Below are positions 1 to 64,000 of a stretch of 64,000 nucleotides of DNA, one piece after another. The translations under genes were made by a program, and so were the position numbers. The stretch covers positions 22,201 to 86,200 of the forward strand of contig CAZEAP010000010.1 in the NCBI GenBank assembly GCA_964510315.1, read 5' to 3'. This DNA comes from an uncultured candidatus Brocadiaceae bacterium. Its GTDB lineage: Bacteria > Planctomycetota > Brocadiia > SM23-32. Every line of letters begins with the position of its first letter. Position 1 is the first letter of the stretch. Below the pieces are notes generated by a model. The model saw only the letters and a list, made by a program, of their open reading frames with translations. It made no database searches and was not told the DNA's origin.

Positions 1-1470
1 GTTGCGCGTCTGGAAGTCGTCTATGAGGACCAGCGCATTGCGCTCGGCGGCGGCATTCAGGGTCGCGTTCACAACTTTCATGATCTCCGTGGCCGACCCG
101 CAGTCACCCAGCGGGCAGAACTCCACCAGGGCGATGGCCGCGTTGTAGCGGACGTCTTTGTTGCCCGACTCCAGTGCTTTCAGCAGGCCGTCGGCCGTAG
201 CCACGCCGGGCCGCGCCCCGATGGCGTCGAGCCTGGCACTGAGCGCCTTGACCAGGTAAAGGCTTGCCGGCCCGTCCTCGACCTCCACCGTCAGTTCCAG
301 CGCGTGGGCCAGCACGGGCGGCTCCATCAGATGCAGGACGATGGGCGCCCTGCGGGCCAGATCCTCGGCCCGCTCCGCGGCTTCCTGCTGCTGCGCTTCG
401 GTCAGGTCTCTGCCTCCGAGGCGGAACTCGGCCTTCTCAAACCGCTTGCACAGCGCGAGCTGCCGGGCCAGCGAGGCCCCAAGAAACGCTTGCAGCTCGG
501 GGTTGGCCGGATCGATCTTCAAGCCCTCCAGGGCAACCTCGGAAGCCATCTTCTGGTGATACAGGTAGTTCGGGACCTCCTCGTAGACCAGCTTCTCGGT
601 CAGTCCCGCGCCCGCCGGTTCCCACCCCCAAACGTCTGCGGTGAGACCGTAGGTGTAGCCCACCAGATGGGCCTTTTCGGCCAGATAGGCGTCGGCCAAT
701 TCAATGTACTGCTCCGGCGCCGGAGCCAGTTCGGCCGGCGATTTCCCCGTCAGGGACTGGAGTGCCTCGGCTGCGGCCTGCTGCACCGGGGCGGCGGCGT
801 CGGCGTCTTCCTGAGCCGCTTTCAGAGCCGCGACCGCCCGCTCATCGTCGAGCTGAGCGAGTACGCCGGCCACACGGCTCCGCACCAGAGGGTCCTCAGA
901 CTGGCGCAGCGCCTGGATAAGCGGCAGACAGGCGTCCCGCTGCATGTCGCCCAGCAGAGCGACGGCCCGGCCGACGACATGCTGTTTCTCGGGGTCCTCG
1001 ACGCCCAGGATCGGCACGACGTAAGGGACGGCATAAGGGCCGTGTGCCTTCAGCTCCGCAGTCGCCCTCGCGAATGCCTCCACGTCCTCGGACTTCAGGT
1101 CCGCGATCAGCTGCTCCGGACCCTCCACCTCTCTGCCTCTCTGGCGGACGGCGCGCGTCACCAGTTCGACCAGTTCTTCGGCCTGTGGGGCCATCTCTTC
1201 CTTGCGGGACATCTCGAACAGGACGCCGAGTTCGGCCCGGTTGCGCATCTTCAGCGCCGCGTGCATGCCGGGCTCCATCCCGAGCACTTCCTCGAACATA
1301 TCCCTGGCCTTCTGGTACTGGCCGGCCTTGTAGGCGTTGACTCCCTGCTGAAACAGCTCGAGCATCTGCTCCTCGCCGGCTTCAGCCGCGTGGACCGTGC
1401 CGGTGAAGACCATCGCAGCCGCCGCCAACACTACCAACGCCACTGCCCAACGTCTGGCATGCTTGCACAT
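1..1470 (-). CDS. Secreted HEAT/PBS-lyase-like repeat protein (N-terminal part; gene continues past window start)
   Basis: Not in ORF track because no stop lies in the window. My translation of the minus strand from ATG at 1470-1468 gives MCKHARRWAVALVVLAAAAMVFTGTVHA (signal-peptide-like) followed by a helical repeat protein with motifs like DVRYNAAIALVEF typical of HEAT/PBS-lyase repeats. The + ORF 304..1476 in the track is the antisense frame. Confidence 0.5.
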   Translation of the reverse strand, partial: MCKHARRWAVALVVLAAAAMVFTGTVHAAEAGEEQMLELFQQGVNAYKAGQYQKARDMFEEVLGMEPGMHAALKMRNRAELGVLFEMSRKEEMAPQAEELVELVTRAVRQRGREVEGPEQLIADLKSEDVEAFARATAELKAHGPYAVPYVVPILGVEDPEKQHVVGRAVALLGDMQRDACLPLIQALRQSEDPLVRSRVAGVLAQLDDERAVAALKAAQEDADAAAPVQQAAAEALQSLTGKSPAELAPAPEQYIELADAYLAEKAHLVGYTYGLTADVWGWEPAGAGLTEKLVYEEVPNYLYHQKMASEVALEGLKIDPANPELQAFLGASLARQLALCKRFEKAEFRLGGRDLTEAQQQEAAERAEDLARRAPIVLHLMEPPVLAHALELTVEVEDGPASLYLVKALSARLDAIGARPGVATADGLLKALESGNKDVRYNAAIALVEFCPLGDCGSATEIMKVVNATLNAAAERNALVLIDDFQTRN

Positions 1471-1550
1471 GAGTGACTCCTTGTGGAAGGCCCGGAGAAT
1501 TCAGTGTCCTCTCTTTTTAGCCCGGCCACGCCGGGCCGAAGTTATCCGCC

Positions 1551-2855
1551 TCAGAGGTAAGGTCTTTCCGGCTCCACCAGGTCCGCCGGAATTTCTCTGC
1601 GTCGGACCAACCGGCAGCCATCCCCCTCGACCAGCACCTCCGGGGGCCGGGGCCGGCTGTTGTAATTGCTGCTCATTGTGAAGCCGTAAGCTCCCGCGCT
1701 GAATACGGCCAGGAGCCGGTGCCCTTCCAGCGGCGGCAACGGCCGGTTCTGCGCGAGGTAATCTCCCGTCTCGCAGACGGGTCCGACGACATCAACCACC
1801 TCGGTAGTGAACTCATCGTAACTGCTGTCGCCGGGCCGCATCACCGCCGGCATGCCGCTCGGGCTGCGAACCGGCCATATCCTGTGGTACGACCCGTAAA
1901 GGGTCGGGCGGACCAGGTCGTTCATAGCGGCATCGCAAACCAGGAACCGCTTCCCGTATTCATTTTCCTTGCGGTAAATGACCCGCGTCAGCAGCAGTCC
2001 GCTATTCCCAGCAATGTACCGACCCGGCTCAATGATAACGCTGCAGCCGAGTTTTTCAAGATAAGATTGCACGGCCCGCGCGTAGTCGTCCGGGCCGATC
2101 ACCTCCTCGCCGGTGTAGGAAATGCCGTATCCGCCGCCCATGTTGAGGCAATCCAGCAAGAGGCCGTTCCGGTCCGCTCGTTCGAACAGGGCGCTCGTTT
2201 TCTCCAGCGCCCGCTCGTAGGGCTCGGTGCTGTGGACGGGCGACCCCAGGTGGAGATGAATGCCTCTGAGGTTCACCCCTGGCCAGTCAGCGGCCTCCGC
2301 CAGAAGCCTCTCAGTTTCTTCAATACCTATACCAAATTTCGTCTCCCCTTTACCAGTGGCGGTCTTGCGGTGAGTGCCGGGCTCAATGTCGGGGTTCAGC
2401 CGGAGGCAGACCGGCGCCGCAGTACCTTCAGAATCCGCCAGTTCGCTGAGACGCTCCAGTTCGGGGCGTGATTCCACGTTGAACATGTGAATGCCGGCGT
2501 CGAGGGCATACTGGATCTCCTCGGCCGTCTTGCCGGCGCCGGCGAAGACAATCCGCCCCGGCTCCGCCCCCGCCTCCAGGGCGCGGTACAGCTCGCCGCC
2601 GCTGACGACGTCGAAGCCGCTGCCCTGCTCGGAGAGGAGCTTGAGGATGGAAAGGTTACTGCAGGATTTTACCGAGAAGCACACCAGAGCTTCCCACGAT
2701 GCAAAAGCGTCGCGGATGCAGCGAAAACGCTCCGTTAAGGCGGTGGCGCTGTAGACGTAGCAGGGCGTCCCGTGCTCTTCCGCAATCCGTGCGGCGGGCA
2801 CACCCTCGCAGTACAGCTCGCCCTCGCGGTAGTGAAAGCCGTTCGGAACGCTCAT
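1551..2855 (-). CDS. lysA: Diaminopimelate decarboxylase
   Basis: Translation MSVPNGFHYREGELYCEGVPAARIAEEHGTPCYVYS...GGGYGISYTGEE matches LysA (PLP-dependent fold-III decarboxylase). I chose the internal ATG at 2855 (MSVPNGF) rather than the upstream in-frame M at 2909. Confidence 0.9.
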   Translation of the reverse strand: MSVPNGFHYREGELYCEGVPAARIAEEHGTPCYVYSATALTERFRCIRDAFASWEALVCFSVKSCSNLSILKLLSEQGSGFDVVSGGELYRALEAGAEPGRIVFAGAGKTAEEIQYALDAGIHMFNVESRPELERLSELADSEGTAAPVCLRLNPDIEPGTHRKTATGKGETKFGIGIEETERLLAEAADWPGVNLRGIHLHLGSPVHSTEPYERALEKTSALFERADRNGLLLDCLNMGGGYGISYTGEEVIGPDDYARAVQSYLEKLGCSVIIEPGRYIAGNSGLLLTRVIYRKENEYGKRFLVCDAAMNDLVRPTLYGSYHRIWPVRSPSGMPAVMRPGDSSYDEFTTEVVDVVGPVCETGDYLAQNRPLPPLEGHRLLAVFSAGAYGFTMSSNYNSRPRPPEVLVEGDGCRLVRRREIPADLVEPERPYL

Positions 2856-2960
2856 GATGGGCTCCCCTGCGTGGAGCGGTCCACGGGCCCTCCCCGGGCG
2901 CGCGGACACAACGGGGAAAGAATACCGAAAACTGCGCCGAAGTCAAACCGGCCGGCGGTA

Positions 2961-4316
2961 TCAGGTGTCCTGCCGCAGAAGCGCCAGGGCTTCCCCCAGG
3001 TTCCTGACCGTATGCAGGTCCCCGGCGAAGCCGGCGGCGTCCTCGGCGTTACCGGCGGGAATGACGGCTGCGCCGAAGCCCAGCTTCTCGGCCTCTTTCA
3101 GCCGTTCTCGCACGCGCCCCACGGCCCGCACTTCCCCGCCGAGGCCCACCTCGCCCACGGCGACGGCCTCGGGCAGGAAGGGCTCGTCGCGGAAGCTGGA
3201 GGCCAGCGCCAGCACCAGTGGCAGGTCCGCGGCGGGTTCGAGGACCCGCAGGCCCCCGGCGATGTTGACGAACGCGTCGCTGCCGCCCAGTTCCAGGCCG
3301 GCCCGCCTCTCCAGCACCGAAAGCATCATGCTGAAACGCCGATAGTCCACCCCGCTGACCTTACGCTCCGGGGTTCCATAAGCGCCCGGGCCGACCAGGG
3401 CCTGGACCTCGACCAGCAGGGCGCGGCTGCCCTCCATGGCCGGCATGACGACGGAGCCGCAGACCGTCGGATCGCGCTCAGCGAGAAACAACTTGCTCGG
3501 GTTCCCCACCTCGCGGAGCCCGCGCCGGCCCATCTCGAACACGCCGATCTCGTTGACCGCCCCGAAGCGGTTCTTGGTGGCCCGCAGGATGCGCAACGAC
3601 TGGAAGTCCTCCGTCTCGAAATACAGAACCGTGTCCACCAGGTGTTCCAGCGCCCGGGGACCCGCGATGACGCCCCGCTTGGTCACGTGCCCTACCAGGA
3701 AGAGGGCGCGTCCGTTCTTCTTGGCGTGCTCAATCAACGCGTTGGCGCAAGTTCGGACCTGCCGCAGGCTTCCCGGCGCCGAGTCCACCCCCTTGGCCGC
3801 CACCCTCTGTATGCTGTCCACGACGACAACCTGGGGATCCTCCTTCTCCATGGCCGGCAGCAGTGCGCCCAGCGAGCCGTCCGCAACCACAGAGAGGTTG
3901 GAGTCCCCCAGCCCCAGGCGGTCGGCCCGGATCTTCACCTGTGGGAGTGACTCCTCGCAGCTCGCGTACAGGCAGCGGGAGCCCTGGGCCGCCATCCGGC
4001 CGGTCGCCTGAAGGAGCAGCGTAGACTTGCCCACGCCGGGCGCCCCGCCCAGCAGGATGGTGCTTCCCAGCAGTACTCCGCCGCCCAGCACGCGGTCCAA
4101 TTCCGGAAAGCCGGTGGCCGCCCGGACCCCGCGCTCCACGCTCAGTTCACTCAGTTTAAAGGTGGGCGCGGCACTGCCGCCGGACCGGACCTCGGATGTG
4201 CCGGATTCGGCCTCCTCGAGGCTGTCCCACTCACCGCAGTTGGGGCAACGTCCGCTCCAGCGGTAGAACTTCCCTCCGCACTCGGCGCATTCGTAGCGGG
4301 TCCGATCTTTGGCCAT
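2961..4316 (-). CDS. radA: DNA repair protein RadA/Sms
   Basis: MAKDRTRYECAECGGKFYRWSGRCPNCGEW zinc ribbon, Walker A GGAPGVGKST, KNRFG motif and a C-terminal Lon-like domain. ATG at 4316 is preceded by GAGGAG. The ORF-track start at 4487 is an upstream extension. Confidence 0.9.
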   Translation of the reverse strand: MAKDRTRYECAECGGKFYRWSGRCPNCGEWDSLEEAESGTSEVRSGGSAAPTFKLSELSVERGVRAATGFPELDRVLGGGVLLGSTILLGGAPGVGKSTLLLQATGRMAAQGSRCLYASCEESLPQVKIRADRLGLGDSNLSVVADGSLGALLPAMEKEDPQVVVVDSIQRVAAKGVDSAPGSLRQVRTCANALIEHAKKNGRALFLVGHVTKRGVIAGPRALEHLVDTVLYFETEDFQSLRILRATKNRFGAVNEIGVFEMGRRGLREVGNPSKLFLAERDPTVCGSVVMPAMEGSRALLVEVQALVGPGAYGTPERKVSGVDYRRFSMMLSVLERRAGLELGGSDAFVNIAGGLRVLEPAADLPLVLALASSFRDEPFLPEAVAVGEVGLGGEVRAVGRVRERLKEAEKLGFGAAVIPAGNAEDAAGFAGDLHTVRNLGEALALLRQDT

Positions 4317-4422
4317 GGGCTCTCCTCGGGACGACGGGACGGCGCGGGTATGATAGTGGCAGAGCCGGTTGATGCAAAGGCCGCGGCCCTGCCCGCCCGT
4401 GGCGGGGGCCGACGGTCGGACC

Positions 4423-5475
4423 TCAGGCGCTCTCCAGCAATTCCTCCAGGGAGAACTCCACCACACCGGTGCAGGTGTCGGCGGCACCGTAGTAGACCAG
4501 CACCGTATCGTCCCGACGAACTATGCCCGTTGGGAACACCACCGAGGGGACAAACCCCTCCTTCTCGAATGGGGCTTCGGGCACGAAGATCGGCTCGGTC
4601 GAGCGGCTGACAATCATGGAGGGATCGTCTTTGTCCAAAAGCAGCACGCCGGCCGAGTAGGTCCCGACCTCCCCTTCGACGGCCGAGAACGTCTTGCCGT
4701 GGTAGATCTCCAGCCAGGCTTGCTCCATCTCCAGCGGCGGGCAACCGGCGCCGATTCTCCCCACCTCCCAGGCGGCCTCTCCCGCGTGCAGAGGGACATG
4801 GTTGCCCCACGCCAACGCATCGACGGAGCGGGCAAGCCACATGCCCGGGGAAGAGAAGTGCATACGCGGGTTCGGCCGATGGAGGGCAACGTAGCTGCCG
4901 TCGATCTTCCGGGGAAAGAGCACCACGTCCTTGTTCTCCGGGCAGAAGATGATGCCGTGGCGCTGGAACGTCTCGAAGTCCTCCGTGGAGGCCAGCGCTG
5001 TGAGCGCCCCGTGCTCGGAGACCCCGACGTAGGTGAAGTAGCATTTCCCCCCGATGCGGACAATCCGGGGGTCCTCCGCGCCGAAGCTCTCCCAGTGCTC
5101 CTGCGGCATGAACCGGCCGATCTCCGGCCCGAGGGCGCGACCTTCGGGGATGCGGAACACCCGAAGGTGAGAGGTAGTGGTCATCCGCAGGCGCCGGTAC
5201 TTGCGCAGGAGAACTACCCGGGGGTCGATCTTCTCCAGCTCGGAGTCCGGCACCCAGTCCACCGTCAGCCCCTCTTCGGGGTCCCACCGCGGAAGCGGGC
5301 TCTGGCCGGGCGACTGCTCCGCAGGTCGCTCCGCCACCCGGACCACCAGCACCACCTCGCCATCCAGCTCGACCGCGCCGGGATTGAATGTGCCCACGAC
5401 CTCGAAGTCCGGGCGGGAGGGCTCGATATCCGAAGGCTTGATCAGGCACTCATTGAAGAAGCGGCGCGCAGTCAT
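4423..5475 (-). CDS. Glycoside hydrolase family 130 protein (beta-mannoside phosphorylase-like)
   Basis: Motifs FNPGAVELDG, HRPNPRMHF and VFPTG are typical of GH130 (DUF377 glycosidase-related). The first ATG is at 5475 (MTARRFF); a GTG at 5484 is also possible. Confidence 0.75.
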   Translation of the reverse strand: MTARRFFNECLIKPSDIEPSRPDFEVVGTFNPGAVELDGEVVLVVRVAERPAEQSPGQSPLPRWDPEEGLTVDWVPDSELEKIDPRVVLLRKYRRLRMTTTSHLRVFRIPEGRALGPEIGRFMPQEHWESFGAEDPRIVRIGGKCYFTYVGVSEHGALTALASTEDFETFQRHGIIFCPENKDVVLFPRKIDGSYVALHRPNPRMHFSSPGMWLARSVDALAWGNHVPLHAGEAAWEVGRIGAGCPPLEMEQAWLEIYHGKTFSAVEGEVGTYSAGVLLLDKDDPSMIVSRSTEPIFVPEAPFEKEGFVPSVVFPTGIVRRDDTVLVYYGAADTCTGVVEFSLEELLESA

Positions 5476-5612
5476 CGAAATCACCGTAATTCAGTTAATG
5501 CTTTTTAGACTCCGCCGACGGAGCCTTCCCCACCCGCGCAATTACCGGAGTTCCTCCCGGACGTCCACCAGCCGCCGGAGCCGGTCGCATCCCCGAACTT
5601 CAGACTTCGCTG

Positions 5613-6725
5613 TTACCGGTGGGCCAGCCGATCGGCTTGCAGCGCGGCGGCCAGCGCCTCGCGGCCGTTCTCTTCGGTCACGATTCTCTCGTGCCCGGAA
5701 TCCCGAATCCACTCCACCTGGTCGGCGATCATCCCGCGCAGCAGTTCGCCGTAGCGGTGCATCTCCTCCCGGCCTTCTCCGGCGGTGAGGCGGATCATCT
5801 GGGCGACGTCCAGCTCCTTTTCCCTCCCCCGGCAGGCCCGCTTCTCGGGCGGGTAATCTGCGGTCACGTCCAGCCGGTAGTCCGGAAATATCTCGCAGAG
5901 ACGGCGGGTGGCGGCCTCGTCGGCCAGCGCGTGTATACTCAGGGAAGTGGGAATCCACCCGTGCAGCCTCAGGTCGCCCCGCTCGAACAGGATCCGCGTC
6001 TCCTGCCGGTCCATCCGCCACGGCTGGTGGAAGCCGTGGTAGAAATGCCCGATCACGCCTCCGTCGTAGCGGACGCTGCACTGCACCTGCTCCTCGAGGC
6101 TGGTGTGGGGACGGCAGGTGGCCTGCGCGGCCACCACCCGGCCTGGCCCGAGCCAGCCGGCAAACAGGTCGAAGAAATGCACGCCGTGCTCCACGAAGAT
6201 TCCCCCGCTCTTCTCCCGGTCCCAGAACCAGTGGTCCGGGGGCAGCCCTTCGTCGGCGGCGTAGTTCTCGAACGAAGCGTGAAGAACCGCACCTAACGCG
6301 CGGGATTCGATCAGTTCGCGCACCTGCCTGAAGACGGGGTTGTAGCGCTGCATCAGGTCGGTCACCATCAGCAGGCCCCGCTCGCTCGCCGCGGCGAGCA
6401 TCTCGTCGGCCTGCTCGAGCGTCAGCGCCAGGGGCTTCTCGCAGATGACGTGTTTCCCGGCCTTCAAGGCCTTGATGGACTGCTCGTAGTGCAGGAACGG
6501 AGGCGTGCCGACGTAGACGAGGTCTATGTCGTCCCTCCCGACCAGGTCCTCAACGCCGCCGAAGTCGGGGATCCCGAACCGGGCTGCGGCCCTCGCGGCA
6601 GCGTCCTGGAAGGTTCCCGCCATGCCCACCAGTTCCACGCCGTCCACCTGCACGAACTGCTGGAGGGCAAACAGAGCGAAGCTGCCGCAGCCCACAACGC
6701 CGACCCTGACGCTCTTCTCTTCCAT
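5613..6725 (-). CDS. Gfo/Idh/MocA family oxidoreductase
   Basis: N-terminal Rossmann motif RVGVVGCGSFALF...ICEKPLA. Start taken at MEEKSV (6725); the track's upstream M at 6821 is possible. Confidence 0.75.
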   Translation of the reverse strand: MEEKSVRVGVVGCGSFALFALQQFVQVDGVELVGMAGTFQDAAARAAARFGIPDFGGVEDLVGRDDIDLVYVGTPPFLHYEQSIKALKAGKHVICEKPLALTLEQADEMLAAASERGLLMVTDLMQRYNPVFRQVRELIESRALGAVLHASFENYAADEGLPPDHWFWDREKSGGIFVEHGVHFFDLFAGWLGPGRVVAAQATCRPHTSLEEQVQCSVRYDGGVIGHFYHGFHQPWRMDRQETRILFERGDLRLHGWIPTSLSIHALADEAATRRLCEIFPDYRLDVTADYPPEKRACRGREKELDVAQMIRLTAGEGREEMHRYGELLRGMIADQVEWIRDSGHERIVTEENGREALAAALQADRLAHR

Positions 6726-6817
6726 ACCGGCGGCCCCTGATGTGAACTGAAAGTTCGAAACGTCAAGCGTACCGGAGCCCCGCGGCCGGCTCAACCCTAA
6801 CCATCGCTGAGCGGCAT

Positions 6818-7765
6818 TCACTCGATTGGCCGGGCCGTCTCAAGGAAGGCACCCACTTCGTCCATGTCGGGGATGCCCCGGCGTCCTCCGAGAGCTCTGC
6901 ACTTGAGGGCGGCGGTCGCCGCGGCCACCTGCATGGCTTTCTGTAGTTCCCACCCCCGAGCGACACCCAGCGCCATGGCGCCGTGATAGGCGTCTCCACA
7001 GCCTGTGGTATCCACCACTACCGGTGGGTGGTAGGCGGGCTGGTAGATGGCCCCGCCGGCCTGACGGGCCGCCGAGCCCCTCGTCCCGGCGGTTACCACG
7101 GCCGCTATTGCCCCGAACGGGGCCATCTCCTCAAACAGCGCTTCGGCGCCCTGTTCTGCACTCGACGCACCGTACCGCTCGGCTGCGAATTCCAGGGGAA
7201 CGATCACGTAATCGCCCAGGGACAGGAACTCCTCGGTCTCCTCGCCGCCGACTTCCAGGTCCATCGTGACGGTCGTCCCCATCGACCGTGCCAGCCGGGC
7301 GGCAGCCAGCGCGGCCCGCGGGTAGTAGTCATCCACGTGCAGCACCTCGGTGCGGCGGAGGGCCTGTTCGGAAACGTGCTCCGGCCCAAGTTCGGGAGCA
7401 TCCTCGGAACTCCACAGTATCATCCGGGTGCCGGCGGCCCGATCCGCCACGATCACGGCGAGGTGAGCGGACGCCCCCTCCACCCGCTCGACGAATCCGA
7501 TGTCGATGCCCTCCCGCTCCAGGGCTGAGACGGAGAAGTCGCCGAAAAAGTCGTCCCCCAGGGCGCCCAGATAGGCACAATGGCCTCCGAGCCGCGAGGC
7601 TGCGACGAGCGCAGTGCCGACCAGGCCGCCCCCCTGAGCCTGGATGGAGCGGGCCTCCATCTTTGCATCCGGTCCGGGCAGCCGGTCCGCCTCGGCGATG
7701 ATGTCGAACGCACAGACGCCCAATCCGACGATGTCGTATCCTGAAGCCATTACTCGGCCCTGCAC
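6818..7765 (-). CDS. PfkB-family carbohydrate kinase (ribokinase-like)
   Basis: DIVGLGVCAFD N-terminus and DTTGCGDAYHGAMA C-terminal PfkB signature. Start is GTG at 7765 or ATG at 7750. Confidence 0.75.
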   Translation of the reverse strand: MQGRVMASGYDIVGLGVCAFDIIAEADRLPGPDAKMEARSIQAQGGGLVGTALVAASRLGGHCAYLGALGDDFFGDFSVSALEREGIDIGFVERVEGASAHLAVIVADRAAGTRMILWSSEDAPELGPEHVSEQALRRTEVLHVDDYYPRAALAAARLARSMGTTVTMDLEVGGEETEEFLSLGDYVIVPLEFAAERYGASSAEQGAEALFEEMAPFGAIAAVVTAGTRGSAARQAGGAIYQPAYHPPVVVDTTGCGDAYHGAMALGVARGWELQKAMQVAAATAALKCRALGGRRGIPDMDEVGAFLETARPIE

Positions 7766-7995
7766 TTTCCCGTTCTGCGCAGAAGTCAGCGTTGTGGCGG
7801 CCCGGAGCGAAACGGAAGCCTACGGCCAGAGAAGCAACTTGTCAAATCGGTTTATTTCGGGGAAAACACGCCCGGAAGATGGCGGTCGAAAGCGCTAAAG
7901 CGTTTGCGCAGGGCCGCCCCTTGGCCTATATTGACCGCCTGAAGGGGGCGCCAGGAAAGTTCACAGAAAGCGACGGCAGACAGCGGAGGTGCAGT

Positions 7996-9321
7996 ATGGT
8001 CAGACGCATAATCGTCGGAGAATCCGGAGGGCCCACGCCGGTGATCGACTGGGAGGTGGCGGGCATCATCGACGCCGCCCAGAAGGCCGGGCTCGAAATC
8101 TATGGGATGATCAACGGGCTGGAGGGCCTGCTGAATGCCAACATCGAGGGCAACGTGGTCGATCTCACCCAGATGGACCCGATGTCCTTCGTGTTCAACG
8201 GTCCCGGGGCGGGGCTGAAAACCACCCGCATAAAGCCCGACGAGGAGCAGTACCGGAAGATCGCCCAGCACCTGGAATCCTTCGGCGTGGACGGGGTTAT
8301 CTACATCGGCGGCAACGACAGTGCCGACCAATTGCTGGGCCTGACCGAACTGGTGGACTTGGCGGCCGTGCACGCGATCAAGACGGTGGACAACGACCTG
8401 CCGGCGACCCACCACTGCCCGGGTTGGGGTTCGGCGGCGCTCTACAACGCCACCGCCCTGAAGAACGTCCACAGTGACTTCTCCTCCTACGCCGTGCAGG
8501 CCAATTTCTCCGAGCAGGGGAAGGTGGTCCAGGGCTGGGACACCGCCCCCGTGGTGATCTACCAGGTGATGGGCCGGAAGGCCGGCTGGCTGGCCGAGGC
8601 CACCGCCTTCGCCCGGGTGGACCCCCGCGGCGAGATGATCCCCGATGCTCCGCCTCACATCGTTCTCTGCCGGGAGAACCTCTTCGACAAGCAGGCATTC
8701 CTCGACAAGGTCGACGACACGGTGAGTCGCCTGGGGCAGGCCGTGATCGTGGTCCAGGAAGACCTGACCGACAAGGACGAGCGTGAAAGCATCGCAACGG
8801 TCTACGGGGGGCCGGTGGTGCGGGACGAACACGGCAACATCCAGCACGGGCGGGCCACCTCATTCAGTCCGGCCATATTCCTGAGCCAGATCGTGGAGTC
8901 GGAGCTGAAGGTGGAGACGGTGCCCGGCAGGATTAAAGACTGCACCCTCAACCCCCAGCACATCCAGCGGAGCTGCATGATGTCCACCGTCGACGCCTCC
9001 GAGGCCTACCGGATTGGCTACGCCGCAGTCGAGGCAATGACCTCCGGGGAGACCAAAAAGTCGGTGGTCCTCGAGCGGAAGAACGGCGGAACCTGCACGG
9101 GGCTGACCGACCTGTCCAACATCGCCGGGAAGGAGAGGCAGGTTCCCTCCGAATACATCCAGGGCATGGACGGACCCACCCAGCAGTTCATCGACGAGTT
9201 CATCTACGTCATCGGCGGACCGGTGGGAATCCCCCACTACTCCCAGATGCAGTTCAGGAGCGTGCCCGTCCCCGACCCCATAAGGGGCAACCCCTACGTC
9301 AGGGAAGAGGCTGCTCCGTAG
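7996..9321 (+). CDS. pfk: 6-phosphofructokinase (PfkA family; possibly PPi-dependent type)
   Basis: PFK motifs GGNDS (GGDGS/GGDDS position) and MGRKAGW. ATG at 7996 is preceded by GGAGGT. The upstream part of the track ORF (from 7792) is unlikely to be coding. Confidence 0.8.
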   Translation: MVRRIIVGESGGPTPVIDWEVAGIIDAAQKAGLEIYGMINGLEGLLNANIEGNVVDLTQMDPMSFVFNGPGAGLKTTRIKPDEEQYRKIAQHLESFGVDGVIYIGGNDSADQLLGLTELVDLAAVHAIKTVDNDLPATHHCPGWGSAALYNATALKNVHSDFSSYAVQANFSEQGKVVQGWDTAPVVIYQVMGRKAGWLAEATAFARVDPRGEMIPDAPPHIVLCRENLFDKQAFLDKVDDTVSRLGQAVIVVQEDLTDKDERESIATVYGGPVVRDEHGNIQHGRATSFSPAIFLSQIVESELKVETVPGRIKDCTLNPQHIQRSCMMSTVDASEAYRIGYAAVEAMTSGETKKSVVLERKNGGTCTGLTDLSNIAGKERQVPSEYIQGMDGPTQQFIDEFIYVIGGPVGIPHYSQMQFRSVPVPDPIRGNPYVREEAAP

Positions 9322-9379
9322 AAAAGGACCCGTTCGCGCTTGTGTGGGCGCGCGGCCTTCCCGTGGTCCTTTCCCGCTC

Positions 9380-9484
9380 CGGCTGCCCATGCGCAGCGCA
9401 CCGAACGGCGAGATTCCCGTCGAAGGCGGGCAAGCTTCGCTCGCAGAAGAACCCGCTCGCGCAGAATGACATCCCGGGCGGTGA
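9380..9484 (+). repeat. Non-coding repeat element, copy A (core 9426-9484)
   Basis: Core ggcgggcaagcttcgctcgcagaagaacccgctcgcgcagaatgacatcccgggcggtg is about 86% identical to 23263-23320, with weaker similarity extending about 45 nt upstream. A 1-nt indel shifts the reading frame between copies, which argues against coding. Confidence 0.5.
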
Positions 9485-9759
9485 CCCGCGCGCTGTCATG
9501 CTGAGGCGCTTTTTCTTCAGGCGCCGAATGCATCTCGCTTTTCTACGGCGCCGTACTTTGGCGCCCCCGTTCCGCTTGCCCACGACGGTCCTGCTTGGCG
9601 GCGGGGCGTCCCGCGCCGCTGCCAAAGGCCCCGATACCGCCTCGGACGGACCGGCGTGCGCCAACGTTTTGGAATATGGTTTGCACCCGGTATGGGCGTG
9701 TGGCAGCTTGAAAACGCGTCAGCGCCTGTTCTCTGGCCTCTATACGCCGGTAGCCGGAA

Positions 9760-10989
9760 ATGCTGGAGAACCCCCTGAACGTTCTGCTCATCGAGGAGGA
9801 TCAAAACGATACGGAGCTGGTGCGCCAGATGATCGGCGAGGACAGCGGGGCGCCCTACCGACTGGAGTGCAGCAGTTCGATTGAGGAAGGGCTCCAGCGG
9901 CTCCGGCAAGGGAACATCCATGTTATACTCCTCGGCGTCTCCGGCCCGGGCGCCCTGGCGGCGGGAGACGTGGACACGGTGCACCGAGCCGCAGGCGGCG
10001 TCCCGATCATCGTGCTGACCAGCCTCGACGAAACGGCCGTGCTGCTGGACACCGCCCGGGGCGGGGCGGTTGATTACTTCGTCAAGAGCCGAATGAACCG
10101 GCGGGAGCTGTCCCTGGCCATCCGGTATGCCGCCGAACGGAGCAGAATCGAGGAAGCCCGCCGAGCCGCCGAAGCAAGCCTCCGCGAACTGGTCCACAGC
10201 AACTCCGACGCCATGGTGGTGGTGGATGAGGAGGGCATTGTCCAGTTCGTCAACCCCGCCGCCGAAAGACTGTTCGGCCGTGCGTTGAAGGAGTTCGTGG
10301 GAAGGCCGTTCGATTTCGACGTGGACATCGGCGATACCACCGAAGTAAAAGTAGAAACCTCGGGCGAGAAACCGGCCACCGCAGAGATGCGGGTGGTGGA
10401 GACCACGTGGGAAGGAGAGCCGGCAAAACTGGCCTCACTGCGGGACATCACCGACATCGTGCGGCTTCGCGAGAAACTGCGGGCCATGACGCTCCACGAC
10501 GAATTGACCGGCCTCTACAACCGGCGCGGCCTCATGACGCTGGCCGAGCAGCAGATCAAGCTCGCCGACCGCCGGGGCGACAGGCTGCTTTTCCTCTTCC
10601 TCGACCTCGATGGATTCAAATCGGTAAACGACCAGTACGGGCACGCCCGCGGGGATGAGGCTCTCGGAGAAGTCGCACGCGTGCTGACCGACAGCTTCAG
10701 GGAGTCCGACATCCTGGCCCGCGTGGGCGGCGACGAATTCCTGGTACTGGCCATAGGCGCCAGGAAGATGCAAGCCTCCACGCTCGCCGACCACTTCCGC
10801 CGTAAAATCAACGCCGCTCTCGCCAAATCCGACCTCCCCTGCCCACTCACCGTCAGCCTCGGGGCTGCATACCGAGAACCACGCGACGAACGCTCGATCG
10901 AGGAGCTGATTGCGCAGGCCGACGCGGCAATGTACCAGCATAAAGAGCGTACGAAGTCGGAGACTCACCCGCGAACCCGACGCGACTGA
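9760..10989 (+). CDS. Response-regulator receiver / PAS / GGDEF diguanylate cyclase
   Basis: N-terminal REC (LLIEEDQND), central PAS and C-terminal GGDEF (RVGGDEF). Its 3' end overlaps the convergent gene at 10965 by 25 nt. Confidence 0.8.
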   Translation: MLENPLNVLLIEEDQNDTELVRQMIGEDSGAPYRLECSSSIEEGLQRLRQGNIHVILLGVSGPGALAAGDVDTVHRAAGGVPIIVLTSLDETAVLLDTARGGAVDYFVKSRMNRRELSLAIRYAAERSRIEEARRAAEASLRELVHSNSDAMVVVDEEGIVQFVNPAAERLFGRALKEFVGRPFDFDVDIGDTTEVKVETSGEKPATAEMRVVETTWEGEPAKLASLRDITDIVRLREKLRAMTLHDELTGLYNRRGLMTLAEQQIKLADRRGDRLLFLFLDLDGFKSVNDQYGHARGDEALGEVARVLTDSFRESDILARVGGDEFLVLAIGARKMQASTLADHFRRKINAALAKSDLPCPLTVSLGAAYREPRDERSIEELIAQADAAMYQHKERTKSETHPRTRRD

Positions 10990-12734
10990 ACCGGCTGCAC
11001 CGCGCGCTGCAGCCAGGCGCGGGGGATGATGGTTGGCGCGGATTCCGGACACGTGAACCGAATCGCAACAGAGTCCGCCTCCAGCAGCGGGGCCAGCCGA
11101 TACAGCGCGGTGGCCCACGAGCAGCCGCTCCACACGCGCACGTTTGGAACGACCCTCTCGGCGGGGACCGGTGCGCCGTCGGCCTGGAGATCAATGCCCA
11201 ATGAATCCGCGACGGGCCGCTCCCCTTCGACCGCCGACCGGTAGGCTTTCCCCTTATCCCGTAGGCTGAACGAAAGTCTCAGCCGGTCCCAATCCCCATC
11301 GCCGGCCGCGCCCCGAATCCAGTTGCCCGATGTGCGGCACTGGCTTACTCCGTGCTCGCCCTCGAAGGGCAAATCCAGTGGCCGGGCGTCCGCCGTGACC
11401 GGATCGCTTTGCTCCGTTCCCAGCACCCACTCTTCTGCGGCCTTCGCACCAAGGCCGAGCAGAGCCATCTGTTCGGCAGCGAGCCGGACGGAGAGGGCTC
11501 CGGCCGAAACGCCGGCCTCGGGCGCGAACCCGGCGTCGTGGAACAAGACCCGCGCCTCCTGGAGGTCATCCAAGGCCAGTGTAATCTCAACCGGTTCGCC
11601 CAGGGAATTCGCCACTACCAGCAGGCCGTCATCGCCGGAGCCCGTCAGAAAGCCGTGCCAGCCGTCCCAGCATGGGATGCCGCCCACGGGTCGGGTGGGG
11701 CAGCCCCGGCCATAGAGGTCAAAGAACGGCTCGCGGGCGGCGTCAAGGAACTCCACGTCCCCGTCGTCCAGCAGCGTGACGTCGCCGTAGAAGTGGGCCT
11801 TACGACCGCCCCGTGCGAGGCTCTGAACCCACGCGCGCCGCCATCCATGCTTACCGAGGTAGTAGTTTGTATTCGTCCCACCGACCATGCATCCGTGGTC
11901 GTCGATCCGGCGCAAAGGAATGCCACTCCGGTAAAACTTGTAGACCATGTGGTCCTGGTAGAGGTCCACCGCCCGCCGCAGCGAGGTGCACGGAACGTCC
12001 GCGGGGCGGGGGTCACCGCTGTAGAGGTAGTCCAATGCCTCCAGCCAGTGAGGGGCTATGCCGGGGACCATCGGTCCGCTGGTGCTCCCGATGTAATCGG
12101 GCACGTGAGCGAAGCCGTTATAGCCCAGGAAGATTACTCTCGGGTGGTCGCGGCGCAGTTCGATCAGTGCCTCCTTGAAGGCGCGGACGTTGCGCCGGTA
12201 GACTTCCCCGGCGTCCAGGTGGGAGAACCGGGAGCTAACCGCGAAGAAGTCCGCAAAATCGAACTTGAACAGGCCGACCCCCCATTCTTCCACCGCGTGG
12301 CGCATCGCCGAGAGAAGCCCCTCCCGGTAAGGGCCGTCGAAAAGGCAGTAATTCCACCCGGAGCGCGCGTCGAGGCTCTTCTGCCATGGCTCCCAGCCGT
12401 GAAAGTCCTCATCCTCTTCCCAGGGGCGCCAGCCGGCGACGGCCGCTCCCGTGGCGTCCAGCCAGAGGCCGGGCGTCATGCCAAGTTCTTCCATGCGGCG
12501 CCGGGCGGGCTCGAACCCGTTGGGCCACGTCTCGGGCGCAAAGCGCGTGTAGTCACCGGGCTGGTCGAACCAGAAGCAGTCGATCAGATAGCAGTCGAAG
12601 CCGACGCCGAACGCGTTCTTCCAGTGCTGCAAAGCGTCGAGGGCCCGCATGGTCAGCTCTTCGGTCAGGCGCACGTCATCGCCCAACTCATCGTGCATGG
12701 CCCAGTCGCAGTAGATGCTGAACGGCCTTTTCAC
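10965..12734 (-). CDS. Putative glycoside hydrolase (alpha-galactosidase-like TIM-barrel)
   Basis: 589 aa. Motifs GFDCYLIDCFWFD and KFDFADF resemble GH27/36/31-like catalytic cores. A C-terminal beta-sandwich region (PCWDGWHGFLTGSGDDGLL) is paralogous to the ORF at 41287. Confidence 0.5.
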   Translation of the reverse strand: MKRPFSIYCDWAMHDELGDDVRLTEELTMRALDALQHWKNAFGVGFDCYLIDCFWFDQPGDYTRFAPETWPNGFEPARRRMEELGMTPGLWLDATGAAVAGWRPWEEDEDFHGWEPWQKSLDARSGWNYCLFDGPYREGLLSAMRHAVEEWGVGLFKFDFADFFAVSSRFSHLDAGEVYRRNVRAFKEALIELRRDHPRVIFLGYNGFAHVPDYIGSTSGPMVPGIAPHWLEALDYLYSGDPRPADVPCTSLRRAVDLYQDHMVYKFYRSGIPLRRIDDHGCMVGGTNTNYYLGKHGWRRAWVQSLARGGRKAHFYGDVTLLDDGDVEFLDAAREPFFDLYGRGCPTRPVGGIPCWDGWHGFLTGSGDDGLLVVANSLGEPVEITLALDDLQEARVLFHDAGFAPEAGVSAGALSVRLAAEQMALLGLGAKAAEEWVLGTEQSDPVTADARPLDLPFEGEHGVSQCRTSGNWIRGAAGDGDWDRLRLSFSLRDKGKAYRSAVEGERPVADSLGIDLQADGAPVPAERVVPNVRVWSGCSWATALYRLAPLLEADSVAIRFTCPESAPTIIPRAWLQRAVQPVQSRRVRG

Positions 12735-12833
12735 GGGCCATCCTTCCTGCCTGGGAAAACCTGTGCAAAAAGGGCGAGGAGGGATTGTCCCTCCTCGCCC
12801 CTCGCGTGCGTTGTGATGACGGGCCGTGCCGGC

Positions 12834-13061
12834 TCAGACGCCGACCACTTCCTTCACCTCCGGGATTTCTTTCTTCAGGGTCGCCTCCACCCCGCGGCGC
12901 AACGTCTGCTCCGCCATGGGGCAGCCTTTGCAGGCGCCCTGAAGTTCAACTTTTACGGTTCCTTCGTCGGTGACCTCCACCAGCTCTACGTCGCCGCCGT
13001 GCATCTGCAGGGAGGCGCGCAGGCTGTCAATCACTTTTTCCACCTCTTCTCGATCCACCAT
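12834..13061 (-). CDS. NifU-like (Nfu) Fe-S cluster assembly domain protein
   Basis: 75 aa with the GACKGCPMA CxxC motif of the NifU C-terminal domain; GAGGAA RBS. Confidence 0.7.
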   Translation of the reverse strand: MVDREEVEKVIDSLRASLQMHGGDVELVEVTDEGTVKVELQGACKGCPMAEQTLRRGVEATLKKEIPEVKEVVGV

Positions 13062-13143
13062 AGGTATTCCTCAGGAATCCTCAGAGTTGTTCGCCCGAAT
13101 GGCCGTCCGGCGTTCGCGCGGAACAGAGCGCAGCGCCGGGCCT

Positions 13144-13581
13144 TCACTCAGACTGGACCTCGATCCTCCGGCCCTGTTCGGGCAGTTGCTTCTTCAGACG
13201 AACCGTCAGGACGCCGTTCTGCAGCACGGCGGTGACGTCCACGTCTTCATCCACTGCCGCCGGCAGGTCAATCTCCCGCCGGAAGTCTCCTTCGGGCCGT
13301 TCCTTTCTGTGACAGGTAAGGTCCTCGTACTGCTCCGGTTCAGCTCTGCCACGGATGGTAAGGGTCCGATTCAGCAGGCTTACGTCCAGCTCTTCCCTCG
13401 GCGGGCCGGGCACGTCGGCGCGCACGATCAGCTCCTCGGGACTTTCGTAGATGTCCACCGGCGGATACAGTCCCGGAACCAGCCTGCCGACGCCGGGCAC
13501 CTTGCGAACCGCCTCATCCAGGGTCTCCGCCATCTCCCCCATCTGCCTGCGCATCTGCCTCCACATGCTCTTCTGGTCCAT
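13144..13581 (-). CDS. Hsp20/alpha-crystallin small heat-shock protein
   Basis: Alpha-crystallin domain (PVDIYESPEELIVRADVPG ... GVLTVRL); AAAGGAGG RBS. Confidence 0.85.
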   Translation of the reverse strand: MDQKSMWRQMRRQMGEMAETLDEAVRKVPGVGRLVPGLYPPVDIYESPEELIVRADVPGPPREELDVSLLNRTLTIRGRAEPEQYEDLTCHRKERPEGDFRREIDLPAAVDEDVDVTAVLQNGVLTVRLKKQLPEQGRRIEVQSE

Positions 13582-13619
13582 CTGCCGAGCCTCCTTTACC
13601 CCAGAGTCTAACTCCGTTC

Positions 13620-13649
13620 ATTATAAACGCAGATTGCCCGCGGGCCAAA
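13620..13649 (-). promoter_or_regulatory. Candidate sigma70 promoter for hsp20 (TTGGCC-N18-TATAAT on minus strand)
   Basis: Minus-strand TATAAT (plus 13620-13625) with TTGGCC 18 nt upstream, about 40 nt 5' of the hsp20 ATG. Confidence 0.35.
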
Positions 13650-13726
13650 CCCGGAGACTCCCCTCTTGAGAATCCCTCCGACATAACGGACAATTCCTCC
13701 TTCTCGAACCTCCGGGGAATCTGGCT

Positions 13727-16444
13727 ATGGCGAAAACTCGCAGGGAGCAGCTCAACAGGCAGCGCCGCCCGGTCGCCCTGCGGGACGTTCTGGCCCTGCT
13801 CCTGCTGGTGCTGGTCTGCGCCCTGTTCTTCCGCAAAGCGGCGGCCCTGCGGGGAGTTTTCTTCCACTACGATCACGCTGTCCAGAACTTTCCCTACCGG
13901 GCTTTCTTCGCCGGAGCCTTCCGGGCGGGACGGTTCCCCCTGTGGACGTCCCGGATATTCTGCGGGTTCCCGCTGTTCGCCGAGAGCCAGTCCAACGTAC
14001 TTTACCCGCCCTTCCCGCTGCTTTTCGGGCTGCTGAAGCCCTGGGTAGCCTACAACTACTACCACGTGCTGCACTTCGGCCTCGCCGCTGCAGCCACTTA
14101 CGTGCTCGCACGCGCTTTGGGAATCGGGCGCGCCGGGGCTCTGCTGGCCGGCCTGTGTTACATGCTTTCCGGACCGGTTCTTTTCCACGCCCACCACACC
14201 AACATCGTTGTTGCTCTGGCGTGGCTGCCCCTGTTGTTGGCGCTTATCGAGCTGTCCTGGCGGCGGTCGAGGGGGTGGCTGATTGCCCTGGCGGCCGGGA
14301 CCGGGGCATTGGTGCTGGGGGCGCAGCCCCAGTACACCCTTTACTGCGCGCTGGCATGTGCCATCTACCTCGGGTGGCGGGCCGCCCTGGCGCACCTGAG
14401 CGACGAAAGACCTCTGCTGGTGCGCGGGTCGCTTCTCGGCGCGCTGATGGCCGCGGCGGTGGGCGGGCTGCTGGCCGCCGTGCAGGTGCTGCCTCTGGCG
14501 GAACTTGTAGGCCATTCGTCCCGCGCGGCCGCCTCCTACGCCGCACCCGTGCCCGGCGTTCCGGGCAACCTGATGACTCTGTTCCTGCCCCACTACTTCG
14601 GCTCGCCGGGGCTGGGCAGCTATTGGGCTCACGTCGAACCCGGCCTCTACAGTGAAGTAACGTTGTTCATGGGCGTTGGGGCCCTCACGTTGGCCGCGGT
14701 CGGCGGTGTGGCCGACCGCAGCCGGCGGACGCTTTTCCTGGTGGGATTGGGGCTTTTTGGGTTCCTCTTTGCACTCGGTTACCACACCCCGGTCTATACG
14801 ACGCTTGGCCGTCTGCCGCTTTTCCGCGCCTCGCGATTTCCGAGTCGCTTCGCCTTCCTGGCCGCTCTCAGCGTTGCGCTGCTGGCCGGCACGGGCCTGG
14901 AGAAGCTCTGCGCGGACGGGCGGCGTCCTCACGTCAGGAAGGCGGTGTTTGCCGCCGGGCTCGGCGTCTTCGGGCTTTCCGCCGTCTGCGTTATCGCAGC
15001 CCTCGCCATCAGCCTCCCGTTAATCGGACTTGCTCCCCGGGAACTGGGCGCGAAGTTGCCCCGTCTATCCCCGTTCCGACTGGCCCTGGTCTGGCGGCAT
15101 CTGCACCGGACTCTGCCGGCGGACATCGGCCGCCTTGGCATCGTGATCCTCGCCGGTGCCGGGCTCCTCTTCGTCTCTCTGAAGCGGATTGTGCCGGCGA
15201 AAATAGCGACGCTGCTGTGGTGCCTGCTCGTCGCGGGAGAGCTTGCGTGGGCGGGCAGGGAGTTCACGGCCGTAACCGATCCGGACATCTATCGCGCGCC
15301 CCCGCCGCTGGTGAAGAAGCTTCGTGAGCTGCCGCCTGGACGCATTTTCCGGCACCGCTACCACGACTCCAGCGCCTATCCACGCCGGGTGGGGACGCAC
15401 CCGTCGACGCCGGGGTGGGCCCTGGCGCCCAACGAGTACGCGCGCTCGCTGGACCTGCTGCCCGGCAACGCCAACATGATCTGGGGAATACCCTCGGTGG
15501 GCGGTTTCTCTCCGCTGCAGACCGAGGCCCTGAGGAGGTTTCTGGGAAGGCCGGACGACTCCGGAACCGTCCTGAGGGCCGACCCGTCCCCCGCTCTGCG
15601 CACGCTTGGGGCGCGCTACATACTGACGCCCCAGGAGGACCTGGCCGGACCCTACGAGCGCGTTGCGCAGGTGGGACCGATGCACCTTCTGAAAGACCCG
15701 GAGGCCCTGCCGCGGGCATGGATCGTCCACCGCACGGAACGCGTGCAGAACGACGAAGCCGCCCTGAGCAGGCTCCGCGACCCGGATTTCCCCCGCCGCA
15801 CCACCGCCCTGGTGCACGAAGCCGCCGCCGAGTTGCCCGCCGCACCGAATGAACCGACCCCGCCCGATGAGACGGCCCATATTGCGGAGGACACGGGCGA
15901 CGTCGTGATGATCCGGGTTCACCTGGCCGCGCCCGGCATGCTGGTCCTCGCCGACCAGCACTACCCCGGCTGGCGGGCGGAGGTGGACGGCGAACCGGCG
16001 GAACTCCGTCGGGTGAACTACCTGCTCCGCGGTGTACGGCTACCGGCCGGCCGGCACAAGGTCCGGTTCATCTACGAGCCGGCCTCCTTCCGGCTGGGCC
16101 TGCTGCTGACGGTCTGCGGCCTGGCGCTGCTGGCGGCCGGCGCGGCGGCGTGGCTGGTGTGGGGCAGGGCTCGGACGCCGCCTCGGCCGAAGCCGGCGCC
16201 TTCCTGGGCGCCGCCCTACGCGGCACGCTCGCGGCGCCTGCTCATCGTGGTGGCAGTCGTGCTCCTGGCTGCAGGCCCCCTCCTGAGGTGGGGGCTCTGG
16301 CGAAGGCTGCCCTCACAGCTTTCCCCTCTTGGCCGCGGCCGCTCAGAAGCCGCGCAGCAGCATCAGGAAGCGCACGGCGGGATGAAGGTTGTTCTCCATC
16401 AGGCGCCAGGGCGACTGAAGCCCGATCAGGGCGAAGAGCAGTGA
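13727..16444 (+). CDS. YfhO-like polytopic membrane protein (putative GT-C type glycosyltransferase) with extracytoplasmic domain
   Basis: 905 aa with many TM helices at the N-terminus, a large soluble domain and a C-terminal TM helix (LGLLLTVCGLALLAAGAAAWLVWG). The last ~100 aa overlap the convergent gene, so the stop may be over-extended. Confidence 0.6.
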   Translation: MAKTRREQLNRQRRPVALRDVLALLLLVLVCALFFRKAAALRGVFFHYDHAVQNFPYRAFFAGAFRAGRFPLWTSRIFCGFPLFAESQSNVLYPPFPLLFGLLKPWVAYNYYHVLHFGLAAAATYVLARALGIGRAGALLAGLCYMLSGPVLFHAHHTNIVVALAWLPLLLALIELSWRRSRGWLIALAAGTGALVLGAQPQYTLYCALACAIYLGWRAALAHLSDERPLLVRGSLLGALMAAAVGGLLAAVQVLPLAELVGHSSRAAASYAAPVPGVPGNLMTLFLPHYFGSPGLGSYWAHVEPGLYSEVTLFMGVGALTLAAVGGVADRSRRTLFLVGLGLFGFLFALGYHTPVYTTLGRLPLFRASRFPSRFAFLAALSVALLAGTGLEKLCADGRRPHVRKAVFAAGLGVFGLSAVCVIAALAISLPLIGLAPRELGAKLPRLSPFRLALVWRHLHRTLPADIGRLGIVILAGAGLLFVSLKRIVPAKIATLLWCLLVAGELAWAGREFTAVTDPDIYRAPPPLVKKLRELPPGRIFRHRYHDSSAYPRRVGTHPSTPGWALAPNEYARSLDLLPGNANMIWGIPSVGGFSPLQTEALRRFLGRPDDSGTVLRADPSPALRTLGARYILTPQEDLAGPYERVAQVGPMHLLKDPEALPRAWIVHRTERVQNDEAALSRLRDPDFPRRTTALVHEAAAELPAAPNEPTPPDETAHIAEDTGDVVMIRVHLAAPGMLVLADQHYPGWRAEVDGEPAELRRVNYLLRGVRLPAGRHKVRFIYEPASFRLGLLLTVCGLALLAAGAAAWLVWGRARTPPRPKPAPSWAPPYAARSRRLLIVVAVVLLAAGPLLRWGLWRRLPSQLSPLGRGRSEAAQQHQEAHGGMKVVLHQAPGRLKPDQGEEQ

Positions 16445-17746
16445 GACAAGGCCCAGGACGTAGAAGATGGTCCGCACGCGGGGACTGCGCCTGAACCTGG
16501 CGAAGTAGGTCACCGCGTAGTAGGCCACCAGCGGCGTGAATCCGATATACCACCGGAACCCGAAGCACGCGCCGGCGAAGTTCGTGGGGGCGAAGAAAGA
16601 GTAGTAGACCACCAGAAACAGGATGCCGAAGAGGACCGTCAGGGCGGCGTAGGCGCGTCCGGCGCGGGGATCGGGACGGGCCATAAAGCGTCGGCGTCCC
16701 GCTCGGTCCGCCTCCCCTTTTCTCCCGTCGGCTATCTGCCGGGCAAGCCCGGCGGCGCCCACAAGCAGGATCGGGCTGACCACGAACAGCCCCCGCCCGC
16801 TGAACAGCGTTAGCAGCCAGTACTTGCAGCGCGATATGTCCCAGGCGTCGGGGCCGATGGGAGCCTTCCAGTAGGCGCCGGCGTAGTCCTTGGTGCCCCC
16901 GATCATCTGCACGGGCAGTATGCTGCCCCAAAGAGAGTACTGCACAACGCAGTGAACGGCCAGCGGGGGGATGCTGCCCAGGCCGAAGAGCACAAGCACC
17001 GGCAGGGACCGAAGGTAAAGCACGATATAGAGCCCAAACATGATGGCGAAGATGAAACCGTGGCCGATGTCCACCACGGTGGCCAGACCCATCAGGAAAC
17101 CTGCGGCGGCGGCCTTCGGCAGAGAAACCTTCGGCGATCCCTCCGCCATGCCCAGCAGGAAGAAGGAGATCAGGATAAGCGCGGCGGTGAAGGTGTGGTG
17201 ATTCATCGTCGTCGAATAGGTGAGGAACAGCGTCCCGCCGAGGGTCAGGACGGTTGCTATGTCGGCCTCGATGCCCTCCAGCAGATCGCCCGCTTTCCTG
17301 CGGAAGACGTAGAAGGAGGCCGCGCTCACACCCCCGATGACCAGCCAGGTGAGCAGAAACGTGGGAACCGCAGCGGCCCTCCCCTGGAAGCTGAATTCCG
17401 CGCCGATCCCCTCGAAGACCTCCAGAACGCCGGCCAGCAGAAGTGTGAGCACCGGCGGCTTGGAGGAGTAGAGATGCCCGTCGCGCCGGTTGTACACCAG
17501 GTCGTTCATGGCGTGGTAGACTTGACCGCCCCGCCGGTCCATCATGTGCGCATGCGGGCTGCCGTCCACGTGGAAGACCGCCCGGTTCACCAGGCTGTCC
17601 ACCGCCACGAAACGGGACAGATCGTTCTGGCCGAGGATGCCCCGGTGAGTGAACGCGAACAGGAACAACAGCACCAGGAGGGCGAACCGCAGTGAACGCG
17701 CCCGCTCATCCCTTCCCTCTCCCGGCCCTTTAAGGTTCAGCGACAT
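16343..17746 (-). CDS. GT-C fold membrane glycosyltransferase (ArnT/PMT-like, GT39/GT83-like)
   Basis: The true start is ATG at 17746 (MSLNLKG...), 2 nt after the upstream gene's stop. It is a polytopic membrane protein with an early periplasmic-loop acidic motif (FVAVDSLVNRAVFHVDGSP). The track ORF 16343..18715 carries a 323-aa spurious N-terminal extension. Confidence 0.55.
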   Translation of the reverse strand: MSLNLKGPGEGRDERARSLRFALLVLLFLFAFTHRGILGQNDLSRFVAVDSLVNRAVFHVDGSPHAHMMDRRGGQVYHAMNDLVYNRRDGHLYSSKPPVLTLLLAGVLEVFEGIGAEFSFQGRAAAVPTFLLTWLVIGGVSAASFYVFRRKAGDLLEGIEADIATVLTLGGTLFLTYSTTMNHHTFTAALILISFFLLGMAEGSPKVSLPKAAAAGFLMGLATVVDIGHGFIFAIMFGLYIVLYLRSLPVLVLFGLGSIPPLAVHCVVQYSLWGSILPVQMIGGTKDYAGAYWKAPIGPDAWDISRCKYWLLTLFSGRGLFVVSPILLVGAAGLARQIADGRKGEADRAGRRRFMARPDPRAGRAYAALTVLFGILFLVVYYSFFAPTNFAGACFGFRWYIGFTPLVAYYAVTYFARFRRSPRVRTIFYVLGLVSLLFALIGLQSPWRLMENNLHPAVRFLMLLRGF

Positions 17747-17748
17747 GG

Positions 17749-18777
17749 TCAGCCTTCCCCCGTCGAAGTCTCCGGGCTCGCCCGGCCGCTCTGGGAGGGA
17801 CTCCCCATCGCGTACAGCAGGCCGCCCGCAAGCGAGTGAAGCCACAGGATAAGCCTGCCCAACAGGGCCGCAGCGGCCGCCCGTCCGGCCTCCACGCCAA
17901 CCCCCGCGAGGCACCACGTGAACGCACCCTCCCGCACGCCGAGCGCGCCCACCGAGATGGGCAGCATCTCCGGCAAGGTCTTCAGCGGAACGATACCCGC
18001 CGCTTCCAGCGGTGCTATCTGGCCGCGGACGGCATGGACGTACAGCAGCGTATTGACCACGATGAGGGCGTAGAAGGTTACGGAAAGTGCGCCTGCGGCA
18101 ACCAGGGCGCGTGGCTGGTTCGCAAACGCGTAGAAGCTCTCCACAATGCGGTAAACCCGACCCCAAACGTTGCTCTCCCGGCGCCCTTTCAGGAAAGGCT
18201 TGGCCCCGGCGCGCCACAGTGGGTAGAGCAGCGCGGGCAGTGCCAGTCCCGCCAGCGCCGCCGCAGCCAGCGGCCACCGGACCGCCTCCAGGCCGAGTCG
18301 CTGGAAAAGCCCACCGTAGAAACACGCCACGGCCGCCGTTAGCGCGAGAACGGACAGAACCCCCGTCCCTCGCTCGACGACCACGGAGGCCGCCGCATGA
18401 CCCACGGGAACCCCCGAGCGAACCATCTCTCGGACCTTCATCACGTCCCCCCCGGCGCTCGTAGGCAGAAAGTTGTTGAAAAAAGCTCCCACGTAGTAGG
18501 CCCGCAGAATTGTGCTCCAGGACGCCTCGGGCACGGCCGTGCGAACCAGAAGCAGAAGCTTCAGGGACGACAGGGCGATCCCGCAGAACACCGTGGCCGT
18601 CAGCAGGGCCAGGGGCCAGAGCCGCGCCGTCCGGAGAGCCCCGGCGACAGCCTCCAGCGGCACCAGGCGAAACAGCACATACAGAAGAACCGCCGCGGCC
18701 GCGACGCGCAGCCATCCCAGGAGGGCTCGCCGGGCCGACGGTCGCTGCTCCGCTGGTGCCATGTCACTCGTCGGCAT
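17749..18777 (-). CDS. Flippase-like / lysylphosphatidylglycerol-synthase TM-domain (UPF0104) protein
   Basis: Signature FFNNFLPTSAGGDVMKVR in an 8-TM protein. Confidence 0.7.
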   Translation of the reverse strand: MPTSDMAPAEQRPSARRALLGWLRVAAAAVLLYVLFRLVPLEAVAGALRTARLWPLALLTATVFCGIALSSLKLLLLVRTAVPEASWSTILRAYYVGAFFNNFLPTSAGGDVMKVREMVRSGVPVGHAAASVVVERGTGVLSVLALTAAVACFYGGLFQRLGLEAVRWPLAAAALAGLALPALLYPLWRAGAKPFLKGRRESNVWGRVYRIVESFYAFANQPRALVAAGALSVTFYALIVVNTLLYVHAVRGQIAPLEAAGIVPLKTLPEMLPISVGALGVREGAFTWCLAGVGVEAGRAAAAALLGRLILWLHSLAGGLLYAMGSPSQSGRASPETSTGEG

Positions 18778-18799
18778 GCTCCCTCTCCGCGGGGTCGTC

Positions 18800-20383
18800 C
18801 TACATGTAGCCGAGATGCTGGAGCCGCTTCTTCACGTCGTCTCCCGGCAGGCGCTCCTTGGCGGTCTCGCCGATCTCTACCTCGTAACGGTGCGGCTTCT
18901 TTTTCCTATGGCTTTCCGCCAGCAGTTCGGCGGACGGCGTACCGTCGATGCCTTCGGGGGGCGGACATCCGGCCGCGCACAGCAGCGTCGGCGTCATGTC
19001 CAGCAGCCGCGCCATGGGTCTCCGCCCCTTCAGGAAAGCCGGCCCGCGGGCGATGCAGACGCCGGTCGTCCGATGGCGCCCTCGGGCTTTGCCGGTTCGC
19101 CATACGGCATCGGGATGGTCCGCCGGGCTCACCAGGTAAGCGTCGTCGCGAACGTCGAAGATCAGGTCCGGCGCACGCTCCGTATGCCGCCCGGGAAAGG
19201 CATCGTCGCGCGCCATGACACGGGTGAAAACAGGGGTACCGTCCAGCGGATCGCGCGCGGCGCGGAGCGCTTCAGCCACCTCCTCCCGCACGTCCGCATA
19301 CCGATCCGGCGGAACGATGCCCTCCGGCTCCCTGCCGGCCAGATTGACACGGATGGTCTGGGGCGGGCCGTTGTCCAGGAACGCCCGCGTGCGGGACCAG
19401 TCGATGGGCGTCTGCCAGACGGGGAAGTGCTCCTTCAGCCACTGCCACAGGGGACTCGGGATAAGGTCCAGCATCCGCTCGATTCCCAGCCGGTTCAGCA
19501 GGCGGAGCATAGTTCGTGGCTTGAGAAATGCCCCGATGCCGCCGCGGCCGTCTCCCCCGCCCTCGTCCGTAGTCAGCGACAGGTTTGGAGCGTAGGGTCC
19601 CGGCTCGCCGGACTCCCCGTAGTCGAGGAATCCCAGGTCGCAGAGGAGGCGGTTGAGGTTAAGTATTCGGTCGGCGCCGGTGAAACCGTGATCCGAGATG
19701 ATCGCCACGTTTGTTGCATTGGCGCGGGCCACTATCTCGCCCACCGCGGCGTCCACCTCTTGGAACAGCCGCCTCAGGAACGACCTGTCCTCCCAGTGAT
19801 CGTGCTGGGCCCAATCGGTCGCGCTGAAAACGACCATGGCGAGGTTCCAGGGCTGCCGCTCCAGCAAATAGAGGAAGGCGTCCCTCCGCCGCCGCACCGC
19901 CTGGAGCTTGGCGCGCTTCGATGAAGCATGAGCCGTTGAGTAGGCGAACCGGTCTTCCAACTTCCGGGCCAGCCCCTCGGGGCGCGAATACTCGGAGTCG
20001 GGAGGGCTCAAAAAGCCCGCCACCAGTGCCCCATCGATTGGCCGCGGAGGGTAGGTCACCGGCACGTTGACCACCACCGACGCCCCTCCGGCCGCGCCCA
20101 CGTAATCCCACAGCCGGGGCGCGTCGATGTCCCCGCTGTTGACAATCCTTCGCGAGTAGCCTTCCGGCACGCTCAGGTCGAACACCCCTATATTTCCGGG
20201 GTTCATCCCGGTGCTCATAACCGGCCAGGCGGGGCAGCTCAACGGGGGCAGCGTCGAGCGCAATGGCCCGAAGCACCCCTCCTCGGCCAGCCGCCCCAGC
20301 ACGGGCAGTCGACCCGCCTCAAGTGCCGCCGAGACGTATTCCCAGTCCGCGCCGTCGATCCCTATGACAAGAAGACTGTCCAT
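18800..20383 (-). CDS. Alkaline-phosphatase-superfamily type I phosphodiesterase/nucleotide pyrophosphatase family protein
   Basis: N-terminal LVIGIDGADWEYV and metal-binding core ISDHGF are typical of PF01663-like enzymes. Confidence 0.7.
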   Translation of the reverse strand: MDSLLVIGIDGADWEYVSAALEAGRLPVLGRLAEEGCFGPLRSTLPPLSCPAWPVMSTGMNPGNIGVFDLSVPEGYSRRIVNSGDIDAPRLWDYVGAAGGASVVVNVPVTYPPRPIDGALVAGFLSPPDSEYSRPEGLARKLEDRFAYSTAHASSKRAKLQAVRRRRDAFLYLLERQPWNLAMVVFSATDWAQHDHWEDRSFLRRLFQEVDAAVGEIVARANATNVAIISDHGFTGADRILNLNRLLCDLGFLDYGESGEPGPYAPNLSLTTDEGGGDGRGGIGAFLKPRTMLRLLNRLGIERMLDLIPSPLWQWLKEHFPVWQTPIDWSRTRAFLDNGPPQTIRVNLAGREPEGIVPPDRYADVREEVAEALRAARDPLDGTPVFTRVMARDDAFPGRHTERAPDLIFDVRDDAYLVSPADHPDAVWRTGKARGRHRTTGVCIARGPAFLKGRRPMARLLDMTPTLLCAAGCPPPEGIDGTPSAELLAESHRKKKPHRYEVEIGETAKERLPGDDVKKRLQHLGYM

Positions 20384-20414
20384 TTACCCCCGCCCTCGGT
20401 GGTGGCTTTGACTT

Positions 20415-21596
20415 TCAACCCACAGCTCGGGCCTCAGAAATGACCTCCCGGAAGATCGAGACGTACCGGTCGGCGATCTTCTCCGGCGCGTAACGGCGTA
20501 CCTCTGCCCCGTTCCTTCTCCCCATCCTCTGCCGCAGGGAGGCGTCGCCGGCCAGCCGCCGAACGGCCCCCGCCAGGACCTCGGGGGCGTTGGAGTCCGT
20601 CAGCAGCGCGTTGACCTCGTGCTCCAGCAGATCCGTCTGCCCCCCGTGGGAAGCGGCCACTATGGGGAGCCCCGTCCACATGGCTTCCTGAAGGACTATC
20701 CCGAATCCCTCGTGGTGCGAGGACAGGACGTAAACATCGGCGGCCTGAAGATACTCGTACTTCTCCCTCTCGGGGACGTAGCCGGCGAACCTGACCCGTG
20801 CGTCGACGTTCTCACGCCGGGCCAGCGACTCCAGTCGCTCCCGCAACGGCCCCCGGCCGATCAGTATCAGCCGGAATCCCTCCGGCAGGCTGGTCAGGGA
20901 CCGAATAAGCCGGTCGTAGCCCTTGCGTTCGATGAGGCGTCCGACCGAAACGAGGTAGAATCCCTCATCGTCCAGCTCCAGGCCCTCCCGCAACTCCCCG
21001 CGTTCCGCCCGCCACGCCGACGGCGGCGGCTCGAACGGCAGCGGCACGGTGCTAAGTCGGGAGCGGAGGTCTTCGCCGTAGTAGTTCAGGACGTTGCCGG
21101 CCGTATCGCTTGACTGCGCCACAATCCGCGAGGCCCGGGCCAGAACCACCCGCACGGGCAGTCGGGTCGGCCAGAATGCGTGCGGGGAGAGACGCCGAGT
21201 CGGGTCGTAAACGTCCGCCCCGTGGACGGAAAGCACGTTGGGAATACGCCCTATCATCGCGAGGGCCGCACCCAGGGGACCCGAAGGCAGGGCGAAGTGG
21301 GTATTGATGACGTCGTAGCCTCGCCGCGCGCAGAGTCGGAGCCCCGGCTCCAGGGCGTTCACCGGAAAGGACAGCATCGAAGTCACCGAAGCGGTCGCGA
21401 GGGTCTTCCGCCCCGATACCGGAACCCGAAAGACGTTCACGCCGTCCACGATTTCGCGCCGCCTCAGACCGTTGAAATGAGAGGTCAAGTAATCAACGCG
21501 ATGGCGGCGAGCCCACTGACGGGCCAGGCAGAGAGCGGCCACTCCCCCACCTCCGCCGAGGGGAGGCAGTTCGTAGTTGGCAACCAGGATTCTCAT
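20415..21596 (-). CDS. Glycosyltransferase family 4
   Basis: GT4 C-terminal motif EGFGIVLQEAMWTGLPIVA; N-terminal MRILVANYELPP. Confidence 0.8.
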   Translation of the reverse strand: MRILVANYELPPLGGGGGVAALCLARQWARRHRVDYLTSHFNGLRRREIVDGVNVFRVPVSGRKTLATASVTSMLSFPVNALEPGLRLCARRGYDVINTHFALPSGPLGAALAMIGRIPNVLSVHGADVYDPTRRLSPHAFWPTRLPVRVVLARASRIVAQSSDTAGNVLNYYGEDLRSRLSTVPLPFEPPPSAWRAERGELREGLELDDEGFYLVSVGRLIERKGYDRLIRSLTSLPEGFRLILIGRGPLRERLESLARRENVDARVRFAGYVPEREKYEYLQAADVYVLSSHHEGFGIVLQEAMWTGLPIVAASHGGQTDLLEHEVNALLTDSNAPEVLAGAVRRLAGDASLRQRMGRRNGAEVRRYAPEKIADRYVSIFREVISEARAVG

Positions 21597-21597
21597 A

Positions 21598-22677
21598 TCA
21601 GCTTGCAGGGGTACGATCCCCGGGCCTTTCGGCCGGTGCGGCCTCCAACTCGTTCTTCACCGTCTGCCGCAGGGCGCTCGTCTCGCCGTTGTGGACGGCT
21701 CGCACCGCGTAGGTCTTCCGATCCTGGGACTCGTGGTAGGTCCGCGTCAATACCTCCATGATCAGGCCCATCAGCAGCACCTGGATGCTGATGATCAGCA
21801 GCGTTACGCTCAGATACAGCAGCGGGTTACCCGTCATGTCCCACCCGTAGCCGAACTTCTGGATCAGCACCACCGCCAGGACCGTGAAGGCCGAAAGCAG
21901 CGCAGCCAGCCCGATCTTGCCGAAAAAGTAGAGGGGCTTTGTCAGGTACTCCATCATGAATTTCACGGTCAGCAGGTCCAGCAGAACGCGGAAGGTGCGG
22001 CCGAGCCCGTACTTGCTCCGCCCCGCCCGACGCGGCCGGTGGTTGACCACCATCTCGGTGACCCTCCCACCCACCCAGTGGACAAGCGCGGGGATGAAGC
22101 GATGCATCTCCCCGTAGAGCCGCACGTCCTCCAGCACTTCGCGTCGGTATGCCTTCAGAGAACAGCCGTAGTCGTGGAGGTGCACGCCGGTGATGACGCT
22201 GATCAGCCAGTTCGCCGCCCGGCTAGGGATGCGGCGCAGCAGGCCGTCCTTGCGCTGTTTGCGCCAGCCGCTGACAACGTCATAGCCCGGCTCCTCCGAC
22301 AGCTTCGCCACCAGCGCCGGGATGTCCCGTGGGTCGTTCTGAAGGTCGCCGTCCATCGGCACGACGACGTCGGCACGCGCCCTGTCGAAGCCGGCCTCCA
22401 GGGCCGCGGCCTGGCCGAAGTTCCGCCGTAGTTCCACCACGCTGACGCGCGGGTCGTCCTCGGCGGTCCTGAGGAGTTCCGAAAGGGTGTCGTCGGTGCT
22501 GCCGTCGTCCACGAAGATTGTCTCATATCGCAGGTCCGTTGCGGCCATTGCCTCCGAGATGTCCCGGAGGCAGGGCGCAACGTTCTGCTCCTCGTTGTAG
22601 ACCGGCACCACGATGGATACGTCGATATCCCGTGTCGCCGGCCGTTCTTTGCCCCGCAGAGCCGCCATGCCGCCCAC
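21598..22677 (-). CDS. GT2 polyprenyl-phosphate glycosyltransferase (GtrB/ArnC/DPM1-like)
   Basis: VSIVVPVYNEE...FVDDGSTDDT...DGDLQNDP GT-A core plus two C-terminal TM helices, as in GtrB/ArnC. Start is GTG at 22677 or ATG at 22668. Confidence 0.8.
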   Translation of the reverse strand: MGGMAALRGKERPATRDIDVSIVVPVYNEEQNVAPCLRDISEAMAATDLRYETIFVDDGSTDDTLSELLRTAEDDPRVSVVELRRNFGQAAALEAGFDRARADVVVPMDGDLQNDPRDIPALVAKLSEEPGYDVVSGWRKQRKDGLLRRIPSRAANWLISVITGVHLHDYGCSLKAYRREVLEDVRLYGEMHRFIPALVHWVGGRVTEMVVNHRPRRAGRSKYGLGRTFRVLLDLLTVKFMMEYLTKPLYFFGKIGLAALLSAFTVLAVVLIQKFGYGWDMTGNPLLYLSVTLLIISIQVLLMGLIMEVLTRTYHESQDRKTYAVRAVHNGETSALRQTVKNELEAAPAERPGDRTPAS

Positions 22678-22897
22678 CAGAGGGAAGGAGTCGTGCGGAT
22701 TCGAGCAATCCGGCTGCCACGCTAATCCATTCCAGAAGGTCTATACAAGCAAAAGCGGTGCCGGTTCATTGTGCGAGTCCTCAGAGGCCGATCGCAAGGC
22801 CCGCAGACACTCCCCACAGGCCCGCTGATGGGTGATCCGGAGAGCCCGCTCCTTGCCTTGAACGGGCGGGATGGGTCTGCTAAAATACCGTGTCGGC

Positions 22898-22971
22898 TGA
22901 GGATTGGTGTAATGGTAACACGCCTGACTCTGGATCAGGTAATCCAGGTTCGAATCCTGGATCCTCAGCCA
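22898..22971 (+). tRNA. tRNA-Gln (anticodon CTG)
   Basis: Cloverleaf folded by hand: 7-bp acceptor tgaggat/atcctca, anticodon stem cctga/tcagg with loop ctCTGga, T-arm ccagg-ttcgaat-cctgg, discriminator G and encoded CCA. Confidence 0.85.
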
Positions 22972-22984
22972 TTTTCGAATTGGT

Positions 22985-23062
22985 GGCCCCATCGTCTAGC
23001 CCGGCCCAGGACGCCGGACTCTCATTCCGGTAACAGGGGTTCAAATCCCCTTGGGGCTACCA
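22985..23062 (+). tRNA. tRNA-Glu (anticodon CTC)
   Basis: Closely parallels E. coli tRNA-Glu (GTCTAG...GGTAACAGGGGTTCaAATCCCCT). Anticodon loop ctCTCat, acceptor ggcccca/tggggct (G1-U72), encoded CCA. Confidence 0.85.
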
Positions 23063-23216
23063 TTTTCATTTCTGCTCCGCCGAAATGAACGCACTGGAGC
23101 AGGAAAACGGCAGCCCGGTAGAGAACGGCAAGGACCTCCCCGCCCTGAGCTATCGGGGTGCTCTGTAGAAAGCATCCATCGGCACTCAAATCGGCCCGGC
23201 GCCTTGCCACGCCGTG

Positions 23217-23320
23217 CTTTACCGCCATGCCGTCTCGCATGCCGGCGATGCCCCTGCTTCCCGGCGGGCAAGCTCCGCTCGCTGAAAGTGCGCTCGCGCA
23301 GAATGACATCGGGAGCGGTG
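23217..23320 (+). repeat. Non-coding repeat element, copy B (core 23263-23320)
   Basis: About 86% identical over the ~58-nt core to 9426-9484; it sits about 284 nt upstream of the ATG at 23604. Confidence 0.5.
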
Positions 23321-23603
23321 CGCCGGCGGATGGCACACCATTTCTACAGAGCAGTATCGGGGCCGATTCAGAGCTGCGCCCGCGGCGTCGCCGCCTCCGG
23401 CAGATTCTCTGATCCCACCACCTGATGCACCGTTCAGGGGCTCCTCCCGCTGAAGGGAGCGCTCTGCACGCCGGCTCACCTTTGCAGAAGTTGCCTGCTC
23501 CGGTATATACTCCCGGTGTGCGAAGGCGTTCGGCCAGAAAGGCTTCTGCCTTCTGAGCCCTCATCACAGGAAAGGATAAGCCTTCCTGCGACTGCCTCCG
23601 CGC

Positions 23604-26600
23604 GTGAGCGGAGGAACGCAAGAATCAACCCAGGCTGAACGGACCTCTGGCATGTCCGGCCAGAAATCAACTTCTCCCGAAGCCGAATCGCTCTGCCCCT
23701 CGGGTGTTTCCCGTTCCACCGGGTTGTCCGTACCGGCACGGTCGGCGGTCTATGGCGCCTTCTTCCTCTCCGGCGCCACGGCGCTGACGTTCGAGATCCT
23801 GTGGAGCCGGCAGTTCGTGCCCATATTCGGGAACAGCTCCTATGCCATCAGCGCCGTGTTGTGCGCCTTTATGGCCGGACTGGGCGTGGGGAATTGGGCG
23901 GGAGGCGTTCTGGCGGACCGCGTCCGCCGGAGGCTGCTGTTGTTCGCCGGCATTGAGACCGGTATCGCCGCCTGGGCGCTCCTGATGCCCTGGCTGCTGG
24001 CCGGCCTCCGCCGTTACGTTCCCCGGACATCGCTGCTGGTCTCGGACTCCCTGGCAGTAACCAGCGCGACCCGCTTTGTGTTCTCGCTGGCCATCCTGCT
24101 GATCCCCTGCGCGCTTATGGGCATGACCCTGCCCTGCCTGAGCCGCTTTGCCACGGAATCCGGCAAGGTCCTGGGCAAACGGGTGGGATTGCTTTACGGG
24201 CTCAACACCGTCGGCGCCGCCCTGGGCTGTCTGGCGGCCGGATACCTGCTGCTGGACGCCCTCGGCACAGCGGCTACAAATTACATTGCGGTGGGAATCA
24301 ACCTTGTTGTGGCGGCCGCAATCGCCCTGCTCCAGATCAGGATCAGCCGCGGGGCGCGCCCCGCGGCAAAGGAGCCGGTCGCCGCAGCGCCCGCGCCGCC
24401 GGGAGTTCCGCGGACGCTGCTGTTAGGGCTGGCGTTTCTGGGCGGTCTGGCGGGGCTCGCCTGCGAGGTGTTGTGGCTGCGCTACATGTATTTCGTAACG
24501 AGCGTCGCTTATTCCTTCACCAACATCCTGGCGATCTTCCTTTTGGGCCTCGGGGCGGGCAGCCTTCTTTACCGGCTGCTGCTTTCGGAGACGAAGCGTC
24601 CGCTGCGAGCCCTGGGCGTGGTGGAGATACTGCTCGGCCTGTCGGTGCCTGTCTGTTTCGCCGCGGGTGCAAAACTCTACTCCTCGTGGTATCTGAGCCG
24701 AGGCCCGCTGCTCGCCACGAAGATGGCTCTGCTGACCATCTTCCTCCCTACGGTATTCATGGGAATGGCCTTTCCCCTGCTGTGCGCCGCCTATGGCCCG
24801 CGGCTCAGCAAGGTGGGCCGGACGGTGGGGGCCATAGCCGGCCTGAACACAGCCGGCTCGATTGTTGGTTCGCTTCTGCCCATTTTCGTGCTGCTGCCGT
24901 TGCTGGGAGTGCAGAACAGCCTGCTGCTTCTGGCTTCGATGTATCTGGTAGTGGGCTCCCTGGTGCTGGCGGTTTCAGTGCGGCAGGGCCGACTGCGGCG
25001 GGTCGGTGTGGTGGGGGCCAGCGCGCTGGTAGTCATCCTGATGCTGACGTGCTTTCCGGCCGGACTGTGCCGACAGGTGTTTCTGGCCACCTCTCCGGAG
25101 CTGGGCGCTCACACGGAGATAGCCTTCTGGAAGGAAGGCCGCACGGCGACATCGGTTGTGGTAAGGGACAAGGTGGACGGCCTGAAAAACCTGTATATCA
25201 ACGGTACCGAAGAGGTGCCCATGCACTTTCCCGGCATGTCGGCGCACAAGATGCTGGGGACCCTGGGCCCGCTGCTCCATCCGAATCCAGACCGCGTATT
25301 CCTGATATGTTTCGGCGGGGGCATCACTGCCGGAACCGTGGTGCAACACCCCGAGGTGAAGTCGCTGGAGGTGGTGGACCTGGAAACCACGGTCTTCGAA
25401 GCGGCCGGCCTGCTGGAGGAGGCGAACAACCGTGTCCTCAGCAACCCCAAGGTGACCACGGCCGTCGCAGACGGACGGAATTATGCGCTCAGGCGTTCCA
25501 AGAAATGGCCCGTAATCATCGCAGACTCGACTCACCCGAAGGGAACCGACAGTTGGGTGCTTTACACCCGCGAGTTCTACCGGCTGATGCAGCGACACCT
25601 GAGCGAGGACGGGGTGTTCGTGCAATGGCTGCCCATGGTGGACCTCAGCGTCAGTGAATTCAAGATCATTCTTCGCACGCTGCAGTCGGTGTTTCCCCAT
25701 ACCAGCGTCTGGCTGACCTGCGGTGCCGACAGCACCGCAGGCGTGCGAGGAGACACCTTCCTTGTGGCCACCCCGGAGCCGTTGCAAATCAATCTGGAGC
25801 AGTTGCGGGAGAAGCTGGCCGCCCCGGCGGTCGCTAAGGACCTGCGCCCATACGGCCTGGATCGACCCGCGGAGGTGCTGAACTGCTTACTGGCCGCCGG
25901 CGACGGATTGCGAGCCTGGGTCGGGGGAGGGCCCATAAACACCGACGACCTGCCCCTCACCTATTACGAGACCCGCTATTCGCGCGGTACGCAGTGTCGG
26001 CTGCCTCAACTGGCCGAGCTAATGCAGGGAGTAGGATCCTACCTGACGCACGCCGGTCCGCCCGACAGGTACGCAGAGCTGAAGCGGAAGCTGGAGCGCT
26101 ACCGCAAAGGCAAGAAGCGTTTCATGACGGGGGACCTCCGGAGTGCATTCGAGCTGCTGCCCGAAAGTCCGCGGTTCCAGCAATTCAGCAGGAATCTCCA
26201 GCGGAGCGTCGGTTACGTCCGCCGCGTCACCCGCTATTACCAGGACCATCCGCTGCTTCTCGCCTGGTGGGCGCAGCGAGTGATGAACTACCCCGCCGGA
26301 GACCGCCTCGCAATGGAACTCTACCGCCGCCTGGTGAAGCTACGCCCCCGCGACGTGGGCGCCCGGAACAATCTGGCCCTCCTCTTGCACCGGCGCGGCA
26401 GAACGAAGGAAGCCGCTCGCCAGCTTCGGACCGTGGTGAGGAACGGGAAGGCCACCGCCCAGACCTACAACAACCTCGGGCTGTTTCTGGCCTCCCTCGG
26501 CGAGAACGAAGAGGCCTACGCGAACTACCGCCGAGCCCTCGGCAAGGATCCCGAGTTCGCCGACGCGCACTACAATCTCGGCGCACTGGCGGAGCGAAGA

Positions 26601-26990
26601 GGGAATCTCCAGGCCGCCGTCGATCACTATCGTGCGGCCGTCCGCTACGACCCCACGTCAGTCCAGGCGCTGGTACGACTGAGCCAGGCCCTGATGGCAA
26701 AGGGAGAGCACTTTGTGGCCGCACAGTACCTGCACAAAGCCGTCGGACTTAGCCCGCACAGCGCGACCCTCCACTATGGCCTCGGAGTTGCGCTGCTGCG
26801 CCAGGGCCACGCCGAGGCGGCTATCGCCAGCCTCCAACGCGCCCTCCGGATCGCCCCCGAACGAGAGGCCGTAAAGCAAAAACTCGCGCAGGCCCGCGCA
26901 CTCGTCGAGAAGCATGCCTCCTCGGGTCCAGAAACTTCGCCCCCCCTCAACCCCGGAGCCGGGCCCGGCGAAAGCTCTGAGGCGCCTTGA
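23604..26990 (+). CDS. Fused polytopic membrane / spermidine-synthase-like (PABS) / TPR-repeat protein
   Basis: 1128 aa. N-terminal ~12 TM helices, then a SAM-MTase-like spermidine synthase fold (LICFGGGITAGTVVQHPEVKSLEVVDLE), then C-terminal TPR repeats. A candidate promoter TTTGCA-N17-TATATA lies about 100 nt upstream. Confidence 0.7.
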   Translation: MSGGTQESTQAERTSGMSGQKSTSPEAESLCPSGVSRSTGLSVPARSAVYGAFFLSGATALTFEILWSRQFVPIFGNSSYAISAVLCAFMAGLGVGNWAGGVLADRVRRRLLLFAGIETGIAAWALLMPWLLAGLRRYVPRTSLLVSDSLAVTSATRFVFSLAILLIPCALMGMTLPCLSRFATESGKVLGKRVGLLYGLNTVGAALGCLAAGYLLLDALGTAATNYIAVGINLVVAAAIALLQIRISRGARPAAKEPVAAAPAPPGVPRTLLLGLAFLGGLAGLACEVLWLRYMYFVTSVAYSFTNILAIFLLGLGAGSLLYRLLLSETKRPLRALGVVEILLGLSVPVCFAAGAKLYSSWYLSRGPLLATKMALLTIFLPTVFMGMAFPLLCAAYGPRLSKVGRTVGAIAGLNTAGSIVGSLLPIFVLLPLLGVQNSLLLLASMYLVVGSLVLAVSVRQGRLRRVGVVGASALVVILMLTCFPAGLCRQVFLATSPELGAHTEIAFWKEGRTATSVVVRDKVDGLKNLYINGTEEVPMHFPGMSAHKMLGTLGPLLHPNPDRVFLICFGGGITAGTVVQHPEVKSLEVVDLETTVFEAAGLLEEANNRVLSNPKVTTAVADGRNYALRRSKKWPVIIADSTHPKGTDSWVLYTREFYRLMQRHLSEDGVFVQWLPMVDLSVSEFKIILRTLQSVFPHTSVWLTCGADSTAGVRGDTFLVATPEPLQINLEQLREKLAAPAVAKDLRPYGLDRPAEVLNCLLAAGDGLRAWVGGGPINTDDLPLTYYETRYSRGTQCRLPQLAELMQGVGSYLTHAGPPDRYAELKRKLERYRKGKKRFMTGDLRSAFELLPESPRFQQFSRNLQRSVGYVRRVTRYYQDHPLLLAWWAQRVMNYPAGDRLAMELYRRLVKLRPRDVGARNNLALLLHRRGRTKEAARQLRTVVRNGKATAQTYNNLGLFLASLGENEEAYANYRRALGKDPEFADAHYNLGALAERRGNLQAAVDHYRAAVRYDPTSVQALVRLSQALMAKGEHFVAAQYLHKAVGLSPHSATLHYGLGVALLRQGHAEAAIASLQRALRIAPEREAVKQKLAQARALVEKHASSGPETSPPLNPGAGPGESSEAP

Positions 26991-27089
26991 GCACGGTCGG
27001 CAAGGCCTGCGCTTGTGGAATGCTGAGCCCCACGATACGGTATAGGCGTGTCCCCTACCCCGTAACCATTCCGGAGGGCAGACAACGTC

Positions 27090-28298
27090 ATGGCCGTCAC
27101 CTTTGCCGAACGAGTCCACAATCTGCTGTGGGAGCAGGAGGATCTGCTGGAGCGCCGGAACGAGATCGATGAGAGGTGGTCCAACGGTATCTTCGATAGA
27201 TGCCGTTACCCGGTCCTCACCCGCCGGCACGTGCCAGTCCGGTGGCGCTACGACCTCAACCCCGAGACCAATCCCCTTCTGTTGGAACGCCTCGGGGTCA
27301 ACAGCGTGTTCAACCCGGGAGCGATCCGCCTGGGACCGCACATCTGCCTGGTCTGCCGCGTGGAGGGATACGACCGCAAGTCATTCTTCGCCGTGGCCGA
27401 GAGTGATAGCCCGGTTGACCGCTTCCGTTTCCGGGATTACCCCGCCCTCATCCCGGAGAGCCCGGGCCCCGCGACCAATCTCTACGACATGCGTCTGACG
27501 CGGCACGAAGACGGCTGGATCTACGGAACGTTCTGCGTGGAACGGCCCGACCCGGATGCCGCGCCGGGCGACACCTCCAGCGCCGTGGCCGGCTGCGGCA
27601 TCGCTCGAACCAGGGACCTGGAGGAATGGGAACGCCTGCCCGATCTCCGTTCCGACGCCCCCCAGCAAAGGAACGTCGTCCTTCATCCGGAGTTCGTGGA
27701 CGGCCGGTACGCCTTCTACACCCGGCCGCAGAAGGGCTTCACCGGGACCAACTCCGCCGGTGGCATCGGCTGGGCCCTCTGCGAGGACATTGAGGATCCC
27801 GCGGTCGCCGAGGAAAAGATCATCGACCCGCCCGTCTACCACACCGTCAAGGAGGTGAAGAACGGGGCCGGGCCGCCTCCGCTGAAGACCGATGAAGGCT
27901 GGCTCCACCTCGCCCATGGCGTGCGCGATACGGCCGCCGGGCTCCGCTACGTGCTCTACGCCTTTCTCTGCGACCTGGAGGACCCGAGCCGGGTCACCCA
28001 CCGGCCGGGCGGCTACCTGATCGCCCCGAAGTTCGAGGAACGGATCGGCGACGTCAGCAACGTCGTATTCTGCAATGGCGCTGTCGTCGGGGACGATGGC
28101 GACGTCCACATCTATTACGCCTCCAGCGACACCCGCGTCCACGTGGCCGCCACTACGATCGAGAAGCTTCTGGACTATTGCCTGAACACGCCGGAGGACG
28201 CGGGGCGCTCGCGGGGCTGTGTCGAGCAGCGGATGGAGCTGATCCGCCGCAACGAGGAAGCCCTAAAGAAGCTGGGGATGGAGGCTGAGGAATTCTGA
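27090..28298 (+). CDS. GH130 beta-1,4-mannoside phosphorylase-like
   Basis: N-terminus [43 protein letters not shown] closely resembles characterised 4-O-beta-D-mannosyl-D-glucose phosphorylases. Confidence 0.85.
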
Positions 28299-28537
28299 AC
28301 GCTGACGTTGCTACGCGAGAAGCATCCATGATATACCCGGAAAAGGCCCCGGGGCCGATTGTGGCGACCAAGCCCACGGCGTGACGGAACAGCGAGATTC
28401 GTTCGGCACCTGAAGATGTGGCGGCGGAGCGGGACAGCGGGAAGGCCGGGCCAAACGGAACAGCGGACGATCTTCTCTACCGACCCACTTCAGAATGCAC
28501 TATCAATCGACATCCCGCGGCCTCGGTGGCATTCGGG

Positions 28538-28566
28538 TTGACCGTGAGAGCTGCTTCGCATATACT
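28538..28566 (+). promoter_or_regulatory. Sigma70-type promoter for tRNA-Val (TTGACC-N17-TATACT)
   Basis: TTGACC at 28538-43 and TATACT at 28561-66; the tRNA starts at 28581. Confidence 0.5.
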
Positions 28567-28580
28567 CATCGTTGACCGGT

Positions 28581-28656
28581 GGGCGCATAGCTCAGTGGCG
28601 AGAGCGCTACCTTCACACGGTAGAAGTCGCAGGTTCGAGTCCTGCTGCGCCCACCA
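28581..28656 (+). tRNA. tRNA-Val (anticodon CAC)
   Basis: GGGCGCA-TA-GCTCAGTGGCGAGAGC-G-CTACCttCACacGGTAG-AAGTC-GCAGGTTCGAGTCCTGC-TGCGCCC-A-CCA. Canonical 76-nt cloverleaf. Confidence 0.9.
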
Positions 28657-28659
28657 TTT

Positions 28660-29412
28660 CTACGTCCGCTCCCAGGCGGCCAGCGCCTCCTCCAGAATGG
28701 CGGCCATCCGGCGGACCTGAAGCTCCACGGCCCGCTGACCCCGCTCCGGCGACGCGTGCTCTCGGGGGTCCTCGCCGTTGACCGACACCGGCCAGGTGTC
28801 CCGATCCTCCGGCAGGTTCTCCATCTGCACCAGTTCCGGCCGGAGCGCCATCACCAATGACGTCTCGTTGGCGGCAGCGTGATCGGTCTGGATCCCCAGG
28901 CCGTCCGACTCGTCCTCCCGCCAGCAGATGAACAGCCGCAGGCCGAGCTCCTCGCTCCACCGGTCGATGTGGTCGCGGAAGCAGTTCGTGGACGGACCGT
29001 GTCCGTGACCGACCACCACGCGGAACCCCGCGCGACTGAGCTGTTTCAGTATGGCCTCCAGCAGCCGCTCGAACAGGTCGTGGGGCACCCAGTAGGCGCT
29101 GCCCGGCAACTGCAGCGGCTCGCCGTCCTGACCGTTGGTGTCGGCGTAGTCCATGCCGTAGAACTCCCTGCCGTCCACCTCCCTCCGCCGGTCGGGGCCG
29201 ACGAAAAGCTTGGGCAGCACGATGCCGCCGGCCTCCCGCGCCAGCTCTACGAAGAAGCCCTGGCTCTGCAGCCCGTCCGACCCGAGCGGCAGGTGCCTTC
29301 CGTGCCACTCCAGCGTCCCCAACGGAAGGTAAGCGATGGGGGCCTCCGCCAGTCGCGCCGTGAAATCCGGGGGCGTCAGTTCCGCGTACAGCACCTTCTC
29401 ATCCGCGTTCAC
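28660..29412 (-). CDS. Creatininase-family amidohydrolase
   Basis: LPLGTLEWHGRHLPLGSD motif of the creatininase/ArfB family. Confidence 0.75.
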   Translation of the reverse strand: MNADEKVLYAELTPPDFTARLAEAPIAYLPLGTLEWHGRHLPLGSDGLQSQGFFVELAREAGGIVLPKLFVGPDRRREVDGREFYGMDYADTNGQDGEPLQLPGSAYWVPHDLFERLLEAILKQLSRAGFRVVVGHGHGPSTNCFRDHIDRWSEELGLRLFICWREDESDGLGIQTDHAAANETSLVMALRPELVQMENLPEDRDTWPVSVNGEDPREHASPERGQRAVELQVRRMAAILEEALAAWERT

Positions 29413-29431
29413 AGATTCCCTCCTCCCAAGA

Positions 29432-29773
29432 TCACCGGGCTACGGCCTTCCATTTCCGCTGAAGGATAGCGTACACGCAGGTGTCGCGCCATCGCCCCGA
29501 ACATGAATAGCAGGGATCGTAGGCCCGCACGAGCATCTCGCAGCGTCGGCGGATCTCTTCGGTCGGGCGGTGGGCCACCTGTCCCACCAGTGCCTTCATG
29601 TCCTCCTCCAGGCCGAGGAAGTTGTGGGCCGTCGGAGCGACGATGTTGGCGCCGGTTACCTCCCCCTTGCGTGTAGCTTTCACGGCCGCCGGCCGGACAT
29701 TGCCCCCGTCCGGCCCAAAGCAGCCGGTACAGATTGGATTGTGGCTGAGGCCGGAAAAGCCGCCAAGCGTCCG
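29432..29773 (-). pseudogene. Orphan fragment resembling the C-terminal ~70 aa of a [NiFe]-hydrogenase large subunit
   Basis: GANIVAPTAHNF...ALVGQVAHRPTEEIRRRCEMLVRAYDPCYSCS parallels the IVAPTTWN ... DPCxxC C-terminal nickel-binding region of NiFe large subunits. The frame is closed by a stop 30 codons upstream of the GTG start (29683). No N-terminal 400+ aa of a hydrogenase is present. Confidence 0.4.
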
Positions 29774-29835
29774 TCACCCGCCCCTGCCCTGTGGCTCCGA
29801 GTTCGACGGGTGGGAACACGCCGATCCGCCACGCC

Positions 29836-30771
29836 TCACTCGCCGGCCTCAGGCCGGTCGCGCAGCAGGGCCTCCAGGTGTTCCGGAACGTGGGTGGGCT
29901 CCTCGGGCACCGGGCATACTCGCACGCAGTCCCCGCGGACCGGGGCATGCGGCCTGCCCTCCCGCCGGCGCCGGCACAGCGTGGGATCGGTCCTCACCGG
30001 GGTATCGATGAAGATGTCCTCCCGGTCTACTTCCTCCACGAACCGATAGTCGCGGCAGGACGCATCGTCCCTGAGCGTGATGGCGTCCATGTAACAGGCT
30101 TCCAGGCAGAGCCGGCAGTCCTCGCGGAGGCAGATGGGTTCGTCAATCAACGGGTCGGGCACAAGAGGCGCTTCGGTCACGATGGAATTGAAACGCTGCC
30201 GCGGGCCGAACTCGCCCGTGAGAACGAGGTTGTTGTAGCCGAACTCGCCCAGGCCGGCGCGGGTGGCGGCGTGGCGGTGGGAGAAGGGCCCGAACGTGTA
30301 GTTGAACGGGCTGTGGCCCTCCCAGATTTCCTTGTCGCTCATGCCCTCAACGCGGGGATGTATGCCGGTGGTGGGGAAGATCATGGTTCGATAGCCGCTG
30401 CGGAGCAGAAGCTGTCCGATGACTTGGGCTATCAATTCCAGCATCACGTCGTGGAGGGCGTGCCCAACGCGGTTGTACAACAGTTCCATGTAGGGATATT
30501 TGGCGTGCTCGGGGATCATGGGCAGCTCCCGCTCGGCCAGCACCGCGGGCGCGTCCAGGACGGGTCCAAGGATGGGCTGGGCGATCGAGACGACCGACCG
30601 TGCGCCGGGCAGGAAGTCCCGGGGACGGTGCCCCTCGGGGGGCGTATCCCCCAGGGGCGGCCTCGGCTCGAAACGGTCAACGGACGCCACGCCTACCAGC
30701 GCCGCCCCGTGGTCTTTCGTTACCTCCTTGACCCTGCAGGTCAGTTCTTCGGAAGAACTCGGCTCCGTCAT
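29836..30771 (-). CDS. QueG/reductive-dehalogenase-like 4Fe-4S dicluster protein
   Basis: N-terminal domain [12 protein letters not shown], central [43 protein letters not shown] and Cys clusters [14 protein letters not shown] / CVRVCP. ATG at 30771 with GGGAGG RBS. Confidence 0.65.
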
Positions 30772-30855
30772 CTGCGCCTCCCGCCCTCTGCGCGTAGGAA
30801 TACCGCGAACCCGTGCATCATAGGGACAGCCTGGCGGCGCGGCAAGAGCGAGCCG

Positions 30856-31176
30856 CGCCACGCCGAGGCGGTTCGGGTGGAGTATGATCCTTCGAAGGTT
30901 TCCTACCGGGAGCTTCTGGACGTGTTTTGGAGCAGCCATAACCCAACGACGCCGAACCGCCAGGGATTCGACGTTGGTTCACAGTACAGATCGGCCATCT
31001 TCTACCACGACGGGAGTCAGGAGGCCGCCGCCAGGGCTTCAAAACGGGAACGGGAGCAGGCCGGAAGGTTCAGCTCGCCGATCGTGACCGAGATCGAGCC
31101 GGCATCGCGGTTCTGGCCGGCCGAAGACTACCACCAGTGCTACCTGGCCAAACGGCGAGGCGAGCCGGTGGAGTAA
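30856..31176 (+). pseudogene. msrA: 3' fragment of peptide methionine sulfoxide reductase MsrA (catalytic N-terminal half missing)
   Basis: [62 protein letters not shown]...[25 protein letters not shown] aligns with the C-terminal ~105 aa of MsrA. The GCFWG active-site region is absent in all frames, and its expected position is occupied by the minus-strand gene 29836-30771. Confidence 0.6.
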
Positions 31177-31211
31177 ATAGCTTGCCGGGGGCGCTGAGGG
31201 GCTTGCTGCAT

Positions 31212-32750
31212 CTACTCCGAGGTATCCCGCTGGAACATCCTGGGTGTTTCGGGAGACTCGGCGAGCATCTGGGCGCCGCGCCCCACCACGGCCTGAGACA
31301 CGATGCCCTCGACGGTGCTGCCGCTGCCGATGATGCTTTCACTGACGTGACCGTCGCGCACGACGGCACCCTCCATGATGATCGAGTCGCGGACGGTTGA
31401 GTTGCCAACACTTGCTCCGGGGCCGACGTACACGTGGGGCCCAACGCGGGCACTTTCCAGGACGGCCTCTTTGGCAATCTGCGCCGGTCCCTTGATATGG
31501 GTTTCCGAATCGTGTCTGCCTCTTCGAGAGTCAACGAGAAAATGCCGATTGGCGTCGAGAAGCTTCCTCCGGGTGCCGACGTCGAACCAGGGCTCGGTCG
31601 TCAGGTGACCGGCCAGCGGGACGCCGCTGACGACCAGCCAGTGCATGAAGCTGCCGAGGCTGTACGGATCGCCGCCACCCTTGAGGTACTTCGGCAGGGA
31701 GTCAACTTCCTCCTCACGTAGGAAGTAGCAGGCGGTGCTGATGTTCAGAAACGCGGGTATTTCCTGCTTCTCCGTGAACTCGCTCACCGTTTCGTCGGAA
31801 TCGAGGGTGGCTACGCCATACTGGCTGACGTCGCTGCCCGTCTCGAACCTGTAGAGGGCATTGGCGCTGGTACCCTTGCGAGCAGCAAAACGCAGGAACT
31901 CATCCAGTGCGAAGCTAAACACGTTATCTCCGCCCAAGACGACGACATCGCGAGGTCCCTGCAGATTCACCGCGTAGTGGAGCGCTCCTATAGGTCCAAG
32001 ATTTCCGCCGGAGTCGCTCACTGGCTCGGCAATCACCTCAGCGTCCTCGGTGCCCACACGCGTGAGAAACGCACGGATATCTTCCTGAAACTCTCGGTTG
32101 GTCAAAAGGTAAGTACGACGGACGGAGCTACAGTCCCGGATAAAATCCAGGACGTAACTGAGAACAGGTTTGCCGGCAACAGGCAGCAGAACCTTGCAGA
32201 AGTCCAGCGTCAGCGGCCACAGCCGGGAACCGGAACCGCCGCAAAGCACGATGCAGTCCACATCAGGCGGGCCCGAAGCGCGAATCTTCGGAAACGCTGC
32301 AACTATTTTGGCGCGCAAGTCGTCGGGCGTGGTGAAGAAGTTCACCGTCACACGCTCGGAGACCTTGTGTCGGAACGCCTTCTGATCCTGCCAACGGCCG
32401 TCCTCGATGAGCAGGTTGGCCGGAACAGGGAAGTCTTCTGCCGACAGAAGCATAAGACAGGGCTTGGACAGCTCTTGGGCTACCTCGAACTCCAGTTCAG
32501 TGAAGCTGATCTCGGTGCCCTTCGGGCTGCTGCCGTAGCACGGCCCCAGGAGGCCGACGAAGACGTCACAGTTCCCTATCTGCTCCCGACAGTAATCGGC
32601 CGGAGTTTGGTGGTCGACCGTGAAGTCCTCCATCCGAACGCAGTGATGGCCCATGGACTTGACGGCCTTCTCTGCCGCGTCGCGGTATGCCAACAGGTCT
32701 TTGGTAGTGGAGCTGAGGAACACGGTTTTGGGGTTGTTGTCTGCAGTCAT
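31212..32750 (-). CDS. DUF4062-domain / sugar-1-phosphate nucleotidyltransferase / left-handed beta-helix fusion protein
   Basis: N-terminus KTVFLSSTTKDLLAYRDAAEKAVKSMGHHCVRMEDF...CDVFVGLLGPCYGSSPKGTEISFTELEFEVAQEL matches the DUF4062 family (VFISSTxxDLxxER ... SYTELEY). Then an NTP_transferase core (LCGGSGSRLWPLT, GGDNVF, EKQEIP, WFDVGT), then hexapeptide repeats. ATG at 32750 with GGAGA RBS. Confidence 0.7.
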   Translation of the reverse strand: MTADNNPKTVFLSSTTKDLLAYRDAAEKAVKSMGHHCVRMEDFTVDHQTPADYCREQIGNCDVFVGLLGPCYGSSPKGTEISFTELEFEVAQELSKPCLMLLSAEDFPVPANLLIEDGRWQDQKAFRHKVSERVTVNFFTTPDDLRAKIVAAFPKIRASGPPDVDCIVLCGGSGSRLWPLTLDFCKVLLPVAGKPVLSYVLDFIRDCSSVRRTYLLTNREFQEDIRAFLTRVGTEDAEVIAEPVSDSGGNLGPIGALHYAVNLQGPRDVVVLGGDNVFSFALDEFLRFAARKGTSANALYRFETGSDVSQYGVATLDSDETVSEFTEKQEIPAFLNISTACYFLREEEVDSLPKYLKGGGDPYSLGSFMHWLVVSGVPLAGHLTTEPWFDVGTRRKLLDANRHFLVDSRRGRHDSETHIKGPAQIAKEAVLESARVGPHVYVGPGASVGNSTVRDSIIMEGAVVRDGHVSESIIGSGSTVEGIVSQAVVGRGAQMLAESPETPRMFQRDTSE

Positions 32751-32853
32751 GGCTTTTCTATCTCCGGTTGCCGATCCCTCAAAAATAAGCCCGGCTAAGC
32801 CGGCTCGCGACGCCACAATGATAGCAGGAAAGTCCGTCCCGGGAAACCGGGTC

Positions 32854-35433
32854 TCACAGCTTATACACCTCCAGGCCGGCTTCTCCGAGTACTTCCGGCC
32901 AGTCCCGGACTGCCTGGCGGTCGTATTCTTTGATCTTCTCGGGTAGTTCCTCCCAGGGGACGAGATAGGGACTCACTTTGACTTTGGCGTCGCGTCGCGG
33001 ACCGTAGCTCCACCCCGCGCGGAGCCTTTCGAGAATCCAGCGCCCGTGCTCCATCTCGGCCATGGTTTCCACTTCCTCGTCGGTGAACTGCACGGAGGCG
33101 GGCTCGCCCTCGGCCTCCCCCACGCCGTATCCGATGCGGCGGAGCGTCTGCTCGGCGTAGGCGGCCTGCTGGCGGTTGGACTCTTTCAGGTCCTCGCGCA
33201 GTTCCTGCCACGGCACCATCGCCGGATCGGCACTGCGGTAGCGGTTCTCCTCCAGGAACCGCTCGTGTACGGCCTTGCCCGCCCTTTCGACCAACTCGGC
33301 GGGTATCTGCGGTGTGGCGGGATTGACGAACGCCCGAACCGCCGCCGGGTCGGGGGGCAGCCAGATCAGCCGGGAGGCCGGCCACCAGCGGCGTTCCTCT
33401 CGCAGTTCCGAAGCGCTGCGACCGCTGGACTCCACCACACCCACTGTGGCGCCGAGGGCGAGGGCCAGCCGCGCCTCAAAGCCCGTGATGGGACCGCCGT
33501 TGATCACCAGCACGCGCACGTCGGCGGGGTCGACGCCGGCCGCGATCAGGTCAATCCAGGACTGCAGCGGTTCGAGGGCGGTGAAGTCCCGCGTGTGAGG
33601 CTCCGCCCTTCCCCTTCCCATGTCGGTCGTCACCTGCACCTCGTATCCCTCGTGCAGCTTCACCTCGTCGGGGAGCGGCGGCATGAAGAAGGGCCGGTAG
33701 CCTATGCGCCGCACCTCGTCGGCCGGTCCTTCGGTGGCATCGGCGGCCAGGCCGCTGACCCCGGCCGTGGTGCCGCCACCGACGACGATGCCCCGGAACC
33801 CCTCAAACGCTTCCCGCAGCATTTCGCGGTATTGCTGCATCTCCTGTTCAACGCTGGCCGCACAGCCGCCGCTGACCATCGCGACATCGCCACTGACCGG
33901 GCTGAGGTCCGCCGATACCAGGCCCTCCAGCTCCTCCGTCCGCTCCCGTACCTCGCCGGGCATCTGTTTCTCACGCTCCGGCTCACCGCTGGCCTCCCGG
34001 CCGGCCGCCGTGACAACCACGGCAAGCAGCAGGAATCGGCGCACCGCTTCGATCGCCCAGTTCAGGTCCGCGAACGCGGGCATTTCAGGCAGCGACCGAA
34101 GGATGGGTTTCTCATAGTGCTCGACCGAGCGGAGCGCCAGGCAGATGGGCGTCGGGCTCGCACTGAGTTCGATACCCCGCGCGTAGGCGGCAAGCGCCTG
34201 GTAAGGACGGTCCAGCAGCAGGGCGAATGTCCCCATGTCGTAGAAGGCCCAGGGCAGGTAGATCTCTACCTCGGCCCAGTCCCGGCAGGTCTCCACGGCC
34301 GCCTCGAGGCTGGGGCGCATCAGCGAGATGAACTCGACGTCGCCTACGAAACCGGTCTTACACTCCAGATAGTTCGCCAGCACGTGAGCGTCACCGGGGG
34401 CGGCCTCGAAGGCGCGTTCGTAGTAGTGTAGGGCTTTTTCCGGCTCCTCCTCCCAGGTGTCCCCCAGCGCGCAGAGGGCGTCGGCATCGGTGGGGTCCAG
34501 CGCGACCGCGCGTTCCAGCTCGGCCCGGCCGCCTTCGCCGGCCTGATGTTTGGCCAGGCCGAGGTCCCGCAGGACGGGCGCGGAGCCGGAGTGACGGAAC
34601 GGCTCCAGGACTTCCATCGCCTTCTGCCAGTCTTCAAGCGAGATGGCGAGGGCGGCGATTCGGTCCGCAAGGTCCGAGTTTTCCCGGTCGTAGCGGAGCA
34701 CCATCTCCCACTTGGCTATCTCTTTGCGCATCTCCTCAGGGTCCATGTAAGCGCCGTAGTGGGATTTGTAGGCGTCCAGGGCCTCGACCGCTCGTCCGAA
34801 CTGGCCGTCCGCGTCCTCCAGGAGCGCAGCGACACGCGCCAGTTCGCGCCGGAACCTGTCCGGCACGTCGAACTCGCTCTTGTAGACCCTGTCGTGGCTG
34901 ATGCCCGCCCAGGCGTGTTGCAGGAGGGTTCGCACCTGGATCTCCGCCTTGCGTTCGCCGATCCGTTCCAGCACGTCGATCCCGCCCTTCCGGCGGCTCA
35001 CCTCCTCGATAGCCTCTTCCAGGCAGGGCCTGTCGCCGCGAAGCTGCACGACGTAATGCACGGAACGATAGCCAAACTCCTCCGGCCGCAGCCTCCGGAG
35101 CACGTCCATGCTGTTGGCTTCATCGATCCGAAAGTTCTCCCGGACGAACCGGCAGATTCGCCGGACTTCCGGCTGCGTCTGGGTGATGACGCGGGCGCCG
35201 CACAGATCGGTCATCTGGGAGACCGGGGCGCTGTAGCGGTCGCTTCTGCGGACGATCTTCTCGGCGAAGCTGGGTATGCTCTTGGCGCGGGTCTGCACGA
35301 TGCCGACCGTCTCGCAGTCCTTGCAGGCGCGGGTAAGGGCCTCCGAGAGCACATCGGCGTAGAGCACGTAACGGGGCCGCTCTTCGGAGTACCTTTCCAC
35401 CTGCCTCTCATGTTCTACCGGGTCTACAGGCAT
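32854..35433 (-). CDS. RelA/SpoT-domain (alarmone-synthetase-like) protein with TPR, LOG/SLOG-like and C-terminal RyR domains
   Basis: 859 aa, no HD hydrolase domain. N-terminal synthetase motifs TRAKSIPSFAEKIVRR, TDLCGARVI, GYRSVHYVV and EIQVRTLLQHAWAGISHDRVYK. Central TPR-like helices. A Rossmann-like region VVGGGTTAGVSGLAA...INGGPITGFEARL fits the LOG/SLOG GGGxxG / PGGxGTxxE pattern. C-terminus EHGRWILERLRAGWSYGPRRDAKVKVSPYLVPWEELPEKIKEYDRQAV matches the RyR domain (GWSYG). ATG at 35433 with GGGAG RBS. Confidence 0.7.
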   Translation of the reverse strand: MPVDPVEHERQVERYSEERPRYVLYADVLSEALTRACKDCETVGIVQTRAKSIPSFAEKIVRRSDRYSAPVSQMTDLCGARVITQTQPEVRRICRFVRENFRIDEANSMDVLRRLRPEEFGYRSVHYVVQLRGDRPCLEEAIEEVSRRKGGIDVLERIGERKAEIQVRTLLQHAWAGISHDRVYKSEFDVPDRFRRELARVAALLEDADGQFGRAVEALDAYKSHYGAYMDPEEMRKEIAKWEMVLRYDRENSDLADRIAALAISLEDWQKAMEVLEPFRHSGSAPVLRDLGLAKHQAGEGGRAELERAVALDPTDADALCALGDTWEEEPEKALHYYERAFEAAPGDAHVLANYLECKTGFVGDVEFISLMRPSLEAAVETCRDWAEVEIYLPWAFYDMGTFALLLDRPYQALAAYARGIELSASPTPICLALRSVEHYEKPILRSLPEMPAFADLNWAIEAVRRFLLLAVVVTAAGREASGEPEREKQMPGEVRERTEELEGLVSADLSPVSGDVAMVSGGCAASVEQEMQQYREMLREAFEGFRGIVVGGGTTAGVSGLAADATEGPADEVRRIGYRPFFMPPLPDEVKLHEGYEVQVTTDMGRGRAEPHTRDFTALEPLQSWIDLIAAGVDPADVRVLVINGGPITGFEARLALALGATVGVVESSGRSASELREERRWWPASRLIWLPPDPAAVRAFVNPATPQIPAELVERAGKAVHERFLEENRYRSADPAMVPWQELREDLKESNRQQAAYAEQTLRRIGYGVGEAEGEPASVQFTDEEVETMAEMEHGRWILERLRAGWSYGPRRDAKVKVSPYLVPWEELPEKIKEYDRQAVRDWPEVLGEAGLEVYKL

Positions 35434-35795
35434 GGCGGCTCCCTTCTTCTAAGTTATGCAGGTCTCCCGGTGCAGCGCCGGCTCGGACGCGGTGGGCCGG
35501 TGAACTCCGACCGTCTGCCGCGTTCGAAAGCTAAGCGACGACTCCGGCGTCCTCGACCTCTACCTGCTCCGGCGATACGTGGTTGTCTACCGGATGGGGT
35601 CGCCCGGACAGTGGCGCCCCGTGAGTCAGACTGCTTTCGCCTCTCCCAAGCTGCGCCGTTTCAGCCTTTCGGCAACCGCACAGGCAAAGGCGACGTGCCC
35701 GCGTCGGCTTTCGGCGCGATGAAGCTTCCATACATATAAGGCAAAGCGGGCACTTTGGAAAGAAGAAAAGGCATGACTCGCGAGGGTTCCGCAGG

Positions 35796-36494
35796 TTACA
35801 TGGCCTCGTAAAGAACGTCCACGTGCCCATTTTGAGATGCCTCTGCCACCTCGTCCACGGCGCCCCTGTACTGCGCCAGCTTGGAGCCGCCGAAGATGCG
35901 AAACAGGACGGCGGCAAGATTGTGGTGTGTTTCGATCACAGCGTCCGGGAAATGGGATTCGCGGAGCGAGTTTTGGACGTAGAAGGCGTGGCTCTCCAGC
36001 AGCGTCATCACCGGCTGGACGGCTTGCACTTTGGCCAGGGCCTCCCGGGGGGAGCCGCCTCCTTCCGAAAGGAGGGCGGAGGCCTGCCGAATCGCCTCGT
36101 CCACGCGTTCGAATAGATTCCCGTGGTTGACGTGCTGGCCCCGGTGCACCAGTTCGTGGGCGACCACCAGTCGCAGTCCGTTCAGATTGCTCTCGTCCAC
36201 GTTCTCGCGGACCACCAGCAGCTCCGCGCTGCTGGGCTCGTATGCGGCCAGCGCATTGTTCTCCACCACGTATTCAAGCAGTCGCTCCAGCAGGCCGCGT
36301 CCGGTGTCTTCGACCGGAACCCCCGCCCCCCGCAGCCTCCCGAGTACAAGTTCCTCATAGCCCCGGTCTTTCGGGAGGACGCGCTCGCCCATGTCGTCTG
36401 CGTAAATGGCCCACTCGGTGGCTTCCTCGACCAGTGGGGCGACTTGTTCGGCCAGGCGACTCACAAGCTTTTCGGTGATGTTGATTTGGGCCAT
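35796..36494 (-). CDS. HExxH-motif putative zinc metallopeptidase
   Basis: VVAHELVHRGQH zinc-binding motif; ATG at 36494 with GGAGGA RBS. The track's longer N-terminus, starting at 36587, is unlikely. Confidence 0.5.
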   Translation of the reverse strand: MAQINITEKLVSRLAEQVAPLVEEATEWAIYADDMGERVLPKDRGYEELVLGRLRGAGVPVEDTGRGLLERLLEYVVENNALAAYEPSSAELLVVRENVDESNLNGLRLVVAHELVHRGQHVNHGNLFERVDEAIRQASALLSEGGGSPREALAKVQAVQPVMTLLESHAFYVQNSLRESHFPDAVIETHHNLAAVLFRIFGGSKLAQYRGAVDEVAEASQNGHVDVLYEAM

Positions 36495-36528
36495 TTGCTT
36501 CCTCCGCCGTGTCGGCGGGTTCGAGGTC

Positions 36529-38481
36529 TCAGAATGCGGGCACGGCGCCGCGGGTGACGGTCCGGACCAGCGTGGAGATTCCACCAACTGACGCCTCGGC
36601 GACGATAAGGGCTATGAAGAAGTAGCGCGCCTGACGCAGTTTCCCCCCGCCGAACAGCTTCATGATTCCCATCTTGCAGAGCCATCCCAGCAAGAAGGGG
36701 AACCATAACCTGTGGGCGTGCCAGCTATGGCACGACAGCAGGCCGATGGCGTGAATCGGCCACCAGTAGAACCGGGCGCGCATGTACATAAAGAACGTCA
36801 TGCCGCCGGCCCCCAGCAGCAGCGACTTGGGGTATGCCTTGGCGGCCGCGGAGCCCTGCTTTATGATGCGCTGAGCCGAGTCCATGCGCCACTTCGGTTC
36901 CGCAGTCTGCGCCCACCAGTCCGAATAGTTCGCGCCCCCCATGCGGTAGGCCGTGTTCAGGGAGGTCCACGTCCCGCAGAGAAGCGCCACCAGGAAGGCC
37001 ACCATCAGGATGGGGACGAGGAGACGACGTTTGGCGGGCTTGAAAACGTCGGAGATGCGGAAGGCGTTGATGGCCATGGGCGCCAGGTAGGCGGTGCCGC
37101 CGGTGATCAGCAGAGGGTCCTGAAGATTCGTGATGACCGCCCCGGCCGGTCCCAGCGCCCGGCCTCCCGTTATGCCATGGATGAATTCCGGCAGGCGCCA
37201 GGTCGTCCTCGCCACGTAGAGTCCCGCCTGGGCGACCACGCGCGCGTAAACCAGGTACCAACAGATGATCATCGCGAAGGCGGCAACCGCCGCCGGCCAC
37301 CGCATGCCGTGGTAGGCATACCATCCGAGGCATGCCCCCAGCGTGACGAGAGAACCCCAGAACCCCAGGCGGTAGCCGACCGGCTCACCGCTGTCGTCGG
37401 CGTCCTTCAGGCCGAGGGCCTTCCGCAGCACCACCCACAGGTGCCGGCGGGCCATGAACAGTATTCCGGCGGTGAAAGCGATGTAAGCGCCGGCCTGCTG
37501 CCAACGCATCAGCGGTTTGCGCAGATGCCCCAGCCCCAGGTAGTGGGCCGTCTGCAGTTCCATCCTGGCGACCAGGTAGAAGACCCAGATGCTCAGCGAG
37601 ACGTCGGCGGGCACAAGGAACGCGAAGCCCACCGCGGAGGTCCACAGGTTGAAGTTCTGAAAACCCATCGGCTCCAGGGGCGTTCCCGCCAGCGCGTCCT
37701 TTATCGGGAGGGGGATATGGAACGCGGGACCGGCGCCGAAGATGACGGGCAGCGCCCTGATGAAACGGAAGCTGAGCGCGAAGACCAGCCCGACGATGAA
37801 GCCCTTCTGGGTGAACGCGGCGGGAAGCCAGCGGCGTTCCGCGCTGCCCTGGGTGAACTCCAGGGGCACGCGGGCCAGTGGAAACATCAGTCGCTCCGAC
37901 TCCACCCACTGCCGGCGCAGGATTCCCATCAGGAAGAAGATGAACAGGTACAGGGCGATGAAGAAGACGCCCCAGTGGATCAGCGGTCGCATCCAGCGTC
38001 CCCACGGCACCCGCTCCCATCCGCCCTTGAAATAGCGGGCGGCCGCCACGGAGCGCGGGTCGTTGCTCAACACCAGCTCTTCGGGCGCGTGGGTCAGCGC
38101 GCCGTCGTCCTCCCAGGCGACGTCCGCGCGCCGGGCGAGATACGACGGAGCCGCCGTAAAGGAAAACCAGAAGCGGGCCAGCCCGTCGCCCGGGAACGTG
38201 GCTCCGACGATCAGCATGCACCAGACCAGCATCAACTCCGCCTGGCTCAGCTCCCAGCCGCGTCGGACCAGCTTGATCAGGAGGTTCACTCCCACCGTCA
38301 GTATGACCAGCACGAGCACTGCCCCGCCGGGGAAGGCCGTCCCGCTGAAACCGCCCCATCCCTTGGCCCAGCTCACCCAGGGCTCGAGCAGTGCTATGCC
38401 CGCCACGAAGAAAAGGCCGATGAGGAAGGCCCGCCAGGTCACGATGCGCTCCGCGATTTGTGGTGGATCGTCCGGGGTCAA
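36529..38481 (-). CDS. Large polytopic membrane protein of unknown function
   Basis: 650 aa and more than 12 predicted TM helices by hydrophobic-segment inspection. No recognisable catalytic motif. Confidence 0.55.
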   Translation of the reverse strand: MTPDDPPQIAERIVTWRAFLIGLFFVAGIALLEPWVSWAKGWGGFSGTAFPGGAVLVLVILTVGVNLLIKLVRRGWELSQAELMLVWCMLIVGATFPGDGLARFWFSFTAAPSYLARRADVAWEDDGALTHAPEELVLSNDPRSVAAARYFKGGWERVPWGRWMRPLIHWGVFFIALYLFIFFLMGILRRQWVESERLMFPLARVPLEFTQGSAERRWLPAAFTQKGFIVGLVFALSFRFIRALPVIFGAGPAFHIPLPIKDALAGTPLEPMGFQNFNLWTSAVGFAFLVPADVSLSIWVFYLVARMELQTAHYLGLGHLRKPLMRWQQAGAYIAFTAGILFMARRHLWVVLRKALGLKDADDSGEPVGYRLGFWGSLVTLGACLGWYAYHGMRWPAAVAAFAMIICWYLVYARVVAQAGLYVARTTWRLPEFIHGITGGRALGPAGAVITNLQDPLLITGGTAYLAPMAINAFRISDVFKPAKRRLLVPILMVAFLVALLCGTWTSLNTAYRMGGANYSDWWAQTAEPKWRMDSAQRIIKQGSAAAKAYPKSLLLGAGGMTFFMYMRARFYWWPIHAIGLLSCHSWHAHRLWFPFLLGWLCKMGIMKLFGGGKLRQARYFFIALIVAEASVGGISTLVRTVTRGAVPAF

Positions 38482-38655
38482 CCGGGGATTATATCGAGAG
38501 CCATGCGTCAGACAACCGCGCGCTCCGGGGGGAAAACGGTGGCGGGCACCGGAGTTTGCCCGCCCCCTTCCCGGCCGGTGGAGTGAACGAGGGCTTCCCG
38601 TGGATGCAGAGTCGCGGCACGCGCCGGGCCTCGGCGCGCTGAGGATAGCTTACGC

Positions 38656-38883
38656 ATGGAGGAATGGGAGAGGGAGTATCGATGCCTGGGAAGATCAGGC
38701 TTGCAGGTCAGCGCCGTATCGCCGGGTTCCCGGCGCACGTTCGGGCAGCGAGTGGACGACGCGACGACGCGGCGGTGCATGGAACTCGCCGTCGAGGACA
38801 ACGTGCAGGCCGTGGAGGTCGTCGAGCAGCTCACCGAGGAAGTGCTGGCCCGAATCGAGGATATCCTCGGCAACAAGCCCTGA
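38656..38883 (+). pseudogene. Internally deleted aldo/keto reductase (Kv-beta/Tas-like) remnant
   Basis: 75 aa: EYRCLGRSGLQVSAVSPGSRRTFG...ELAVEDNV resembles an AKR N-terminus and ...LTEEVLARIEDILGNKP an AKR C-terminus; the ~250-aa catalytic barrel between them is missing. Confidence 0.55.
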
Positions 38884-39520
38884 CGCCCCGCCGGGAGTCC
38901 GCGGAAAGCGTGACAGCGTGAGATCGCGAGACCGAATCCTCTGCACGCTGCGGCACAGCGAAGATGTCCGGGAAGGTATGGCACATCCAGGCGCCGCTGT
39001 CGTCCTGCCCGGAGTCGTCGTAGACCCGCACTTTTGATAGCAGTCTGTCTCGCACCTCGTCCGGGTAACGTTCATCGATATCCCACAGGGCCTGGGCCAG
39101 GGTGTTGGAGCCGGCGTTGACGGCGAAGTGCACAGGGCGTGCATCGTCTGCCTGTAGGGCTCTGATGATCAGCTCGGAGCCGGCCGTGCTCTTGCCGGTC
39201 CCAACCGCCTTCATTCCGTAACCGCGCTGTCCGCCGGCGGTGCGCTCCAGCAGATGCTCTCGGGTGGGCCAACCCGGTGCGTGCTGCAGCAGGTTAGGGC
39301 GAACCACGCCGTATGCCTCAACTCGGTCAGCGATGGATTCCGGATAGACCGTGTTGGGCAGCCAGCACGATGTCACGGCGATCAGACCTTCGATTTCGAG
39401 TTCATTGGCGTACATCAGCAGGTGAACCATGGTCTGCGAATCGTCGGGTTCGTTCTCCATGTCTGTCAGGATAATGAGACGGTAACGCTGTTTGGGTTTG
39501 CCTTTGGAAAGGAATCTCAT
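38831..39520 (-). CDS. DUF1593 (nucleoside-hydrolase-like, Sde182-type) domain protein, probably C-terminally truncated
   Basis: ILTDMENEPDDSQTMVHLLMYANELEIEGLIAVTS matches the NH-like domain of DUF1593 proteins. ATG at 39520 with AAGGAGG RBS. The C-terminal ~40 aa look like frame noise and overlap the AKR remnant. Confidence 0.5.
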   Translation of the reverse strand: MRFLSKGKPKQRYRLIILTDMENEPDDSQTMVHLLMYANELEIEGLIAVTSCWLPNTVYPESIADRVEAYGVVRPNLLQHAPGWPTREHLLERTAGGQRGYGMKAVGTGKSTAGSELIIRALQADDARPVHFAVNAGSNTLAQALWDIDERYPDEVRDRLLSKVRVYDDSGQDDSGAWMCHTFPDIFAVPQRAEDSVSRSHAVTLSADSRRGVRACCRGYPRFGPALPR

Positions 39521-40023
39521 AGGACCTCCTTGTTCCCGAGCAGTATCGAAGGGGCAACAGATGAGAGCCGTGCGCTTAGGCAAAGCCCCGCGCATCGTAT
39601 ACTGCGGCAATCTCGAAAGACAAGCGTAGCCATTCACGGGCTTTCTGAGAATCTGCCCTCCGCCGTTGCGTATGCTGTCGGGCATGGCACCAAAGACTCC
39701 TACAGCCGAATGCCCGAACTGCAAACGGTTTGCAGGCCGCGTGGCCCAACTGGAGGTGCTCGTGCTGAAGCTCCAGGGCCGTATCGTGGAGGTCGAGGCA
39801 AAAACCGCCCGGTGCCCGGCACGGCAAGAAGCGTTGCATGGGCGGCCAGCCCGGTCATCGTCGCCACGAGCGCCCGTCTTTTCCGCCCGAACAGATCGAC
39901 CAGACGCGGCGGTATCGGCTGGAGCGGTGTCCCCGCTACGGCGGGCCGCTGCAGAGGTCCTGGGAGCGGCCCCCTGCGTCCGGCAGGTCGAGCTAACCGA
40001 CTCGAATTCAGCGGAGGAATCCC

Positions 40024-40878
40024 ATGGCGAAGAAACGTAAGCTGAGCGTGCTGGACCTGCAGAGGATGAAGGACGAGGGCGAGCAGGTGGTGTGGGTGAC
40101 CGCCTACGACTACATCACCGCCCAACTGGCCGAAAAGGCCGGAATGGACATGATCCTGGTCGGCGACAGCCTGGGGATGTGCATCTACGGCTATCCGGGC
40201 ACCATACCCGTGACGATGGACCAATGCATCTACCACTGCGAGGCCGTCCGGCGGGCCGCGCCGAACACGTTCATCATCGGCGACATGCCGTTCGGCTCTT
40301 ACCAGGTCAGCGCCGAGAAAGCCGTCGAGAACGCCATCCGTTTCCACAAGGAGGCCGACGTGGACGCCGTCAAGCTCGAAGGCGGCGAACGCGTGGCGGA
40401 CGTGGTAGAGGCCATCGCCGAAAGCGGCATGCTGGTGATGGGCCACCTGGGCCTGACGCCCCAGTCATCGAACGCGCTGGGCGGCTTCAAAGCACAGGGC
40501 CGGACGGCGGAGACGGCGATGGACGTGATCCGCGACGCACGGGTGATCCACGAGGCCGGCGCCTTCTCCATACTCATCGAAGCCGTGCCGCCGGCGGTCA
40601 CTGCAATCATCCGCGAGGAGCTGCCGGTGCCCATCTACTCGATCGGGGCCGGCTCCCACGCCGACGGTCAGCTCATGATCTGCTCCGACATAATCGGCCA
40701 TTTCCAGGCATTCACCCCGAAGTTCGTCAAACGCTACGGCGACGTCGCGGGCGAGATCAGCCGCTCGTTCGAGCAGTACGCCGAGGAGGTCCGAGGCGGC
40801 CAGTTCCCCACCGAGGACTATGCCTACAGCATGATCGAAGGCGAGCTGGACAAGCTGCGCGACCTGATGGAGGGGTGA
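40024..40878 (+). CDS. panB: 3-methyl-2-oxobutanoate hydroxymethyltransferase
   Basis: Full-length PanB (GDSLGM, MPFGSY and other motifs). Confidence 0.9.
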   Translation: MAKKRKLSVLDLQRMKDEGEQVVWVTAYDYITAQLAEKAGMDMILVGDSLGMCIYGYPGTIPVTMDQCIYHCEAVRRAAPNTFIIGDMPFGSYQVSAEKAVENAIRFHKEADVDAVKLEGGERVADVVEAIAESGMLVMGHLGLTPQSSNALGGFKAQGRTAETAMDVIRDARVIHEAGAFSILIEAVPPAVTAIIREELPVPIYSIGAGSHADGQLMICSDIIGHFQAFTPKFVKRYGDVAGEISRSFEQYAEEVRGGQFPTEDYAYSMIEGELDKLRDLMEG

Positions 40879-40924
40879 CGCCGACTGCTGAGCGCCCACC
40901 GGGATCTATAGGAGGCGGACCAGA

Positions 40925-41281
40925 ATGGGACGGCGTGGCGACATTCCCCGGAGGGAGTGCCTGAGACTGTTCGGCGCCGTGGACCTGCCCAAAGGGCGTG
41001 ACCTGCTTGATCACGGGCGCCTGTTCGACTTCCTGATGGGAAAGCGGGTGCCGTTCAGGCTGCGCCGGGCGGCCGAAAACTGGGAGCGCCGGCCGGTCCG
41101 AGTCAACCTGCGCTGGGCGTGGACGCCGCACCTACATCTGGCGGCCAGCGTGGACGAGAAGATCGCGCCGTATTTGGAGGACCCCTGCTCCGGTGAGGTT
41201 CCCCCGGCGGAGGACGACCCCGCCTGGGCCGCCGTTCCCACCTGGGCCGGCATCTATCGAATCGAGAAACTGGGCGTTTAG
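40925..41281 (+). CDS. Hypothetical protein
   Basis: ORF only; no recognisable motif. It may be the upstream piece of a disrupted paralog together with 41287-41838. Confidence 0.25.
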   Translation: MGRRGDIPRRECLRLFGAVDLPKGRDLLDHGRLFDFLMGKRVPFRLRRAAENWERRPVRVNLRWAWTPHLHLAASVDEKIAPYLEDPCSGEVPPAEDDPAWAAVPTWAGIYRIEKLGV

Positions 41282-41286
41282 ACAGG

Positions 41287-41838
41287 TTGTTTTCCACTGC
41301 AAGAGCACAACTGGCCCCTTCTACCGACAGACGGTTCCCATCATGCTGCAGATCGAACGGATCCTGGATGACCTTCGGGCCGGCCGCCGGAATGTACGAG
41401 CATCACGACGGCATGGGGCTGGAGGTCTTCCTCACCCAGTTCGGCGGCGCTTTCAACCTGCACAAACCGATCTCCCGGTGGAGCGATAAGGACAGGGCCG
41501 ACGCCGCCCGCCTGATCGGCGTGTTCAAGAACCTGCGCCGCTACCTGAACAAGGACTTCTGGAGCCTGTTCCCGCAGCCTCACGACCGGGAGGGCTGGGA
41601 CGGCTGGCAGTTCCACGACCCGGAAAGCGGGACGGGACTGCTGCTGTTCTTCAAGCGGCGCGACTGCGAGGAAGACAATCGGCAGGTCGAGCTTCGTTGG
41701 CCCGAGGATGCCGGCAAGCTGCGGTTCGGCACGGTGCTGGGGAGCGCGGACCTCACGGTCGAGAGCGGCGGGCGCGTCGGCGCGACGATGGACAGCCGGG
41801 CGGCTCTCGTGCGATACGAGCCCGTTGCGGGGAGTTGA
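41287..41838 (+). CDS. Stand-alone or fragmentary beta-sandwich domain paralogous to the C-terminal region of the 10965-12734 glycosidase
   Basis: EGWDGWQFHDPESGTGLLLFFKRRDCEEDNRQVELRW parallels PCWDGWHGFLTGSGDDGLLVVANSLGEPVEITL of the larger protein. Confidence 0.35.
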   Translation: MFSTARAQLAPSTDRRFPSCCRSNGSWMTFGPAAGMYEHHDGMGLEVFLTQFGGAFNLHKPISRWSDKDRADAARLIGVFKNLRRYLNKDFWSLFPQPHDREGWDGWQFHDPESGTGLLLFFKRRDCEEDNRQVELRWPEDAGKLRFGTVLGSADLTVESGGRVGATMDSRAALVRYEPVAGS

Positions 41839-41871
41839 CCGCGCGCCTGGTCCGCAGCGACGTCCCGCGTT

Positions 41872-43080
41872 TCAGTATTCCCAGCCGCTCGGGTGCCGGT
41901 CCAGGAATAGTTCGATGAGTTCGTGGCCTTCCTCGACCTCCACCTCCGAGGCGGCGGCGTGCGCCTCGTTGAAGGGGACGCCGGCGGCGGCACCTATCCC
42001 CTCCCCCCATACGGCGAAAGGCACCTTCCCGCGCTCGTGCCTGCCGTCCTCAACAGAGGTCAGGTGGTCGGGACAGATCAGCAACCGCAGCTCCCCTTCC
42101 TGGTCGGCATTGGCCATAACCGGACCGAGGATCTCGCGGTCGACCTGTTCGATGGCGCGGACCTTGGCCTTTACGTCACGGTCGTGGCTGGCCTCGTCCG
42201 GCGCCTCGACGTGGACCAGTACGATGTCGTATTCCCCGAGGGCATCCACGGCATAGCGCCCTTTGGCGGCGTAGTCGGTGTCGGTGTAACCGGTTGCGCC
42301 CGGCACGTCGATGACGTCCCACCCGATCAGGCGGCAGGTGCCCCGCACCAGATTCACCGCGCTGATGGCGGCGCCGCGCAGACCGAACAGTTCCTGGAAG
42401 CTTTTGAAGGCGGGCTTTTTCCCCGGGCTCCACAGCCAGATCATGTTGGCCGGATTGGTCCCGAGGTCCCGTCGCACCTCGTTGACCTCGTGACCCTCCA
42501 GCACACCGCGGGAGCGTTCCATCAGGTCGATGAGCACTTCTCTGCCCTCCCCCTCGGGCAGATGATCGCGCAACGGCTCCCCCACAATCTGGTGGGGTGG
42601 AGTAGTTTCGACCTCGAGGGGGTCTTCCCCGCGGTACATGAATATGTGGCGGTAGCTGACGCCCGTATGAAAACGGTTCCGGGCATCGCCGAGGGCGTCA
42701 TTGAGCGCCTGGATCAGGACCTCCGCCTCTTCGGTACTGATGTGGCCCCCGGTGAAATCGGCTATGGAGTGGTCGCCCACGGTGATCAGGTTGCAGCGGA
42801 CCGCCCATTCGTCGGGTCCCATCTCGATGCCCAGGTCGGCGGCTTCCAGCGGGCCCCTTCCGGTGAAATACGCGGTGGGGTTGTAGCCCAGGACGCTTAT
42901 CATGGCCACAGAACTGCCCGGCTCCATCCGGTGCGGCACGTGACAGGTCACCCCCAGCAGGCCCTCGCGCGCCGCCCGATCCATGTTCGGGGTCCGCGCG
43001 GCTTCCAACGGCGTTCTATCGCCCAGCTTCCGGATGGGATGGTCGGCCGCGCCGTCCGGGACAACTATGCAGTACCTCAT
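41872..43080 (-). CDS. apgM: Cofactor-independent phosphoglycerate mutase, archaeal-type
   Basis: MRYCIVVPDGAADHPIRKLGDRTPLEAARTPNMD N-terminus typical of ApgM. ATG at 43080 with GGGAGG RBS. The track's 158-aa N-terminal extension is spurious. Confidence 0.85.
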   Translation of the reverse strand: MRYCIVVPDGAADHPIRKLGDRTPLEAARTPNMDRAAREGLLGVTCHVPHRMEPGSSVAMISVLGYNPTAYFTGRGPLEAADLGIEMGPDEWAVRCNLITVGDHSIADFTGGHISTEEAEVLIQALNDALGDARNRFHTGVSYRHIFMYRGEDPLEVETTPPHQIVGEPLRDHLPEGEGREVLIDLMERSRGVLEGHEVNEVRRDLGTNPANMIWLWSPGKKPAFKSFQELFGLRGAAISAVNLVRGTCRLIGWDVIDVPGATGYTDTDYAAKGRYAVDALGEYDIVLVHVEAPDEASHDRDVKAKVRAIEQVDREILGPVMANADQEGELRLLICPDHLTSVEDGRHERGKVPFAVWGEGIGAAAGVPFNEAHAAASEVEVEEGHELIELFLDRHPSGWEY

Positions 43081-43103
43081 CGATTCCTCCCAAGGGAAGC
43101 GGC

Positions 43104-44408
43104 CTAAATGTCCGCTACGCGAAGCATCCGGGTGTTCTCGCCCCGGATGACGTCGAGCCGGTTGATACGGTCCAGTGCCCTGCGCAAGGCGGCCTCCTGC
43201 GCGAGGTGAGTCATGAAGACTACGGGCACGAACTCTCTTCCTTCGGCGGCTACCTCGTGCTGGCGGACCGAGGCAATGCTGATGTCCTCCTCTCCCAGTA
43301 TGCCCGCCACCCGGGCGAGCACCCCGGGACGGTCGAGGCAGTCGAGGCGGAAATAATAGCGGATGCGGACCTTTCCGAAGGGGACCTGTTGCGCCTCGGG
43401 CACGTCGCCGAACTGTGAGAGACTTCCGAACTCCTTCCCATACGTACCGAGCGCCACCCGCGCGACGTCCGCCACCACGGCACTGCTTGTGGGCAGGCGG
43501 CCGGCGCCCTTTCCGGTCAGCACGATCTCGCCGGCCCGCCCGGCGTGAATGCACACGGCATTATAGACCCCGCCGACGGCGGCCAGGGCATGGTCCCGGC
43601 GAAGCAGCGCCGGGTGCACCCGAAGATCCAGGCCGTCTTCGCGGCGCACCCCGATGGCCAACAGCTTCAGGGTGTATCCCAAAGCTTTTGCGTAGCGGAG
43701 GTCACTCAGTTGGACGCCGGCAATTCCCTCGCACGGGATCTGGTCCAGGTCGACCTTGACGCCGAAGGCCAGCCGGCTCAGCACGGCCAGTTTATGGGCG
43801 GAGTCCCGCCCCTCAACGTCCAGGGCCGGGTCGGCCTCCGCGAAACCCCGCTCCTGCGCCTCGCCCAAAGCGTCCTCGTAGCCGATGCCCTCCCGCAGCA
43901 TTCGCGTCAGCACGTAGTTGCACGTTCCGTTGACGATGCCGTAGAGGCTTTCCACCCGGTCGCCCACGAGCGAGCTGCGGAGGGCCGCAATGACGGGGAT
44001 GCCGCCGGCGGCGGCGGCCTCAAAAGCTATGCACCGTCCCTGCTGCCTGGCCAGGCGATAGAGTTCATCACCGGCTTCAGCAAGGAGGGCCTTGTTGGCC
44101 GTGACGACGTCTTTTCCCGAGCGCAGCGCCCGCTCCACCACCCGCCGCGCCTCCGTGGTGCCGCCGAACAATTCCACCACCACCCTGACCTCGGGGTCGG
44201 CCAGGGGGGCCTGGAGGTCGTCAGTGAGCACCAGGTCATCGGGCGGATCCAGCTCGGCGCGGACCTCATCCATTCGGGCATCGACCACGTACTTCAGGGC
44301 GACTCCGTTTCCAAGGTGCTCACGGAGCGCGCTGCGCCCCAGCAGCGCCCGGGCCACACCCATACCGACGGTTCCGCAGCCGTAGAGGGCAACTTGTGTG
44401 GTTTCCAT
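43104..44408 (-). CDS. hom: Homoserine dehydrogenase
   Basis: NAD-binding LYGCGTVG, the catalytic region and a C-terminal ACT domain. ATG at 44408 with GGAGG RBS. Confidence 0.9.
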   Translation of the reverse strand: METTQVALYGCGTVGMGVARALLGRSALREHLGNGVALKYVVDARMDEVRAELDPPDDLVLTDDLQAPLADPEVRVVVELFGGTTEARRVVERALRSGKDVVTANKALLAEAGDELYRLARQQGRCIAFEAAAAGGIPVIAALRSSLVGDRVESLYGIVNGTCNYVLTRMLREGIGYEDALGEAQERGFAEADPALDVEGRDSAHKLAVLSRLAFGVKVDLDQIPCEGIAGVQLSDLRYAKALGYTLKLLAIGVRREDGLDLRVHPALLRRDHALAAVGGVYNAVCIHAGRAGEIVLTGKGAGRLPTSSAVVADVARVALGTYGKEFGSLSQFGDVPEAQQVPFGKVRIRYYFRLDCLDRPGVLARVAGILGEEDISIASVRQHEVAAEGREFVPVVFMTHLAQEAALRRALDRINRLDVIRGENTRMLRVADI

Positions 44409-44621
44409 GGACTCCCCTCCAGACGGAGCCTGCAATCGGACGCGGCAGAGCGCTGCGGGATCGGCAGAAGCGCTTCAAGCCTGCAAAGTATAACCGTCCC
44501 CCCGGCGGACTGTCAATCAGCAGAGCGCCTGTGCTATCCCCACTTTGTCCCAAAGTGTACTGCCCGCCGGCTCAAACCCGGTAAACGGAAAGGCCCACGT
44601 TGCGCTTGTCCACGGTGCCTG

Positions 44622-46220
44622 CTACCGGGCTCCGCGGAAGGCGTCTAACTCGAGTCCGGGGAATATGTCGTCCCGCCGCTCACAGTCCAGCAGTCCGCCC
44701 CGGTCCACCTCTCCGGACTCGACGTAGCCCAGAAGTCGGTGGAAACGCTCGAGCAGGCTCTTGAAACGACGCGAGGCGTAGTCCCCGGCCGTGCCGCAGG
44801 AAATCAGGAAGGGCCAGTCGCTGCTCTGGGCGAGCAAGAGCTGGCGAGCGGCCTGGTCCAGCGCCCTCCGGAGAAGGCCGTCGCGCCCGCCCCCGCGGGA
44901 GAGCTGCCTCAGCAGAAGCGTCTCGGCGCGGTGCAGGCGCGGATACATCCAGTCGTTGGAACCGTTGACCCACGCTTCGAAATAGCCCTGGTATCCCCAG
45001 CTCGACAGGTGCGGCCTCCCCTCCTGGACGGGACCGTTGCCTTCCACCTGTTGGGCGAGAAATTTCCCGGCGGAGACACAGGCGAGTTCCTCAGTGTCGG
45101 CCGTCCGGCGCAGCACCCGCTCCAGAAACCACATGCCCTCGAACCACCAGTGCCCGAACAGCTCCGCGTCGTAGGGCGCGACGATGGCGGGGCGTGTGCC
45201 CGTGGCGCGGCGGGCGCGGAGGACCTGGCTGACCCGCTGGTCGACGAACTCGTCGGCGTGGCGCAGGGCCTGCCGTCGGGCCTGTTGCGGATCATATGGC
45301 TCCTTCGAGTCCAGGGGCACGTCCCCGGTGACCCGATGGTATTTCAGACCCAGGTATGCCCTCTCCCCTTCGGCGGGAAGATAGGGGGCCACGTGCTCCC
45401 AATCCGCGTCGAACCCGAGGTCCCGGTAGAACTCCCGGTAGTCCGGATGGCCCGGGTATCCCTCGTCGGCGCTCCAGACCTGACGTGAGGACTCCACGTC
45501 CCGGCCGAACGCGAACACACCCTCAGGGGTCTTCAGGGGTGCGAAAACGCCCAGGGGCGGCCGGGGCTCGGCCAGCAGCAGCCCGTGGGTGTCCAGAAAG
45601 AAATACTCGATGCCGCGTGCTGCGAGAAGCTCCTCCAGCCCGGGCCGGTAGGCACACTCGGGCAGCCAGAAGCCGGCCGGGCGAGAGCCGAAGTGCTTTC
45701 GGTGGTTGCACAGCCCCACCTCGACCTGAGCGGCCCTGCAGCGAGCGGTATCCACCAGGGGGAGAAGCGCGTGGGTGGCGGCCGAACCGATCAGCTCCAG
45801 ATGGCCGGAGTCCCCCAGATCGGCGAAAGCCGGGAGGATCTGGCGATCCAGCTCTTCCGCGTAGGTGCGTCGGACGGTGCGGTAGTGTTCGGCGTAGAGT
45901 TCGGCGGCGGCCCCAAATGGGCCTCCCGTCTTTCGGATGACTTCCTTCTCGGCCAACTCGACGTGCTGGTCCAGGTAGCGCCCGCAACGCCGCCGCAGCA
46001 GCTTGTTGCCCATCATCTCGCAGAGGGTGGGGCTGAGAGAGAGGGTAAGCTGGAAGCTGACGCCCTCGTCTCGAAGCCGCCGGAGCATCCGAAGCAGGGG
46101 AAGGTAGGTCTCAGCGACCGCCTCGTAGAACCAATTTTCCTCGAGGAAATGCTCGTGTTCGGGGTGACGGACGTATGGCAGATGGCAGTGCAGAACGGGT
46201 ATGAAGAAACCCGGGGGCAT
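44622..46220 (-). CDS. GH57 family alpha-glucan branching enzyme-like protein (GH57 + DUF1957)
   Basis: GH57 N-terminus FIPVLHCHLPYVRHPEHEHFLEENWFYEA, catalytic region LPECAYRPG ... FGHWW. Confidence 0.8.
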   Translation of the reverse strand: MPPGFFIPVLHCHLPYVRHPEHEHFLEENWFYEAVAETYLPLLRMLRRLRDEGVSFQLTLSLSPTLCEMMGNKLLRRRCGRYLDQHVELAEKEVIRKTGGPFGAAAELYAEHYRTVRRTYAEELDRQILPAFADLGDSGHLELIGSAATHALLPLVDTARCRAAQVEVGLCNHRKHFGSRPAGFWLPECAYRPGLEELLAARGIEYFFLDTHGLLLAEPRPPLGVFAPLKTPEGVFAFGRDVESSRQVWSADEGYPGHPDYREFYRDLGFDADWEHVAPYLPAEGERAYLGLKYHRVTGDVPLDSKEPYDPQQARRQALRHADEFVDQRVSQVLRARRATGTRPAIVAPYDAELFGHWWFEGMWFLERVLRRTADTEELACVSAGKFLAQQVEGNGPVQEGRPHLSSWGYQGYFEAWVNGSNDWMYPRLHRAETLLLRQLSRGGGRDGLLRRALDQAARQLLLAQSSDWPFLISCGTAGDYASRRFKSLLERFHRLLGYVESGEVDRGGLLDCERRDDIFPGLELDAFRGAR

Positions 46221-46233
46221 AGGTTGCCTCCGC

Positions 46234-46746
46234 TCAGTTCTCCTCTTCCGCCGGGGGTCCGCCCGGCGAGGTGGCGAGGAACGGGACAGTGGTCTCGTAG
46301 CGGAGGCCGGGGAGTATCTGATCCGGCTGCGTGGGGCGGAGTCTTTCCGGGCCCGGCTCCGGGCGTCCGGCTTCTGTCACACCCGCGGACGGCACCTCAA
46401 TCCGACCCGTCCGGCACACGGTCCGCCACTTTTCCCCCCGTCGGGCAGCCAGCTCGAAGCCGTACGTCCGCCCGGGCTGCACTTCCACGTAGTGATTGCC
46501 GGCTTTCACTTCCACGGGGATTTCCGTGCTGGTAGCGGCGGCGATGTTGAGGACCCGGAGCACCCACTCGCTTGCCGGGCCCAGCTCTTCCTCCACACGG
46601 CGGCTGCGCGGACCGTCCAGGGTCCAGTAGACGTAGACGGTCCTGGGGTCGCGGAGGACGGCCCCCAGCCGGTCACGTTCGGGAGTGGCCGCGGGCTTTC
46701 CCTCGATTGGGCGCCGCTCACCGCCGTTTTCGACCGGTTTCTCCAC
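46234..46746 (-). CDS. DUF4912-like protein (glycogen-cluster associated)
   Basis: TVYVYWTL motif; position between GH57 and glgC, as is typical for DUF4912. Confidence 0.5.
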   Translation of the reverse strand: MEKPVENGGERRPIEGKPAATPERDRLGAVLRDPRTVYVYWTLDGPRSRRVEEELGPASEWVLRVLNIAAATSTEIPVEVKAGNHYVEVQPGRTYGFELAARRGEKWRTVCRTGRIEVPSAGVTEAGRPEPGPERLRPTQPDQILPGLRYETTVPFLATSPGGPPAEEEN

Positions 46747-46764
46747 GTCGGCCCTCCCAACTCT

Positions 46765-47994
46765 TCACGGATTCGGAAAAGGCATGCCTTTCGGCACCAC
46801 GACCACGCCGCCCTCGCTGATGGTGAAGTGGTGGCGGTCGCGTTCGTGGTCCACGCCCAACCGGGCGTTGTCGGGAATGGTGTTGTACTTGTCGACAATG
46901 GCTTTCCTGATGGTGACGTTCCGTCCCACCGTGGCCTCATTCAAGATGATGGACTCCTCGATCCGGCTGCCGACCTCGACGTGAACGTCGGGGCCGATGA
47001 TAGAGTCGGTCACCCGGGCCCCGCTGACGATGGCTCCCGATCCCAGCAGTGAGTTGTAGACCTCCGCACGGGGGGCCTCCCCGCCGTCTCCTCCGAAGAC
47101 CACCTTGGCGGGGGCGCGGCTCTGTGCGTAGCTCCTGATTCGCCAATCGTCATCGTAGAGGTTGAAGGCCGGCTGGACCCTGACCAGGTCCATGTTGGCG
47201 TCCCAGTAAGCGTCCAGGGTCCCGATGTCCCGCCAGTATTCCCCCTCGTAGCGATGGCCGAGGACTCCGTCCCCGCCGGCGATCATGGCGGGCAGCACGT
47301 CCCGGGCGAAATCGTGGGAGCTGTCGGTTTTGGCGTCCTCGATGACACGCCGGACCAGCGTTTCGGTCTTGAACGCGTAGATGCCCATGGAGCAGAGGCA
47401 GCGGCCGGGTTTACCCGGGAGGGGTTCGGGCTCTTCGGGTTTTTCCTGCAGGTCCTCCAGATGCATTTCCTCGTCCAGGGCCACAACGCCGAGGCGCCCC
47501 CGAGCCTGCTCGAGGCGCCTTTCGATGCAGGCGACCGTCGCGTCCGCGTCGGCGTTGTGATGCGCCAGCAGCATCTGTCCGTAATCCATCCGGTAGATGT
47601 GGTCGCCGCTGAGCACCAGGACGCACTCGGGGCGCTCGCCCTCCAGGGTGTAGATGTTTTGATAGATGGCGTGAGCGGTGCCCAGGTACCAGTCGGAATT
47701 CACCCTGCGCTGAGGCGGCCGTATCTCGATGTATTCTCCGAGAATGGGATTAAAGATGTTCCACCCCAGGCGGACGTGCCGATTCAGCGAATCGCTCTTG
47801 TATTGGGTCAGGACGTGGATGCGCCGCAGGCCGCTGTTGAGGCAGTTGCTGAGGGTGAAGTCGATAAGCCGGTAGGCGCCGCCGAAGGGCACGGCCGGTT
47901 TGGCCCTGTCCCTGGTGAGCGGATAGAGACGCTCGCCCTGTCCTCCGGCCAGCACCATGACGATGGTGTTTTTCAGCAGATCGGAGCGGTCCAT
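46765..47994 (-). CDS. glgC: Glucose-1-phosphate adenylyltransferase
   Basis: MVLAGGQGERLYPLTRDRAKPAVPFGGAYRLIDF and a C-terminal beta-helix. ATG at 47994 preferred; 48048 is possible. Confidence 0.85.
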   Translation of the reverse strand: MDRSDLLKNTIVMVLAGGQGERLYPLTRDRAKPAVPFGGAYRLIDFTLSNCLNSGLRRIHVLTQYKSDSLNRHVRLGWNIFNPILGEYIEIRPPQRRVNSDWYLGTAHAIYQNIYTLEGERPECVLVLSGDHIYRMDYGQMLLAHHNADADATVACIERRLEQARGRLGVVALDEEMHLEDLQEKPEEPEPLPGKPGRCLCSMGIYAFKTETLVRRVIEDAKTDSSHDFARDVLPAMIAGGDGVLGHRYEGEYWRDIGTLDAYWDANMDLVRVQPAFNLYDDDWRIRSYAQSRAPAKVVFGGDGGEAPRAEVYNSLLGSGAIVSGARVTDSIIGPDVHVEVGSRIEESIILNEATVGRNVTIRKAIVDKYNTIPDNARLGVDHERDRHHFTISEGGVVVVPKGMPFPNP

Positions 47995-48004
47995 TGCGGG
48001 GCGT

Positions 48005-48376
48005 TCAATTCTCCGGGGCTTGTTTGCTGAGGGTTTCCTCCACGGCATCCTTCAGGGGGCCGAGGTCGGCCGACTTCAGCACGTAGGCTTCCGCCGCCCA
48101 GCTCATGAATTTGTCCTGGTATTCGCTGTAGCCGGTGTTGATGATCACGGGGATGTCTTTGTTCTCCCCCAGTATCTTTGACATCGACTCGAGACCGTCC
48201 ATTTTCTCCGGCAGGTTGATGTCCATGATCACCAGGTCCGGGCAGTGTGTCCTGGCCATCTCAATGGCCGTCTGCCCGTCGCCGGTGCACAGGACCTCGT
48301 GCCCCTCGGTCTCCAATTCCTGCCGGTAGAGCAACTGCAGGTGTTCTTCGTCTTCCACAAGGAGAATCTTAGCCAT
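48005..48376 (-). CDS. Single-domain response regulator (CheY-like receiver)
   Basis: MAKILLVEDEE...DLVIMDINLP...K motifs. The start ATG overlaps the upstream kinase stop (ATGGCTAA). Confidence 0.85.
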   Translation of the reverse strand: MAKILLVEDEEHLQLLYRQELETEGHEVLCTGDGQTAIEMARTHCPDLVIMDINLPEKMDGLESMSKILGENKDIPVIINTGYSEYQDKFMSWAAEAYVLKSADLGPLKDAVEETLSKQAPEN

Positions 48377-51300
48377 CTGAGCCCCCTTCGTTTTCGGGAT
48401 TTCCCGTCTCCAACGAGACCGTAAAGCGCGAGCCCGTCCCAAGTTCACTCTCGGCACGGATGTCGCCTCCGTGCTGCCTCACGATGCGCCGTGAAACGCT
48501 CAGCCCCAGTCCGACGCCGGCAATTTTCGTGGTGAAGAACGGGCTGAACAGATTTTCCGCTACTTCCTCGGGCATACCGCCCCCGGTGTCGGCGATGCGG
48601 AGGACGGCCGTTCCGTCCTCCATGCCGGTCTCCACCGACAGTACGCCCTCCTCTTTGCCCTCCATTGCTTCTATGCCGTTTTTGAACAGGTTGACGATGA
48701 CCTGTTTGATCATCTCCGGATCGGCCTTGATGGGCTGGAGGTCTTCCTGCAAGGACCACCTTGTGGTGATGTTGTTCTCTTCGAACTGTTCCCTGTATTG
48801 TTCCGCCGTGCTGCGCACCAGTTCGTTGAGGGAGATGAGTTTCTTGTTCGGCCGCAGCGGCCGGGTGTAGTCGAGAACGTTGACCAGGGTGCGTTCCAGC
48901 CGGCGGGCCTCTTCGTAGATGATGGTGGCGTTCTCGTGCGTCTTGGAGCCCTCTTCGTGCCGACGGGCGATGGAGGCGGCGAAACCTCCGATGGTGGTCA
49001 ACGGGTTGCGAATCTCGTGGGCCAGGTGCCCGGCCATCCGGCCGACGCTGGCCATGCGTTCGGCCTCTATCAGCTTGTCGCGCGTGCGGCGCAGCTCCGC
49101 AAGCTGGGTGCGGATCTGTTCGTAGGCCAGCGCGTTGGAGATGGCCAGGGAAGCCTGCCTGGAGAACATCTCCAGAAGCTCAACCTGGTAGCGATAGATG
49201 CCCGAGCCGCTGAACTTGTTGTCGACCAGCATCACGCCCAGGGACTCGTCCCTCACCGCCAGGGGCGCGCACACGAACTCCTCCAGCCCGAGGGTTTCCG
49301 CCAGTTCCTTGCCGAGGTGGGGGTCCGAGCGGGCATCCCCCACGTGGGCGGCGGTGCGGCTGTTCAGGGTGCTGATCAGCGGGCTGTCGGTGCGGTCGGT
49401 GGGGACCCGCAGCGAAGCGAGGCGTTCGGTCAATTCCCGATCGCTCTCGGAGGGCTCCGTGCTGTCCCCCAGTTGGTCTATCGTCTGGTCTTCACCCGCC
49501 ATGCCGCCCCAGATGCGCCTGGCGTCCTCCGCGGAGAGCGGTCCGACGGCCATGCGGCCCTCCAGGTAGTCGCCGTCTGCATCGAGGAGGAAGATGAAAG
49601 CCCGGTTGAACCCGATGGCGTGTCCGGCCGTCACGCAGGTCAAAACCACGTGGAGGACTCTGTCGAGGTCCAGGGAGGTCTCGACCTGCTCGGTGAGTTT
49701 GCCGATCAGCCTCATCTGCTCGTTCCGGCGGCGCTGCTCGGTGATGTCGAGGTTCAGCAGGATCAGGCGTGTTTCCCCGTAGCGGAGCGGGGTGAATATC
49801 TGCTGGTAACAGTGCCATCGCCCCTCGGAATCGGTGAATTCGTAGTTGTGGCTCTGAGGCCGGCCGGACATGGCGGCTTCCATCGCGGGACAGATGTCTT
49901 CGGCTTCCCGGCCGCAGAGGTAGACCTCATGGCACTTCTTGCCCTTCCAATCCGCGCCCAGCTCGAACCAGTCCCTGACGGTGGCGTTGACCCACTGGAG
50001 TCTGCCGTCGGCGTCGAAAAGGGCCAGTCCGGCCCCCATGGCGTCCACCACGAGTTGGAGCATGTCCCGTTCGCGGCGGAGCTGCTGTTCGGCCTGCTTC
50101 TGCTCGGTGACGTCCACCAGGTAGGAGGTGAACCCGATATGCCTATCGCGTTCGTCGTAGAGGGGGACCCGGGTTTCTTTGATGGTTCGGAGGGTTCCGT
50201 CGTTGCGCCTCCACGCGCGCTCGTGAGTGACAAATCCCTCCCGGAGGCACTCCTCCAACATGGCCTGCACGTCGTAGGACTCTTCGGCGAAGTCGGCGGG
50301 GGTTGCCTTGCCCACCACCTCCTCGGCGCTGTAGCCCAGCATGTCTTCGCAACTGGGGCTCCAGTGCGTGTAAACCCCGCGCGTGTCGACGCTGGTGATT
50401 CCGACGGCGGTGCTGCGAATGATATTGGCCAGTTGGCGGTGGGCCCGCTCGATCTCGTACCGGTCGCGCACCCGCTGGTCGATCATGCGGACGTTCTGAA
50501 GCGCCACCCCGATGTGAGGGGCCACGTGCTGCACGGCCGCCAGTTCGCTCTGCGGGAAGTCCTCCTCCCGGTCGGACAGGATGTGGATTACCCCGATCGT
50601 CTCCCCCGCTCCCCGGACGGGGACGGCCAGTTCGGTGCGGACGCGGTATTCCTCGTCGAAGGCAACAAGCCGGCGGGAGTCCTCCTCCAGGTCGGTTGCG
50701 CGAATCGTCTCCCCGGTCTCGGCGCAGATGCCGATGAATCCCTCACCGAGTTTCTGTCGGTAGTCCTCCGGCCGGTAGGTTCTCTCCCGGCCGGCCTCCG
50801 CGACCAGCTCGCACTCTTCGGTCTCCCGGTTGACCAAAAACAGCGAGACGTCGAAGTAGTCGCGGAAGCTCCGCAGGGCTTCGGCCACGCCCTGGAGGAG
50901 CGCCTCGCGGCTGGGGAGTTCCAGCAGGGACCGCCCGATGCGCGCGATGACTTCGGACTCGCTCAGGCGTCTGTGGGTCAGCTCCAGCCGTCCCGTTCGG
51001 TCCAGCGCCAGCGCGCAGACACCGGCCAGGCCGCTGAGCTTCGCCTCGTCGGATGCCTTGAGGGCGCCCGGCTTCGTGCCGTAGATAAGGAGCGCGCCGA
51101 CCACCTTATCCCGCGCGATGAGGGGCTGGCAGGCAAGGCTTCGGGCGCCGGCCTTGCGGAGTTCTTCGGAGTTGACCACCTGCGGGTCCGCGGTGACGTC
51201 CGGGCATATGTACGCCTCCCGCCGCCGGCGGACCTGGTCCAGCAGGCTTATCCGGCCGCCGGCTTCCTGTTCCTGTCCCGTCAGGTACTGCCGTCTCTCG

Positions 51301-51977
51301 CGGACGCGCGGTATGGGCACATCCGGTCCTTCGATAATGTCCCGAGTGCTCCCCTGGAGGTGTTCGTAGAGCCGCCAGTGGCAGGTCAGCAGGTCCCAGA
51401 CCTGCCCGAGTTTCTCAGTGGCGATTCGGCATACGGCAGCGGGTGTCTGGGCGTAAGCCACGGCGCTTTCCAGGTCCCAGGCGCTGAATATCTCCTGGAG
51501 GCGGTCGCGCGCGGCGGCGCTGTCGGCGGCCCCGCCGACCTCATAGAGGTCGGCGCTCTTGCGCAGCACACCTTCGATGGTCTCTGCGAGTGTCCGAGAG
51601 ATGCGAAAGGCCTCCAGTTCAAGGGGGACGTTCTCAAAGACGATCTGACGACCCACGCCCTTCAGTTCCAGCAGCACGTAGGCGATGTCGGCCAGGCGCA
51701 CGTCATACTGGCGGCCCTCCCGGATCAGCTCGTACAGGTTCGCGACGCCGGCCTCTCCGCCTTTCCCTTCCAGCCAACCGGCCAGCAACTCGATGAACTC
51801 CCCTGCGCGTTCTCGAAGCGCGGGGGCCTCCCCGACCTCCGTGGCTCCCTTCTCGCGAGCCAGCAGCGAAATCCTCTCCATCCAGCGCCGGAGCACCTCT
51901 TCGCGGTGCTTGCGCAGTATCTCGGCCGCCGCCGCCCGTTCCCGCGTTGTTTGCACTGGCTCTTCCACGTTACTCAC
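48369..51977 (-). CDS. Multi-sensor (GAF/PAS) histidine kinase
   Basis: 1202 aa with several PAS/GAF modules, HisKA (GHLAHEIRNPL) and a C-terminal HATPase_c (GGGMPEE...GVGLGLS). Confidence 0.85.
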   Translation of the reverse strand: MSNVEEPVQTTRERAAAAEILRKHREEVLRRWMERISLLAREKGATEVGEAPALRERAGEFIELLAGWLEGKGGEAGVANLYELIREGRQYDVRLADIAYVLLELKGVGRQIVFENVPLELEAFRISRTLAETIEGVLRKSADLYEVGGAADSAAARDRLQEIFSAWDLESAVAYAQTPAAVCRIATEKLGQVWDLLTCHWRLYEHLQGSTRDIIEGPDVPIPRVRERRQYLTGQEQEAGGRISLLDQVRRRREAYICPDVTADPQVVNSEELRKAGARSLACQPLIARDKVVGALLIYGTKPGALKASDEAKLSGLAGVCALALDRTGRLELTHRRLSESEVIARIGRSLLELPSREALLQGVAEALRSFRDYFDVSLFLVNRETEECELVAEAGRERTYRPEDYRQKLGEGFIGICAETGETIRATDLEEDSRRLVAFDEEYRVRTELAVPVRGAGETIGVIHILSDREEDFPQSELAAVQHVAPHIGVALQNVRMIDQRVRDRYEIERAHRQLANIIRSTAVGITSVDTRGVYTHWSPSCEDMLGYSAEEVVGKATPADFAEESYDVQAMLEECLREGFVTHERAWRRNDGTLRTIKETRVPLYDERDRHIGFTSYLVDVTEQKQAEQQLRRERDMLQLVVDAMGAGLALFDADGRLQWVNATVRDWFELGADWKGKKCHEVYLCGREAEDICPAMEAAMSGRPQSHNYEFTDSEGRWHCYQQIFTPLRYGETRLILLNLDITEQRRRNEQMRLIGKLTEQVETSLDLDRVLHVVLTCVTAGHAIGFNRAFIFLLDADGDYLEGRMAVGPLSAEDARRIWGGMAGEDQTIDQLGDSTEPSESDRELTERLASLRVPTDRTDSPLISTLNSRTAAHVGDARSDPHLGKELAETLGLEEFVCAPLAVRDESLGVMLVDNKFSGSGIYRYQVELLEMFSRQASLAISNALAYEQIRTQLAELRRTRDKLIEAERMASVGRMAGHLAHEIRNPLTTIGGFAASIARRHEEGSKTHENATIIYEEARRLERTLVNVLDYTRPLRPNKKLISLNELVRSTAEQYREQFEENNITTRWSLQEDLQPIKADPEMIKQVIVNLFKNGIEAMEGKEEGVLSVETGMEDGTAVLRIADTGGGMPEEVAENLFSPFFTTKIAGVGLGLSVSRRIVRQHGGDIRAESELGTGSRFTVSLETGNPENEGGSDG

Positions 51978-53469
51978 CTGCCTCCGGCGAAGCGGCCTTT
52001 CGCAGCGCCGCCTGATAGACTTTTCGATATTCCCGAGCGCTCCGTTTCCACGACCACTCCTGCCGCATGCCGTTTCGCACGAGAGTCCGCCACTTCTTCG
52101 GCTGCTCGAACAGCTTCAGCGCCCGCCGCACGCCGGTCAGAAGCGCGTCGGGGGAATACTCCTGGAACACGAACCCGTTGGCTTCTCCCGACTCCAGCCC
52201 CTCCGGGGTGAAGTCGCTGATGGTGTCTGCCAGCCCCCCGGTGGCACGGACGATGGGCACGGTGCCGTAGCGGAGGCTGTAGAGCTGATTCAGCCCGCAC
52301 GGCTCGAACTTGCTGGGCATGAGAAACATGTCCGCACCCGCTTCGATTCTGTGAGCCGCCTCGTTGTCGTAATCCAGCAACAGGCCCAGCCGGTCGGGCC
52401 ACTCTCGTTGCGCCCGCTGCAGGAGTTCGTGGTATTTGGGGTCGCCCTGCCCCAGCAGGACCAACTGCAGGTCCAGCCTCATCAGGTCGTCCAAAGCTTC
52501 CCCGAGCAGGTCCAACCCTTTCTGCTCGACCAATCGGCAGATCATCCCGATCACGGGGATATCTTCCCTCGCGGGGAGGCCAAACTCGCCCTGCAGTGCG
52601 CCCCTGCACTCCGCCTTGCCCGTGAGGTCGTCGGCGGAATACTGGGCCGGGATGCGCTGGTCGGTCTCCGGGTTCCACTCCTTCTGGTCGATCCCGTTGA
52701 CTATGCCGTAAAGGTCGTCCGATCTCTCCCGGAGAACGCCCTCCATCCCTCGCCCGTGCTCCTCGGTCTGGATCTCGTGCGCGTATTCCTTGCTGACCGT
52801 CGTCAGCACGTCCGCCCCGACCAGACCCGCCTTCAGGAACGAAAGGTTGCCGTAGTACTCCAGCATCTTCCAGTTGAACAGGCTCCAGGGCAGCCCGGCC
52901 AGCTTCATGTCCCAGTGCCAGAACAAACCCTGGTAAGCGATGTTGTGGATGGTGAAGACATTGGCCGTCTCGGGGAAGTCGGCCCGATAAACGTATTCGA
53001 CGTAGATCGACACGAGCCCGCTGTGCCAATCGTGGCTGTGAAAGATGTCCGGCCGAATTCCGAGCGCCTTGCAGGCTTCCAGCGCCCCCCGCGCGAGGAA
53101 GATGAAACGCTCGCTGTTGTCCTGGTAGTCGGTGTGGTCGTCGGACCTGGTGTAGTAACCGTCGCGATCGTAGTAGCGGTCGTTCTGCAGGAAGTAGACG
53201 GCAACCCGGGAGTCCGGCAGAGCGGAGCGCCACAGCCGGCCGGCCTCCACCATGTCTCCGATAGGGACCTCGAAATCTCCATCCTCCACGGGGCGGAGGG
53301 GCTGTCCGATGCGTTCGCCCTCCTCGCGCACCCCCCGGTAGAGAGGGCTGATCACACAGACCTCCTCTCCCAACTCGGCGAGGGCCGGGGGCAGTGAGCC
53401 CAGCACGTCCGCCAGGCCACCTTCCTTGGAGAACGGGGCTACCTCCGAAGCCACCATTACGATCTGCAT
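51970..53469 (-). CDS. glgA: Glycogen synthase
   Basis: MQIVMVASEVAPFSKEGGLADV N-terminus and GT5 C-terminal motifs. ATG at 53469 with GGGAG RBS. The stop overlaps the kinase start by 8 nt. Confidence 0.85.
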   Translation of the reverse strand: MQIVMVASEVAPFSKEGGLADVLGSLPPALAELGEEVCVISPLYRGVREEGERIGQPLRPVEDGDFEVPIGDMVEAGRLWRSALPDSRVAVYFLQNDRYYDRDGYYTRSDDHTDYQDNSERFIFLARGALEACKALGIRPDIFHSHDWHSGLVSIYVEYVYRADFPETANVFTIHNIAYQGLFWHWDMKLAGLPWSLFNWKMLEYYGNLSFLKAGLVGADVLTTVSKEYAHEIQTEEHGRGMEGVLRERSDDLYGIVNGIDQKEWNPETDQRIPAQYSADDLTGKAECRGALQGEFGLPAREDIPVIGMICRLVEQKGLDLLGEALDDLMRLDLQLVLLGQGDPKYHELLQRAQREWPDRLGLLLDYDNEAAHRIEAGADMFLMPSKFEPCGLNQLYSLRYGTVPIVRATGGLADTISDFTPEGLESGEANGFVFQEYSPDALLTGVRRALKLFEQPKKWRTLVRNGMRQEWSWKRSAREYRKVYQAALRKAASPEAGE

Positions 53470-53548
53470 GCAATTCACTCCCACTCTGAGCAAGTTCGAC
53501 AGCGCTTCTGTCAATCCTGCACGCCGATCCGCGTTGCGTTTCCGGACC

Positions 53549-54670
53549 TCAGCTTTGCTCCGAACCGCCGGAGGCGGGCGCAGAGCTGATCTGCGCCCGC
53601 ACTTGCCGTTCCGAAACCGCGCGCAGGTGTTCGGCGGCGGTTTCCGGCTCCATCGGATTTATGTAGAACCCGGTGCCCCACTCGAAACCGGCCACGTGGG
53701 TGACGCGGGGGATCACTTCGATGTGCCAGTGATAGTTCTCCGCCTCTTCGTGGTCCACCGGTGCCGTGTGAATGGCGAAGTTAAACGGCGGGCCCTTCAA
53801 GCAGACATCCAGCCGGGCCAGGGCCTCGTGGAGCACCGCCGCCAGCGACTGCATCTGTTCGGGGCCAAGGTCCTGAAAGTGCTGAGAGTGTTCGGTGGGC
53901 AGAATACACATCTCGAACGGGAAACGGGCGGCATAGGTGCTGATAACCACGAAACCTTCACGGTCGATCACCATTCGCCGGCCGTGCTGTTTTTCCCTCT
54001 CGATGATGCTGCAGAACAGGCAACGCGAGTTCTGCCGGTAAAACTCCGCACAACCGCGCAGCTCCTCGGCCACCCGCTTCGGGAGGACCGGCACGGCAAT
54101 CAATTGCGAATGTGCGTGCTCGATGCTGGCCCCGGCCCGGACGCCCACGTTCTTGAAGACCAGCACGTAGGAAACCCCATCGTCCCGGCTGAGCACCCTG
54201 GAGCGTTCGCACCAGGCCCTCACGACCAGCGCCAGGTCCTCCGGCGTCATCTCCGTGGGGCTGACAAGGTGTCGCGGAGACTCGATCACGACTTCGTGGG
54301 CCCCGTGGCCGCCGACCGATCGATAGAGCCCGTCTCCGCCGCTGGTCACTTCGCTGTCCATTTCCAGCGCCGGGAACCGGTTGGGCACCACCCGCACCTG
54401 CCAGCCGGGGGTGTCGGGGGCCGTATCCGCCGGCCGAACCGCCATGACCTCCGGAGGGGTCCTGTCCTCATTACCTTCGCAAAACGGACAGAATCCCCCC
54501 TTGCCGGTCCCACGCGGCACGTAGAAATCATGGGGTCGCGCCGCGCGCTCCACAGCGATGATCACCCACCGGCCAGAGGCCGGATCCTGTCGAAGCTCCG
54601 CCATGCCTTGCCCCGTAAGCAACTCTGCCGAAGGATCACGGGATTCCTGTGCAGGCCCAGCAGATTGCAT
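53549..54670 (-). CDS. galT: Galactose-1-phosphate uridylyltransferase (HIT superfamily)
   Basis: CPFCEGNE zinc motif and HxHxQ-type HIT motif (EHAHSQLIA). Start uncertain (54670 or 54604). Confidence 0.75.
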   Translation of the reverse strand: MQSAGPAQESRDPSAELLTGQGMAELRQDPASGRWVIIAVERAARPHDFYVPRGTGKGGFCPFCEGNEDRTPPEVMAVRPADTAPDTPGWQVRVVPNRFPALEMDSEVTSGGDGLYRSVGGHGAHEVVIESPRHLVSPTEMTPEDLALVVRAWCERSRVLSRDDGVSYVLVFKNVGVRAGASIEHAHSQLIAVPVLPKRVAEELRGCAEFYRQNSRCLFCSIIEREKQHGRRMVIDREGFVVISTYAARFPFEMCILPTEHSQHFQDLGPEQMQSLAAVLHEALARLDVCLKGPPFNFAIHTAPVDHEEAENYHWHIEVIPRVTHVAGFEWGTGFYINPMEPETAAEHLRAVSERQVRAQISSAPASGGSEQS

Positions 54671-54775
54671 TATAATGTGTCGCTCTCATCCCGGCAACAT
54701 GCCCACGGCTCCGGCATCGCTGGAGTCGGTCGCTCCCGGTTCCGGCGCCGGAAGGGAGGCTCGCGGACTACGGCC

Positions 54776-55543
54776 ATGGATCTGTTCGACAGCCACGCCC
54801 ACCTGAACGTGCCGGAGTTCCGGGACGATCTGGACGCCGTTCTGCGGCGAGCCGCCGACCTCGGAGTTCGACGCATCCTGTGCGTTGGAATCGACCTGCC
54901 CTCCTCGCGGCGGGCCGTTGAGCTGGCCGCGCGCCGGCCGGAGATGATCTGTGCGGCCGCCGGAATTCATCCCAACAGTTGCTCGGAGGCCGGGCCGGAT
55001 GATTGGGCCGCACTGGCGGAACTGATCGCGCGGCCGGAAGTAGTGGCCGTGGGTGAGACGGGCCTGGACTTCTACCGCGAGCACGCGCCGCGCCCGGCCC
55101 AGATGGAGGGGTTCCGGCGTCACCTGGAACTCGCGGCGCGCCATGGGAAGCCGCTCATCGTGCACGCCCGCAAATCCGACCCCACGCTGCTGGCGTTGCT
55201 CTCCGATGCGCCGGCAGCAACGGCCGGCGTTCGGCACTGCTTCGAGGGGGACAGCGAGGTTGCCCGGAGCTACCTGAATCTGGGGTTCTACGTCTCGCTC
55301 GCGGCGGCCGTCACCCGCCCCGGCTACAAGCGGCTGAAGGCGGCGGTCCGGGAACTGCCGGAGGACCGTCTGCTGGTGGAGACCGACTGCCCGTGGCAGG
55401 TCCCGGCCGGGCGGTCGGAGAAGCGGAACGAGCCCGCCTTCCTGGAGGACGTCGTCCGCGCTGCGGCCGAACTCCGCGGCGAAGAGCCGTCTGGCCTGGC
55501 CGCACGCACGGCGGCCAACGCCGAAGCCCTGTTCGGCCCCTGA
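54776..55543 (+). CDS. tatD: TatD-family metal-dependent hydrolase
   Basis: MDLFDSHAHLN ... GETGLDF ... VETDCPW motifs. Confidence 0.85.
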   Translation: MDLFDSHAHLNVPEFRDDLDAVLRRAADLGVRRILCVGIDLPSSRRAVELAARRPEMICAAAGIHPNSCSEAGPDDWAALAELIARPEVVAVGETGLDFYREHAPRPAQMEGFRRHLELAARHGKPLIVHARKSDPTLLALLSDAPAATAGVRHCFEGDSEVARSYLNLGFYVSLAAAVTRPGYKRLKAAVRELPEDRLLVETDCPWQVPAGRSEKRNEPAFLEDVVRAAAELRGEEPSGLAARTAANAEALFGP

Positions 55544-55668
55544 GGCGGCCCGCTTTTGACCGATGGCCCCTGCTGTGCTAACTTGAGTTTCCCGCCGGGG
55601 GTTCCGCTGTCGTTTCGGCGGGCCCCCTGCGGCGGGCACGCCCTGTAACTTGCCTGAAGAGGAGCATC

Positions 55669-57141
55669 ATGAGCGAGCACTTCGAGAGAGCACGCGTCCG
55701 CGCAGCGCCCTCGCCCACCGGCCCTCCCCACGTGGGGACGGCCTACATTGCACTGTTCGATTACGTCCACGCGCGCCGACACGGGGGCGATTTCGTGCTG
55801 CGGATTGAGGACACCGACCGGAAGCGCTCCACCCGCGAGAGCGAAGAGGCCATCGTCGAGTCCCTCAAATGGCTGGGTCTCCAGTGGGACGAAGGGCCGG
55901 ACTGCGGGGGACCCTACGGTCCATACCGCCAGAGCGAAAGGGGCGATGTTTACAGCCGATATGCGGATCAGCTTCTGGAGAGGGACCATGCCTACCGCTG
56001 TTTCTGCACGCCGGAGCGGCTTGACAGCATGCGCAAGCGCCAGCGCAAGGAGGGAGCGGCCGTCGGCTACGATCGCCGGTGCCGGGGCCTGACCCAAGAG
56101 GAGGCAGCCGCAAACCTGGAGCAGGGAATCCCGTTCACCGTCCGGCTGAAGGTGCCGCTAAAGGGCACGACGAGGTTCCGCGACCGGCTGAGGGGCGATA
56201 TAACCGTTCAGAACACCGAACTCCAGGACCAGATACTGCTCAAAAGCGACGGTCTACCCACCTACCACCTGGCGAACGTGGTGGACGACCACCTGATGAA
56301 GATATCGCACGTGATCCGGGCGGAGGAATGGATCAGTTCCACGCCGCTCCACGTGCTGCTCTACAGCGCTTTCGGGTGGGAGATGCCGGAGTTCATCCAC
56401 ATGCCGCTGCTGCGCAACAAGGACAAAACGAAAATCAGCAAGCGCAAAAACCCGACCTCGCTCCTCTGGTACCGGGAGCAGGGGTTCCTGCCGGAAGCCA
56501 TGCTGAACTTCCTCGCCCTGCTGGGGTGGTCCATCGGCGAGCAGAGGGAAGTGTTTGTCCTGCCGGAGATGATCGAGGAGTTCTCCTGGGATGACGTAAA
56601 GACGACCGGACCGGTGTTCGACCTGGAGAAACTGGAGTGGCTCAACGGAGAACACATCCGGCGGATGCCCGCCGAGGCTCTTCTGCAGCGCATCCTGCGG
56701 CAACCTTATACCCGCCACGTGGACCAGCCGGTCGAGAAGATGCTGGAGATAACCCGGCTCATCCAGGAGCGCATCGAGAGGCTCAGCGAGTTCGACGAGC
56801 AGACCAATTTCTTCTTCGAGCGGGAGGAGTACGACCCCGAGGAACTGGTCCCCCGAAAGCAGGCTCCCGCTTTCCTCGGCCGGGCGCTGGACGGCCTCCT
56901 GGAGGAAATGGCGGCGTGCGAAGGATGGTCGGCCGAGCCGCTCGAAAACATCCTGCAGACACTGGCCGAACGGATGGAGTGCAAACGGGGACCGCTCTAC
57001 ATGATCGTGCGCGTTGCCGTAACCTGCCGACGGGTCAGCACTCCCCTGTTCGAGACGATGGAGATACTCGGCCGGCAGGAGTGCCTGGAGCGCCTCCGGA
57101 TCGCCCGGGAGAAGGCCCGCGGCCTCGCCGGCTCGCCGTAA
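55669..57141 (+). CDS. gltX: Glutamate--tRNA ligase
   Basis: Class-I HIGH (PSPTGPPHVGTA) and KMSKS-like (KISKRK) motifs. Confidence 0.9.
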   Translation: MSEHFERARVRAAPSPTGPPHVGTAYIALFDYVHARRHGGDFVLRIEDTDRKRSTRESEEAIVESLKWLGLQWDEGPDCGGPYGPYRQSERGDVYSRYADQLLERDHAYRCFCTPERLDSMRKRQRKEGAAVGYDRRCRGLTQEEAAANLEQGIPFTVRLKVPLKGTTRFRDRLRGDITVQNTELQDQILLKSDGLPTYHLANVVDDHLMKISHVIRAEEWISSTPLHVLLYSAFGWEMPEFIHMPLLRNKDKTKISKRKNPTSLLWYREQGFLPEAMLNFLALLGWSIGEQREVFVLPEMIEEFSWDDVKTTGPVFDLEKLEWLNGEHIRRMPAEALLQRILRQPYTRHVDQPVEKMLEITRLIQERIERLSEFDEQTNFFFEREEYDPEELVPRKQAPAFLGRALDGLLEEMAACEGWSAEPLENILQTLAERMECKRGPLYMIVRVAVTCRRVSTPLFETMEILGRQECLERLRIAREKARGLAGSP

Positions 57142-57174
57142 GGGAACGGCCGCCTCCGCGGCCGGTCAGTTCCC
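57142..57174 (+). terminator. Candidate stem-loop terminator after gltX
   Basis: gggaac-ggccgc-ctcc-gcggcc-ggtca-gttccc nested perfect stems, directly after the gltX stop. No U-tract follows, which is common in high-GC genomes. Confidence 0.35.
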
Positions 57175-57384
57175 GGGGCTTTCCGGCGGCGCTAAAGTGC
57201 GGAGAGGGGGAGGGATTTTCGGGGCGCCGATGCCGCTTGTCCAATGCGTGTGCCGCGTCCTAAGTGCTTCTCGGCAAGCCGCTTAACGTCGGCCGCCTGC
57301 CTGCCCTTCCAGGCGGTTTTGAATTTGGGGTCCCCTCTGATTTAGCATCACAAATGTATCGGGTACCCACGCCGGGGCAGAATA

Positions 57385-58683
57385 ATGAAGACCGACGTGT
57401 CCCGCTTCCTGCGGGTCGTATTCGGGAACGTCTGGTTCCTGGTGTGCCTGCTCGCCGCAGGTTCCTGCTTCGCACTGGCCCTGCAACTGCTTTTGCGCAT
57501 CCCGCCGCTGGACGGGCCGGCGTTGACGAACCGGGTTGTCTTCGGGGTGCCGGCGCTTTTCGGCGGTCTGGCCGCCCTCTACGGCATGGTGATCACCGCC
57601 GTGGGGAGCGTCCGCACCGACCGGCGCGAACGCCTGCGCGCCCGGCTGCGGGCGGCCCGAAGACGCCTGGGGGAGCTGGAGTCCATCCGGCGCAGCCAGC
57701 GGAGCCGCATCGAAGAACTTTCCACGCTGCGTGAAGTGGCGACCGTTATCAACCAGGAGAGTGACTTCAGCATTATCGCTGAGAAGGTGCTGGAGCTGGT
57801 GGACGGCCTGCTGGAGCCGCTGAGCACAACCCTCCTTCTCCGTACCGGAGACCAGGGCAAGGCAAAGGCATTCGCGCACTATGCGGAGGGAACCTGTCGG
57901 AGCGGCAGGCGTGTGCGCTCGGTGTCTATCCCGCAGATCAGTCTCTCGGCGTTTGAGAGTCACAGCCTCATATGTCGCCTCCGCAATGGTAAGCTCCAGG
58001 CGCTGGTGCCCCTGAAGGTGCAGGAAAGAATCCTGGGGGCCCTCCTGTGGATCTTCCCTGCCGACCCCTCGGAGGGGGTGGAGCAGGTGGACCATTTCAG
58101 CCGGACGCACCGTCGGGTGCTGCTGGAGATCTGTCGGCACATCAGCCTGGCGGTCAAGACCAAGTACCTCCACACCAGGGCGGTGGTGGACGGACTGACC
58201 GGCCTCTACTCGCGGAGCCACTTCGACCGCCGGCTGAAGGCGGCCCTGGACTTCGCCCGCCGGAACGGGGAGCCCTTCTCGCTCGTGCTGGTGGACATCG
58301 ATCATTTCAAGCACATCAACGACCGGCACGGACACGCCAGCGGGGACCTGGTGCTGAACCGGCTGGCCGGGCGCATCCAGCGCATCCTGCGCAAATACGA
58401 CACGGCCTACCGTTACGGGGGCGAGGAGATAGCGGTTCTGCTGCCGGGCACGAACACGCGCCAGGCCGTCGAGATCGCAGAACGCCTCCGCAACACCGTC
58501 GGCAGCCAGAGGTTCCGGGGCAATGACGGGCAGCTCATCGAGGTGACGATCAGCCTGGGGGTGGCTCAGTTCGAGTCGGACGACGACGGAGCCTCGATCT
58601 TCGAAAGGGCCGACAAGCGGCTCTACCGCGCGAAGCGGAACGGGCGTGACCGGGTGGTGCCGACCCCCGCCGCAGCCGCGTGA
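57385..58683 (+). CDS. Membrane-anchored GAF-like / GGDEF diguanylate cyclase
   Basis: N-terminal TM helices, a coiled-coil, a sensory region and a C-terminal GGDEF (RYGGEEI). Confidence 0.8.
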   Translation: MKTDVSRFLRVVFGNVWFLVCLLAAGSCFALALQLLLRIPPLDGPALTNRVVFGVPALFGGLAALYGMVITAVGSVRTDRRERLRARLRAARRRLGELESIRRSQRSRIEELSTLREVATVINQESDFSIIAEKVLELVDGLLEPLSTTLLLRTGDQGKAKAFAHYAEGTCRSGRRVRSVSIPQISLSAFESHSLICRLRNGKLQALVPLKVQERILGALLWIFPADPSEGVEQVDHFSRTHRRVLLEICRHISLAVKTKYLHTRAVVDGLTGLYSRSHFDRRLKAALDFARRNGEPFSLVLVDIDHFKHINDRHGHASGDLVLNRLAGRIQRILRKYDTAYRYGGEEIAVLLPGTNTRQAVEIAERLRNTVGSQRFRGNDGQLIEVTISLGVAQFESDDDGASIFERADKRLYRAKRNGRDRVVPTPAAAA

Positions 58684-58698
58684 TCCCCGCCCCGCCGC

Positions 58699-59709
58699 TC
58701 ACAGCAGGCCGGCGGTTTCCTCCAGCCCGAACATGACGTTCATGTTCTGGACGGCCTGCGAGGCGGCCCCCTTCATCAAGTTGTCGATGGCCGTGGTGAC
58801 GATCAGCCTGTCACCCCGGAGGACCGCCGCAATGTCGCAATAGTTGGTGAAGCTGACCGCCTTTGTCCGCGGCTGTTCGGCTGCGGTCCGCACGCGCACG
58901 AACGGCTCCCCCGCGTAGAAGTCTTCGAGGACCTCCCGCAGCCCCGCCTCGCTCACCACTTTGGCAGCCGGGGCGAAGGTGGTTGCCAGGATGCCGCGGT
59001 CCATGGGGACGAGATGGGGAACGAAGGTGACGGTCGCCCCTTCGCCCCCGGCAAGCCCCAGAGCGTACTCCATCTCCGGCTGGTGGCGGTGGCCGGTGAC
59101 GCTGTAGGCACGGACGTCCTCGTTGCACTCGCAGTACATGGAGCCGACGTCGGGCTTGTTGCCCCGGCCGCTCACGCCGCTCTTGGCGTCCACCACGACG
59201 CCCTCCGCCCGGGCCAGCCCCTCGCGCAGGAACGGAGCGAGTCCCAGCACCACCCCGGTGGGGTAGCAGCCGGGGTTGGCCACCAGGTCGGCCTCCGCGA
59301 TCGAATCTCTGAACAGCTCGGGCAGGCCGTACACGCCCCGAGCCAGGTTCCCGGGGTCACCGTGCGCGCCGTACCATTCCTCATAGACCTCCAGGTCGCC
59401 GAGGCGGTAGTCGGCGCTGAAGTCAATGCAGCGCACGCCCGCTGCCAGGTATTGCGGAACGTAACCGTGTGCCACACCGTGCGGGAGGGTGAAGAAGGCG
59501 ACTTCGGGGGGCTCCGGTCCGTCCTCGACGTGCAGACCGGAAAGCCGCATGTCGCAGATGCCTGCGAGTTCGCCGAATATGTCGGATATAGGCGGGTTCC
59601 CCTCGCGCCGGCCCCCCAGGTGGACGATCTCCGCCTCCGGGTGAGGGGCGAGTAGCTTGATCAGTTCTCGGCTGGTATAGGCCGTGGCCCCGACAATGCT
59701 AACTTTCAT
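58699..59709 (-). CDS. argC: N-acetyl-gamma-glutamyl-phosphate reductase
   Basis: MKVSIVGATAYTSREL and catalytic-Cys region PGCYPT. ATG at 59709 with GGGAG RBS. The track ORF carries a spurious 117-aa extension. Confidence 0.9.
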   Translation of the reverse strand: MKVSIVGATAYTSRELIKLLAPHPEAEIVHLGGRREGNPPISDIFGELAGICDMRLSGLHVEDGPEPPEVAFFTLPHGVAHGYVPQYLAAGVRCIDFSADYRLGDLEVYEEWYGAHGDPGNLARGVYGLPELFRDSIAEADLVANPGCYPTGVVLGLAPFLREGLARAEGVVVDAKSGVSGRGNKPDVGSMYCECNEDVRAYSVTGHRHQPEMEYALGLAGGEGATVTFVPHLVPMDRGILATTFAPAAKVVSEAGLREVLEDFYAGEPFVRVRTAAEQPRTKAVSFTNYCDIAAVLRGDRLIVTTAIDNLMKGAASQAVQNMNVMFGLEETAGLL

Positions 59710-61249
59710 CTTTTTGTGCTCCCGCTTTCCAGTTTGTGCGATCCCAGCCCTGATAGAAGTCCGCCAGCGCCGGGCCGACGAGGCGATAGTGCTCGTAGAG
59801 CTTCTCGTATTGGTCGGCCGCTTCCGACGGCTCCACCAGTTCGGCCTCGGCGGGGAGTTGTTTCTCTCCATCTCGGATGGAATCGAAGCGACCGGCACCG
59901 GTCCATGCGGCCACGGCGGCGCCGACAGCCGTGGCTTCGGCGCGCCCGCTGACGGCCAGGGGCAGACCGCAAACGTCGGCCCGCAGTTGGTTCCACAGGG
60001 GGTTGCGTGAGCCGCCCCCGACCACCCGGAGCCGCTCGGGGCGGAACTCGATGGCCTCAATCAGAATCTCCAGCGCGTCGCGCAACTGAAAACACAGCCC
60101 TTCCAGCGCGGCCCGGTAGACATTGGCCCGCCCGGTGTTCAGCCCGAGACCCAACAGGGTCCCCTCCGTCCCGTACCTGCGGGACGGCCCGGTGTCCGAT
60201 ACCAGGCTGGGGGCCATCATCAGACCTCCGGCGCCCGGCTGGACCCGGCGGGCTTCGCCGATCATGGTGCGGTAGGCTTCCTGCCGGTCCTCCAGTCCCG
60301 GATAAAAGTTCTCCCGCACCCACTCCAGGGCGCCCGATCCCATCATCAGAAGCTGGGGGTTATACAGGCCACGCGCGGCGTCCGCCTCGGTCAGGACGCC
60401 GCCCTCGAAGGCGCGATCCCCGTCGACCGGGGCGGGCGCCCTGAGCATGGCGATCTCCCAGGTCCCCGTGCTGAGAACGGCTTCCCGCGGCATCGCCCCG
60501 CTGCCCACGGCGGCGAACTGAGTGTCGTGCCCGGCTGCCGCAACAGGAGTGCCCTCCCGGAGGCCCGTCTCCCGGGCCGCCTCGGCGGTCAGCTCGCCGA
60601 TCTTCTCGCCCGGATACACGAGGGGCGGGAAGAATGATTCCGTCACGCCCACCGCCCCGAGCAGCTCTTCCGACCACGTGCGCTCCGCCAGGTCGAGCAT
60701 CATCATCGTCGAGGCGCTCGTGATGTCCAGGCTTCTGTTGCCGGTCAAAAGGAAGCTGAGCAGTCCGGGCATCATCAGCCACCTGTCGGCTCCGTCGAGG
60801 GCCTCCGGGTGGTTTTGCCGCAGCCAGGCCAGTTTGAACAACGTGTTAAACCGGATCACCTGGTAGCCGGTAATGCTGAAGAGGCGACGCGGGCCGATCC
60901 GTTCGGAAAGGCCTCGTGCGACCTCCGTTGTGCGGGGGCATTGCCAGGCGATGGGCGGATACGTCAGGCTGCCGTCGGCCCTCACCGGAGCACCGTCCGC
61001 GCCCCAGGTGGTGACGGCCACGGCCTGCACGGCGCCGGCACTCACCTGCCCGACCACCTCCCTGCAGCCGGCGCAGACGCGCCGCCACAGCCCCTCCGGG
61101 TCCCAGACCAGCCAGTCCTCCCGGCCGCCGGGCTGGGGAACGGGCGCGTTGGGCCGGGAGGCGGCGCAGATCAGCTCGCCGCTTTCAGTCAGCGCCGCAA
61201 CGTTGATATTGGTGGCACCGCAGTCCGCCACCAGGACGACTTCTTTCAC
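59699..61249 (-). CDS. FGGY-family carbohydrate kinase (fuculo/rhamnulokinase-like)
   Basis: LVADCGATNINVA N-terminus, AAGHDTQFA and GGGSRNPLWNQLRADV FGGY signatures. Confidence 0.8.
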   Translation of the reverse strand: MKEVVLVADCGATNINVAALTESGELICAASRPNAPVPQPGGREDWLVWDPEGLWRRVCAGCREVVGQVSAGAVQAVAVTTWGADGAPVRADGSLTYPPIAWQCPRTTEVARGLSERIGPRRLFSITGYQVIRFNTLFKLAWLRQNHPEALDGADRWLMMPGLLSFLLTGNRSLDITSASTMMMLDLAERTWSEELLGAVGVTESFFPPLVYPGEKIGELTAEAARETGLREGTPVAAAGHDTQFAAVGSGAMPREAVLSTGTWEIAMLRAPAPVDGDRAFEGGVLTEADAARGLYNPQLLMMGSGALEWVRENFYPGLEDRQEAYRTMIGEARRVQPGAGGLMMAPSLVSDTGPSRRYGTEGTLLGLGLNTGRANVYRAALEGLCFQLRDALEILIEAIEFRPERLRVVGGGSRNPLWNQLRADVCGLPLAVSGRAEATAVGAAVAAWTGAGRFDSIRDGEKQLPAEAELVEPSEAADQYEKLYEHYRLVGPALADFYQGWDRTNWKAGAQKDES

Positions 61250-62007
61250 GCCTTCTCACCCCTGCCGGAGAAACCGAACGGAGCACACATTATAAAACGA
61301 GACCGTGCCGCTGCAATCGCCCACATGTCCGAGTTGCTCCCACTTTTGATCGCCGGCCTCTCCACTCGCCCCACCCTTTGCGCCACGGTACGCGTTTACC
61401 GTGGACGCTTTGGGAGTTGTGCCTGTTCGACAGCGGCAATCGGCCGTCGCCACGCGGTCCACTGCTCGGCATCCGGCCGCCGGGCTCTATAAGAGCCCGA
61501 CATACCAGCCCAGGGCGCAGCCCTGGGAGAAATCGGCAATAAACCAACGAGCCCTGGAAGGGCGTGACATATTCGTTCAGGTTGACAGACATCTCGCCAT
61601 GTACCGGACGAGGCCTGGCTGCCCCGCGTATGTCTCGCCCCTACAGGGCTCAACCATTTTGGAGGCACGCCCAGGTCCCCAGGGCTACGCCCCGGGCTGG
61701 TATGTAACGCCCCTGCGGGGCTGCGGCGTGCCGTGTGCAGGAGGCGGCGCACTCCCTCGAAAGCTGCTCAATCGATGATCCGCGAAACGGCAAAGCCGCC
61801 GATTTGGACCCTTGCTGTCGCTCGGCACGGTAAACGCGTACGCGCCACGGTCTGGAGGGTCCTGGCGGGGGCCGGACGGGGAGCCCGCAAAACCGCGGCT
61901 ACCCAGCCCCAAAAAGGGCCGGCGGCCCGTGAGGTTGGCGAGCCGGCGGGCATGAAGTAGAATGAACGGCGTCTCGTCCCCTCATTCCCCAGGAAAACGA
62001 GGAGTGT

Positions 62008-63405
62008 ATGACCGGACAACACGATTACGACGTGGCCGTCATCGGCAGCGGTCCGGCCGGCTACGTGGCCGGCATAAGAGCCTCCCAGTTGGGTGCGCGA
62101 ACCTGTGTGATAGAGAAAGGGCCGCTGGGGGGCGTCTGCACCAACGTGGGCTGTATCCCCACGAAGGTCCTCTGGGAGTCAGCGCGGATGGCCCTGCGCC
62201 TGGAGCGGGCCGAGGAGTTCGGTTTCCGGGTGGAGAACCCCCGCCCCGACTGGGCGGTGGTCGGCAAGCGCCGGGACAGCATCGTCCGGACCCTGCGTGG
62301 GGGCATCGATTCGCTGCTCTCGGGCAACGACGTTGAGCTTCTGCGGGGAGAGGCCGCCTTCCTGGACTCCCACACGCTGCAGGTCGCCGAGGAAGACGAA
62401 ACCCGTCGCATAAGCGCCGAGAAGATCATGATCGCCACCGGCTCAAAGCCGGTGGAGCTGCCGGAGCTGCCTTTCGACCACGAGGCGATCATCGACAGCT
62501 CGGACGCCGTCAGCGCGGACGAACTCCCCGATTCGGTCATCGTGATCGGCGGCGGCTACATCGGGTTGGAGTTCGGCTGCATCTACTCGGCCAACGGCGT
62601 GGAGCTGCACATCGTCGAGGCACTGGACCGCCTGCTACCGGCCGTAGACGCCGACTGCGCGCGTGAAGTTGCCAAAACCGTCAAGAAGCGCGGGGCCGGC
62701 ATACACACGGGGGTCACCGCCGAAGAGGTCGAGACCACAGGAGACGGCGTTCAAGCCAAACTGTCGGACGGCACAGAGCTGAGCGCGGAGAAGATGCTGG
62801 TCTGCGTGGGGCGTCGCCCGGACTGCGAGGGGCTCCGCATCGAAGAGGCCGGCCTGGAGCCCGACGAATCCGGCGCGGTCGCCGTCAATTCCCATCTGCA
62901 GACAGAACAGCCCCACATCTATGCCATCGGAGACGTGAACGGCCGTGCGATGCTGGCCCACGTCGGCAGCCACGAGGCGATGGTCGCCGCCGCCCACGCC
63001 ACCGGCTCCCTCAGCGCGGAGATGGACTACCGGGTCGTGCCAGCCTGCGTGTTTGTCCAGCCGGAAATCGCCACGGTGGGGCTGACCGAAGAGGAAGCCG
63101 ACAAAGAGTTCGACGACCTGATCGTGAAGAAGTTCCCCTTCCGCGCCCTGGGCAAGGCTCACGTCCTCGGGGAAACCGAGGGAATGGTGAAGATGGTCTG
63201 CGACGCGGAAACCGGGGAGGTCCTCGGAGTCCACATGGCCGGCCCGCACGCCAGCGTGATGCTGGGGGAGGCCGCGCTGGCCCTGGGAATGGAGTGCACG
63301 GCCCAGGAGATAGCCGAGACCATTCATACCCATCCCACGCTGCCGGAAGCCCTTAAGGAAGCCGCCGAGGGTGCGGCGGGCATGCCGATCAACTGGAGGG
63401 GTTGA
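62008..63405 (+). CDS. lpdA: Dihydrolipoyl dehydrogenase
   Basis: DVAVIGSGPAGY FAD motif, redox disulfide GGVCTNVGCIPTK and a C-terminal dimerisation domain. Confidence 0.9.
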   Translation: MTGQHDYDVAVIGSGPAGYVAGIRASQLGARTCVIEKGPLGGVCTNVGCIPTKVLWESARMALRLERAEEFGFRVENPRPDWAVVGKRRDSIVRTLRGGIDSLLSGNDVELLRGEAAFLDSHTLQVAEEDETRRISAEKIMIATGSKPVELPELPFDHEAIIDSSDAVSADELPDSVIVIGGGYIGLEFGCIYSANGVELHIVEALDRLLPAVDADCAREVAKTVKKRGAGIHTGVTAEEVETTGDGVQAKLSDGTELSAEKMLVCVGRRPDCEGLRIEEAGLEPDESGAVAVNSHLQTEQPHIYAIGDVNGRAMLAHVGSHEAMVAAAHATGSLSAEMDYRVVPACVFVQPEIATVGLTEEEADKEFDDLIVKKFPFRALGKAHVLGETEGMVKMVCDAETGEVLGVHMAGPHASVMLGEAALALGMECTAQEIAETIHTHPTLPEALKEAAEGAAGMPINWRG

Positions 63406-63409
63406 TCCG

Positions 63410-64000
63410 GTGTCTGACGAGTACACCAGCGTAGTGACGGGCGTCTCTTCACCCGAACTCCGGGTGATCGGGCCGGAGGAGATCGAGTTCCCCCGGGCCT
63501 TGCGGCGGCAGAAGGAGCTTCGGGACCGGTGCATACGCTTCGGTGGCCGGCCCAATTTCCTGCTGCTCTGCCATCACCCGCCGGTCATCACCGTCGGCCG
63601 GTCGGGCGACGGGTCCGCGGTCCTCGCGGCGGACGAGGAGCTTGCCGCCCGTGGCGTTGAGGTGGCCGAGACGAACCGCGGCGGGGAGGTCACCTTCCAC
63701 GGTCCGGGTCAACTGGTGGCCTATCCCATCATTGACCTGCACGGGCGGGGCAAAGACCTTCACCGCTACCTGCGCGACCTGGAGGGTTGGCTGGTGCGGC
63801 TGTGTCGCAGCTACGGAGTGAACGCCCACGCCGATTCCCCTCACACGGGCGTGTGGGTGGAGGACCGAAAGCTGGCCTCCATCGGCATCGCCGTGCGGCG
63901 GTGGGTGACCTATCACGGCATCGCACTGAACGTTTCGACAAACCTTTCATGGTTCGACCTGATTGTGCCCTGCGGCCTGAAGGACGTCCGGATGACCTCT
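63410..64000 (+). CDS. lipB: Lipoyl(octanoyl) transferase (partial, runs off window end)
   Basis: My translation from GTG 63410 gives ...NRGGEVTFHGPGQLVAYPIIDL...HTGVWVEDRKLASIGIAVRRWVTYHGIALNV...PCGL, which are LipB signatures. GGAGGG RBS 9 nt upstream, 5 nt after the lpdA stop. Not in the ORF track because no stop lies in the window. Confidence 0.8.
   Translation, partial: MSDEYTSVVTGVSSPELRVIGPEEIEFPRALRRQKELRDRCIRFGGRPNFLLLCHHPPVITVGRSGDGSAVLAADEELAARGVEVAETNRGGEVTFHGPGQLVAYPIIDLHGRGKDLHRYLRDLEGWLVRLCRSYGVNAHADSPHTGVWVEDRKLASIGIAVRRWVTYHGIALNVSTNLSWFDLIVPCGLKDVRMTS

Follow-up and report, generated by a model that had tools for sequence, protein, structure and literature searches.

A widespread RelA/SpoT-TPR-SLOG-RyR protein family combining a predicted alarmone synthetase with putative nucleotide-sensing modules

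Introduction

A gene in the 64-kb stretch of DNA analyzed here (the window) raises the question of what a RelA/SpoT-type synthetase might do when it is joined in one polypeptide to SLOG and RyR domains. Folds of these two kinds (SLOG of the TRPM2/LSDAT type) bind adenine-derived nucleotides in other proteins. The initial annotation, which was made from the sequence alone, described the product as a self-contained sensor-effector. A full-text search of the literature found no description of a RelA/SpoT-TPR-SLOG-RyR protein, and no biochemical or genetic work on any family member was found in the literature searched; an earlier computational mention is possible. The SLOG, LSDAT, and TPR-S domains were reportedly defined by Burroughs et al. 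(2015, NAR), and that study and Burroughs and Aravind (2020, J Bacteriol) are said to be the likeliest to have catalogued such a protein.

Results

Domain organization of the 859-aa protein

Analysis of the open reading frames and their translations revealed that the coding frame given in the initial annotation is exact in position, strand, and length (Table 1). The deduced protein is identical to an entry in the public protein collection (P0001). It has more than 120 full-length homologues at 38 to 53% identity, which indicates that the frame is a real gene and not a chance ORF of high-GC DNA. Pfam searches, an AlphaFold2 model (pLDDT, 91.8; pTM, 0.86), and Foldseek gave the domain order RelA/SpoT-TPR-SLOG-RyR. 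The N-terminal RelA/SpoT, middle SLOG-like, and C-terminal RyR domains that had been called initially were confirmed, and the motifs quoted with them, TDLCGARVI and EIQVRT, were found in the translation at residues 75 to 83 and 164 to 169. The architecture as first described overlooked a TPR-type solenoid, some 270 residues long, that separates the synthetase from the SLOG domain.

Table 1. Positions of the main gene, its domains, and neighboring features in the window
Feature	Position	Strand	Product or residues	Details
Main gene, complete	32854..35433	-	859 aa	ATG start; stop codon 32854-32856; ORF list and translation
Synthetase domain (small-alarmone-synthetase, RelA/SpoT nucleotidyltransferase) with flanking helices	34729..35433	-	Residues 1-235	
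Pfam RelA_SpoT core	34873-35292	-	Residues 48-187	
TPR-type solenoid	33919..34728	-	Residues 236-505	All-helical; joins synthetase to SLOG
SLOG domain	33319..33918	-	Residues 506-705	LSDAT (TRPM N-terminal) type
Tandem RyR repeats	32857..33318	-	Residues 706-859	Repeat1-2-like domain
Downstream gene, DUF4062-NTP_transferase fusion	31212..32750	-	512 aa	ATG at 32750
DUF4062 (TIR-like NADase) domain of downstream gene	~32478-32723	-		Pfam E 4.9e-22; 78.4 bits vs cutoff 24.7
NTP_transferase domain of downstream gene	~31542-32252	-		Pfam E 2.3e-27
Left-handed beta-helix of downstream gene	~31299-31421	-		
Weak terminator-like hairpin	32781..32803	-		5-bp GC stem and T-run, in the 103-bp gap between main and downstream genes; consensus scan
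Upstream ORF, domainless	35796..36587	-	263 aa	TTG start

Conservation of the synthetase active site

The RelA_SpoT family of Pfam matched the N-terminal region with 64.4 bits against a cutoff of 27 (E = 1.4e-17). Searching structures with a profile of residues 1 to 235 revealed small alarmone synthetases (SAS) of the RelQ/RelP type at E values of 6e-20 to 1e-12; the same profile matched CapRel at only 1e-4 and long RSH enzymes at 0.02 to 0.1. Comparison by Foldseek gave target-normalized TM-scores of 0.73 to 0.82 against RelP and RelQ crystal structures, the top score being that of RelP.

The catalytic motifs align residue for residue with those of the RelQ-type SAS structure 2BE3. The window protein has the Asp of DxxGxR that binds Mg2+, the Tyr of GYxSxH that stacks on the acceptor, and both the Glu and the Gln of EIQxRT. 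Comparison of 72 homologues revealed that R49, K51, K59, D76, R81, Y122, H126, E164, Q166, H173, W175, and K185 are invariant. The catalytic residues among them (D76, R81, Y122, H126, E164, and Q166), which include the acidic residue of TDLCGARVI and the Glu and Gln of EIQVRT that the initial annotation had flagged for inspection, are thus not degenerate. By motif equivalence, D76 and Y122 correspond to D90 and Y128 of FaRel2, which are essential and whose mutation inactivates that enzyme. Motifs and fold together predict that the window protein is an intact (p)ppGpp-type alarmone synthetase; its sequence does not discriminate between a nucleotide and a tRNA acceptor.

In viral contigs, the N-terminal domain is most closely related to SAS+CTD proteins, which are about 370 aa long and show 34 to 44% identity to it. 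The full-length family was not found in these contigs, the synthetase domain alone having relatives there. The PADLOC defense candidate PDC-S33 is matched both by the viral SAS+CTD proteins and, on the synthetase domain, by the window protein.

The TPR, SLOG, and RyR region

Residues 232 to 503 are all-helical in the AlphaFold2 model. Several Pfam TPR families match residues ~260 to 360, among them a weak match to TPR-S ("TPR-Sensor"), and Foldseek retrieved OGT, SPY, and designed CTPR proteins. Homologue comparison showed this region to be well conserved and not hypervariable.

The LSDAT_prok family of Pfam scored 20 bits on the whole window protein (residues 638 to 679) and 25.1 bits on the isolated region, against a cutoff of 25.4. 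The same family was matched by 18 of 20 family members at an E value of ≤0.01 (best, 5e-10), and two members (P0374 and P0362) score above the cutoff. A sequence profile of the SLOG region revealed nothing significant in the PDB, and no similarity to TRPM at the sequence level. In fold comparison, the Rossmannoid SLOG fold was nearest to LOG and to TRPM N-terminal domains, nearer than to ThsA. Glycine-rich loops (G522, G553-G554-T555, G646-G647, and S670-G671) and E653 are conserved. Because these LOG-like loops and the invariant Glu are kept, the SLOG domain might act as an enzyme and not as a sensor.

The RyR family (PF02026) matched two stretches of the C-terminal region with 65 bits against a cutoff of 27.4 (E = 7.5e-18). 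By phmmer, structures of RyR1/2/3 and of bacterial RyR-domain proteins were matched with E values down to 1e-20. AlphaFold2 and Foldseek showed a two-repeat, pseudo-symmetric domain that matches crystal structures of RyR3 Repeat12, including complexes with ATP and ADP.

Distribution of the family

Relatives were found at 517 loci among 185,579 species-representative genomes, spread over more than 15 phyla of Bacteria and Archaea, and a profile of the SLOG domain retrieved 666 representatives at an E value of ≤1e-30. The RelA/SpoT-TPR-SLOG-RyR architecture is a widespread family, not a one-off. All members found so far come from metagenome-assembled genomes (MAGs) of uncultured organisms, and their patchy spread over distant phyla suggests horizontal transfer. 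Canonical RSH enzymes are mostly absent from archaea and PVC bacteria, which argues against a housekeeping stringent-response role for the family.

Genes associated with family members

Gene neighborhoods were compared at 80 related loci. Of these, 49 encode a small Nudix hydrolase of the MutT-like kind; at 39 the two genes are immediate same-strand neighbors, and the stop codon of one often overlaps the start codon of the next. In two proteins (P0326 and P0374) the Nudix domain is fused N-terminally, giving the Rosetta-stone order NUDIX-RelA_SpoT-TPR-LSDAT-RyR. TIR domains occur at 23 loci, DUF4062 at 16, and either of them at 34, mostly in large NLR-like STAND proteins with a TIR or DUF4062 head; one TIR neighbor gave a weak PADLOC match to ThsB1 (E = 3e-5). 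The sensor-effector logic proposed by the initial annotation fits these data, whereas the recurrent Nudix and TIR/DUF4062 partners show that the protein is not self-contained across its family.

Other RyR-domain proteins are encoded at about 20 of the 80 loci and are absent from about 60. TrkA_N-RyR occurs at ~18 loci, at times as the very next gene, and AAA-RyR at three (L011, L028, and L075). A further protein (P0327) carries an 8xMP membrane domain fused to the family's SLOG. Gene calling revealed the orders DUF4062-NACHT-WD40 > NUDIX > main, NUDIX > main > NACHT (in an archaeon), DUF4062-STAND-TPR > main, and main > TrkA_N-RyR. Neither SLOG paralogues with other effectors nor another conserved receptor was found in the related loci, and 21 loci, many of them on truncated contigs, have no partner gene of these kinds.

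The Nudix partners resemble MutT/NudG/NudI-type enzymes, and PDC-S07 was the PADLOC match of the Nudix partner. All NCBIfam matches were below their cutoffs, and an ADP-ribose pyrophosphatase was the best match of none; the identity of the trigger proposed below is therefore deduced entirely indirectly. Many partners have a proline ~16 residues after the Nudix box, a signature of ADP-ribose pyrophosphatases, but this was judged too weak for assigning a subfamily. The Nudix role proposed below has precedents: in the absence of a hydrolase SAS enzymes are toxic, and ppGpp is degraded by a Nudix enzyme of Thermus.

Genetic context in the window

Immediately downstream of the main gene lies a gene for a DUF4062-NTP_transferase fusion. 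About 16 full-length homologues share its layout, and the Glu of the SFTELE[YF] motif, E87, does not vary among 15 fusion homologues (E-F in the window protein, E-Y in the consensus). A DUF4062 gene also lies directly downstream of the main gene at five related loci (L001, L004, L030, L066, and L079). The downstream gene is a probable, not a proven, functional partner of the main gene. As a conserved partner, the fusion itself was rejected: no homologue of it occurs in the 80 related loci, and three homologues elsewhere have unrelated neighbors, with no RelA-SLOG-RyR gene adjoining. Only the domain-level association with DUF4062/TIR was kept. Because the number of terminator-like sites in the region does not exceed shuffle expectation, the hairpin between the two genes is a mere hint of separate transcription.

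The upstream 263-aa ORF has no Pfam or PADLOC match. A homologue with 48% identity is present in the RelA-SLOG-RyR neighborhood of a Brocadiaceae MAG, where its two flanking genes encode TIR-STAND-TPR and TrkA_N-RyR proteins; this is the only one of the 80 loci with such a homologue, and it is uncertain whether the ORF is a system component.

No Nudix gene was found within the 64-kb window, nor was a second RyR protein; Pfam found no canonical TIR gene, the adjacent TIR-like gene being that with DUF4062. The genes around the main gene are housekeeping genes and not a defense island. The window also contains an Acido-Lenti-1 RNA motif and bacterial-type genes, which point to a bacterium. A mobile element (tRNA-Val at 28581) was considered and rejected, as neither att-like direct repeats nor an integrase was present.

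Discussion

A proposed nucleotide-triggered alarmone synthetase

Because family members usually lie beside Nudix hydrolases and TIR-like NAD-cleaving immune proteins, the family looks like a nucleotide-triggered growth-arrest switch. We give an even chance to the reading that the main gene encodes a ligand-gated alarmone synthetase, the effector of a nucleotide-signaling conflict (immunity) module, in which an NAD-derived nucleotide acts through SLOG, RyR, or both. A TIR-like NADase, switched on by infection or stress, would release ADP-ribose or a derivative. Binding of this nucleotide by the SLOG and/or RyR domain would lift an autoinhibition exerted via the TPR scaffold, and the freed synthetase would transfer pyrophosphate from ATP to the 3'-OH of GTP or GDP, with ATP or the CCA end of tRNA as less likely acceptors. 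The resulting alarmone burst would arrest growth. The Nudix enzyme may serve as a safety valve that hydrolyzes leaked product, and possibly the trigger, so that the system stays off at rest. In the window, the adjacent DUF4062-NTP_transferase protein is the only nearby candidate for a signal generator; DUF4062 has been reported as a TIR-like NADase that makes ADP-ribose (preprint 10.64898/2026.05.01.722283). Counted against this reading were the lack of a Nudix gene within 64 kb, the housekeeping surroundings, the hairpin before the DUF4062 gene, the homologues of the DUF4062-NTP_transferase fusion that lie apart from this family, the 21 loci without partner genes, the possible enzymatic nature of the SLOG domain, and the finding that, among solved structures, the synthetase is best matched by housekeeping RelQ/RelP and not by toxSAS.

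A broader and doubtful extension makes the family the hub of a three-part NAD-derived immune pathway, in which NLR-like TIR/DUF4062 NADases signal, LSDAT-type SLOG and RyR domains read the signal, and Nudix enzymes reset it. Its outputs would be alarmone synthesis and, in sister proteins, the channel-like TrkA_N-RyR protein, the AAA-RyR ATPase, and the 8xMP membrane protein. In its most radical form, the synthetase would pyrophosphorylate ADP-ribose itself.

The kinship with RelQ/RelP and the housekeeping genes around the main gene would also suit a stand-alone (p)ppGpp synthetase with a physiological role, a reading we consider rather unlikely. SLOG and RyR would then report nucleotide or NAD status, the Nudix partner would be a dedicated alarmone hydrolase, and the enzyme would replace long Rel/SpoT in stress adaptation. 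Several observations are in keeping with this: the Nudix-synthetase fusions mimic the hydrolase-synthetase layout of long RSH enzymes, the MutT/NudG-like partners recall the Nudix known to degrade ppGpp, PVC bacteria and archaea without long RSH might need a substitute, and the full-length architecture is kept at 38 to 53% identity and is not hypervariable as immune sensors typically are. The TIR/DUF4062 neighbors would have to reflect shared NAD metabolism or chance colocation in variable regions, yet adjacency to NLR-like STAND proteins with such heads is strong and recurrent (34/80 loci). A physiological role also sits poorly with a family found only 517 times and patchily, with the fusion of its SLOG to a membrane domain, and with its similarity to prophage-borne SAS+CTD proteins and PADLOC candidate families.

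Two further readings differ from the proposed gated effector in the place they give to the synthetase or to its trigger. The synthetase, with or without an active LOG-like SLOG, might be a signal generator and not the terminal effector, making a pyrophosphorylated nucleotide that RyR senses in cis as feedback and in TrkA_N-RyR and AAA-RyR effectors; in one variant, the acceptor is ADP-ribose produced by the neighboring NADases. The recurrence of these two RyR architectures nearby, the binding of adenine nucleotides by RyR Repeat12, and the two Gly-rich loops and invariant Glu of the SLOG domain are consistent with it. We regard it as improbable, since some 60 of the 80 loci, like the window, encode no further RyR protein, neither a SLOG paralogue nor any other receptor is conserved, and common RyR domains could equally mean that one upstream signal is heard by all. 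[quoted passage not shown] TPR arrays are common protein sensors, the TPR-S match points the same way, the prophage and viral SAS+CTD relatives have a CapRel-like layout, and no sequence signature excludes tRNA as a substrate. However, the TPR region is well conserved, CapRel itself is a distant match, and a protein-only trigger leaves the invariant SLOG and RyR domains and the nucleotide-related gene partners unexplained.

If the gated-effector proposal is correct, the family would provide the first alarmone synthetase that is controlled by a small-molecule sensor of the SLOG or RyR kind. TIR/NAD+-derived signaling and toxSAS/alarmone growth arrest, two major themes of bacterial immunity so far studied apart, would be joined, and the bacterial RyR domain would gain a function open to testing. 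The family would also be a prokaryotic case of co-occurrence of the ligand modules of TRPM2 (SLOG and Nudix) with those of ryanodine receptors, which touches on the long-standing problem of the sites and modes of action of ADP-ribose and cADPR at these channels. Under the three-part pathway, the RyR repeat would be an ancestral sensor of (c)ADP-ribose or adenine nucleotides, and the two animal Ca2+ channels linked to NAD-derived messengers, TRPM2 (SLOG and Nudix) and the cADPR-responsive RyR (RyR repeats), would owe their ligand-binding modules to a single conflict system of bacteria. The ~670 representatives and the natural Nudix fusions offer many candidates for biochemistry, all from uncultured organisms.

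Relation to known systems

The family shares its catalytic fold and the motifs RxKxxxSxxxK, DxxGxR, GYxSxH, EIQxRT, and WA...H...YK with RelQ/RelP SAS and with the toxSAS FaRel, FaRel2, CapRel, and Tas1. Like toxSAS genes, the main gene and its relatives are mostly accompanied by a gene for a putative antagonist, and related sequences occur in prophage-like contigs. However, toxSAS are single-domain or SAS+CTD proteins, whereas the 859-aa protein carries ~620 residues of TPR, SLOG, and RyR, and the paired gene of the family encodes a Nudix hydrolase and not an SAH or a proteinaceous antitoxin. In the window, no Nudix, SAH, or small antitoxin-like partner of the main gene was found, so that the toxSAS layout of a small toxin with an adjacent antitoxin is absent; the Nudix gene adjacent at 39 of 80 loci is analogous to an antitoxin, yet this is not the arrangement described for toxSAS.

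Thoeris combines a TIR generator (ThsB) with an effector-SLOG sensor (ThsA). By fold, the family SLOG belongs to the LSDAT/TRPM clade and not to the ThsA/YpsA clade, and its effector is an alarmone synthetase instead of a SIR2 or transmembrane domain. Most of the TIR-like partners are large STAND proteins of the NLR-like kind or DUF4062 proteins and not small ThsB, and Thoeris has no counterpart of the Nudix and RyR components. The PADLOC models of ThsA and ThsB matched no window gene, and PDC-S33 was the only match of the main protein. TRPM2, which is gated by ADP-ribose, has an N-terminal SLOG (MHR1-2) and a C-terminal NUDT9-H Nudix domain; its output is an ion channel, whereas that of the family is an enzyme, and the Nudix partners are closer to MutT/NudG enzymes than to ADP-ribose pyrophosphatases.

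The 2026 preprints on DUF4062 (e.g., 10.64898/2026.05.01.722283) make no mention of RelA/SpoT, SLOG, RyR, or Nudix partners. DUF4062, including the conserved Glu of its E-Y motif, which is described in the preprint literature, is common to the downstream gene, to many neighbors at the related loci, and to the anti-phage NADases "Swarozyc," "Evangelion," and NIR, to which TIR-STAND (NLR-like) defense proteins were also compared. The DUF4062 NADases studied so far carry AUX or STAND modules, whereas DUF4062 in the window is fused to a sugar-nucleotidyltransferase-like domain. Comparison with the Repeat1-2 domain of ryanodine receptors and with the RyR-domain structure 3NRT from Bacteroides thetaiotaomicron revealed that residues 789 to 856 of the window protein align well with 3NRT and with the RyR1/2/3 repeats; in contrast to its setting in ryanodine receptors, the RyR domain is here the C-terminal module of a soluble enzyme.

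Main gene and domain architecture

The G+C content of the window is 65%; long spurious open reading frames (ORFs) are therefore common, and the strand opposite the main gene also holds an ORF of 461 codons. The minus-strand ORF of 859 codons is a genuine gene, because a public protein collection contains an identical protein (P0001), more than 120 full-length homologues of 820 to 970 aa share 38 to 53% identity with it across 98 to 100% of its length, and the motifs quoted in the initial annotation are in place (TDLCGARVI at residues 75 to 83 and EIQVRT at residues 164 to 169).

Analysis of the protein with Pfam, AlphaFold2, Foldseek and family-level LSDAT_prok matches recovered the three domains named in that annotation (RelA/SpoT, SLOG-like and RyR) but also revealed a fourth module that had been overlooked, a TPR solenoid. 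The AlphaFold2 model, generated from an alignment of 72 sequences, was of high confidence throughout (mean pLDDT, 91.8; pTM, 0.86). A Foldseek search of the Protein Data Bank (PDB) revealed similarity of the N terminus to the small alarmone synthetases (SAS) RelP and RelQ (target TM-score up to 0.82), of the middle of the model to TPR proteins and of the C terminus to the RyR3 Repeat1-2 domain. Among the RyR3 crystal structures matched, several contain bound ATP, ADP or AMP-PCP. The window protein truly belongs to the RSH synthetase superfamily, to the SLOG superfamily (LSDAT clade, on the grounds of fold and family-level Pfam matches) and to the RyR-domain family.

Features of the window, of the main-gene product and of related loci in other genomes (L numbers)
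Feature	Position	Strand	Remarks
Main gene, 859 codons, ATG start	32854-35433	-	ORF list and translation
RelA_SpoT (Pfam)	residues 48-187		64.4 bits; cut-off, 27
TPR families (Pfam)	residues ~260-360		several matches
LSDAT_prok, SLOG (Pfam)	residues 638-679		20 bits; cut-off, 25.4
RyR (Pfam), two stretches	best, residues 786-855		65 bits; cut-off, 27.4
Alpha/beta N-terminal domain	residues 1-230		AlphaFold2 model
All-helical stretch	residues 232-503		AlphaFold2 model
Rossmann-like alpha/beta domain	residues 516-703		AlphaFold2 model
Helical two-repeat C-terminal domain			AlphaFold2 model
DUF4062, NTP_transferase and left-handed beta-helix gene, 512 aa	31212-32750	-	directly downstream of main gene
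ORF without recognisable domain, 263 aa	35796-36587	-	directly upstream of main gene
DUF6785/DUF6784 large protein	36529-38481	-	
Sde182 nucleoside-hydrolase-like protein	38831-39724	-	
tRNA-Gln(CTG)/tRNA-Glu(CTC) pair	22898-23062	+	
tRNA-Val(CAC)	28581-28656	+	~4 kb from main locus
1128-aa ORF	23604-26990	+	
Acido-Lenti-1 RNA motif	61678-61722	+	Rfam
TrkA_N (RCK-like)-RyR	L005 9870-11714		
TrkA_N (RCK-like)-RyR	L106 10721-12478		
TrkA_N (RCK-like)-RyR	L085 16907-18781		
AAA-RyR	L011 2951-5596		
AAA-RyR	L028 2218-4776	-	
AAA-RyR	L075 4844-7591		
Homologue of the 263-aa ORF	L085 16168-16872	-	

Synthetase domain

Residues R49, K51, K59, D76, R81, F120, Y122, H126, E164, Q166, H173, W175 and K185 are invariant in the 72-sequence alignment and make up the motifs RxKxxxSxxxK, DxxGxR, GYxSxH, EIQxRT and WA..H..YK. 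The catalytic residues D76, E164 and Q166, to whose conservation the initial annotation had drawn attention, are among them. By motif position, D76 and Y122 are the equivalents of D90 and Y128 in FaRel2, which loses its activity when these are substituted. The synthetase is very probably active, because its catalytic motifs are intact and align column by column with the RelQ-type structures 2BE3 and 3L9D.

Comparison of a profile of residues 1 to 235 with solved RSH structures ranked RelQ/RelP-type SAS highest (E values of 6e-20 to 1e-12), followed by CapRel (1e-4) and the long Rel/RelA enzymes (0.02 to 0.1). Descent from RelQ/RelP enzymes, as this ranking predicts, makes (p)ppGpp the favoured product. 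Several outputs are possible and the sequence gives no verdict, since according to the literature nucleotide-using and tRNA-using enzymes are not separable by any sequence signature.

Relatives on viral contigs were found for the synthetase domain alone, without the rest of the window protein. These (pro)phage-like loci (L091 to L099) encode proteins of ~360 to 380 aa with 34 to 44% identity to the N-terminal domain, in which an SAS domain is followed by a C-terminal domain of ~170 aa. Their layout of synthetase plus C-terminal extension is similar to that of CapRel; in the PDB comparison they are nearer to RelQ/RelP than to CapRel. The PADLOC candidate PDC-S33 was matched by the window protein and the viral proteins alike, over the synthetase part only.

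SLOG domain

The SLOG assignment needed verification because the LSDAT_prok score of the window protein lies below the cut-off. Fold comparison of the region gave values of 15.7 for the LOG-like protein TM1055, 14.5 for the TRPM2 chanzyme (190 residues aligned), 13.5 for the TRPM2 MHR1/2 domain, 11 to 13 for TRPM5, TRPM7, TRPM8, LOG enzymes and DprA, and 9.5 for the ThsA SLOG domain with bound 3'cADPR. LSDAT_prok was matched independently by 18 of 20 family members (best E value, 5e-10). On these two grounds the region is a SLOG domain and belongs to the LSDAT (TRPM N-terminal) type. No PDB entry was matched by a plain sequence profile built from the region; membership of the LSDAT clade rests on fold and family-level Pfam matches, and the proposed link to TRPM is founded on the modelled fold and the Pfam model.

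Distribution of the family

Scanning one genome per species (185,579 species) revealed 517 loci encoding a relative of the window protein. The best 80 all come from metagenome-assembled genomes (MAGs). Their bacterial hosts are Chloroflexota, Planctomycetota, Verrucomicrobiota, Bacteroidota, Acidobacteriota, Actinomycetota, Gemmatimonadota, Desulfobacterota, Nitrospirota, Armatimonadota and several candidate phyla; the archaeal hosts are Thermoplasmata, Bathyarchaeia, Halobacteriota, Methanobacterium and Methanoregulaceae. The nearest genome match, at 50% identity, is from a Thermoplasmata archaeon. A profile of the SLOG region searched against 1.84 billion representative proteins gave 1072 matches at E<=1e-3 and 666 at E<=1e-30. 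Among the best 150 of the 1072, proteins of ~820 to 1080 aa carry the SLOG domain ~475 to 720 residues from the N terminus, as in the window architecture, and many shorter ones resemble fragments. Two homologues (P0313 and P0320) lack the synthetase and consist of TPR, SLOG and RyR; they may be fragments or products of split genes. P0361 couples part of an EF-Tu GTPase to TPR-SLOG, and its gene call is probably truncated or chimeric.

The family is thus small, tight and patchy in distribution, as is usual for accessory functions that spread by horizontal transfer. Canonical RSH enzymes are largely missing from archaea and PVC bacteria, which makes a classical stringent-response role in these organisms unlikely.

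Conserved gene neighbours

ORFs around the 80 loci were clustered, and Nudix, DUF4062, TIR and RyR domains were sought there with custom-built HMMs; representatives of the neighbours were verified by Pfam and nine loci by public gene calls. A Nudix protein of 130 to 150 aa is encoded at 49 of the 80 loci and adjoins the main-gene homologue on the same strand at 39, often with an overlap of 4 or 22 nt. TIR-domain proteins are present at 23 loci and DUF4062 proteins at 16; one or the other occurs at 34 (immediately adjoining at 14), and together with Nudix at 24. None of the three was found at 21 loci, several of which are short contigs. The neighbouring TIR and DUF4062 proteins are mostly giant and NLR-like, combining NACHT or STAND ATPases with WD40 or TPR repeats; others bear FG-GAP or pentapeptide repeats. 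Gene orders include DUF4062-NACHT-WD40 > Nudix > main gene (L086), Nudix > main gene > NACHT (L104, an Altiarchaeales archaeon), DUF4062-STAND-TPR > main gene (L105) and Nudix > main gene > ClpB-like AAA > YbjN > TIR-pentapeptide (L087).

Natural fusions of the order NUDIX-RelA_SpoT-TPR-LSDAT_prok-RyR (P0326 and P0374) are strong evidence that the Nudix protein and the synthetase would act in one pathway. The Nudix partners are closer to MutT, NudG and NudI than to ADP-ribose pyrophosphatases, with all scores below the curated cut-offs, and match the PADLOC candidate PDC-S07. In a further fusion (P0327), the LSDAT-type SLOG of the main-gene family is attached to an 8xMP membrane domain.

RyR domains recur in neighbouring proteins. 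About 18 of the 80 loci encode TrkA_N-RyR membrane proteins of ~600 aa with N-terminal transmembrane helices and a C-terminal RyR (order main gene > TrkA_N-RyR in L106), which may be channel-like effectors with a common RyR sensor. A third RyR-bearing architecture, found at three loci, is an AAA-type P-loop ATPase of ~850 to 900 aa with a C-terminal RyR and an N-terminal domain without assignment.

Proposed mechanism and alternatives

The intact SAS catalytic domain, the conserved four-domain frame and the conserved linkage to Nudix and TIR-like NADases are the basis of the following model, to which we give an even chance: the window protein would be a gated effector in which an NAD-derived nucleotide switches on alarmone synthesis and stops growth. 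SLOG and RyR domain types elsewhere bind adenine-derived nucleotides. The nucleotide, for which ADP-ribose, as the product of DUF4062 and the ligand of TRPM2, is the simplest candidate, would bind SLOG and/or RyR and lift autoinhibition by the TPR scaffold; the synthetase would then make (p)ppGpp or, less probably, (p)ppApp or pyrophosphorylated tRNA, and growth would halt. The Nudix protein would most likely destroy leaked product, a role with two precedents: SAS enzymes are toxic when no hydrolase is present, and ppGpp is degraded by a Nudix enzyme of Thermus. Alternatively, the Nudix protein may erase the trigger. In the fusion proteins, Nudix immediately precedes the synthetase, in the position that the hydrolase domain has in long Rel enzymes.

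That same arrangement would suit a physiological nucleotide-sensing pair of (p)ppGpp synthetase and hydrolase with no connection to immunity, a reading that we consider unlikely. The adjoining RyR-domain proteins could instead sense the product of the main protein, which would then be a signal generator; this is improbable. About as improbable is a toxin of the CapRel kind, with a protein that acts on the TPR region as the direct trigger; the synthetase profile is nearer to RelQ/RelP.

By the gated-effector mechanism, the window protein would resemble toxSAS and Thoeris ThsA in outline. It is not a described toxSAS, being multi-domain and without an antitoxin-like partner in the window, nor a Thoeris ThsA, having no match to the ThsA model and a SLOG of another clade. 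The family's pairing of LSDAT-type SLOG with Nudix mirrors TRPM2. A tentative proposal, on the unlikely side, is a TIR-like NADase/alarmone/Nudix pathway in which SLOG and RyR would both sense messengers derived from NAD; if true, the ligand modules of TRPM2 and the ryanodine receptor would share a single bacterial origin. SLOG, LSDAT and TPR-S were reportedly defined in a comparative-genomics paper of 2015. No published description of, or experiment on, the RelA/SpoT-TPR-SLOG-RyR architecture was found in the literature searched; the 2015 survey may list it.

Genomic setting in the window

No Nudix gene was found within the 64 kb. The main gene is separated from the downstream 512-aa gene by 103 bp containing a weak hairpin and a T-run. 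The DUF4062-NTP_transferase fusion recurs in ~16 proteins (38 to 56% identity) with an invariant Glu (E87) in an SFTELE[YF] motif and intact nucleotidyltransferase motifs, and this DUF4062-sugar-nucleotidyltransferase-like fusion is a recurrent, undescribed architecture. In other proteins its C-terminal nucleotidyltransferase module carries TIR or CHAT heads; such swapping of DUF4062, TIR and CHAT heads is typical of conflict proteins. On three other contigs the homologues are stand-alone among unrelated neighbours, with no adjoining RelA-SLOG-RyR gene. This particular protein was therefore rejected as a conserved partner, and the association is at the level of the DUF4062/TIR domain. A DUF4062 gene lies immediately downstream of the main-gene homologue in the closest relative (L001) and in L004, L030, L066 and L079.

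The sole homologue detected for the upstream 263-aa ORF (48% identity) is in a Brocadiaceae MAG (L085), between a TIR-STAND-TPR gene and a TrkA_N-RyR gene and near the main-gene homologue. Just upstream of the window locus lie the genes for the DUF6785/DUF6784 and Sde182 proteins.

The wider window is ordinary chromosome, with genes for glycosyltransferases, homoserine dehydrogenase, phosphoglycerate mutase, a GH57 branching enzyme, MsrA and a creatininase-family protein. It holds three tRNA genes; neither att-like repeats nor an integrase was found in the window, the surroundings of tRNA-Val included. The Acido-Lenti-1 RNA motif (41.6 bits; gathering score, 37) is a hint of an Acidobacteriota- or Lentisphaerota-like bacterium as the source. 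The 1128-aa ORF combines a spermine/spermidine-synthase-like domain (residues 547 to 705) with a long C-terminal TPR array.
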